DNA from: Gemmatimonadales bacterium
GTDB lineage: Bacteria; Gemmatimonadota; Gemmatimonadetes; Gemmatimonadales; GWC2-71-9
Reading direction: 5' to 3'
NCBI GenBank assembly: GCA_035576905.1
Contig: DATLWA010000036.1
Span: 1-38,031 of the forward strand
Length of the DNA stretch: 38,031 nucleotides
A model generated the notes under the pieces. The model made no database searches, was not told where the DNA came from, and was given only the letters and a program-made list of their open reading frames with translations. Shown one piece after another: positions 1 through 38,031 of this stretch (positions are counted from its first letter, which is position 1; every line of letters starts with the position of its first letter). The position numbers and the translations under genes were made by a program.

Positions 1-1445
1 GCGTGCACGTCGTGCGCGCGCACCCGGTCGCGCAACGCCGACATGCGCGCCCGCCGCTCGTCCTCGGGCATGGTCAAGGCGCGGTGCAGGGCGCCCGCCA
101 CGGCGTCGAGGTCGAAGGGATTCACCACCAGGGCCTCCTGCAGCTCCACGGCCGCTCCCGCGAGCTCGGAGAGGACCAGCACGCCGTCGCCCTCGCGGTG
201 CGCCGCCACGTACTCCTTGGCGACCAGGTTCATGCCGTCGCGCAACGGCGTGACCAGGGCGATGTCGGCCGAGCGGTACAGTGGCACCAGCTCTTCCGGC
301 GGCAAGGCGCGCACGAAGTAGCGGATGGGGCTCCAGCCGTGGTCGGAGTACCGGCCGTTGATGCGCCCCACCGTCTCGTCGATTTCGCGCTTCAGCTCGC
401 TGTAATCCGCCACGCGCTCGCGGCTCGGGACCAGGACCTGCGTGAAGCGGATGCGATGGCGGAACTCGGGGTGCCGATCGAGCAGGCGCTCCACCGCCAG
501 CAACCGCTCGGCGATGCCCTTGGTGTAGTCCAGGCGATCGACGCCCATGATTTCGGTGGGCCGGCCCGGCAGCGCCGGCTCCGCCGGACGCGCGGCGAGC
601 CGCTCGATCTGGCCGGCGTCGATGTTGATCGGGTGGACCTCCACCCGGACAGCGCGGCCCTCGAATCGCGCCACGCCCGCCACGCGGTCGACGTCACACC
701 CCAGCAGCTGCTCCGCGCAGGTGAGAAAGTGCTCGGCGTACGCCGGGATCTGGAATCCCACCAGGTCCGCGGCCAGCATGCCGCGCATCAGCTCGCGCGA
801 CCAGGGCAACACGCGGAACACGTCCGCGGCGGGGAAGGGGATATGCAGGAAGAAGCCGATGACGTTGTCGCGCGACAAGCGGCGCAGATGATGCGGCACG
901 CGCAGCAGCTGGTAATCGTGGATCCACAGGAGCGCGCCCGGCGGACTCGCCTCGGCCGCCGCCCGCGCAAAGCGCTCGTTCACGCGATCGTAGGCCCGCC
1001 ACAACGGGGCATCGATGCGCGCGCGGCTCACGAAGTAATGAAAGAGGGGCCACAGTGTGCCGTTGGAGAACCCGGAGTAGTACGCCGTCACCTCGCGCGC
1101 CGACAGCGGCACGTCGAGATAGCGCACACCCGCGGGGCCCTCGGGAAGCTGCGGTGGCGGGGCGCCGGCGTCGCGCGCCAGGCCGTCCCATCCGATCCAC
1201 AGGCCGCCGCGCTCGGCCAACGCCGGCTCCAGCGCCGACACCAGGCCGCCGGGCGCACGCGTCACCCGCGCCCCTTCGGTCCGGGGGGCGATGGCGAACG
1301 GCAGACGGTTGCTGACGACGACGAGCGGACGTGGGCGTGCGGGGGTGGGGCTGCTGGCGTCGCGGGCGGCGCCCGCTGCCGATCGTCCGTTGCCGGTCTG
1401 CTCCCGAGGCTCGCCGCTGACGGCGGAACTCCGGATCGGACACAT
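1..1445 (-). CDS. otsA: alpha,alpha-trehalose-phosphate synthase (GT20), 3' end cut by the window edge
   Basis: This minus-strand frame is absent from the supplied track because its stop lies left of base 1. My translation reads [53 protein letters not shown] and [16 protein letters not shown], all GT20/OtsA hallmarks. The only in-frame start is ATG 1445-1443, just downstream of an in-frame TAG (1457-1455). Confidence 0.9.
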
Positions 1446-1486
1446 CCTGGCCTGCTACCCCCCACGCCGCTGGGCGGTTCCTGGTG

Positions 1487-1514
1487 TTGACAGGCCAACA
1501 GGGGCGCGGAGATT
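1487..1514 (+). promoter_or_regulatory. possible sigma70-type promoter for the TPR gene, in the divergent otsA/TPR spacer
   Basis: Perfect TTGACA at 1487-1492, a 16-nt spacer, then a weak -10-like GAGATT at 1509-1514. AGGAGG (1522-1527) and ATG 1534 follow. Pattern match only. Confidence 0.25.
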
Positions 1515-1533
1515 ACGCGGCAGGAGGAAGCCC

Positions 1534-3156
1534 ATGCCAACCGTCCGTCTCTGGATATCGGGCCTCGCCGCACTGGCCGTACCCCCGCTCGCCGCACAGA
1601 GTGCGTGGGTCGGTCCTCAGCCGCCGTGCGACGTCAAAGCGAGCTCGCACTTCCAAGTCTCCACCGCGTCACTGAATCTCAAGATTGCGGCGGAGAATCC
1701 GACGCAGCGCGATCGCATGCTGAAGCAGACGGTGGACGTGCTCACCCGCGCGATCGTGCAGAACAAACAGGACAAGAATCCCGCGGCGTGGTACTACTTC
1801 GGCCGCTACTACACGGAAATGGGCGACGCGGTGGGTGCCGACTCGACCTTCCGGAAGGTCGAAGCGCTCGCGCCGCAGTGCGCCGCCGACATCGCTACCT
1901 ATCGACACCGCGTCTGGACCGCCGTACTGAACGACGGCCTGCGCGCCTGGCAGGAGAACAAGGCCGACAGCGCCGCGATTCTGCTGCGCCTCGCCCTGCG
2001 CGTCCTCCCCGACAACCCCGACGCCTACTTCCGTCTGGGCGACCTCTATGCCGGCGAGAACCAGGTCGATTCCGCGGCGGTCTACGTGCGCCAAGGCGTG
2101 GAGCGCGCGGGCCGCGACACGGCCTGGGCCGCGCGCCGGCGCGATGGCCTGGCCACGCTCGCCCGCCTGTATGAGGCGAAGGCCGAGCAGGATCCCGCCG
2201 TTCAGGCCTGGGAGCGCACCCGCACCGCGCGCGATTCCATCAACCGCGCCGTGGCCGCTGATTCGGGCGTATTGGCGCGGGTGCTGGCCTCCGCCGCGTC
2301 GCGGCGGGCGCGGGGCGCCCGGCTGGCGCCTGCCGATCAGGCGTCATTCAGCCGCGATTCCGCAGCCCGCGCCCAGGCAGTCGAGGGAGGGCGCGCCGGC
2401 CGTGCGACCCTGGGGCCGCGCGTAGCGGCGGACAGTGCGGCGGTGCAGGGCGCGTTCGCTCCTGCGATCGCCGCCTACCGCGATCTCGTCTCCGCCTATC
2501 CGCAATCCATCGATGCGGCCGGCGGCTTGGCGAACATCTACGCGGAGAGCGGCCGCAAGGCCGAAGCGGCGGGGTTCTTCGACTCCCTCTACGCGAACGC
2601 GGCCGTGTCGCCGCTGGTCATGATCGAGGCCGGGCGGCGCATGCTCGCCAGCGGCCTGGTGGTTGCGGCGACGCGCACGCTCAGTCGCGGCGTGGACCAA
2701 GCGCCCAGCGTGCGTGATGCGTGGTACGACCTCGCCGTGGGTTATTACATGCTGGGCGACTCGGCGCGCACGCTGCCCGCGGCGCAACACCTGGTGGCGC
2801 TGGACCCCATGAACCGCAGCTCCCTGCGCTTGCTGCGCGCCGGCTGGGAGCTGAAGGGCCGCCGCGACTCGGTCGCCAAGTACAGCGCCCTGGCCGACAC
2901 CGGGCTGGGCGTCGAGGTGACGGTCACGACCTTCGTGCCCGACTCGGCCGGCGCCGCGCTGAGCCTCACCGCCGCGAACCTCCGCACCACCCCCTCCAAG
3001 CCCCTGCGCCTGCAGGTGGAGTTTCTGGACGCCAAGGGCGCTGTCGTGAGCGCCCAAAGCGCCGAGATTCCCGCCCTCCCGCCGGGCCAAAGTCAGCAGT
3101 CGCAGCTTCATGCGGCGGCGAAGGGCGTTGTCGGCTGGCGTTATCGCGCCCTCTAA
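1534..3156 (+). CDS. secreted TPR-repeat protein (function unknown)
   Basis: Track ORF 1291..3156 trimmed to ATG 1534 (codon 82), which follows AGGAGG with 6-nt spacing. The N-terminus MPTVRLWISGLAALAVPPLAAQSA looks like a signal peptide. The body is Ala/Leu-rich with TPR-like helical repeats (YYFGRYYTEMGD, AYFRLGDLYAG, YDLAVGYYMLGD). GC3 is high in this frame. Confidence 0.75.
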   Translation: MPTVRLWISGLAALAVPPLAAQSAWVGPQPPCDVKASSHFQVSTASLNLKIAAENPTQRDRMLKQTVDVLTRAIVQNKQDKNPAAWYYFGRYYTEMGDAVGADSTFRKVEALAPQCAADIATYRHRVWTAVLNDGLRAWQENKADSAAILLRLALRVLPDNPDAYFRLGDLYAGENQVDSAAVYVRQGVERAGRDTAWAARRRDGLATLARLYEAKAEQDPAVQAWERTRTARDSINRAVAADSGVLARVLASAASRRARGARLAPADQASFSRDSAARAQAVEGGRAGRATLGPRVAADSAAVQGAFAPAIAAYRDLVSAYPQSIDAAGGLANIYAESGRKAEAAGFFDSLYANAAVSPLVMIEAGRRMLASGLVVAATRTLSRGVDQAPSVRDAWYDLAVGYYMLGDSARTLPAAQHLVALDPMNRSSLRLLRAGWELKGRRDSVAKYSALADTGLGVEVTVTTFVPDSAGAALSLTAANLRTTPSKPLRLQVEFLDAKGAVVSAQSAEIPALPPGQSQQSQLHAAAKGVVGWRYRAL

Positions 3157-3243
3157 GCGATATTAGGTCCTTCGGAAGTTAGGGCGGCAGTTGCAGTTGC
3201 GACCTCCGCCTTCAGAAACTCCTTGAACCACTAGGCGGCGGTA

Positions 3244-4524
3244 GTGATTCGCGTGCAAGCGGTTGCGCCCGGGACGTTGGGCGCCGAATTGGGGCTCAGC
3301 CCTGGAACGGAGCTGCTCGCGGTCGACGGGCGGCCGCTGGAGGACTTCCTGGACTGGGAGTTCCTCACGGCCGAGGAGCAGTTCGTGCTGCACGCGCGCC
3401 TGCCGGGCGGCGAAGACGTGGAGTACGACATCGAACGGCCGGAGGGCCTGCCGATGGGCGTCACGCTCGAGCCGCCGCGGATTCGCCGCTGCGCCAACCA
3501 CTGCGACTTCTGCTTCGTGGACGGCAATCCGGCGGGGGCGCGGGAGGCCTTATGGATTCGCGACGACGATTACCGGCTGTCGTTCCGGTACGGCAACTTT
3601 GCGACGCTCACGAATCTCAAGCCGTGGGATATCGAGCGCATCGTGGAGTACCATCTGTCGCCGTTGTATGTGTCGGTGCACGCCACCGATCCGGTCGTGC
3701 GCCGCTGGATCCTGCGCAACCCCGAGGCACCTGAAGTGGTGCCGCAGCTGCGCGATCTGGCGGGGCGGGGCATCGATTTTCACGCCCAGGTGGTTCTCGT
3801 TCCGGAAGTGAACGACGGCGTGCAGCTCGAGCGCACACTGGGGGACCTCTGGAGCCTGGGCGACCCGATTCTCTCGGTTTCGGTCGTGCCGGTGGCACTC
3901 ACGGAGTTCAGCAAGCGCCATCTGGTGCGCGAGCTGACCCGCGACGAGTGCCGGGCGGGGCTCGCCACGGTCGATCGCTACGCCACGCGCGCGATGGCTG
4001 AGCGCGGCGTGCCGTGGTGCTACGGCGCGGACGAGCTGTACCTGCGCGCCGGCGAGACGCTGCCGGGGGCAGAGTGGTACGGCGACTTCGAGCAGCGCGA
4101 GAACGGTGTGGGCGCCGTGCGCTACTTGCAGGGCCGCATCGCCGCCGCACGGGGCCGCTATCCCGATCTCGCGGGCAAGCGCATTGCGGTGGTCACGGGG
4201 ACCGCGATGGGTGGCCTCATGGAGCACGTGCTGCAGCCGCTGACGGCCGAGACGGGCGCGCGCTTCGAGATCCTGGCGCTCGAGAACTCGTTGTACGGTT
4301 CGTCGGTGACGACGGCGGGCCTGCTGCCGGGCCGCGCGATTCAGGACGCGCTGCGGGGGCGCCGCGACCTCGATCTCGCGCTGCTGCCCGCCGAATCCGT
4401 CAACGACGATCTGCTGTTCATGGACGACCTGGAAGCGCACGCGCTGGCGGCCGGGCTGCCGATGCCCGTGAAGTTGTCCTACGATTTCGCCGACGCGCTG
4501 GTGGAAGAGGGCGTACCCGCGTGA
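3244..4524 (+). CDS. DUF512-type PDZ plus radical-SAM-like protein
   Basis: N-terminal PDZ-like segment (VAPGTLGAELGLSPGTELLAVDGRPL). CANHCDFC, a CX3CX2C cluster motif, lies at 3490-3513. Further motifs are YRLSFRYGNFATLTNL and LYVSVHATDP. Its stop overlaps the der start (GTGA), matching the known DUF512-der synteny. Confidence 0.8.
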   Translation: MIRVQAVAPGTLGAELGLSPGTELLAVDGRPLEDFLDWEFLTAEEQFVLHARLPGGEDVEYDIERPEGLPMGVTLEPPRIRRCANHCDFCFVDGNPAGAREALWIRDDDYRLSFRYGNFATLTNLKPWDIERIVEYHLSPLYVSVHATDPVVRRWILRNPEAPEVVPQLRDLAGRGIDFHAQVVLVPEVNDGVQLERTLGDLWSLGDPILSVSVVPVALTEFSKRHLVRELTRDECRAGLATVDRYATRAMAERGVPWCYGADELYLRAGETLPGAEWYGDFEQRENGVGAVRYLQGRIAAARGRYPDLAGKRIAVVTGTAMGGLMEHVLQPLTAETGARFEILALENSLYGSSVTTAGLLPGRAIQDALRGRRDLDLALLPAESVNDDLLFMDDLEAHALAAGLPMPVKLSYDFADALVEEGVPA

Positions 4525-5846
4525 AGACGCCTACCGTCGCGATCATCGGACGCCCCAACGTCGGGAAGTCGACGCTCTTCAACCGGCTGATCGGCCGGAA
4601 GGAGGCGATCGTGGACGGCCGTCCCGGCGTGACGCGCGACCGCAACTTCGCCGCGGCCGACTGGAACGGCCGGCGCTTCTGGATGGTCGACACCGGCGGC
4701 CTGATCCCCGAAGCCACCGACGCGCTGAACCGCGCCGTGCGCTCGCAGGTGGAGCAGGCGGTGGCCGCGAGCGACGTGGTCGTATTCCTCGTCGACGTCG
4801 CGGCGGGTGTGCATCCCGCGGATCTCGAAATCGCGCAGTATCTCCGCAAGTCACAGCGGACCACGCTGCTCGTCGCCAACAAGGCCGACCAGCTGCCCAA
4901 CGACACACGCCATCTCGCGTTCTACGAGCTGGGGCTGGGTGATCCGTTTCCCATCTCCGCCGCGGTGGGGAAGAGCTCCGGCGACCTGCTCGACCGCATC
5001 GTGGCGGAGCTGCCGCCGGCCGACGACGAGCCGGACTTCGACGCCATCCACGTGGCGGTGGTTGGCCGGCCCAACGTGGGCAAGTCGTCGCTCGTGAACC
5101 AGCTGGTGGGCGAGGATCGCCTGGTCGTGGCATCCGAGCCGGGCACCACGCGCGACGCGATCGACACGCCGCTCGTGCACGGCGATCACACGCTCGTGTT
5201 CATCGACACCGCCGGCTTGCGCAAGCGCAGCAAGGTGCAGGACGACATCGAGTTCTACTCGACGTTGCGCACCGCGCGCGCCATGGAGCGCGCCGACGTG
5301 TGCGTGCTCGTCGTGGACGCGACCGACGGCTTACACGCGCAGGATCTGAAGATCGCCAACGACGCGTGGGACCGCGGCGCCGGCGTGATCATCGCCGTGA
5401 ACAAGTGGGACCTGATCGACGAGAAGGAGACCAACACGGCGGTGCGCGGCGAAAAGGAGCTGAAAGCCGGCGCGCCGTTCCTCGAATTCATCCCGTTCCT
5501 GTACGTGTCCGCCAAGACCGGCCAGCGCGTGGCGCGGCTGCTGGACCTGATCGTCGCGGTGGCGGCCGAACGCGAGAAACGCGTGCCGACCGCCGAGGTG
5601 AATCGGGTGCTCGAGGATTTGTTGAACCGCCAGCAGCCGCCGCAGCCGGTGGGCGAGCCGGTGCGTGTGTTCTACGCGTCCCAGATCGGTACCGCGCCGC
5701 CCAAGTTCGCGCTGATCGCGAACCGCCCCGAGGCTATCCCTGAGTCCTATGTGCGCTACCTGGTCAACGGGTTCCGCGCGGCGTGGGAATTCACGGGCGC
5801 TCCGGTCAACGTCAAGCTGCGGCGCAAGCGCAAGGAGCGGCGGTGA
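4521..5846 (+). CDS. der: ribosome-associated GTPase Der/EngA
   Basis: Track ORF 4014..5846 trimmed to GTG 4521 (codon 170). Two tandem GTPase domains are present: GRPNVGKSTLFN/DTGG/NKAD and GRPNVGKSSLVN/DTAG/NKWD. A KH-like C-terminus follows. Confidence 0.95.
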   Translation: MKTPTVAIIGRPNVGKSTLFNRLIGRKEAIVDGRPGVTRDRNFAAADWNGRRFWMVDTGGLIPEATDALNRAVRSQVEQAVAASDVVVFLVDVAAGVHPADLEIAQYLRKSQRTTLLVANKADQLPNDTRHLAFYELGLGDPFPISAAVGKSSGDLLDRIVAELPPADDEPDFDAIHVAVVGRPNVGKSSLVNQLVGEDRLVVASEPGTTRDAIDTPLVHGDHTLVFIDTAGLRKRSKVQDDIEFYSTLRTARAMERADVCVLVVDATDGLHAQDLKIANDAWDRGAGVIIAVNKWDLIDEKETNTAVRGEKELKAGAPFLEFIPFLYVSAKTGQRVARLLDLIVAVAAEREKRVPTAEVNRVLEDLLNRQQPPQPVGEPVRVFYASQIGTAPPKFALIANRPEAIPESYVRYLVNGFRAAWEFTGAPVNVKLRRKRKERR

Positions 5847-6451
5847 GCACCGCGCTGTGGCTCCTGGCGGCCTACGTGGTAGGCGCCACGCCCACGAGCT
5901 ACATCGCGGGGCGGCTGGCGCGGGGCATCGATTTGCGCGAACACGGGTCCAAGAATCTCGGCGCCACCAACGTCTACCGCTTGCTGGGCTGGAAATACGC
6001 CATTCCCGTGGGCGTGATCGACGTGGCCAAGGGCGCCGTCCCGGTGATCTTGTTCGGGCGCTGGGCGGGAGGCCCGGAGTGGCTACCGCTGGCGCTCGGC
6101 GTGGCGGCGGTGTTGGGGCACATGTTCTCCCCCTACGTGCGCTTTCGCGGCGGCAAGGGCGTGGCGACGGCGGCCGGAGTCTTTCTCGCCCTCGCGCCGC
6201 TGCCGCTGCTCGCAGCCGTTCCGGTGTGGGGCGTGTCCCTGTGGATCACGGGGTATGTGTCGCTCAGCTCGATCATCGCCGTCGCGAGCTTCCCGGTGTG
6301 GGTGCGAGTGTTCGAGCCGGCGCAGATCTATGCATTCTGGGCGAGCGTGGCCCTCGCCGCGTTGATCGTGTTCGCGCATCGCGGCAACATCCGGCGTCTG
6401 CTCGCCGGCACGGAGACGCGGTTCGGCACGCGCTGGGGATCGGCGGCATGA
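5843..6451 (+). CDS. plsY: glycerol-3-phosphate acyltransferase PlsY
   Basis: Trimmed to GTG 5843, which overlaps the der stop (GTGA). Motifs HGSKNLGATNVYR, RGGKGVATAAG and HRGNIRRLL, plus multiple TM segments. Confidence 0.9.
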   Translation: MSTALWLLAAYVVGATPTSYIAGRLARGIDLREHGSKNLGATNVYRLLGWKYAIPVGVIDVAKGAVPVILFGRWAGGPEWLPLALGVAAVLGHMFSPYVRFRGGKGVATAAGVFLALAPLPLLAAVPVWGVSLWITGYVSLSSIIAVASFPVWVRVFEPAQIYAFWASVALAALIVFAHRGNIRRLLAGTETRFGTRWGSAA

Positions 6452-7449
6452 CCCGCGTCGCGGTGATCGGCGGCGGGGCGTGGGGCACCACGCTGGCGGA
6501 CCTGCTGGCGCACAAGGGTATGGCCACGACGCTGTGGGCGCGTGAGGCCAAGGTGGTGGAGGGCATCAATCGTCGCCACATCAACACCATGTTCCTGCCG
6601 CGCTGCAAGCTGGCCGCGGAGCTGCGGGCCACGGGCGACCTGCGCACGGCGGTGCGCGACGCCGAAGTGGTGGTCTCGGCCGCGCCGTCGCACGCCGTGC
6701 GCGCGGTGATGGCCGAGGCCGGCAAGGCGATGATGAGCCACGCGCTGGTGATCAGCGTGTCGAAAGGGCTCGAGCCCGAGCGCCTGGCGACGATGCACGA
6801 GGTGTTGAGCGAGGCGCTCGAGTCGGGGACGCCGATCGCGGTGGTGTCGGGGCCGTCGTTCGCGCAGGAGGTGTTCAAGCGCCAGCCGACGGCGGTCGTG
6901 GCCGCGGCCGAGACCGAGGAGATCGCGCGCGAAGCGCAGCAGGTGTTCTCGACGCCGCAGTTCCGCGTCTACTCCTCGACCGACGTCATCGGCGTGGAGC
7001 TGGGGGGCGCGCTGAAGAACGTCATCGCCTTGGCGGCCGGCATTCTCGAGGGGCTGGGGCTCGGCTACAACACGCGCGCCGCGCTGATCACCCGCGGGCT
7101 CGCGGAGATCACGCGGCTCGGCGTGGCCTGCGGCGCCAGCCCGCTGACGTTCGCGGGGCTCGCCGGCATGGGAGACCTGATCCTCACCGCCACGGGCCCG
7201 TTGTCCCGCAATCGTGCGCTGGGGGAAGCGATCGGCCGCGGCCAGTCGCTCGCCGCCGCCCTCAAGGGCAAGAAGACGGTGGCGGAGGGTGTCGAGACCG
7301 CGCGCGCCGCCGTGGCGCTGGGTGAGAAGCACGACGTCGAGCTGCCGATCGCGCGCGAAGTGAGCGCCGTACTGTTCGCGGGCAAGCCGCCGCGCCAGGC
7401 GGTGGCCGACCTGATGGAGCGAGACCTCAAAGCGGAGCAGTGGCGATGA
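6448..7449 (+). CDS. gpsA: NAD(P)H-dependent glycerol-3-phosphate dehydrogenase
   Basis: Track ORF 5749..7449 trimmed to ATG 6448 (codon 234), an ATGA overlap with the plsY stop. Motifs VIGGGAWGTTLA, SVSKGLE, GALKNVIALAAG and LSRNRALG. Confidence 0.95.
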   Translation: MTRVAVIGGGAWGTTLADLLAHKGMATTLWAREAKVVEGINRRHINTMFLPRCKLAAELRATGDLRTAVRDAEVVVSAAPSHAVRAVMAEAGKAMMSHALVISVSKGLEPERLATMHEVLSEALESGTPIAVVSGPSFAQEVFKRQPTAVVAAAETEEIAREAQQVFSTPQFRVYSSTDVIGVELGGALKNVIALAAGILEGLGLGYNTRAALITRGLAEITRLGVACGASPLTFAGLAGMGDLILTATGPLSRNRALGEAIGRGQSLAAALKGKKTVAEGVETARAAVALGEKHDVELPIAREVSAVLFAGKPPRQAVADLMERDLKAEQWR

Positions 7450-7823
7450 GCTCCCCGCATCCGGTCCAGGAGTTCTTCTCGATCGGCGAGGTCTGCCAGC
7501 TCACGGACCTGAAGCCGCACGTGCTGCGCTACTGGGAGAGCCAGTTCCGCTTCTTGAGTCCCGCCAAGAACCGATCCGGCAACCGCGTATACCAGCGGCG
7601 TGAGATCGAGCTGATCATGCTGGTGAAGCACCTGCTGTACACCGAGAAGTACACCATCGACGGCGCGCGGCAGAAGATCGAACAGTACCGCCGCTCGGGC
7701 GAGCTCAAGCCCGAGGCGCGGCGCGCGCTCGCCACCGAGACCGTGAACGACCTGCGCAACGAGCTGCAGGCGATTCTGTCGCTCCTCGAGGGGGAGACTC
7801 CGCCCGATGCCGGCGCGCGCTGA
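7446..7823 (+). CDS. small MerR-family DNA-binding protein (no obvious effector domain)
   Basis: The HTH segment FSIGEVCQLTDLKPHVLRYWESQF...SGNRVYQRREIELI is typical of the MerR N-terminal domain. ATG 7446 overlaps the gpsA stop (ATGA). Confidence 0.8.
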   Translation: MSSPHPVQEFFSIGEVCQLTDLKPHVLRYWESQFRFLSPAKNRSGNRVYQRREIELIMLVKHLLYTEKYTIDGARQKIEQYRRSGELKPEARRALATETVNDLRNELQAILSLLEGETPPDAGAR

Positions 7824-8508
7824 CGCGCGGCTCGCGGTGATTATCCCGGCCTACGAGGCCGCGGCGACGGTAGCGGGAGTGGTGACGGCAGCGCGCGCTG
7901 CCGTGCCGGACGCGCCGATCTACGTCGTGGACGACGGCTCGCACGACGCCACCGGCGTTCTGGCGGCCGGAGCGGGGGCCACGGTCCTGCGACACACCCA
8001 CAATCGCGGCAAGGGGGCTGCGCTCGCCACCGGCATTGCGCGCGCGCTCGCCGACCACGCGGACGTCCTCGTGACGCTCGACGCCGACGGGCAGCACCCC
8101 GCCGCCGAGATCCCACGGGTCGCCGCTCCCGTGGTCGCGGGCACGGCGGACCTCGTGCTGGGCGCCCGCGCGCGGGCCGGGGCCATGCCCCTGTCGCGCC
8201 GGCTCACCAATTGGCTGTCCGCGGCGCTGGCGTCGCGCATCGGTGGGGCGGCCGTGGTGGACGCCCAGACGGGATTCCGCGCCGTCTCGAGGGCGTTAGC
8301 GGCTGCGGTGCGGCCTTCCCAGACCGGTTACGATTTCGAGACCGCGTTCCTGCTGGCCGCGCTGGCGGGGGGGTACCGGGTGCGAACCGCGCCCATCCCG
8401 ACTATTTACCAGGGCGCGCGCAGCCACTTCCGCCATTGGCGCGATGCCTGGCGGCAGGCGCGCGTCTTCGCCCGCTACGGGCGGCACATTCTGTTCGGAG
8501 CACGATGA
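7807..8508 (+). CDS. family 2 glycosyltransferase
   Basis: Motifs AVIIPAYEAA, YVVDDGSHDAT, NRGKGAAL and TLDADGQHP indicate a GT-A fold with a DxD-type signature. Its stop overlaps the surE start (ATGA). Confidence 0.8.
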   Translation: MPARADARLAVIIPAYEAAATVAGVVTAARAAVPDAPIYVVDDGSHDATGVLAAGAGATVLRHTHNRGKGAALATGIARALADHADVLVTLDADGQHPAAEIPRVAAPVVAGTADLVLGARARAGAMPLSRRLTNWLSAALASRIGGAAVVDAQTGFRAVSRALAAAVRPSQTGYDFETAFLLAALAGGYRVRTAPIPTIYQGARSHFRHWRDAWRQARVFARYGRHILFGAR

Positions 8509-9254
8509 ACATCCTGTTGTCCAACGACGACGGCATCCTCGCGCGCGGACTGGCCCTGCTGGCCGACGTGTGCGGGACGGTGGGGCAGGTGACCGTAGTG
8601 GCGCCGGACCGCGAGCAGAGCGGCACGTCGCACTCGCTCACGCTGCACCGGCCGCTGCGCGCCACGCGCCGGGCCGACGGCGCCTTCCAGGTGGACGGCA
8701 CGCCGTCGGACTGCGTCCTGCTGGCCCTCGGCGCGCTGATGCCGGTGAAGCCCGACTTCGTGTTCTCAGGGATCAATCACGGCCCCAACATGGGCGAGGA
8801 CGTGCTGTACTCGGGCACCGTCGCCGCCGCCATGGAAGGGCTCGCGGCCGGCATCCCCAGCGTCGCGGTGTCCTTTGGCAGCTTCGACCTCGAATACCTG
8901 GACAGCTACCGCGACCGCCTCAAGCGGTTGATCGAGGGCATCGTGCGCGTCAAGAACTTCCCCAAGGACACGCTCCTCAACGTGAATCTCCCGCCCATTG
9001 CGGGGAACGACGTGAAGGGCATTCGCGTGACGCACCTCGGCAGCCGCGTCTTCCACGAAGAAATCGCTCGCATGAAGGACCCGTGGGGGCGCGATATCTT
9101 CTGGATCGGCGGCGGGCACGTGACGTGGTCGGGCGGCGAGGAGTCCGACGTCCGCGCCACGCACGATGGCTACATTTCCGTCACCCCGCTGCACGTCGAC
9201 ATGACCAACTACGACCTGCTCGAAGCGGTGCGTTCGTGGAATCTCGGCGCCTGA
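8505..9254 (+). CDS. surE: 5'/3'-nucleotidase SurE
   Basis: Track ORF 8211..9254 trimmed to ATG 8505 (codon 99). Motifs MNILLSNDDGI and GINHGPNMGEDVLYSGTVAAAMEG. surE-pcm adjacency is as in E. coli. Confidence 0.95.
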   Translation: MNILLSNDDGILARGLALLADVCGTVGQVTVVAPDREQSGTSHSLTLHRPLRATRRADGAFQVDGTPSDCVLLALGALMPVKPDFVFSGINHGPNMGEDVLYSGTVAAAMEGLAAGIPSVAVSFGSFDLEYLDSYRDRLKRLIEGIVRVKNFPKDTLLNVNLPPIAGNDVKGIRVTHLGSRVFHEEIARMKDPWGRDIFWIGGGHVTWSGGEESDVRATHDGYISVTPLHVDMTNYDLLEAVRSWNLGA

Positions 9255-9904
9255 GCGGCGCCGCCGATACCTTCGGCGGCTATCGCGCTCGCTTGGTCGA
9301 GACATTGCGCGGGCTGGGCATCCAGAATCTGGCTGTCCTCAAGGCGTTCGCGGAGACCCCGCGGCATCTGTTCGTGCCCGAGGCCGTGCGCCACCGCGCC
9401 TACGAGGACTCCGCGCTGCCGATCGGGGCAGGGCAGACCATTTCCCGGCCCTACACGCAGGCGCGCTACCTCGAGGTCCTGCGCCTGACCGGGCGCGAAC
9501 GGGTGCTCGAAATCGGCACCGGCTCGGGCTATCAAACCGCGTTGCTCGGCGCCCTCGCCGACCAGGTGTTCACGATCGAGCGCGTGCGCCCGCTCGCCGA
9601 GGCGGCCCGCGAATCACTGCGGGCTGCCGGGGTGGGGAACGTGTCGATTCTGGTGGGAGACGGCACACTCGGCTGGAGCGCGTACGCGCCCTACGATGCG
9701 ATCCTGGTGGCCGCCGGGGGACCGCAGGTCCCGCCACCGCTGATCGAGCAGCTGGGGTTGGCCGGGCGCATGCTCATCCCCCTGGGCGAGCGCGGGGCCC
9801 AGGTGTTGACGCTGGTCGAGCGCGCCGCGGACGGCCTCCGCCAAACGCCCCTCGACGGCGCGCGGTTCGTCCCCCTGCTTGGAGAACACGGCTTCGATGC
9901 TTGA
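9236..9904 (+). CDS. pcm: protein-L-isoaspartate O-methyltransferase
   Basis: Motifs PRHLFVPE, ALPIGAGQTISRPY and VLEIGTGSGYQTALL (SAM motif I). The start is uncertain because no ATG is available. GTG 9236 gives 222 aa, which is the usual size. Confidence 0.85.
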   Translation: MESRRLSGAADTFGGYRARLVETLRGLGIQNLAVLKAFAETPRHLFVPEAVRHRAYEDSALPIGAGQTISRPYTQARYLEVLRLTGRERVLEIGTGSGYQTALLGALADQVFTIERVRPLAEAARESLRAAGVGNVSILVGDGTLGWSAYAPYDAILVAAGGPQVPPPLIEQLGLAGRMLIPLGERGAQVLTLVERAADGLRQTPLDGARFVPLLGEHGFDA

Positions 9905-10526
9905 GTCGTTCGTCCATTGGCTGCTGGAACGCTTCCGCGACATGGGCTATCCCGGCATCGTCATCCTGATGGCGATGGAATCGTCCGTGCTGCCGGTGCC
10001 CAGCGAGCTGGTCATGCCGCCGGCCGGCTACCTCGCGGCCAAGGGCGAGATGAACCTCGTCATCGCGATCGCCTGCGGGGTGCTCGGCAGCGTCCTGGGG
10101 GCGCTCGCCAACTACGGCGTGGCGTTATGGCTGGGGCGCGCGGTGATCCGGCGAGCGGGGCGTTACTTGTTGATCAGCGACAAGGCGCTGGACCGCGCCG
10201 AGCGCTTTTTCGACCGCCACGGCGAGATCAGCACGCTGCTCGGCCGGATGTTGCCGGTGGTGCGGCACCTGATTTCGATCCCCGCCGGCATCGCGCGCAT
10301 GTCCTTGCCGCGCTTCGTGCTGTTCACGGGGCTCGGGGCCTTTCTGTGGTGCACCATCCTGGCCACCATCGGCTACGTGCTGGGGCAGCATGAGGACGTG
10401 CTGAGTAACGTGGAGGTGCAGCACTACGTGAGCCGGGCACTCGTGTACCTGATTCCGGCGCTCATCGTCACGGTGATCGTCTACGCCTGGCGGCAACGGC
10501 GCCGCGCCGGGGCCAAGACGCCGTGA
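9897..10526 (+). CDS. DedA-family membrane protein
   Basis: Motifs GYPGIVILMAMESSVLPVPSELVMPPAGYLAA and RMLPVVRHLISIPAGIARM match the DedA/SNARE-associated signature. ATG 9897 overlaps the pcm stop by 8 nt. Confidence 0.8.
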   Translation: MLESFVHWLLERFRDMGYPGIVILMAMESSVLPVPSELVMPPAGYLAAKGEMNLVIAIACGVLGSVLGALANYGVALWLGRAVIRRAGRYLLISDKALDRAERFFDRHGEISTLLGRMLPVVRHLISIPAGIARMSLPRFVLFTGLGAFLWCTILATIGYVLGQHEDVLSNVEVQHYVSRALVYLIPALIVTVIVYAWRQRRRAGAKTP

Positions 10527-10798
10527 GCCGCGCGGTCCGCTACCTGGTGCAGGGGCGGGTCCAAGGCGTGGGCTTCCGGTGGTTCGTGTCGCGTACCGCG
10601 CAGGGCCTGCGTCTGGTCGGCTGGGTCGCTAACTTGCCCGGCGGCGAAGTCGAGGTCGTGGCTGCCGGCGACACGGGCCGCCTCGACGAATTGGAACAGG
10701 CGCTCAAACGTGGACCGCCCGCGGCGCACGTGGCGCGTGTGGACAAGGCAGAGTATCCACACGAAGCGGACGTCGGTAATTCGTTTGAAATCAGGTGA
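10523..10798 (+). CDS. acyP: acylphosphatase
   Basis: The 91-aa protein carries VQGRVQGVGFRWF, GWVANLPGGEVEV and a canonical acylphosphatase fold signature. GTG 10523 overlaps the dedA stop (GTGA). Confidence 0.85.
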   Translation: MSRAVRYLVQGRVQGVGFRWFVSRTAQGLRLVGWVANLPGGEVEVVAAGDTGRLDELEQALKRGPPAAHVARVDKAEYPHEADVGNSFEIR

Positions 10799-10838
10799 TT
10801 GCTGCGTGGCTCACGGATTTGCGCCGTCGATGGCGGCC

Positions 10839-10868
10839 TTGCACCAAGATGCGTAAGCTCGTTATTCT
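10839..10868 (+). promoter_or_regulatory. possible sigma70-type promoter for tRNA-Arg
   Basis: TTGCAC (10839-10844), an 18-nt spacer, then TATTCT (10863-10868), ending 10 nt before the mature tRNA 5' end. Pattern match only. Confidence 0.3.
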
Positions 10869-10878
10869 TAACCGCTTA

Positions 10879-10952
10879 GCCCCTGTAGCTCAGGTGGATA
10901 GAGCAGCGGTTTCCTAAACCGTTGGCCGGGTGTTCGAGTCACCCCAGGGGCA
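10879..10952 (+). tRNA. tRNA-Arg (anticodon CCT)
   Basis: Hand-folded cloverleaf. Acceptor stem GCCCCTG/CAGGGGC has 7 perfect pairs. D stem is GCTC/GAGC. Anticodon stem is GCGGT/ACCGT with loop TTCCTAA, giving anticodon CCT. T arm is GGGTG-TTCGAGT-CACCC and the discriminator is A. CCA is not encoded. Confidence 0.9.
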
Positions 10953-11002
10953 CTGGGGTTGTCCGAACGGCGCAGCTTTCTCGCAAACAGTAAAGGATTA
11001 CG

Positions 11003-11650
11003 GTGGACGACCAAGACTTTGCCGCCAGGTTGTGGGCGTGGATTCAGGGGCACCGTCAGGCGAGCACGTACGGCGGCCTGGCGATCGTGGCGATTGCGGG
11101 GCTCTTGTGGTGGAATCACATCTCGACGCGGCAGAGCGAAGAGCGCGCCGGCACGTCGTTGAACGAGGCACGCCTCGCGTTCGAGACCAAGAACTTCCCG
11201 TTGGCCTCGAGCGAGCTCTCCAGCGTGGTGGCGAACTACTCCGGCACGCGGGCGGCGCAGGAGGCGACGATCCTGCTGGCGCAGATCCGGTTGCTCCAGG
11301 GCCAGAGTCAGCAGGCAATCGAGCAGCTCAAGGCGTTCGCCCCCAAGGCGGACGCCGTATACCGCGCCCAGGCGTACGGGCTGCTGGGTGCGGCCTACGA
11401 CAACGTGGACCATCCTCAGGAGGCGGCGGAGGCTTATGAACAGGCCGCCGCGGCCGCCCAGATGGACTTTCTCCGGGCGCAGTTTCTGTCGGACGCCGGG
11501 CGGGCCTGGGTGGCGGCGCGGGATACCACGAAGGCAATCGCTGCTTATCAGTCCATCGTCACGAAGTACGATTCGCTGGGGACGGCCGTAGAAGCGAAGG
11601 TGCGCCTGGGGGAGCTGACCCGGGGCGCGTGGAAGGCACCGGCAAAGTAG
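11003..11650 (+). CDS. membrane-anchored TPR-like protein, YfgM-like architecture
   Basis: One N-terminal TM helix (YGGLAIVAIAGLLWW) is followed by a helical-repeat periplasmic part (GTRAAQEATILLAQIRLLQG, YRAQAYGLLGAAY). The size and layout resemble YfgM-type proteins. Family assignment is tentative. Confidence 0.6.
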   Translation: MDDQDFAARLWAWIQGHRQASTYGGLAIVAIAGLLWWNHISTRQSEERAGTSLNEARLAFETKNFPLASSELSSVVANYSGTRAAQEATILLAQIRLLQGQSQQAIEQLKAFAPKADAVYRAQAYGLLGAAYDNVDHPQEAAEAYEQAAAAAQMDFLRAQFLSDAGRAWVAARDTTKAIAAYQSIVTKYDSLGTAVEAKVRLGELTRGAWKAPAK

Positions 11651-11680
11651 GGGGCTCGGAAGTCCAGTCCCCGTCTTTTC
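11650..11680 (+). terminator. candidate intrinsic terminator after the YfgM-like gene
   Basis: The imperfect hairpin GGGGGCT-C-G / C-C-AGTCCCC (11650-11672) has 7 bp, one mismatch and 1 more bp. It is followed by GTCTTTTC. Confidence 0.4.
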
Positions 11681-11749
11681 ACTCGGAATTCAGCTTCGTA
11701 TAATAGATGTTATGTTAAGTAGTGTGATGTAGAAGTGTGGACAACTGGC

Positions 11750-12583
11750 CTAGGTCAGCACCCCCCGAAATACCACCCGCGCCTCCCCCGCCAGCCAAAC
11801 GTCGTCGTAGCGGCCGTCCTTGACCCGTTTGGCCTTCACGTCGAGGGTGCGGCCACTGCGGGTGTGGATGGCCACGGGCAGCTTGGAGACCCCCCAGCGG
11901 TCCAGCGCGCACGCCGCGGCCACCGACCCGGTCCCGCACGCCAGTGTTTCCGCCTCGACGCCGCGCTCGTAGGTCCGCATGCGCCAGCCGCCGTTGTCCT
12001 GCGAGATGAAGTTGACGTTGGCGCCCGCTGGACCCACCGCCGGATCGAATCGCAGCGCCTTGCCGCGGCCCATGAGGTCGAGCTGATCGACGTCGTCCAT
12101 CAGGATCACCAGGTGCGGCACGCCGACCACCGCCAGGGCGGCCTTTTTCTCGGGGTCGGCGGTGGCCAGACCGGGCACGTCGGCCGGGGGCGCCACAGCC
12201 GCCAGGTGCAGCTCCGCCCGGTCGCCCTGCCCGGGATAGCGGCCCTCGTAGGCCCCGGCATCCGTCTCGAGCCGGAAGCTCGGACCCCGCACGATGCCCA
12301 GCTGGAATGCCAGGCGCGCGCTGCAGAGGGCGGCGTTGCCGCACATCGCCGCGTGCGAGCCGTCGCTATTGTAGTAGACCATGCGGGCGGCGCCCGGTTC
12401 GGCGCCGGGGCTCACGAACACGAGACCGTCGGCGCCCACTCCCGTGCCGCGGGCGCACACCTCTTTTATCTCTTCGGGGCGCCAATCGCCCGGCTGGGAC
12501 AGGCGGCCGTCCACCATGACGAAGTCGTTCCCCGACCCCGTCATCTTGTAGATCGGCAGGCCGACTAGATCCGGCCGAACCAT
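11750..12583 (-). CDS. dapF: diaminopimelate epimerase
   Basis: Track ORF 11750..12802 trimmed to ATG 12583 (codon 74). Motifs IYKMTGSGNDFVMVD, the catalytic Cys contexts MCGNAALC and LACGTGSVAAA, and RTYERGVEAETLACG. Confidence 0.9.
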   Translation of the reverse strand: MVRPDLVGLPIYKMTGSGNDFVMVDGRLSQPGDWRPEEIKEVCARGTGVGADGLVFVSPGAEPGAARMVYYNSDGSHAAMCGNAALCSARLAFQLGIVRGPSFRLETDAGAYEGRYPGQGDRAELHLAAVAPPADVPGLATADPEKKAALAVVGVPHLVILMDDVDQLDLMGRGKALRFDPAVGPAGANVNFISQDNGGWRMRTYERGVEAETLACGTGSVAAACALDRWGVSKLPVAIHTRSGRTLDVKAKRVKDGRYDDVWLAGEARVVFRGVLT

Positions 12584-13287
12584 GCCATCAGCCTCAAGCG
12601 CGGCACCATCCAAACGGCTTCGCGCACGATCGCCTTGCTCATCTTGCTCTGCCCCTCCATGCGGTCCACGAACACAATGGGAATCTCCGCCAGCTTGAAC
12701 CCTTTGCGCCAGGCCCGCACGCTCATCTCGATCTGGAAGGCGTAGCCGTTGGAGCGCACCAACGACAGGTCCAGCGCCTCGAGCACGTGCCTGCGAAAGC
12801 ACTTGAACCCCCCGGTGAGATCCCAGATGCGCAAACCGGTAATCCAGCGGGCGTAGATGTTGGCGCAGTACGACAGCAGCAGGCGGCCCATCGGCCAGTT
12901 CACGACCGTGACGCGCCCGCCCAAATACCGTGAGCCGAGGACGACGTCGGCGGTCTCGATCGCCTTGAGAAAGTCCTTGAGGTGCGCCGGGTCGTGCGAG
13001 AAGTCGGCGTCCATCTCGAACGCGTAATCGTAGCGCTGCTCGATTGCCCAGCGGAAGCCGGCCAAATAGGCAGTGCCCAGCCCGAGCTTCCCTTCCCGGT
13101 GCAGCACGTGCACGCGCGGGTTCGCCCGCGCCAGGCCGTCGGCGAGAGCGCCGGTGCCGTCGGGTGAGTTGTCGTCCACCACCAGGACCTCGAGGCGCGG
13201 GTCTTGGGCCAGCACCTGGGGCACGATGTTGGGGAGGTTCCCCGCCTCGTTGAAGGTGGGGATGACGACGAGCGCGCGTTCACCCAT
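12565..13287 (-). CDS. polyprenol-phosphate mannose synthase-like GT2 (DPM1/Ppm1 type, soluble catalytic domain)
   Basis: Motifs LVVIPTFNEAGNL, VVDDNSPDGT, GKLGLGTAY, EMDADFSHDP and SNGYAFQIEM, the typical DPM1/Ppm1 signature. No C-terminal TM helices. Confidence 0.85.
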   Translation of the reverse strand: MGERALVVIPTFNEAGNLPNIVPQVLAQDPRLEVLVVDDNSPDGTGALADGLARANPRVHVLHREGKLGLGTAYLAGFRWAIEQRYDYAFEMDADFSHDPAHLKDFLKAIETADVVLGSRYLGGRVTVVNWPMGRLLLSYCANIYARWITGLRIWDLTGGFKCFRRHVLEALDLSLVRSNGYAFQIEMSVRAWRKGFKLAEIPIVFVDRMEGQSKMSKAIVREAVWMVPRLRLMAWFGRI

Positions 13288-15646
13288 CCCGCGGCCGCTT
13301 CAACGCCAGGGGCACGAGCGCGATCGCGGCGAGCAGCGCCAGCGAAAGCAGGGAGAGCGTCTTGCCGGTCCGGTAGGCGGCCGAGCGGAAGGTCAGCTCC
13401 ACGCGCTTCGCGCCCGGCGGGACGGGGACCGTGATCAGGGCGTAGTCGCCGCGCAGCACGCGGGCCGGCACGCCGTCCACCGTGGCCTGCCAGTCGGGAA
13501 ACCAATTCTCCGAGACCAGCACGTAGCTCGACTCCGGCGGCGCCGGATCGAGAGCGATGGTCATCGCCCCGGGCTCCCACTTGGTCATGGCGGCTCGCGC
13601 GGGGCTTGGCGGCGGCATCTCGCGGATCGGCGCGGGTGCCACCGGCTGGTCGGGGGTGAACAGCACCACCCGGCTGTAGTCGATGCGCGGGTCCACGAGC
13701 GTCGGGATGACGACGGCCGAGTCCGGCGCCTTGAGCGCACCGGGGACCACGCGGACATACGGCGGCGGATCGATGCGCTCGAACAGGTCTGCTCGCATCC
13801 CTTCGGACGTCACTGCTGAGTCGAGCACCCGTCTGAAGCCGGGAATGCTGTCGCTGTTGCCACTGCGCGTGGGGGCGATGACGAAGCGCACACTGAGGAG
13901 ATCCCACAGGTGGAGGGAGCGCAGGTTGGTCCATTCGCCTTTGCCGCCGAGCAGCTCGTCGTAGAAGCGCACCTCGTTGCCGTGGTAACCCAGCACCTGC
14001 GGTATGTCGAACGCCATGAGGGCGTCGGGCCCGTAGACTCCGAGGTCGAGCACCCGCGGGGGAGCTCCGAGGTTGAGAACTCGCGTGGGACTCCCGGCCC
14101 CCGCGATGCGATCCGTAATCGGGTCCGGCCGGAACCAGTCCGCTTTGGGTTCGGGCGCATAGATCCAAAACCCGCGCGCGTTGAGCCAGAGGTCGCCGCC
14201 GACGACGAGTGCGAGGGTGAGCGCGAACAGCCGCGGCGTGAAGCGGTCCCGGAAGACCGCGATAGCGGCTCCGGCGGTCGCCGCGAGCGCCAGGGCGCCG
14301 CCGAACGCGCCCCACATGATCGCGGGCCCATCGGCGCGGGCCGCGCCCACCTTCTGGAGCCCGGTGGCGAGCTCGACGCCGGCGGCCAGGTCCCGGGCCA
14401 TGGCGCCGAAGGCGCCGGCCACAGCCAGGAGCGCCACGACCCCCGCCGTGACGAGCCACGGGGTCATCGCGGACCGTCCCTCCTTACGCTCCAGCCGCTC
14501 CGTCCCGAGGGCGGCGAACACGGCGACCACGAACGACACCGCGAAGAACGCCATTCCGGGCGCGCGCGTCTTGCGGATCATCGGCATCACGGCCCAGAAC
14601 ACGTGGTAGAACGGCGTCGCGGCTCCCAGGCTGATCAGGAGGAACAACAGCCCGATGCCGCCACACCAGAGGATCAGGCGCCGCCGCTCTTTGGCGAACG
14701 CTCCGAGGGCCGCCAGGGCGACGACCGGCAGTCCGAGGTACTCGGAGTGCAGCTTCAGCGGATTGGAGCCCCAATAGGTCTCGCGGGACCCGACGAAGTT
14801 CTTGATCACGAACTCCAACACGTGGTTCCACGGAATGGCGTAGGACGTCGACCCCTCGTATCCGTGGTAGCCCAACGCGCGCGGCGAAAACGGGATGTAC
14901 TGGATGAACGGCAGCAGTTGAATCGCGGCGAGTCCGAATCCCAGCAGCACGGCCGCGAGCGTGGGAGCCAGCCGCAGCAAGCGCCGCTGCAACGGCTCCG
15001 TGGTGTTCTCTTCGAATGTGAGGTACAGGGCGAAGAGCCCCGCCACGATCAACAGGTAGTAGGCGATCTGAAAGTGCCCCAGCAGGCTCAGGGCGACGGC
15101 GCCCGCGAGCAGCGGATAGCCGTGCCACTGCTTGTCACGCAGCGCCATCACCAGGGCGAGGAGCGCGAGCGGCAGCGCCGTGGCGGCGAACAGTTTCCCG
15201 TCGTGTCCGGGGGATGGGTACGACGCGAGCGCGCCCGACAGCTGATAGGCGAGCGCGCCGATCATCGACCCGGTCCACGAGACGTGCAGCCGCCGCAGCA
15301 GCCAGAACGTGAACAGGCCGGCGAGGATGAAGTGCAGCACGAAGCCGAGGTTGATGACCGTCGCGACCGGCATGATCAGCCGCAGGAACGACGTCGGGTA
15401 GAAGATGTCGCCGTGCCCTGCCCCGACGTACGGCATACCGCCGAACAGCTCGGGTTCCCACAACGGCACGTGTCCCAGCCGGTGCCACCATGCAGCGCCC
15501 CAGGTCCGCGAGGCGTAGCCCGCGGGGTTCTGATCGCCCCCAAGGGCGCCGAGCCACATCCCCGAGAGCATCGGGAGGGAGAGGATCGCGACCCAGAGGC
15601 TCAAGAAAGCCGTGGCGACGAGGTTCGGCCGCTTAGGTTCGTACAC
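13280..15646 (-). CDS. YfhO-family polytopic membrane protein (GT-C-type glycosyltransferase)
   Basis: 788 aa. The N-terminal two-thirds carry many TM helices, and WEPELFGGMPYVGAGHGDIFYP resembles the YfhO N-terminal signature. A large soluble C-terminal domain is followed by one final TM helix. Family call is from memory of the pattern. Confidence 0.65.
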   Translation of the reverse strand: MYEPKRPNLVATAFLSLWVAILSLPMLSGMWLGALGGDQNPAGYASRTWGAAWWHRLGHVPLWEPELFGGMPYVGAGHGDIFYPTSFLRLIMPVATVINLGFVLHFILAGLFTFWLLRRLHVSWTGSMIGALAYQLSGALASYPSPGHDGKLFAATALPLALLALVMALRDKQWHGYPLLAGAVALSLLGHFQIAYYLLIVAGLFALYLTFEENTTEPLQRRLLRLAPTLAAVLLGFGLAAIQLLPFIQYIPFSPRALGYHGYEGSTSYAIPWNHVLEFVIKNFVGSRETYWGSNPLKLHSEYLGLPVVALAALGAFAKERRRLILWCGGIGLLFLLISLGAATPFYHVFWAVMPMIRKTRAPGMAFFAVSFVVAVFAALGTERLERKEGRSAMTPWLVTAGVVALLAVAGAFGAMARDLAAGVELATGLQKVGAARADGPAIMWGAFGGALALAATAGAAIAVFRDRFTPRLFALTLALVVGGDLWLNARGFWIYAPEPKADWFRPDPITDRIAGAGSPTRVLNLGAPPRVLDLGVYGPDALMAFDIPQVLGYHGNEVRFYDELLGGKGEWTNLRSLHLWDLLSVRFVIAPTRSGNSDSIPGFRRVLDSAVTSEGMRADLFERIDPPPYVRVVPGALKAPDSAVVIPTLVDPRIDYSRVVLFTPDQPVAPAPIREMPPPSPARAAMTKWEPGAMTIALDPAPPESSYVLVSENWFPDWQATVDGVPARVLRGDYALITVPVPPGAKRVELTFRSAAYRTGKTLSLLSLALLAAIALVPLALKRPRDG

Positions 15647-16553
15647 CGAAGTCTCCCTTGGACTTTCCGGAAATGAGCAGGGCGCCGAGCGGTGCTGCGA
15701 CCTCGGTCAACGTCAGGAGGACGCGTGAGGCCACGCTCAACGCCACCGCGCCGCCGGCGCCGATAGCCGGCGTGAGCAGGCCGATGAGGACCACCTCACG
15801 CACCCCCACCCCACCGGGGGCGAACAGGGCCAGCAAGCCCAGAATGTATCCCAGGGCGAAGGCTCCCGCGGCCCGCGCCAGGGTGAGGGTGTCGGGGAGG
15901 CCGAGGCCGCGCGCCAGCAGCCAAAAAGACACGCCATACGTGATCCAGCTGAGGAGCGAAAGTCCCGTGCTCTCGGCCACCGCCACCAGCGGCAGCGGCC
16001 GGAACTGGGCGCCGCCGCTTATGACGCGGCCCACGGCGCGGGCGCCCCGTTCCCACGCGAGAAACGCGATGGTCGCGATGGCAACCAACGCCGCCGCCGC
16101 CAGCCGCACGGGTGATGCGGCTCCTGGGGTCGCGGCGGCAACCAAGGCGACCGCCGTCGCGACGCCCACGGCCTGAATGGCGACGGCGGACGCTCCTGCC
16201 GCCCACGGCTCGACACCGGCGCGCTGGGCCAGGACGACGAGACCCGCGACGCTCCAGACTTTGCCGGGGATGTAGCGTCCCAGGTTCACCACCAGCCAAA
16301 TGCGGGCGGCCTGGCCATAGGGGAGATGCTGCGCCCACCCGGCGAGAATCCGGCGCCACGAGGCGATCTGGATGGCATACGTCAGGAAGACCACCAGGAT
16401 GGATAGGATGATCCAGCCAGGGTGGAAGACGAGCGACACGTGCAGCGAGCGGAATTCGTTCCAGTTGTGCTCGAAGGCCCGCCACACCATCACCGCTACC
16501 ACTACCGCCGCGAACGCTTGGGCACCCCAGTAAAGCCCTTTGCGGGGATTCAA
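15633..16553 (-). CDS. flippase-like membrane protein (LPG_synthase_TM / UPF0104 family)
   Basis: Track ORF 15633..17102 trimmed to TTG 16553 (codon 184), which forms a TTGA overlap with the upstream stop. There are about 8 TM segments. Motifs NLGRYIPGKVWS and ALFAPGGVGVREVVL are typical of this family. Confidence 0.65.
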   Translation of the reverse strand: MNPRKGLYWGAQAFAAVVVAVMVWRAFEHNWNEFRSLHVSLVFHPGWIILSILVVFLTYAIQIASWRRILAGWAQHLPYGQAARIWLVVNLGRYIPGKVWSVAGLVVLAQRAGVEPWAAGASAVAIQAVGVATAVALVAAATPGAASPVRLAAAALVAIATIAFLAWERGARAVGRVISGGAQFRPLPLVAVAESTGLSLLSWITYGVSFWLLARGLGLPDTLTLARAAGAFALGYILGLLALFAPGGVGVREVVLIGLLTPAIGAGGAVALSVASRVLLTLTEVAAPLGALLISGKSKGDFGVRT

Positions 16554-17152
16554 ACCTTCACGAACCGGTAGATGATGGAACGTGCGAGCAGCGCGCCTGC
16601 GGGGATGGGGGGATGGAAGTACGTGCCGCCCGTTCGGTCCAGCCGGAAGCCGCCCATTTCCCCAAAGCGTGCCATCGTCTGCCGCGTCCACGCGTACAGG
16701 TGACCCTGACGGTCCGGAATCCGCAGCACGTTCCAGATGATCTCCTTGAAATGATACGGATTCGGAACGGATACGATCAGCACGCCGGCCGGTTTGAGCA
16801 GGCGGTGGATCTCCCCGATCGCCTGGAAGGGATCCGGAAGGTGTTCGAGAATCTCGAGGCAGAAGGCGAAGTCGTAGGAGTCGGCCGGGAATGGGAGTCC
16901 CTGCGAGATGTCGTGGATCAGGATGTCGGGCTCGGCGAACGCGGGGTCGATCTCGACCCCCTGATATCGCGTACCGCCCGGCAGTACGTGCCGCAGGCCC
17001 CCGTCGCGCGCCCCGATATCGAGGACAGCCGCGCCGGCGGGCACGCGCGCCACCGCCGCCGCCCGGCGGAACCGCATCCGCTCGGCCGCCGGGGCGTGCC
17101 AAGCGGTGCGGGCGATGTAGAATTCGGCGAAATTGCTGGATTGGTCGGCCAA
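16550..17152 (-). CDS. class I SAM-dependent methyltransferase
   Basis: Motif I is VLDIGARDGG; further motifs are FCLEILEHLPDP and LKPAGVLIVSVPN. The track ORF (to 17671) is antisense to the plus-strand gene at 17201, so the start must be TTG 17152 (chosen) or ATG 17077. Confidence 0.7.
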   Translation of the reverse strand: MADQSSNFAEFYIARTAWHAPAAERMRFRRAAAVARVPAGAAVLDIGARDGGLRHVLPGGTRYQGVEIDPAFAEPDILIHDISQGLPFPADSYDFAFCLEILEHLPDPFQAIGEIHRLLKPAGVLIVSVPNPYHFKEIIWNVLRIPDRQGHLYAWTRQTMARFGEMGGFRLDRTGGTYFHPPIPAGALLARSIIYRFVKV

Positions 17153-17200
17153 GGTTCGTGAGAATCTAACGAGGCTCGGAACAGCGCGGGAGGTCGGACA

Positions 17201-17980
17201 ATGGCGAAGGTCTATTATGTCGGCGATTGGGCGGTGGGATGCGGCCCATTGTTCGCGGAGACGCCCTTCAACTACACGTGGAAGGGCCTCGACATGTACT
17301 ACTACGGGAAGTGGCTCAAGGCGGCCTTGGAGTCGGACGGTCGCCACCAGGTGGCCGACGTGCCGACTTGGGACTTCTACAATCTGCCCCCCGGCGCCTA
17401 CGAGGAGATCCTCGCCACGCACAACGTGTTGATCTTCAGCGACGTCGAGGCGAAGAACTTCCAATTGCACCCGCAGTTCTTCGATCGCAGCAAGTTGGGC
17501 ACCCGCATCCTCACCTTCCCCGATCGCATTCGCTTGACCATCGAAGCCGTCACGGGCGGGACGCGGATCATGTTCCTGGGCGGCTGGCTGTCCTTCACGG
17601 GAGAGATGGGCAAGGGCGGATGGAACCGAACCCGCCTGCGGGAGATTCTCCCGGTGCGGTGTCTGGAGCATGACGACCTGATCGAGAGCACCGAAGGCTT
17701 CACGGCGGAGGTGACGCCCAGCGCCGCCGCGGCCTTCAAGGGTGTCGACCTCGCCACGTTCCCCCCGATCCTGGGCTACAACAAGGTCCTGCCGCGCGAT
17801 GGGTGCGAGGTCTTACTGCGGGTGAAGGAGACCGGTGATCCCTTGGTCGCGGTCGGGACGTTCGGCAAAGGCAAGGCGCTCGCTTACATGTCCGATCCCG
17901 CGCCGCATTGGGGCTGCAACTTCGTCGCCTGGCCCGGCTATGGCGCGTTCTGGCTCAGGTGTTTGAGCGCGATCCTGTAG
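17201..17980 (+). CDS. class I glutamine-amidotransferase-like fold protein (putative-GATase/ThuA-like), apparently without the nucleophile Cys
   Basis: GGGAGG lies 7 nt upstream of ATG 17201. Motifs KVYYVGDW, HNVLIFSDV, RIMFLGGWLSF and GKGKALAYMSDPAPHWG. The GGW sequence sits where GATases have GxCxG. Family call is tentative. Confidence 0.55.
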   Translation: MAKVYYVGDWAVGCGPLFAETPFNYTWKGLDMYYYGKWLKAALESDGRHQVADVPTWDFYNLPPGAYEEILATHNVLIFSDVEAKNFQLHPQFFDRSKLGTRILTFPDRIRLTIEAVTGGTRIMFLGGWLSFTGEMGKGGWNRTRLREILPVRCLEHDDLIESTEGFTAEVTPSAAAAFKGVDLATFPPILGYNKVLPRDGCEVLLRVKETGDPLVAVGTFGKGKALAYMSDPAPHWGCNFVAWPGYGAFWLRCLSAIL

Positions 17981-19121
17981 CGACGCGCCGATAGATGGTC
18001 TCGAAGTGCTCGGCGACGGCAGCGGGCTCGAGCCGCCGCCGCAACGCCGCACCGGCCGCCGCGGCGAGAGCGCGCGCGCCCGGATCGGACACCAGCTCTT
18101 CGATGGCGCGCGCGATCTCGCCCACCTCCGGCGCCACGAGACGGCCACCGCCGCTCTCCGGCACGATGTCCGTCACGCCGCCGCCGTCGCGGGTGGCCAT
18201 CACCGGTACGCCCAACACCAACGCCTCCGCCGCGGCGAGTCCGAAGCCCTCGCCGAGCGCGGGGAACGCGAACACGTCGGCGTCGCCGATGGCGTCGGCG
18301 ACACGTTCCGGGGGGACCGCGCCGGCGAAGCGCACCTGGTCACCAAGCCGCAGCTCGGCGACGTAACGCTCCAGCCGCGCCCGCTCCGGTCCGTCGCCAA
18401 TGATGGTGAGCGGCAGCGTGCGCCCGCGCGCGCGCAGCTGGGCCAGCGCGTCGAGCAGCAGGTCGAGCCGCTTGCGTGGCATGAGGCGGCCGACCGTCAC
18501 GACGCCCCCGCCGCCGCGGCTGGTCCGTGTGAATCGCGCGCCCTCGATCGGCATGGGCTGGACGGCGATGCGCGCGCGCTCGAACTGGAGCGCCCGCGCG
18601 GCGCGGTCGGCGAGGTCCGAGGATACCGCGGTGACGGCAGCGGCGCCGCGAAGGACGCGTCGCGCGAGGACGCGGGCTGCCGGCCACCGCTCGAGCAAGA
18701 CGACATCCATGCCGTGCAGCGTCACGACGTAGGGCCGGCGGGCGAGCCAGGCGCTCACGCCACCCGGCACCCACCAGTGAGCGTGCACGACGTCGAGCCC
18801 TTCTGCCGTCCACAGCGACCGCACGGCGCGCGCCTGCCGCCACACCAACGAGCCGAACCAGGCCAGACCCAGGGGCGAGCGCAGCGCGGCGAGCATCATG
18901 CCGGTGTAGGCGAGCGTCTCGGAACGTGCCGGGGCGTAGCGGATCCGCGTTACGGCGACCCCATGGCGGATCTCGTCCCCGCCCCGCCCCGCATCGGCCG
19001 GCGCCAGCACATGCACGGCGTGCCCGCGCGCTACGAGGCCCGTCGCCAGGCGCTCGAGGAACGCGCCGGCCACGTCGCCGTCGTGACGGGGGTACGCGTG
19101 CGTCAGGATGCCGACGCGCAA
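17955..19121 (-). CDS. GT-B glycosyltransferase (family 4 type)
   Basis: Track ORF 17955..20078 trimmed to TTG 19121 (codon 320), giving the usual N-terminus (L/M)RVGILTHAYP. C-terminal motifs are GRLMPRKRLD and FAFPALGEGFGLAAAEALVLGVPV, the EX7E region. Confidence 0.85.
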   Translation of the reverse strand: MRVGILTHAYPRHDGDVAGAFLERLATGLVARGHAVHVLAPADAGRGGDEIRHGVAVTRIRYAPARSETLAYTGMMLAALRSPLGLAWFGSLVWRQARAVRSLWTAEGLDVVHAHWWVPGGVSAWLARRPYVVTLHGMDVVLLERWPAARVLARRVLRGAAAVTAVSSDLADRAARALQFERARIAVQPMPIEGARFTRTSRGGGGVVTVGRLMPRKRLDLLLDALAQLRARGRTLPLTIIGDGPERARLERYVAELRLGDQVRFAGAVPPERVADAIGDADVFAFPALGEGFGLAAAEALVLGVPVMATRDGGGVTDIVPESGGGRLVAPEVGEIARAIEELVSDPGARALAAAAGAALRRRLEPAAVAEHFETIYRRVATGSRSNT

Positions 19122-19129
19122 CGCACGGC

Positions 19130-20176
19130 CTAGTTCGACCAGACGGCGGGGACGTGGCACGCCTGGGCGAATTGCACCGCGACACCGGCGTCGGTGCAGG
19201 CGCGCACCAGGCTCGCGAGATTCGCCCGCACGCCCTGGAGGTCGTACAAGCGGCTGCGATTGGGAAGCAGCTCGTCGGCGTGGAACTGGGTCGCAAACAC
19301 CAGCGGTCCGGCGCGGCCGCGACGCAGCGCCGAGCGGAGCTGCGCCACGAGCGGGGCGAAGTAGACCGGGCGGGCCGTGACGTTGATGCAGTAGCTGGGC
19401 CGGCGAATGGCGCTCCAGATCTGCCCGATGTTCCGCGTCTTGCGCGCGAGCTGGAGGCCGCTGACCAGGCTCCACGGAATCGACTGGGAGACGAAGCTCG
19501 GGACCTGCAGCAGCCGCGAGGCGGTCTCCCCGTCCTGCACCGGGCGCCGATAGTCCGCGCGCGACGGCCAGAACGGGACGCGGGGCGAGCGGTACCAATC
19601 GAAGAGATTCTCGCTGCGCCGCGGCGGCGACGCGGTGAGCGTGCGATACCCCGGGAGCGCGGACAGGTCGACTTTCAGTCCCAGCTGCTCCAGGGCGGCG
19701 TAGGTGCGGTTGTTGTGATAGGCCCAGCCCATCCGCACGCTCTGGATCGCACCCGGGAAGGACGCCGCCAGGTCGCGATGCGCCCGCTGCAGCATGTCCA
19801 CCTGCCAGTCGACGTCCTCGAGCTCCTGAAACCACGCCTGGTGCGGCGCCTCGCGGCGCCAGAAATGCGGGTGCCAGCCCAGCTCGTCGCCGCTCTGCTG
19901 CAGCGAGCGCAGCAGGGATCCTTGCGCCCGCACGACCCACCCGTACTCGCCCTGCAGCTCGCGGACTTGCTCGTCGGCCCGCAGCATCCATGTGAACACC
20001 GGTTCGCGGCCGGCACTGTCCGTCAAGCCGTGGAGCAGGTTCTTGACGGCGGGGATGCCCTCGGTCAAGCCACGCCAAGTGAGCGTGCCGTGTGGCACGC
20101 CGTCGAGCAATCCTTCGCGGTCAGGATCGACGTCGCAATTGATGACGATGTAGACGGTGCGCGCCACGGTCACCAC
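19130..20176 (-). CDS. polysaccharide-deacetylase-like (glycoside hydrolase/deacetylase fold) protein, tentative
   Basis: Clean high-GC3 frame of 348 aa. VYIVINCDVDPD and GWHPHFW are reminiscent of Asp/His metal-site motifs in CE4-like or DUF-type deacetylases. Coding is confident; the function is weakly supported. Confidence 0.5.
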   Translation of the reverse strand: MVTVARTVYIVINCDVDPDREGLLDGVPHGTLTWRGLTEGIPAVKNLLHGLTDSAGREPVFTWMLRADEQVRELQGEYGWVVRAQGSLLRSLQQSGDELGWHPHFWRREAPHQAWFQELEDVDWQVDMLQRAHRDLAASFPGAIQSVRMGWAYHNNRTYAALEQLGLKVDLSALPGYRTLTASPPRRSENLFDWYRSPRVPFWPSRADYRRPVQDGETASRLLQVPSFVSQSIPWSLVSGLQLARKTRNIGQIWSAIRRPSYCINVTARPVYFAPLVAQLRSALRRGRAGPLVFATQFHADELLPNRSRLYDLQGVRANLASLVRACTDAGVAVQFAQACHVPAVWSN

Positions 20177-21174
20177 AAGTTATCGAGGTCGGAATCGAAG
20201 AAATCCACCCGGATGGCGCCCGCGACGCCGGCGGCCAGCACCACCGGATACGGACGGGTGACGTACATCCCTGTGGAGCGGAACTCGCTCGCGTCCTTGA
20301 CCGAGCTCAGCCCGACGATGCCGTACGTCCCCGGCGCGTCTTCGAGCGCGAACCGCATCGCCTCGGCCAGGAGGTCCTGTCGCGCCGTGCGGGTGCCGAC
20401 CAGGGCACACACTTTCACCAGGTCCATGTCCTTGACGTGGTGTTTGGCGCGGCGGTAGACGACGAAGCCGTCGATCGCTCCGGCGCGATCGCGATGCAAG
20501 AACGTGAAGTACGTCCGGTTGGGCTGAGCCAGCTTGTAATTAAGGAAGGCGGCGTCGCGCATGCCGTAGAGCTCATACTGCTCTTTGAGGAGCCGGTCCC
20601 AGATGCCGTCCCACTCCGGCAGAAACCGGGTGATCGCCTCGAGCGTGCCGTGACGGAGCCGCGTGTTGGGGCGCCACACCGCGTTCGCGACGGTCAACAG
20701 GGGGCTGAGCGCCGCCGGCTTGTTCCAGTAGGCCAGCGCCTTGCGGGGCGCAAAGAAGCGCGCGTAATACTTGTTGGCGTCGCGGATGATCTGGTGGCCG
20801 CGGCGCAGGTACGCCGGCTCGATGGCCGGGACGACGCCCACAGCGCCGTACTTCAAGCCGGGCGCCTCTTCGCAGGCTTTGAGCAGTTGCCGCCCGGCCG
20901 CCTTCCGGGTGGCGTCGTCGGACATGTCGAGGACCAGCGTGATCCCCCACCCCACCTTCACGGGCGGCCGGCCGTCGGCGTAGCGAAACTCATGCGCCAC
21001 CTGGCCGATCTGCCCCACCACTTTGCCGTCCGCCAGCGCGAGGTAGCGAGCGCAGCGCTGCCAGTCGTAGAGCGACCGCTCGCCCAGCTCCGGGTGATCG
21101 GGGCTCCATTTCTTCATCATCGCCAGGGTTGCGGCGAGATACTGCTCGTCGAACGGGATGACTGCGACTGGCAT
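20170..21174 (-). CDS. GNAT/FemAB-fold acyltransferase-like protein, tentative
   Basis: Track ORF 20170..22047 trimmed to ATG 21174 (334 aa). This start lies 2 nt after the upstream stop. The two-lobed size and segments such as GFVVYRRAKHHVKDMDLVKVCALVG resemble BioF2-like/Fem-type GNAT duplications. Function is weakly supported. Confidence 0.5.
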   Translation of the reverse strand: MPVAVIPFDEQYLAATLAMMKKWSPDHPELGERSLYDWQRCARYLALADGKVVGQIGQVAHEFRYADGRPPVKVGWGITLVLDMSDDATRKAAGRQLLKACEEAPGLKYGAVGVVPAIEPAYLRRGHQIIRDANKYYARFFAPRKALAYWNKPAALSPLLTVANAVWRPNTRLRHGTLEAITRFLPEWDGIWDRLLKEQYELYGMRDAAFLNYKLAQPNRTYFTFLHRDRAGAIDGFVVYRRAKHHVKDMDLVKVCALVGTRTARQDLLAEAMRFALEDAPGTYGIVGLSSVKDASEFRSTGMYVTRPYPVVLAAGVAGAIRVDFFDSDLDNLW

Positions 21175-21176
21175 TG

Positions 21177-22139
21177 CTACGGTTGGACCTTCTCGCTGCG
21201 CAGCCGATCGACCGTGCGCTGCAAACTTTCCACTTCCTCGCGCATGCCGGCCACCAGCTCGCCCACGAAGCCGAAGCCGAACAGCGCGATGCCGGAAATC
21301 ACGAGCACCATGATGAGGTCGAGGAGCGGCCGAAATCCGACGTGCGGCGGCCCGAAGCGCAGGTACAGCGCGGCCACGCCGCCCAGGAAGCCGAGCAGGA
21401 ACAGCACCGCGCCCGAGAGCCCGAAGAACAGCATCGGCTTGCGCCCGAAGCGCAGCTGGAACCACACCGACAGCAGATCGAGCACGCCTACGGGAATACG
21501 GCCCAGGCCGAACTTCGACTTCCCCGCCCGCCGCGGATGCAGCGGCACGGGTCGCTCGGCCAGCCGGAAGCCGCGCCCCGCGGCGATCACCACCATGAAG
21601 CGGTGCCAGTCGGGCCGCATCGGCACGGCGTCCATCACCTCGCGGCGGTAGGCCTTCACGGAATTCAAGTCGGTGACCCGCACGCCGAACAGCAGGCGGC
21701 AGAGACCGTTGTAGATCCAGGAGACGAACCGCTTTTCGTAATGCCCCTGCTTCGTGCCCGTGACGATGTCCGCCTCGCCCGCGAGCACCGGTGCCACGAG
21801 CGCCGGAATGTCGGCCGGCAGGTATTGCAGGTCCGCGGGATAGAACACGAGCACGCGGCCGCGGGCGGCGTCGGCGCCGGAGCGCAGCGCCGCGGCGATG
21901 CCCTGCTGGCCGCGATGGGTGACGGACCGGACGAACGCATGCTTCTGCACGAGATCGCGCAGCACGGCGGGCGTGCCGTCGGTGCTGCCGTCGTCGATCA
22001 CTACTACCTCGCACGCATACGGCAGCGACAGGAACGCTTCGCGGCACAGCCGCACGAACTCCGGCAGGTTCTCCGCTTCGTCCTTGGCCGGGACGAGCAC
22101 ACTCACGTCCGGCGTGGCGTTGGCGGTCGCCAGGCTCAT
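21177..22139 (-). CDS. membrane-anchored GT2, polyprenyl-phosphate glycosyltransferase type (GtrB/ArnC/DPM-like)
   Basis: Motifs VSVLVPAKDEAENL, VVVIDDGSTDGT and YPADLQY (a DADLQ-like motif). Two C-terminal TM helices are present (MLFFGLSGAVLFLLGFLGGVAALYL and LLDLIMVLVISGIALFGFGFVGELV). ATG 22139 overlaps the rpoN stop (ATGA). Confidence 0.8.
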   Translation of the reverse strand: MSLATANATPDVSVLVPAKDEAENLPEFVRLCREAFLSLPYACEVVVIDDGSTDGTPAVLRDLVQKHAFVRSVTHRGQQGIAAALRSGADAARGRVLVFYPADLQYLPADIPALVAPVLAGEADIVTGTKQGHYEKRFVSWIYNGLCRLLFGVRVTDLNSVKAYRREVMDAVPMRPDWHRFMVVIAAGRGFRLAERPVPLHPRRAGKSKFGLGRIPVGVLDLLSVWFQLRFGRKPMLFFGLSGAVLFLLGFLGGVAALYLRFGPPHVGFRPLLDLIMVLVISGIALFGFGFVGELVAGMREEVESLQRTVDRLRSEKVQP

Positions 22140-23593
22140 AGCCGCTTGCGCATCCGGGCGGGCAGGATGTTCAGCTGGTCGCGGTACTTGGCGACGGTGC
22201 GCCGCGCGATCTTGACGCCGCGCTGCGCGAACAGCTCCACGATCTGCTGGTCGGTGAGGGGGCTCTTGGGCGCTTCGTCGGCCACGAGCTTCTCGATCTG
22301 GGCCTTGATGGAGCGGGCGCTGGCGTCCTCGCCGGTGGTGGTGGTGAGGCCGCTCGAGAAGAAGAACTTGAGCGGCAGCAGGCCGCGCGGCGTCTGCACG
22401 TACTTCTCGTTGGTGACGCGGCTGACCGTGCTCTCGTGCATGTTGATGACGTCGGCGACTTCGCGCAGCGTCAGCGGTTTGAGAAACTCGACGCCTTTTT
22501 CGAAGAAGTCGCGCTGCCGGTCGACGATGAAGTTCATGACCTTGAGCATGGTCTGGCGGCGCTGCTCGATGGCCTGGATCATCCAGTGCGCGCTGTTGAG
22601 CCGCTGATTGACGAATTCCTTGTTCTCCCCCTGAAACTGCTTCTTGTCCTTGGCCAGGTCCGAATAGGCGCGCGCGATGCGCAGCCGGGGCAGCCCCTGG
22701 TCGTTCAAGGAGACGTGGTAGCGGTTGTCGACCTTCTCCACCACCATGTCGGGGATGATGTACGCGTCGTCGGAGCGCGCGTACTGCAGGCCCGGCTTGG
22801 GATCGAGGCGGGCCAGATCGTCGGCCACGCGTTGCACTTCCGCCGGCTCGATGCCGAACTTCTTCCCCAGGTCACTCCAGCGGTGGGCGATGAGGTCGTC
22901 GAACGCTTCCTTCACGAGTCGATACGCCAGCGTGTCCTGCTGCTTCTGGTCCTCGAGCTGCAGCACCAGGCACTCACGCAGATCGCGGGCGCCCACGCCC
23001 GGCGGGTCGAGCTTCTGCACGATGTGCAGCATTTCCTCGACTTCCGGCAGCGTGAACCATGGCACGTCGCCGTCCTTGCCGATCTCGTCGGCGTGCTCGG
23101 CGATGAGCTGGTTGGCGCCGGCGACGATCTGGTCGAGGGACGCCGTCAGATAGCCGTCTTCCTTGATGTTGCCGAGGAATTCTTCGGCGAGCAGCTGCTG
23201 GCGCGGCGTCAGGACGAGCATCTGCAATTGCTCGCGCAGGTGATCGATCAGGTCCTTGGTCTCGACCGGCGTGGGCTCGACGTAATCGGCCACGGCGCTC
23301 AAGTCGGGGCTGCCGGCGAGCTTCTCCGCGCCGTCGTCCAGGAGGATGTTTTCCCAGTCGGGCTCGTCTTGGTCCGACTTCTCCTGCTCCGCTTGCTTAT
23401 CGGCGGTGGCGGGCGTGTCCTCTTCGTCTTCGGGCTCGATCAGCTCGAGGAACGGATTGGACAAGAGCTCCTGCTTCAGATGCTGCTGCAGGTCGAGCAG
23501 CGGCATGTAGAGGAGGTCCATCGCCTGGTAGAGCCGCGGATTGATCCGCAGCTCCTGGCGCATCGACTGGTGCTGCTGCATGCCGCCCTTCAT
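22136..23593 (-). CDS. rpoN: RNA polymerase sigma-54 factor
   Basis: Gln-rich region I ([11 protein letters not shown]...[12 protein letters not shown]), an acidic linker, and the C-terminal RpoN box [15 protein letters not shown] 23593 overlaps the lptB stop. Confidence 0.95.
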
Positions 23594-24774
23594 GCGGCCT
23601 CGGACAGGCGGGAGCGCAGGCGCGCCGTGAGCGTGGGCCCGAGGTAGAGGTCGGCCACGCGGTCGTTGAAGACGAGCTCGCGGACGGTGCCCGAGACCTG
23701 GACCTTGCCCTCGAACATGATGTAGGCGCGATCCACGATATCGAGCGTCTGCTCCACGTTGTGATCCGTAATCAGCACGCCGATACCGCGATGGCGCAGG
23801 CTCGCCACGATGGTCTGAATGTCGTGCACCGCAATCGGGTCCACTCCGGCGAAGGGCTCGTCCAGCAGCATGAACTTGGGCTGCGTGACGAGTGCCCGCG
23901 TGATCTCGAGGCGGCGGCGCTCGCCGCCCGACAGCTGGAATGCCTTCTGGCGGCGCAGGTGCTTGATGGCGAGCTCGTCGAGCAGGCCCTCGAGCCGCTG
24001 CTGCTGCTCGCGCTCGTCGATCGGCAGGGTTTCGAGGATGGCCAGGACGTTCTCCTCGACGGTGAGCTTGCGGAACACCGACGGCTCCTGTGCCAGGTAG
24101 CCGATGCCCGCCCGGGCGCGCCGGAACATCGGCTCGCCGGTGATGTCGCGCTGGTCGATCAGGATGCGCCCCTGCTCGGGCTTGATCAGCCCGGTGATCA
24201 TGTAGAACGTCGTGGTCTTCCCCGCTCCGTTGGGACCGAGCAGGCCCACGATCTCGCCCTGCTCGAGCCGCACCGAAACGTCGTCCACCACCCGGCGGCG
24301 GCGGTAGGTCTTCACCAGCGACTGCGCCTCGAGCACGCTGCCGTCACGCACCGCCGCGTGCTCGCCGCTGACCGCCTCCGCCCGATGGCTCGCCAGCGCC
24401 AGTAGCTCGGCCACCGCGGCCTCGCGCCGGGGACCCAGGTCCGCCCAGACCGCCGCGCTGAACGCCACCGGCGCCTCGCCCCAGAGCTGGCCCGTGGGCA
24501 CGAGCGCGACGTCGAGCAGCGCGAGCCGCGGCAGCACCGAGGTGCGCAGGTGGTCCCGCGCCTCGTCCACGGACAGGGTCCCGGCGTCGGGGCCCGTGAG
24601 GCCGGTCAGCTCGCTGCGCAGGCGCAGGAACGCGTCGCGATAGGCGATGGCCAGCTCGTCGAACGTGGTGCGGCCGTCGGCACCCGCCACGCGCGCCAGC
24701 GCCGCCGCGCCCAGGGCGAGCGACGAGTCGCGCGTCGCGAGCAGCTCGGAGAGTGCGGTGGACGGCGCGTTCAT
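23590..24774 (-). CDS. lptB: LPS export ABC transporter ATPase LptB with a ~146-aa N-terminal extension
   Basis: The C-terminal 248 aa form a canonical ABC ATPase: [34 protein letters not shown], and ITDHN. The same frame stays open with high GC3 up to ATG 24774, which overlaps the upstream stop (ATGA). Internal GTGs at 24351 and 24336 are alternative starts. Confidence 0.85.
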
Positions 24775-26117
24775 GGGCGGCGCTTGGGCGCGGGGGGCGC
24801 GGGGGGCCGGGCGCGGTGCGTCGAGTCCGCCGCGTGCTTCTTCGTGGTGTCGACCGGCGGGCGCGGGGTCAAGTGGACGCCGTCCGCCTGGCCGCTCACG
24901 AGCACGCGATCGACCTTGTCGCCGATCATCGTGATCGCGATCTGCTTGCCGCGGGAATAGTCGATGGCCGGCGGCTGGGTCTTGTCCTTGGCGTCGTAGT
25001 GATGCGTGAGCGCGCGTGCCGAGCCGCGGGCGACGAGGCGTTGCAGCTGGGCCTTGGCGTGGCCGGTGGAGTCCGGCGCCTGCACCCAGTGGGCCGTGAG
25101 CGTGTCGCCGCCGATCCAGTCGGTCTCCGCCGGGCCGGACGTGGAGTCGCGCTTGGACGTGGAAAATGCGCGGCGATAGGCGCGCGCCTCGGTGAGGACT
25201 TCGTCGGGGACGTCGAGGGCGAGCGAGTCCGATTGGATGGTCTGAAGCGTCGAGACGGCGTGCGGCCGCGACGAATCGCCCCAGGCGAACGCCTGCTGGA
25301 GTTTGGACTTCGTGAGCACGAGCCGGATGGTATCGGCGGTGAGGTGCCAGTCGGCGCCGGACGCCTGCCCCGCGCCGCGGGCGTCCACCTGCTTCAATTC
25401 GTGGTCCGATTGCAGCAGCTCGATGCGGGTCCCCACCAGCGTGTAGGACCGCTCGCCCTTCCCCTGGACTTTCGGCTTGCCGATCAGGACGGCGAGTCCG
25501 GTCGTCTGATCCATGGCCATGGAATCGGCGCGGGCGGCGAGGTCGGAGCGGTCGACGGTGACGTTGCCGCCGGACCACATGCGGTCGTTGCCCTTGAAGT
25601 GGACGCGGTCGCCCACGATGACGTACGGCTCGCTGGAGTCCGCCTGGCCCCGGTACTCGATGGTGGGCCGCTGCGTGGCGAACATCTCGAGGGTGTCGCG
25701 AATGCCCGGGGCGGCGCGGAGGTAGTTCAAGTTGGGCCCGCGCAGGGTGGAGCCGTTGCTGCGGTTCTTGGCGACCACGTTATTGTGCGCTTCGAGTCGT
25801 TCCTCACGCAGATAGTAGTACGCCAGATTGGCGTCCAGCGCGAGGGACGTATCGCGGATCTTGACGCGCCCGATCATGTCGAAGCGGCGCTGACCGGAAT
25901 ACCAGGCCACGCTGTCGGAGGAAAACGACGTGCTGGTGCCATTGCAGTGGGCCAACACCCCGCCGCCCGCGAAATAGTTGGTGTCGCCGGCGGCGCCGAT
26001 CGTCTGGCGGCCGTAGTGGCCCACGGAGTCGACGGCGATCTGGCAGGGACGTCCCTGCGGCCGCGTCGTGTCGGCCTGCGTGGGTTGCTGGGCGAGGGCC
26101 ATGAGCACCACGATCAC
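24771..26117 (-). CDS. OstA/LptA-like periplasmic protein, oversized (448 aa)
   Basis: It occupies the lptA slot between lptC and lptB. It contains repeated beta-rich segments of OstA-N type ([53 protein letters not shown]) and a short hydrophobic N-terminus. The C-terminal tail is Pro/Arg/Lys-rich ([13 protein letters not shown]). Confidence 0.65.
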
Positions 26118-26653
26118 TGATTCGGCAGCGTGAAGGTGCCGCCGGTCGCGCGCGGGTGCTTGGCGACGACGTTGCGGAAGCCGGGGTCGGAGGTGAAGCC
26201 ATCGCCTTCGACGTGCTTGCCGGGTCCATCGTAGGTGAAGGCCTTGTCGGACGAGACCTCGCTCCGCGCCTCGCTGTAGCGCATCACTTCGGAACGCAGC
26301 GTGCGCCCGTCGGTGGTGAGCACGACGACGTTGCCGCGCGCCTCCATCTCCCCCGAGCGCGTGTGGTAGGTCCCTTCGCGCGACGTCAGAGTCGACGTCT
26401 GGGTGCCGCGATCGTCGTAAAACGTCACGTGCACGCCGCGCAGCTCGGCGCTCTGCGTGTTGGAGTACATGTACGCGGTGTCGGACCGTACCCGCGCGCG
26501 CACGATGCCCTCGCCCGTGATGTAGGTTGACATCTGCACCAGCACCTGGTCGGCGCTGTCGGGGGCGTTGATCGTCGCCGTGGGGCGTATGCCCCCGCCG
26601 CAGCCGGCGCCGATCACGCCGCCGAACAGCAGCGCCGCGCAGACGCCTCTCAT
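26114..26653 (-). CDS. lptC: LPS export protein LptC-like
   Basis: 179 aa with a hydrophobic N-terminus (MRGVCAALLFGGVIGAGC) and a beta-rich body (VHVTFYDDRGTQTS...EARGNVVVLTTDGRTL). It sits between kdsD and the lptA-like gene, as in E. coli. ATGA and GTGA overlaps on both sides. Confidence 0.65.
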   Translation of the reverse strand: MRGVCAALLFGGVIGAGCGGGIRPTATINAPDSADQVLVQMSTYITGEGIVRARVRSDTAYMYSNTQSAELRGVHVTFYDDRGTQTSTLTSREGTYHTRSGEMEARGNVVVLTTDGRTLRSEVMRYSEARSEVSSDKAFTYDGPGKHVEGDGFTSDPGFRNVVAKHPRATGGTFTLPNQ

Positions 26654-27624
26654 GCGACCCCCGCTTTCATGAGATCGTGCAGGTGCACCATCCCCACGAC
26701 TTTGCGGCCGTCGCCGAGGACGGGCAGCGCCATGATGCCGTGCTGCTCCATCACGCGGACGGCCGCGCCGGCCAGCTCGCCGGGTTCGGTGGTCTTGGGG
26801 GACTTGGTCATCACGTCACGCACCGGCAGGTCGAGAAAATTCGGCTGGCGCTCCATCAGGCGGGTGAGATCCCCCGCGGTCACCACGCCCGCGAGCTCGC
26901 CCGTGCCGTTGACGACCGCGACGGTGCCGCGCCGTTGCGCCAGCAGCACCACGCATTCGCGCATCGGCCGGTCGGGCGCGAGCGTGGGCACCTGCTGGGT
27001 GACCATGACGTCGGCGACGCGCAGCAGCAGCGCTCGTCCCAGCGCGCCGGCCGGATGCAGCGCGGCGAAGTCCTCACGACGCACGCCCTTCACTTCGAGC
27101 AGCGTGACGGCGAGCGCGTCGCCCAGCGCCAGCGCGACGGTCGTGCTCGCGGTCGGGGCCAGCGTCTCGGGACAGGCTTCTTCCGCCACTCCTGCGTCGA
27201 GGACGACGGCCGCGTGGCGCGCCAGCACCGAGTCGGCCTGCCCCGTGAGCGCGATGATGGGCACGCCGCGGCGCTTGAGCTGGTCCACCAGGCCGAACAG
27301 CTCGTCGGTGGCGCCGCTCTTGGACAACAGGATGGCGACGTCGTTCGCGCCCACGATGCCCAGATCGCCGTGCAGCGAGTCGACCGGGTGGAGGAACGCG
27401 GCCGGCGTGCCCGTCGAGGTGAATGTGGCGGCGATCTTTCTTGCGATGAGCCCCGACTTCCCCACGCCCGAGACGATCACGCGCCCGCTGGCGTGCGCCA
27501 GCAGATCGACGGCCCGGGCGAACGTCTCGCCCAGACGCGCGGCCACGCGCTCGATGGCCTTGGCCTCGAGTGCGAGAATCTGCCGGCCGCGCTCAACGAG
27601 CTGGGGCTGACCGTCGCGCGTCAT
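26650..27624 (-). CDS. kdsD: arabinose-5-phosphate isomerase (KdsD/KpsF type, SIS plus two CBS domains)
   Basis: SIS motifs are GRVIVSGVGKSGLIARKIAATFTSTGTPA and SKSGATDE. The C-terminal CBS pair includes MTKSPKT...GIMALPVL. Confidence 0.9.
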   Translation of the reverse strand: MTRDGQPQLVERGRQILALEAKAIERVAARLGETFARAVDLLAHASGRVIVSGVGKSGLIARKIAATFTSTGTPAAFLHPVDSLHGDLGIVGANDVAILLSKSGATDELFGLVDQLKRRGVPIIALTGQADSVLARHAAVVLDAGVAEEACPETLAPTASTTVALALGDALAVTLLEVKGVRREDFAALHPAGALGRALLLRVADVMVTQQVPTLAPDRPMRECVVLLAQRRGTVAVVNGTGELAGVVTAGDLTRLMERQPNFLDLPVRDVMTKSPKTTEPGELAGAAVRVMEQHGIMALPVLGDGRKVVGMVHLHDLMKAGVA

Positions 27625-28159
27625 CGCCTCGCTCCGCGAGATACTTCGTGACCAGTTCGTCCCACACGCCGCGCGCGCGCAGGATCAGCTCCGCCACTTC
27701 GCGCACCGCGCCGTGCCCGCCGCCCGCCGTCGTGATCACACGGGCGCAGGCGCGGATTTCCGGCACGGCGGCCGGTACGGTGATCGGCAGCGCCACGCGC
27801 TCGAGCAGCGGCAGGTCGGGCAGGTCGTCGCCGACGAAGGCGCTCTCCTCCCACTGCACGCCGTGACGCTCGAGGATGCCGGCGAATGCCGGCAGCTTCT
27901 TCTTGTCCTGCACGAGCTCGTCCACTTTCAGCTCGCGCGCGCGCAGCTCCGTCGCGTCCGACCGGCGGGCGCTCACCCACACCACGAGGATCCCCGCATC
28001 GCGCAGCAACTTGATTCCCAGGCCATCCTGGACGTCGAAGCGCTTGAATTCCACGGCGTGGTCGCCGGCGCGGCCGATGTAGACGCCGCCGTCGGTGAGG
28101 ACGCCATCGACGTCGAATCCCACCAGCTTGATGCGGCGGGCCAGCGTCGCGTCAAGCAT
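27593..28159 (-). CDS. kdsC: 3-deoxy-D-manno-octulosonate 8-phosphate phosphatase
   Basis: Track ORF trimmed to ATG 28159 (codon 32). HAD motif I is LVGFDVDGVLTDG; further motifs are FDVQDGLGIKLL and FVGDDLPDLP. Confidence 0.85.
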   Translation of the reverse strand: MLDATLARRIKLVGFDVDGVLTDGGVYIGRAGDHAVEFKRFDVQDGLGIKLLRDAGILVVWVSARRSDATELRARELKVDELVQDKKKLPAFAGILERHGVQWEESAFVGDDLPDLPLLERVALPITVPAAVPEIRACARVITTAGGGHGAVREVAELILRARGVWDELVTKYLAERGDDARRSAPAR

Positions 28160-29057
28160 TGCGGCCTCGAGCCGCGCGCGCCGAGGGTGCCGCCTTCGCT
28201 CGGTCCTCGACGCGCCCCCCGCCCTTCCCCTGGGACCTCGCTGCGGCGGCACCCTCGGCGCGCGCGGCGTGCCAGACGTCGAGCGCTTTCCTGAGAATGC
28301 TCTCGAGTTGATCCAAGGGGATCATGTTTGGTCCATCAGACGGCGCGTGGTCGGGATCGGGGTGCGTCTCGAGGAAAAACGCGTCGGCGCCGGCGGCCGC
28401 CGCGGCGTACAGCAGCGGCGGGATGAACTCGCGCAGGCCGCCGCTGGCGCCGTCGGAGCCCGCGCCCGGCTGCTGCACGGCGTGCGTGGCGTCGAAGATC
28501 ACGGGTGCGCGGCACGCGGCGCCGAGCCGCGCGAAATTGCGCATGTCGACCACGAGGTCGCCGTAGCCGAAGAAAGTGCCGCGCTCGGTCACGGCGACCT
28601 CGGCGGCGCCCCCGGAGCGGACCTTCTCCACGGCGCCCGCCATGCCTTCGGCGCTCATCCACTGCCCTTTCTTGACGTTCACCGGCTTGCCGGCCTTGCC
28701 CGCGGCGACGAGCAAGTCGGTCTGGCGGCACAGAAAGGCCGGGATCTGCAGCACGTCCGCGACCTGGGCGGCGGCGCTCACCTGCGCCGCATCGTGCACG
28801 TCGGTCAAGACGGGGAGGCCCGTGGCGCGGCGGACGCGCTCCAACGCCCGGAGGCCGGCGTCGATGCCGGGGCCGCGGGCGGCCTGGAGCCGCGAGCGAT
28901 TCGCCTTGTCGTAGGAGGCCTTATAGATGATCGGCAGCGGGAGCCGGCGGCCGATCTCGGCCAGCGCTTCGCCGACCGCGAGGTTCAGCTCGTCGGATTC
29001 GACGACGCAGGGCCCCGCGATGAGGAACGGAGCGCTCGCGAACTGCGGCGCAGGCAT
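28152..29057 (-). CDS. kdsA: 3-deoxy-8-phosphooctulonate (KDO-8-P) synthase
   Basis: Motifs IAGPCVVES, IYKASYDKANRS, IPAFLCRQTDLL, VNVKKGQ, FDATHAVQ and ETHPDP. It has a ~35-aa Ala/Arg/Gly-rich C-terminal tail. Confidence 0.95.
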   Translation of the reverse strand: MPAPQFASAPFLIAGPCVVESDELNLAVGEALAEIGRRLPLPIIYKASYDKANRSRLQAARGPGIDAGLRALERVRRATGLPVLTDVHDAAQVSAAAQVADVLQIPAFLCRQTDLLVAAGKAGKPVNVKKGQWMSAEGMAGAVEKVRSGGAAEVAVTERGTFFGYGDLVVDMRNFARLGAACRAPVIFDATHAVQQPGAGSDGASGGLREFIPPLLYAAAAAGADAFFLETHPDPDHAPSDGPNMIPLDQLESILRKALDVWHAARAEGAAAARSQGKGGGRVEDRAKAAPSARAARGRNA

Positions 29058-29069
29058 GTCAGCCGCCGG

Positions 29070-31480
<2,411 letters not shown>

Positions 31481-31511
31481 GGAGGAAGATACAAAAGTCG
31501 TGCCGTGGAGT

Positions 31512-32105
<594 letters not shown>

Positions 32106-32163
32106 ACGGGGGAAACTAGCGGGCTTTGCGTGAGGGCTCCAGCAGGGGCATTGTAAGGCGTCG

Positions 32164-33705
32164 ATGACAACATGGCTGCAAGGCCTAATCGATGGTGTGG
32201 ACGCCATCTCCCGCTGGATCACCGGCGGCTGGGGCGGCGGATCGACTTACGCCCTGTCGCGCTGGGTATTCCTCCGGGCGGTGGGCCTCGTCTACCTCAT
32301 CGCGTTCGTGTCGCTCTGGGTGCAGGTGAAAGGCTTGATCGGCGCCCACGGCATCCTCCCGGTGCAGGATTACCTCAGCGCGTTGCGCGGGATGCTCGGC
32401 CCGGAACGCTACCGCCTCGCCCCCACGGTCTTCTGGCTCGGCGCGAGCGATACGGCGCTGCAGCTCGCGTGCGCGGCCGGGGCTACGGCCGCGCTCCTGG
32501 TGGTGTGCGACGTCCTGCCCGCGCCGACGCTCCTCATCCTGTGGGCGCTGTACCTCTCGTTCGAGACCGTGGGGCAGGACTTCCTCGCGTTCCAGTGGGA
32601 CGTGCTGCTGCTCGAGGCGGGCCTCCTGGCGGTGCTGTACGCGCCCTGGAGCGCGCTCCCGGGCCGCGGGTTGGCCCGCGCCGCGCCCGCGTTCCCGCTG
32701 GTCCTGCTGTGGTGGCTGCTGTTCCGGCTCACGTTCGAGTCGGGCATCGTCAAACTGCTCTCCGGCGACCCGACGTGGCGCAACCTCAGCGCGCTCGACT
32801 ACCACTTCTGGACGCAGCCCCTGCCGACGTGGACCGCCTGGTACATGGCGCACCTCCCCGCCTGGTGCAAGCGCTTCATGGTACTGGCGACGTACGTGCT
32901 GGAGATCGGCTTCCCGTTCTTGATGTGGGGGCCGCGCTGGGCGCGGCTCGCGGCCTGCGGCGGCATCGTGTTCCTGCAGCTGCTCATCTTCGCGACCGGC
33001 AACTACACCTTCTTCAACTTGCTCACGATCGCGCTCGCCTTGCTGTTGGTGGACGACGCGCTGTGGGCGCGCGTCCTCCCCGCGCGTTTGGTGCAGGCGG
33101 CGGCGCCCGCCGCGACGGCGAGCGGCCGGCCGGTGGGAGCCGCGTTTGCGGTTCTCTGTCTTGGCGCCGCCCTGCTCTACGCCGCCAACGTGAAGGTCCT
33201 GTATACGCTCTGGCCGGATGTGCGCGTGGTGCGCCCGTTGGCGGCGCCGGTGGCGTGGCTCGAGCCGCTGCGCAGCGCCAACGGCTATGGCTTGTTTCGC
33301 GTCATGACGACGGAGCGCGTGGAGATCGTGATCGAGGGTAGCGACGACGGTGTGACGTGGCAGCCGTACGAGTTCCGCTACAAGCCGGGCGATCCGGCGC
33401 GCCGGCCCGGGTTCGTCGAGCCGCACCAGCCGCGGCTCGATTGGCAGATGTGGTTCGCGGCGCTGTCGTCGTACGACCAGACGCCGTGGTTGCAACCGCT
33501 GCTGACCCGCCTGCTGCAGGGCTCGCCCGACGTCGTCGCGTTGTTGGGGCGCAACCCCTTCCCCACCCACCCGCCCACGTACGTCCGGGCCGTGGCGTAC
33601 GACTACCACTTCACCACATCTGCGGAGCGCCGTGCCACGGGGGCTTGGTGGGTGCGCGCGCCGCTCGGCGCTTACAGTCCCGTCGTCAGCCTGCAACGGA
33701 AATAA
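32164..33705 (+). CDS. lipase maturation factor (LMF1) family membrane protein
   Basis: 513-aa polytopic membrane protein with FLAFQWDVLLLEAGLLAV, FFNLLTIAL, YGLFRVMTTER and PRLDWQMWFAAL. I recognise these as the LMF-family pattern. The call is from memory, not a search. Confidence 0.6.
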   Translation: MTTWLQGLIDGVDAISRWITGGWGGGSTYALSRWVFLRAVGLVYLIAFVSLWVQVKGLIGAHGILPVQDYLSALRGMLGPERYRLAPTVFWLGASDTALQLACAAGATAALLVVCDVLPAPTLLILWALYLSFETVGQDFLAFQWDVLLLEAGLLAVLYAPWSALPGRGLARAAPAFPLVLLWWLLFRLTFESGIVKLLSGDPTWRNLSALDYHFWTQPLPTWTAWYMAHLPAWCKRFMVLATYVLEIGFPFLMWGPRWARLAACGGIVFLQLLIFATGNYTFFNLLTIALALLLVDDALWARVLPARLVQAAAPAATASGRPVGAAFAVLCLGAALLYAANVKVLYTLWPDVRVVRPLAAPVAWLEPLRSANGYGLFRVMTTERVEIVIEGSDDGVTWQPYEFRYKPGDPARRPGFVEPHQPRLDWQMWFAALSSYDQTPWLQPLLTRLLQGSPDVVALLGRNPFPTHPPTYVRAVAYDYHFTTSAERRATGAWWVRAPLGAYSPVVSLQRK

Positions 33706-33718
33706 GGAAAAGAAAAAG

Positions 33719-33743
33719 ACGGGGCGCCCATAGGGCGCCCCGT
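33719..33743. terminator. strong GC hairpin between convergent genes; U-tract on the minus strand
   Basis: ACGGGGCGCCC (33719-29), loop ATA, then GGGCGCCCCGT (33733-43): 11 perfect pairs. On the minus strand it is followed by CTTTTTCTTTTCC (33718-33706). This fits an intrinsic terminator for the 33767-35098 gene. The plus-strand side has no T-tract. Confidence 0.65.
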
Positions 33744-33766
33744 TCACGCGATCTCACCACCCGCCG

Positions 33767-35098
33767 CTAGAAGAGGATCCAGGCGAGGACATACATGGTG
33801 TTGTTGTCTTTGGCCGCACGACCGGAGCCGTCGTAGTCGGTCGACCCGCCGTTGAACTTGCTATAGCCCACGTACTGGAACTGGAACCGCAGGTTCTGCC
33901 ACGGCATCACGTCGGTTTCGGCGATGAACCCGCTGCTGTTGGGACTGCCGGTCGCGCTCCCGGTCATCGGCGCGGGCGCATACAGTGTGGCGTCGCTCGT
34001 GCCCGTGGTGGAGAACGGTGCCAGCGTGAACGCGAAGCGCGAGCCGATGTGATACATCGCGGCGACGCGCACCGTGTTCAATGTGTTGGTCGCGTTCGTC
34101 GTGCCGCCCGCCGACCACTTCTGCGACTCGTGGATCCACGTCGCGTCGGTCGTAAAGCTGTTCGGCCCGAAGGACTGCATGAAGGCGAGATCGAAGGCGA
34201 CGTCGGTGAAGCGGTTGGTCGGACCGGTGACGCCCGTGGGATAGACCTGTGCAGAGATCCCGTACGTGCCGAGCGACAGGTACGAATGGCCCCACGAGTT
34301 CGGCAGGGCGAGGCGCCAATACGGGGCGACACCCTTGATCACGCCGCTGGCGCTGCCGTCGAGCGGCCGGGAGACGCCCAGCGGCGCCGAGCGGTACGCG
34401 CCGACCTCGGCGTACACCCGGTTGTTCAGCATGGTGTAGGCCGTGAGCCCCGCCACTTGCTGGCCCAGCGTCCCGTCGACGATCGTCGCAGCGGTCGGGG
34501 CGGGCGCGGCGTCCGAGCTCCCGTACGGGAAGCCCCAGGCCGGCGTGCTGTTCCACAGGTCCTGGACGGTCGGATTGTTGTTCAGGCTGAGACCGACGGT
34601 CGCGGGTTTGGCGAACAGCTTGGTTTGCGACGCGTAACGGAAGTCGGCGTTGTCGACCCCGAGGCCACCGCTCTGCGGGTCGAACGTCACCTGCAGGAAT
34701 CCACCGATATGCGTAGTGACTTCCCCGCCCGTGAAGATGCTGAGCTGGTCGGGGAAGAACACGGTGCCGTTTTGCGTGCCGGGCTGCGCCTTCTGCGTGG
34801 CGGTGTAAGACGTCTGCAGCATGAATGAGAGCGGTGTGACGAGACCCAGGAGGAGGTTTTGCTCACCGCCCGATGCGCGGCCCTGGAGCGAGTCCGAGCC
34901 CCGGCGATAGACGTAACCGTTGAGTTTGAACGCGCGGCCGGTCGCGGTGAGCTCCGGATAGTGTGTGTGGCAAGCGCTGCATGCGAGGCCCGTTTGGCGG
35001 GCGAAGGATGGCGTGCCATGGTCGGCGGCGGCCAGGGGGCTAGCGGCAAGCGCCAGGACGATCGGCAACGCTGAGACCAAGGTCAAACGGTGCGACAT
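33767..35098 (-). CDS. outer-membrane beta-barrel-like protein with one N-terminal CxxCH heme motif (fused cytochrome-porin candidate)
   Basis: Start set at ATG 35098, with GGGAG 7 nt upstream; the track start is GTG 35131. Signal peptide is MSHRLTLVSALPIVLALAASPLAAA. A single CSACH lies at 34967-34981 within FARQTGLACSACHTHYPELTATGRAFKLNGY. About 390 aa rich in Gly/Ser/Thr/Asn/Tyr/Phe follow, with alternating strands. The C-terminus is YVLAWILF. Confidence 0.75.
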   Translation of the reverse strand: MSHRLTLVSALPIVLALAASPLAAADHGTPSFARQTGLACSACHTHYPELTATGRAFKLNGYVYRRGSDSLQGRASGGEQNLLLGLVTPLSFMLQTSYTATQKAQPGTQNGTVFFPDQLSIFTGGEVTTHIGGFLQVTFDPQSGGLGVDNADFRYASQTKLFAKPATVGLSLNNNPTVQDLWNSTPAWGFPYGSSDAAPAPTAATIVDGTLGQQVAGLTAYTMLNNRVYAEVGAYRSAPLGVSRPLDGSASGVIKGVAPYWRLALPNSWGHSYLSLGTYGISAQVYPTGVTGPTNRFTDVAFDLAFMQSFGPNSFTTDATWIHESQKWSAGGTTNATNTLNTVRVAAMYHIGSRFAFTLAPFSTTGTSDATLYAPAPMTGSATGSPNSSGFIAETDVMPWQNLRFQFQYVGYSKFNGGSTDYDGSGRAAKDNNTMYVLAWILF

Positions 35099-35178
35099 GT
35101 GGTGGCTCCCACGGGAATTGGAATGCTGCACGCTGCACCAGCGTAGTGAAAGAAACTATGAAGGAATGGCGAAGAGAT

Positions 35179-35904
35179 TCAGTAGGGGACTGCCTGAAGC
35201 CAGGCCTGCTCGATAACGGTGTGGCCGGCTGGTGTGGGATGGACGCCGTCGCTCGACCAGTGTTGCGGAGTGGCCTGGCGTGACAGACGGTCGAAGCGCT
35301 CTTGTAGCCCCACGAAGATCGCGTGCGCGCCTCTGGCCACACGCGCGGCCGCCGCCCGGCGCCGGTCGAACTCGGGAAACCAGGCGTCTGTGACGACGCC
35401 GCACCGCAACACGAACGGCTCCAGCACGACGAGTCGTGCCTGCGGCAGGGCGGCCGCGGTGTCGCGCAGCAGCGCAGTGTACCCCGCTTCGTAGTCGTCC
35501 ACGGTCCCCTTGTAGGTCCCCATCAGGGTGTGCCAGTAGTCGTTCACCCCGATGAGGATGCTGACGACATCGGGCTTCAAGTCGAGCGTGTCGGTCTGCC
35601 AGCGCGCTTGCAGGTCGGGAACCGTGTTGCCGCTCACGCCACGATTGTAGAACTGGAGGTCGCGCGCGGGTTGCTCGGCGAGTGCGCGCGCCGCAATGAG
35701 CAGCGGATACCCGGTCCCCAGTCCGGCGGCGACATTCGGGCCCGCGACGCCGCGATCGCGTCCCGCGTCGGTGATCGAGTCACCCTGGAAGAGCACGACG
35801 CGGCGGCCGGACGCCTGCCGGGTGAGGCGGAGCGCGCCCGGCGTGGCGGCGAGCGCCAGCGCGCCACCGCTGAGGGTGAGGAAGCGACGCCGTGAGAGCG
35901 TCAC
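35179..35904 (-). CDS. Tat-exported SGNH/GDSL-family hydrolase
   Basis: Track ORF trimmed to GTG 35904 (codon 117), a GTGA overlap with the DinB stop. Twin-arginine signal is TLSRRRFLTLSGGALALAA. SGNH blocks are FQGDSITD, NRGVSGN, IGVNDYW and DGVHPT. Confidence 0.85.
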   Translation of the reverse strand: MTLSRRRFLTLSGGALALAATPGALRLTRQASGRRVVLFQGDSITDAGRDRGVAGPNVAAGLGTGYPLLIAARALAEQPARDLQFYNRGVSGNTVPDLQARWQTDTLDLKPDVVSILIGVNDYWHTLMGTYKGTVDDYEAGYTALLRDTAAALPQARLVVLEPFVLRCGVVTDAWFPEFDRRRAAAARVARGAHAIFVGLQERFDRLSRQATPQHWSSDGVHPTPAGHTVIEQAWLQAVPY

Positions 35905-36431
35905 GCACCGACTCCGTAGCGTTCCTTCAGAATCGCGACGTGGTGAGCCTCGTGACCGGCGATGATGTGCCCGAGGGCCCGCACCGTGACATGCTTGCCG
36001 CTGGCCGTGCCGCCGCGGGCCCACGCGGCGTCGTCCAGGCTGCGCAGCAGCGTGAGCGTCGCCTGGCGCACCGCACGCAATTCCGCGACGAGATCGACGA
36101 GTGTACGGCGTTCGAACCCGCCGCCCGCCACGAATGCGTTCTCGTCGAACGACTGCAGCGGCGCCTCGTCGCCGCGCGCGAAGCGCAGCGCGCGGTAGGC
36201 GAACACCCGCTCGGCGTCGGCGACATGGCCCACCACCTCGCGAATACTCCATTTCTCCGGGGCGTAGCGGTGTCCCGCGTCCTTTTCCTTGACCTTGCCG
36301 AGCAGCGCGGCGGTCTCGTCGCCCTGGCGGGCGAGCAGCGCGAGCAGATCGCCTGCGGGAACGCGGTCGACGTACTTCTGATAGTAGGGGGCGAACTCAC
36401 CGGCCTGCGGTCGGGCGATGGACGCGGGCAT
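35901..36431 (-). CDS. DinB-family (DinB_2-like) metal-dependent protein
   Basis: 176 aa. Motifs FAPYYQKYVDRV, WSIREVVGHVADAERVFAYR and HIIAGHEAHHVAIL provide a His triad typical of the DinB four-helix bundle. Confidence 0.75.
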   Translation of the reverse strand: MPASIARPQAGEFAPYYQKYVDRVPAGDLLALLARQGDETAALLGKVKEKDAGHRYAPEKWSIREVVGHVADAERVFAYRALRFARGDEAPLQSFDENAFVAGGGFERRTLVDLVAELRAVRQATLTLLRSLDDAAWARGGTASGKHVTVRALGHIIAGHEAHHVAILKERYGVGA

Positions 36432-36446
36432 GGACGTCTCCTCGGG

Positions 36447-37355
36447 TCAGGCTCTCGGGTGGAAGCTCTTGTGCACGCTGCGCAGGTAGTCGCGGTCCAC
36501 GTGCGTATAGATCTGCGTCGTCGACAGGTCGGCGTGGCCGAGCATCTCCTGCACGGCGCGCAAGTCGGCGCCGCCTTCGAGTAGATGCGTCGCGAACGTG
36601 TGGCGCAACGTGTGCGGCGTCACCCGCTTGCTCAGGCCGGCCTGTTTCGCCGCGCGCTTGATGATGCCCCACGCGCCGACGCGCGACAATGGGGTGCCCC
36701 GCGCATTGAGAAACAGCACGCCGCGGGTCTTCCCTTTGTCGAGCAGCGGACGGATCTCGCGGGCGTACAGTGAGACTGCACCCAGGGCGCGCCGCCCCAC
36801 GGGCACGATGCGCTCCTTCGAGCCCTTCCCGAAGATGCGCGCCAAACCGTCCTCGAACAACACGTCCTGCAGCGTCAGGCGGGTGAGCTCGGACACCCGG
36901 GCGCCGGTGGCGTACCCGAATTCGAGCAGCGCGCGGTCGCGAATGGCGAGCCGCTCGTCGGTGGCGCGGGCGCCGAGCAGGCGCTCCACCTCGGCGACGG
37001 TGAGGACCGCGGGCAACGTGCGCCAGCGTTTGGGCGACTCCAAGCGCTCGCTGGGGTCGCGCGCGGCGTGGCCTTCGCCGACGAGAAACCGGTAGTAGGT
37101 GCGCACGGCGGAGATCTGGCGCCGGATGGTGGCGGGCGCCAAGCCGAGATCCTTCAACTGATAGACGAACTCGCGCAGCTCGGCGGAGCGCACGGCGCTG
37201 GGCTCGGGCTTGCCCTGGCTGGTGGCCCAGTCGGCGAAACGCCGCACGTCACGCAGATAGTTCTCGACGGTGTTCGGGCTGTTCCCCGCCTCGAGCGCCA
37301 GGAAGTCGCGGAACAGCTCGAGGTGAAACGCAGCGGGCGACGGGGCGGCAATCAC
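36447..37355 (-). CDS. tyrosine site-specific recombinase, XerC/XerD type
   Basis: Track ORF trimmed to GTG 37355 (302 aa, GTGA overlap with the upstream stop). Motifs FLALEAG...SPNTVENYLRDV, YATGARVSEL, GKGSKERIVP, HTLRHTFATHLLEGGADLRAVQEMLGH and TTQIYTHV (catalytic RHRH/Y set). Confidence 0.9.
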   Translation of the reverse strand: MIAAPSPAAFHLELFRDFLALEAGNSPNTVENYLRDVRRFADWATSQGKPEPSAVRSAELREFVYQLKDLGLAPATIRRQISAVRTYYRFLVGEGHAARDPSERLESPKRWRTLPAVLTVAEVERLLGARATDERLAIRDRALLEFGYATGARVSELTRLTLQDVLFEDGLARIFGKGSKERIVPVGRRALGAVSLYAREIRPLLDKGKTRGVLFLNARGTPLSRVGAWGIIKRAAKQAGLSKRVTPHTLRHTFATHLLEGGADLRAVQEMLGHADLSTTQIYTHVDRDYLRSVHKSFHPRA

Positions 37356-38031
37356 GGCGAATGGGCGGTGCGCGCCAGATAGGCGATCGCGCTGTCGCGC
37401 CGCGCGCGATAGGGCGGTTCGGCGTCGGCCCAGGCGTGCGCGACCATCGCGAATTGCACGCGGGCGCTGTCTACCTGCCCGGCGGCGGCAAACGTCTGCG
37501 CCAGCTGCTCGTGCAGCGCCGTGCGCGTGATGTAGAGATTCGAGCCCTCGATCCCGCCCCGCAGCGCCGCTTCGAGCCAGTAGATCGCCTCCCGGAACCG
37601 GCCCACCGCGGCCAGGGTGCGCGCCAGCTCCGCGTTCACGCGAGTGAAGCCCTCCGTCGGTGAGTAGGCGGCGACGCGGAAGCTGTCGATCGCGGCGGCG
37701 GGGCGATGCGCAGCTTCCAGCAGCAGGCCGTGCAGGTAGGCGGGCAGCAGGCGGTCCCGCCCCAGCGCGCTCTGCGGACCATACACGGCTACGGTGTCGG
37801 CCAGCAGGCGCAGCGCGGCAGTGTCCCCCTGAGCGGCGGCGACGGCGCCGCGCAACGTGAACGCCCACGCACGCCGCCGGGCCACCGTGCCCGGATGCGC
37901 GCGCTGATACGCGGGAGTGGCGGTGGCGGCTGCGATGAACGCCGCAGCCGCCGTGTCGAAGTCGTTCGCTTCGAACGCCGCGATGCCCAGGGGCAACGGT
38001 TGCGGATGGTGCTCCGAGTCGTCGGGGTCGG
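37352..38031 (-). CDS. TPR-like helical-repeat protein, C-terminal part (5' end beyond the window)
   Basis: The frame is open from the right edge to TGA 37354-37352, and the track starts it at an internal TTG 37996. It is Ala/Leu-rich with helical repeats (FREAIYWLEAAL), and the C-terminal motif is AHAWADAEPPYRARRDSAIAYLAR. Function unknown. Confidence 0.6.
   Translation of the reverse strand, partial: DPDDSEHHPQPLPLGIAAFEANDFDTAAAAFIAAATATPAYQRAHPGTVARRRAWAFTLRGAVAAAQGDTAALRLLADTVAVYGPQSALGRDRLLPAYLHGLLLEAAHRPAAAIDSFRVAAYSPTEGFTRVNAELARTLAAVGRFREAIYWLEAALRGGIEGSNLYITRTALHEQLAQTFAAAGQVDSARVQFAMVAHAWADAEPPYRARRDSAIAYLARTAHSP

What the first reader, a model, noticed from the sequence alone, without database searches (positions are those of the whole stretch)
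33767..35098. Monocistronic fused monoheme cytochrome / outer-membrane beta-barrel candidate (Cyc2/Cyt572-like architecture)
Seen in the sequence: a Sec signal peptide is followed, 14 residues after the predicted cleavage site (after the AAA run), by exactly one heme-c attachment motif, CSACH (34967-34981). That motif sits in FARQTGLACSACHTHYPELTATGRAFKLNGY. About 390 residues follow whose composition (G/S/T/N/Y/F, alternating hydrophobics) differs sharply from the Ala/Arg-rich proteome around it. The protein ends in an OMP-type terminal Phe (LAWILF). The gene has its own SD and a strong terminator (33719-33743). Established knowledge: Cyc2 of Acidithiobacillus and Zetaproteobacteria, and Cyt572 of Leptospirillum, are about 440-560-aa fused monoheme cytochrome-porins implicated in Fe(II) oxidation at the outer membrane. 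They have this same layout: signal, a short CxxCH domain, then a barrel. Inference: this may be an outer-membrane electron-transfer conduit in an organism whose surrounding genes give no hint of such physiology. No ccm genes or other cytochrome genes are in the window.
Basis: partly seen in the sequence, partly recalled or inferred. Interest (0 to 1): 0.7.

Follow-up and report, generated by a model that had tools for sequence, protein, structure and literature searches.

The report
Cyc2-family cytochrome-porin in a Gemmatimonadota genome

Summary
Window 33767-35098 (-) encodes a 443-aa protein with these parts:
- a signal peptide
- one heme-c motif (CSACH, 34967-34981)
- the Cyc2-defining PxFAR[Q/K][T/Y] motif (PSFARQT) before it, and PxL (PEL) four residues after it
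- a 16-strand beta-barrel (AlphaFold2 pLDDT 85.5, pTM 0.83)
- a C-terminal Phe
- a strong terminator at 33719-33743

I fetched genuine Cyc2 from Acidithiobacillus rus operons. The window protein aligns to it end to end: 33% identity, BLASTP E 1e-58, and profile-profile probability 100% with E 4e-66. The single CxxCH is kept in 125 of 128 full-length representatives of 50%-identity clusters.

Pfam and NCBIfam have no model for this family. Genuine Cyc2 also scores nothing there, which explains the blank annotation.

The host is an uncultured Gemmatimonadota/Gemmatimonadales bacterium. The rest of the window holds housekeeping genes, with no other cytochrome gene and no ccm gene found. Cyc2 homologs in Gemmatimonadota have already been reported from FeGenie-type surveys.

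The closest sister clade (70-75% identity) always has a rusticyanin-like SoxE cupredoxin gene directly downstream (20 of 20 informative loci). The window's own clade lacks it.

Fe(II) oxidation is the most likely function but remains inferred.

The parts
33767..35098 (-). Coding sequence (stop codon included) of a 443-aa Cyc2-family fused monoheme cytochrome c / outer-membrane porin.
   Evidence: ORF. Full-length homology to Acidithiobacillus rus-operon Cyc2. More than 5,880 homologs and 2,723 50%-identity clusters at E<=1e-3.
35024..35098 (-). Probable Sec signal peptide, residues 1-25 (MSHRLTLVSALPIVLALAASPLAAA).
   Evidence: Read directly from the sequence. It has a basic n-region, a hydrophobic core and an Ala-rich end. 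No signal-peptide predictor was available.
34991..35011 (-). PSFARQT, the Cyc2-defining PxFAR[Q/K][T/Y] motif (residues 30-36).
   Evidence: Motif definition from PMC8406198. P30, R34, Q35 and T36 are invariant in 89 homologs. The same motif and spacing occur in Acidithiobacillus Cyc2.
34967..34981 (-). CSACH, the single heme-c attachment motif (residues 40-44).
   Evidence: It is invariant in alignments A1 and A2. It is present exactly once in 125 of 128 cluster representatives.
34949..34957 (-). PEL, the PxL motif starting at the fourth residue after CxxCH (residues 48-50).
   Evidence: Motif from PMC8406198. P is at +4 in 96 and L at +6 in 98 of the 125 representatives that carry CxxCH.
33773..34828 (-). 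Sixteen-strand beta-barrel porin domain (residues 91-442).
Evidence: The AlphaFold2 model with an 89-sequence alignment has mean pLDDT 85.5 and pTM 0.83, with 16 strands and barrel blocks mostly above 90. Foldseek's best PDB matches are outer-membrane porins: OmpT, Omp32, OmpF/C, OprO and OprP.
33770..33772 (-). C-terminal Phe (…LAWILF), the usual aromatic last residue of outer-membrane barrel proteins.
   Evidence: An aromatic last residue occurs in 114 of 116 close homologs and in 113 of 128 cluster representatives.
35106..35110 (-). Shine-Dalgarno-like GGGAG, 7 nt before the ATG.
   Evidence: GGGAG is conserved in the relative L036.
35129..35165 (-). Conserved, relatively A+T-rich 5' region (TCCTTCATAGTTTCTTTCAC…GCAGCGTG, containing a tandem GTGCAGC GTGCAGC). 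This is a possible promoter or regulator-binding site.
   Evidence: It is conserved between the window and L036 (protein 87% identical), although the upstream gene differs. No sigma-70 consensus match was found. Its function is inferred.
33709..33743 (-). Intrinsic terminator: an 11-bp G+C-rich hairpin followed by a T-run.
   Evidence: the hairpin is kept in both the MFE and the centroid structures. A convergent LMF1-family gene ends at 33705.

Best explanation
The gene encodes a member of the Cyc2 family: a single polypeptide with a short N-terminal monoheme c-type cytochrome segment fused to a 16-strand outer-membrane porin.

Proposed mechanism, step by step:
1. The Sec system exports the protein. 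This is inferred from the signal peptide.
2. The cell's cytochrome c maturation system, encoded outside the window, attaches heme covalently to C40/C43, with H44 as axial ligand. This is inferred from the invariant CxxCH.
3. The barrel is inserted into the outer membrane, with the heme segment at or inside its periplasmic mouth. The barrel is shown by the model. The position of the heme segment is not shown.
4. Dissolved Fe(II), or another small reductant, enters the pore and gives one electron to the heme. This is inferred from characterised Cyc2 proteins.
5. A periplasmic carrier takes the electron to a terminal oxidase or reductase. In the closest sister clade the carrier is very probably the rusticyanin-like SoxE cupredoxin encoded immediately downstream. 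In this lineage that gene is not adjacent, so the partner is unknown.

My confidences are about 0.95 for family membership, about 0.85 for a real heme-bearing outer-membrane protein, and about 0.45 for Fe(II) as the physiological substrate.
For: - Consensus motifs: all the published Cyc2 motifs are present (PMC8406198; sequence).
- Homology to genuine Cyc2: the comparator comes from Acidithiobacillus rus operons, fetched with a rusticyanin query. Its operon layout cyc2-cyc1-orf-coxB-coxA-coxC-rus was checked by Pfam. Scores are BLASTP 33% identity and E 1e-58 over residues 4-443, phmmer 192-200 bits, and hhalign probability 100%, E 4.3e-66.
- Fold: 16 strands, pLDDT 85.5, with porin matches in the PDB.
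- Conservation: heme motif and flanks are conserved in 125 of 128 cluster representatives and invariant in 89 aligned sequences.
- Missing annotation explained: genuine Cyc2 has no Pfam hit either.
- Partner in relatives: a cupredoxin gene follows directly in 20 of 20 informative loci at >=70% identity. It has the C-x4-H-x4-M spacing and weak similarity to rusticyanin. This mirrors the Cyc2-to-rusticyanin route of A. ferrooxidans (PMC10654088).
Against: - No experiment supports heme attachment, outer-membrane location or Fe(II) oxidation for this protein or for any Gemmatimonadota homolog.
- The window has no electron-carrier, oxidase or ccm gene.
- The window's clade has lost the adjacent cupredoxin gene.
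- Cyc2 homologs are common in heterotrophs not known to oxidise iron. Keffer et al. warn that function is uncertain away from the validated clades.
- The cytochrome segment is modelled with low to moderate confidence.
Confidence: 0.85

Rival explanations
1. It is a true Cyc2-family heme-porin, but its physiological job is not energy-yielding Fe(II) oxidation. It might instead handle iron detoxification or uptake-related redox, oxidise another small reductant (reduced humics, Mn(II), Cu(I), sulfur species), or take up electrons from solids.
For: - The context is housekeeping, with no respiratory partner.
- The family is very widespread in soil metagenomes and in heterotrophic taxa.
- Keffer et al. 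caution about function outside the validated clades.
- The Gemmatimonadota survey could not decide between oxidation and reduction.
- In one relative the gene sits next to a two-component system and multiheme cytochromes.
Against: - All biochemically tested family members oxidise Fe(II).
- The sister clade's strict pairing with a rusticyanin-like cupredoxin resembles the A. ferrooxidans iron route.
- The heme environment motifs are the same as in the iron oxidases.
Confidence: 0.4
2. It is an ordinary diffusion porin. Its N-terminal CxxCH is a relic that no longer binds heme.
For: The barrel's best structural matches are general and specific porins. The N-terminal segment is modelled poorly.
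Against: CxxCH and about 20 flanking residues are the most conserved part of the protein across thousands of homologs. Such conservation is not expected of a relic. Only 3 of 128 cluster representatives lack the motif, and two of these appear N-terminally truncated.
Confidence: 0.03
3. It is the porin part of a multi-subunit porin-cytochrome complex of the MtrAB/PioAB/MtoAB type.
For: Both are outer-membrane barrels linked to c-type hemes.
Against: The barrel has 16 strands, not about 26 (comparison). The heme site is on the same polypeptide. There is no multiheme cytochrome gene in the window. Homology is to Cyc2.
Confidence: 0.01

Closest known systems
[quoted passage not shown]
   Same: - Order of parts: signal peptide, PSFARQTG, two residues, CxxCH, three residues, PxL, then T..GR.FKL.G[YF], then a 16-strand barrel ending in an aromatic residue.
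- Full-length alignment with 33% identity.
- Neither protein matches any Pfam model.
   Different: - The window protein is about 40-50 residues shorter, with shorter loops.
- The host is a Gemmatimonadota bacterium, and the contigs carrying this protein and its homologs are mostly from soil and sediment metagenomes, not an acidophile.
- It is not in an operon with cyc1, cox genes or rusticyanin.
- Iron oxidation is untested.
Cyc2 PV-1 of Mariprofundus ferrooxydans and the neutrophilic 'Cluster 1' Cyc2 proteins (Keffer et al. 2021, PMC8406198)
   Same: Same family definition: the consensus motif, one heme and a 16-strand porin modelled on OprO/OprP. The window protein meets these criteria.
   Different: I could not obtain these sequences, so direct similarity and cluster assignment were not measured. 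In the paper's Fig. S7 table as held in machine-read form, identities between sequences of different clusters are mostly 15-23% and those within the A. ferrooxidans group 27-35%. The 33% identity to Acidithiobacillus Cyc2 therefore suggests the window protein sits nearer that cluster. This is an inference.
Cyt572 of Leptospirillum
   Same: It is described in the literature as a member of the same fused cytochrome-porin family, in Cluster 3.
   Different: Not compared here. Cyt572 is reported to sit on a long branch and to carry an unusual heme.
OprO/OprP phosphate porins and the general 16-strand porins (OmpF/OmpC, Omp32, OmpT)
   Same: The barrel fold is shared. Foldseek E-values run from 1e-7 to 1e-10, with TM-scores of 0.4-0.6.
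   Different: Sequence identity is only 9-14%. These porins have no heme segment.

Membership tests
Cyc2 fused cytochrome-porin family (criteria of Keffer et al. 2021 / FeGenie) | N-terminal signal peptide | tested here: met
   MSHRLTLVSALPIVLALAASPLAAA has the form of a Sec signal. This was judged by inspection only, because no predictor was available.
Cyc2 fused cytochrome-porin family (criteria of Keffer et al. 2021 / FeGenie) | [quoted passage not shown] | tested here: met
   One CSACH at residues 40-44. It is conserved in homologs.
Cyc2 fused cytochrome-porin family (criteria of Keffer et al. 2021 / FeGenie) | PXFAR[Q/K][T/Y] motif upstream of CXXCH | tested here: met
   PSFARQT at residues 30-36, three residues before C40. 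The spacing is the same as in Acidithiobacillus Cyc2. The optional leading Ala of AXPXFAR is Gly here.
Cyc2 fused cytochrome-porin family (criteria of Keffer et al. 2021 / FeGenie) | PXL motif four residues after CXXCH | tested here: met
   The sequence reads CSACH-THY-PEL.
Cyc2 fused cytochrome-porin family (criteria of Keffer et al. 2021 / FeGenie) | Length of at least 365 residues | tested here: met
   443 aa.
Cyc2 fused cytochrome-porin family (criteria of Keffer et al. 2021 / FeGenie) | C-terminal 16-strand beta-barrel porin | tested here: met
   Both AlphaFold2 models have 16 strands. The better one has pLDDT 85.5 and pTM 0.83. The PDB matches are porins.
Cyc2 fused cytochrome-porin family (criteria of Keffer et al. 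2021 / FeGenie) | Significant sequence similarity to a reference Cyc2 (the paper used blastp E <= 1e-5) | tested here: met
   E 1e-58 with 33% identity to A. ferrivorans rus-operon Cyc2. hhalign probability 100%.
Cyc2 fused cytochrome-porin family (criteria of Keffer et al. 2021 / FeGenie) | Score above the FeGenie Cyc2 HMM cut-off, and assignment to Cluster 1, 2 or 3 | not testable with these tools
   The FeGenie HMMs and the reference tree are not available here. Only an indirect hint exists, from identity levels.
Cyc2 fused cytochrome-porin family (criteria of Keffer et al. 2021 / FeGenie) | Covalently bound heme, outer-membrane location and Fe(II) oxidation activity | not testable with these tools
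   These need biochemistry.
Cyt572 (Leptospirillum) | Direct sequence similarity to Cyt572 | not tested
MtrB/PioB/MtoB porin-cytochrome complexes | A barrel of about 26 strands with a separate multiheme cytochrome partner encoded nearby | tested here: not met
   The barrel has 16 strands. There is no multiheme cytochrome gene in the window.

The most novel reading that the evidence does not exclude
Uncultured Gemmatimonadota, whose homologs here come largely from soil and sediment metagenomes, may run a minimal two-gene module for oxidising Fe(II) at near-neutral pH. It would consist of Cyc2 plus a rusticyanin-like SoxE cupredoxin, paralleling the acidophile Cyc2-to-rusticyanin route. The window's lineage would then carry a relocated, partner-less cyc2 copy that either uses a carrier encoded elsewhere or has shifted to another substrate. 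If so, members of this phylum generally regarded as heterotrophs would be facultative iron lithotrophs.
Probability: 0.25. Interest if true: 0.55.

Novelty: new member of a known kind. Interest (0 to 1): 0.3.

Why it matters
Cyc2 is the most widely used marker gene for microbial iron oxidation. This case shows three things. A clear family member is invisible to Pfam and NCBIfam and is labelled 'hypothetical' or 'cytochrome C' in the database records. The family is very large in environmental data, with 2,723 clusters at 50% identity. In Gemmatimonadota its genomic context splits into a clade strictly paired with a cupredoxin gene and a clade without one. That split gives a concrete handle for testing whether these bacteria really oxidise iron, and which carrier they use. 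For the window itself the result is mainly a secure annotation rather than a discovery.

Tried and rejected
- Pfam, NCBIfam and PDB sequence searches with the protein found nothing. This is uninformative, because genuine Cyc2 also has no Pfam hit.
- I looked for published Cyc2 sequences in paper texts and supplements. No usable sequences turned up, and the motif-string search returned only noise. I therefore fetched Acidithiobacillus rus operons through a rusticyanin query.
- No Cyc2 appears among the structure matches, and the PDB sequence search found nothing, so no direct structure comparison was possible.
- Model coordinates are not exposed, so I could not test whether the heme peptide sits inside the barrel.
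- I searched the window for a SoxE or rusticyanin homolog by tblastn and found none.
- The sigma-70 promoter scan found nothing upstream, so it neither supports nor excludes a separate promoter.
- An MtrB-type complex and a relic heme motif were considered and rejected (see rival explanations).
- Cluster 1/2/3 assignment and similarity to Cyt572 could not be determined.

Full report
**Observation.**
The minus-strand ORF 33767..35098 encodes 443 residues from an ATG. The frame stays open up to a GTG at 35131. The ATG is the likely start for two reasons. GGGAG lies 7 nt upstream (35106-35110), and the closest homologs begin with the same MSHR. One database gene call on the 38,031-base contig is 439 aa.

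- The N-terminus (MSHRLTLVSALPIVLALAASPLAAA) has the form of a Sec signal peptide. I judged this by eye, as no predictor was available.
- CSACH occupies residues 40-44 (34967-34981). It is the only CxxCH in any plausible ORF of the window.
- The mature protein is 46.4% G+S+T+N+Y+F, against 25.5% for 16 other window proteins.
- It ends in ...LAWILF.
- An 11-bp G+C-rich hairpin with a T-run lies at 33743..33719. A convergent LMF1-family gene follows.

Only 'monocistronic' is unproven. A same-strand GDSL-lipase gene ends 80 nt upstream, with no terminator detected between. However, the 5' region (35129-35165) is conserved in a relative whose upstream gene is different, which favours an own promoter.

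**What it is.**
Pfam, NCBIfam and PDB sequence searches gave nothing. Even so, the protein has more than 5,880 homologs in the large protein collection. It also matches 2,723 clusters at 50% identity with E <= 1e-3.

Keffer et al. 2021 (PMC8406198) define the Cyc2 family by these features:
- a signal peptide
- one CXXCH
- an upstream (A)XPXFAR[Q/K][T/Y] motif said to be unique to Cyc2
- a PXL motif four residues downstream
- at least 365 residues
- a 16-strand porin modelled on OprO/OprP

The window protein reads GTPSFARQTGLACSACHTHYPEL and meets each sequence criterion.

To test homology directly I needed genuine Cyc2 sequences. I confirmed a rusticyanin sequence against the PDB and used it to fetch Acidithiobacillus loci from the genome collection. 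Six loci carry an ORF with PSFARQTGW[ST]CA[AT]CH 5-8 kb upstream of rus. In A. ferrivorans DSM 22755 (L003) this ORF is followed by cyc1, an orf, coxB, coxA, coxC and rus, which is the classical rus operon (layout as in PMC10654088).

Comparison of the window protein with this Cyc2 gave:
- BLASTP alignment from residue 4 to 443, 33% identity, E 1e-58
- phmmer 192-200 bits against three of the six orthologs, including this one; the other three scored 133-160 bits
- a profile of 21 Gemmatimonadota-type sequences against a profile of 12 Acidithiobacillus/Acidiferrobacter Cyc2 sequences: hhalign probability 100%, E 4.3e-66, 413 aligned columns

Genuine Cyc2 also has no Pfam match, which explains the empty annotation.

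**Structure.**
With a 21-sequence alignment AlphaFold2 gave pLDDT 66.7 and 16 strands. With an 89-sequence alignment that also included relatives of Acidithiobacillus Cyc2 it gave pLDDT 85.5 and pTM 0.83. The same 16 strands span residues 91-442, and most barrel blocks score above 90.

Foldseek against the PDB returns only outer-membrane barrels. These are mostly 16-strand porins (OmpT, Omp32, OmpF/C, chitoporin), and include OprO 4rjw and OprP 2o4v at TM 0.50-0.51. No solved Cyc2 appears among them. The idea that the heme peptide plugs the barrel was therefore not tested.

**Conservation.**
C40, C43 and H44 are invariant in 89 aligned sequences, as are P30, R34, Q35, T36, L50, G54, R55, F57 and K58. 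Among 128 full-length representatives of 50%-identity clusters, 125 have exactly one CxxCH. Their consensus is VPSFARQTG..CxxCHTxFPELT. The heme segment is the best conserved part of the protein, as reported for Cyc2.

**Host and context.**
Named cluster members come from Gemmatimonadota/Gemmatimonadales metagenome-assembled genomes. They are labelled 'hypothetical protein' or 'cytochrome C'.

The window (69% G+C) carries housekeeping genes: a GT20 trehalose-phosphate synthase, Der GTPase, GpsA, glycosyltransferases, PCMT, RpoN, an ABC ATPase, KdsA, KdsB, an LMF1-family protein, a GDSL lipase, DinB and a tyrosine recombinase. A CTP synthase is also present; its Pfam assignment comes from the gene calls on the 100%-identical contig L032, not from my scans. 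There is no other cytochrome gene, no ccm gene and no cupredoxin gene.

**Context in relatives.**
Gene-context look-ups covered 11 protein lineages, the window's own among them. A SoxE-type (sulfocyanin/rusticyanin-like) cupredoxin gene lies directly downstream in five of them.

A metagenome scan made this sharper:
- 20 of 20 informative loci at >=70% identity carry the cupredoxin gene 27-145 nt downstream on the same strand.
- 0 of 36 informative loci at 44-54% identity carry it.
- The window's own clade (window, L032, L036) lacks it and has DinB(-GDSL)-cyc2 followed by a convergent LMF1 gene.

The cupredoxin has a signal peptide and the C-x4-H-x4-M copper-ligand spacing. It is weakly similar to rusticyanin: 29% identity over about 95 residues, pairwise E about 1e-5.

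**Mechanism.**
The best-supported reading is a Cyc2-type outer-membrane electron conduit. Heme bound at C40/C43/H44 sits at the periplasmic side of, or inside, a 16-strand pore. It accepts an electron from dissolved Fe(II) entering the pore and passes it to a periplasmic carrier.

- Shown: homology, motifs and the predicted barrel.
- Inferred: heme attachment, membrane location, substrate and partner.

Fe(II) is the only substrate demonstrated for characterised members. However, homologs are common in bacteria not known to oxidise iron. A survey of marine Gemmatimonadota that already reported Cyc2 homologs could not assign a direction. I put Fe(II) oxidation at about 0.45.

**Comparison and novelty.**
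This is a member of a known family that standard iron-gene tools are designed to detect. Cyc2 homologs in Gemmatimonadota and in soils are already in the literature. I file it as a new member of a known kind.

In the Fig. S7 table of Keffer et al. as held in machine-read form, identities between sequences of different clusters are mostly 15-23% and those within the A. ferrooxidans group 27-35%. The 33% identity to Acidithiobacillus Cyc2 therefore hints that the window protein lies nearer that cluster. Cluster assignment was not testable, and Cyt572 was not compared.

The strict cyc2-soxE pairing in the sister clade is the most interesting by-product. I found no paper in the held library describing it, but that search was limited.

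**Verdict.**
Interest is modest, at 0.3.

Noticed in passing
Related loci L041-L061, L076, L077; also L024 9434-10000, L028 6443-7003, L030 6136-6651, L034 1886-2416, L037 5410-5946: A SoxE/sulfocyanin-type cupredoxin gene, rusticyanin-like with C-x4-H-x4-M, lies 27-145 nt downstream of the cyc2 homolog. This holds in 20 of 20 informative metagenome loci at >=70% identity to the window protein, and in 0 of 36 at 44-54% identity. The window's own clade lacks it.
   Followed up: partly
L001 (A. ferruginosus CF3 plasmid pCF3-2) and L004 (A. ferrianus MG plasmid p1MG): Both cyc2 and rusticyanin lie on plasmid records in these two Acidithiobacillus strains, on the same strand with cyc2 about 5-7 kb upstream of rus. 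The spacing fits a plasmid-borne rus operon, but the genes in between were not examined. This fits reports of mobile elements around rus operons.
   Followed up: no
window 35129-35165 (-): A conserved, relatively A+T-rich stretch lies upstream of the gene (TCCTTCATAGTTTCTTTCAC…GCAGCGTG, with a tandem GTGCAGC GTGCAGC). It is shared with relative L036, although the upstream gene differs. It may be a promoter or regulator-binding site.
   Followed up: partly
L025-L027 (P0083 locus), 2891-4888 and 6859-11392: In this relative the cyc2 homolog follows a GAF histidine kinase and an OmpR-type response regulator. It faces a convergent cluster whose products carry only faint multiheme-cytochrome Pfam hits. 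This is a different redox context from both the window and the soxE-paired clade.
   Followed up: no
window 18006-22047: Three sizeable ORFs (18006-19133 +, 19130-20176 -, 20170-22047 -) have coding-like G+C at the third codon position in part but no Pfam match. They lie next to rpoN and were not examined further.
   Followed up: no
window 22136-31480 (-): Genes for envelope biogenesis and the sigma-54 factor lie close together here: rpoN, an ABC ATPase, kdsA, a 569-aa ORF that is a CTP synthase by the gene calls on the identical contig L032, and kdsB. This marks the region as core chromosome rather than a mobile island.
   Followed up: partly
window 35086-35098 (-): A database gene call on the 38,031-base contig gives a 439-aa product, 4 residues shorter than the ATG start at 35098. 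That ATG is supported by the Shine-Dalgarno sequence and by the homolog N-termini.
   Followed up: partly
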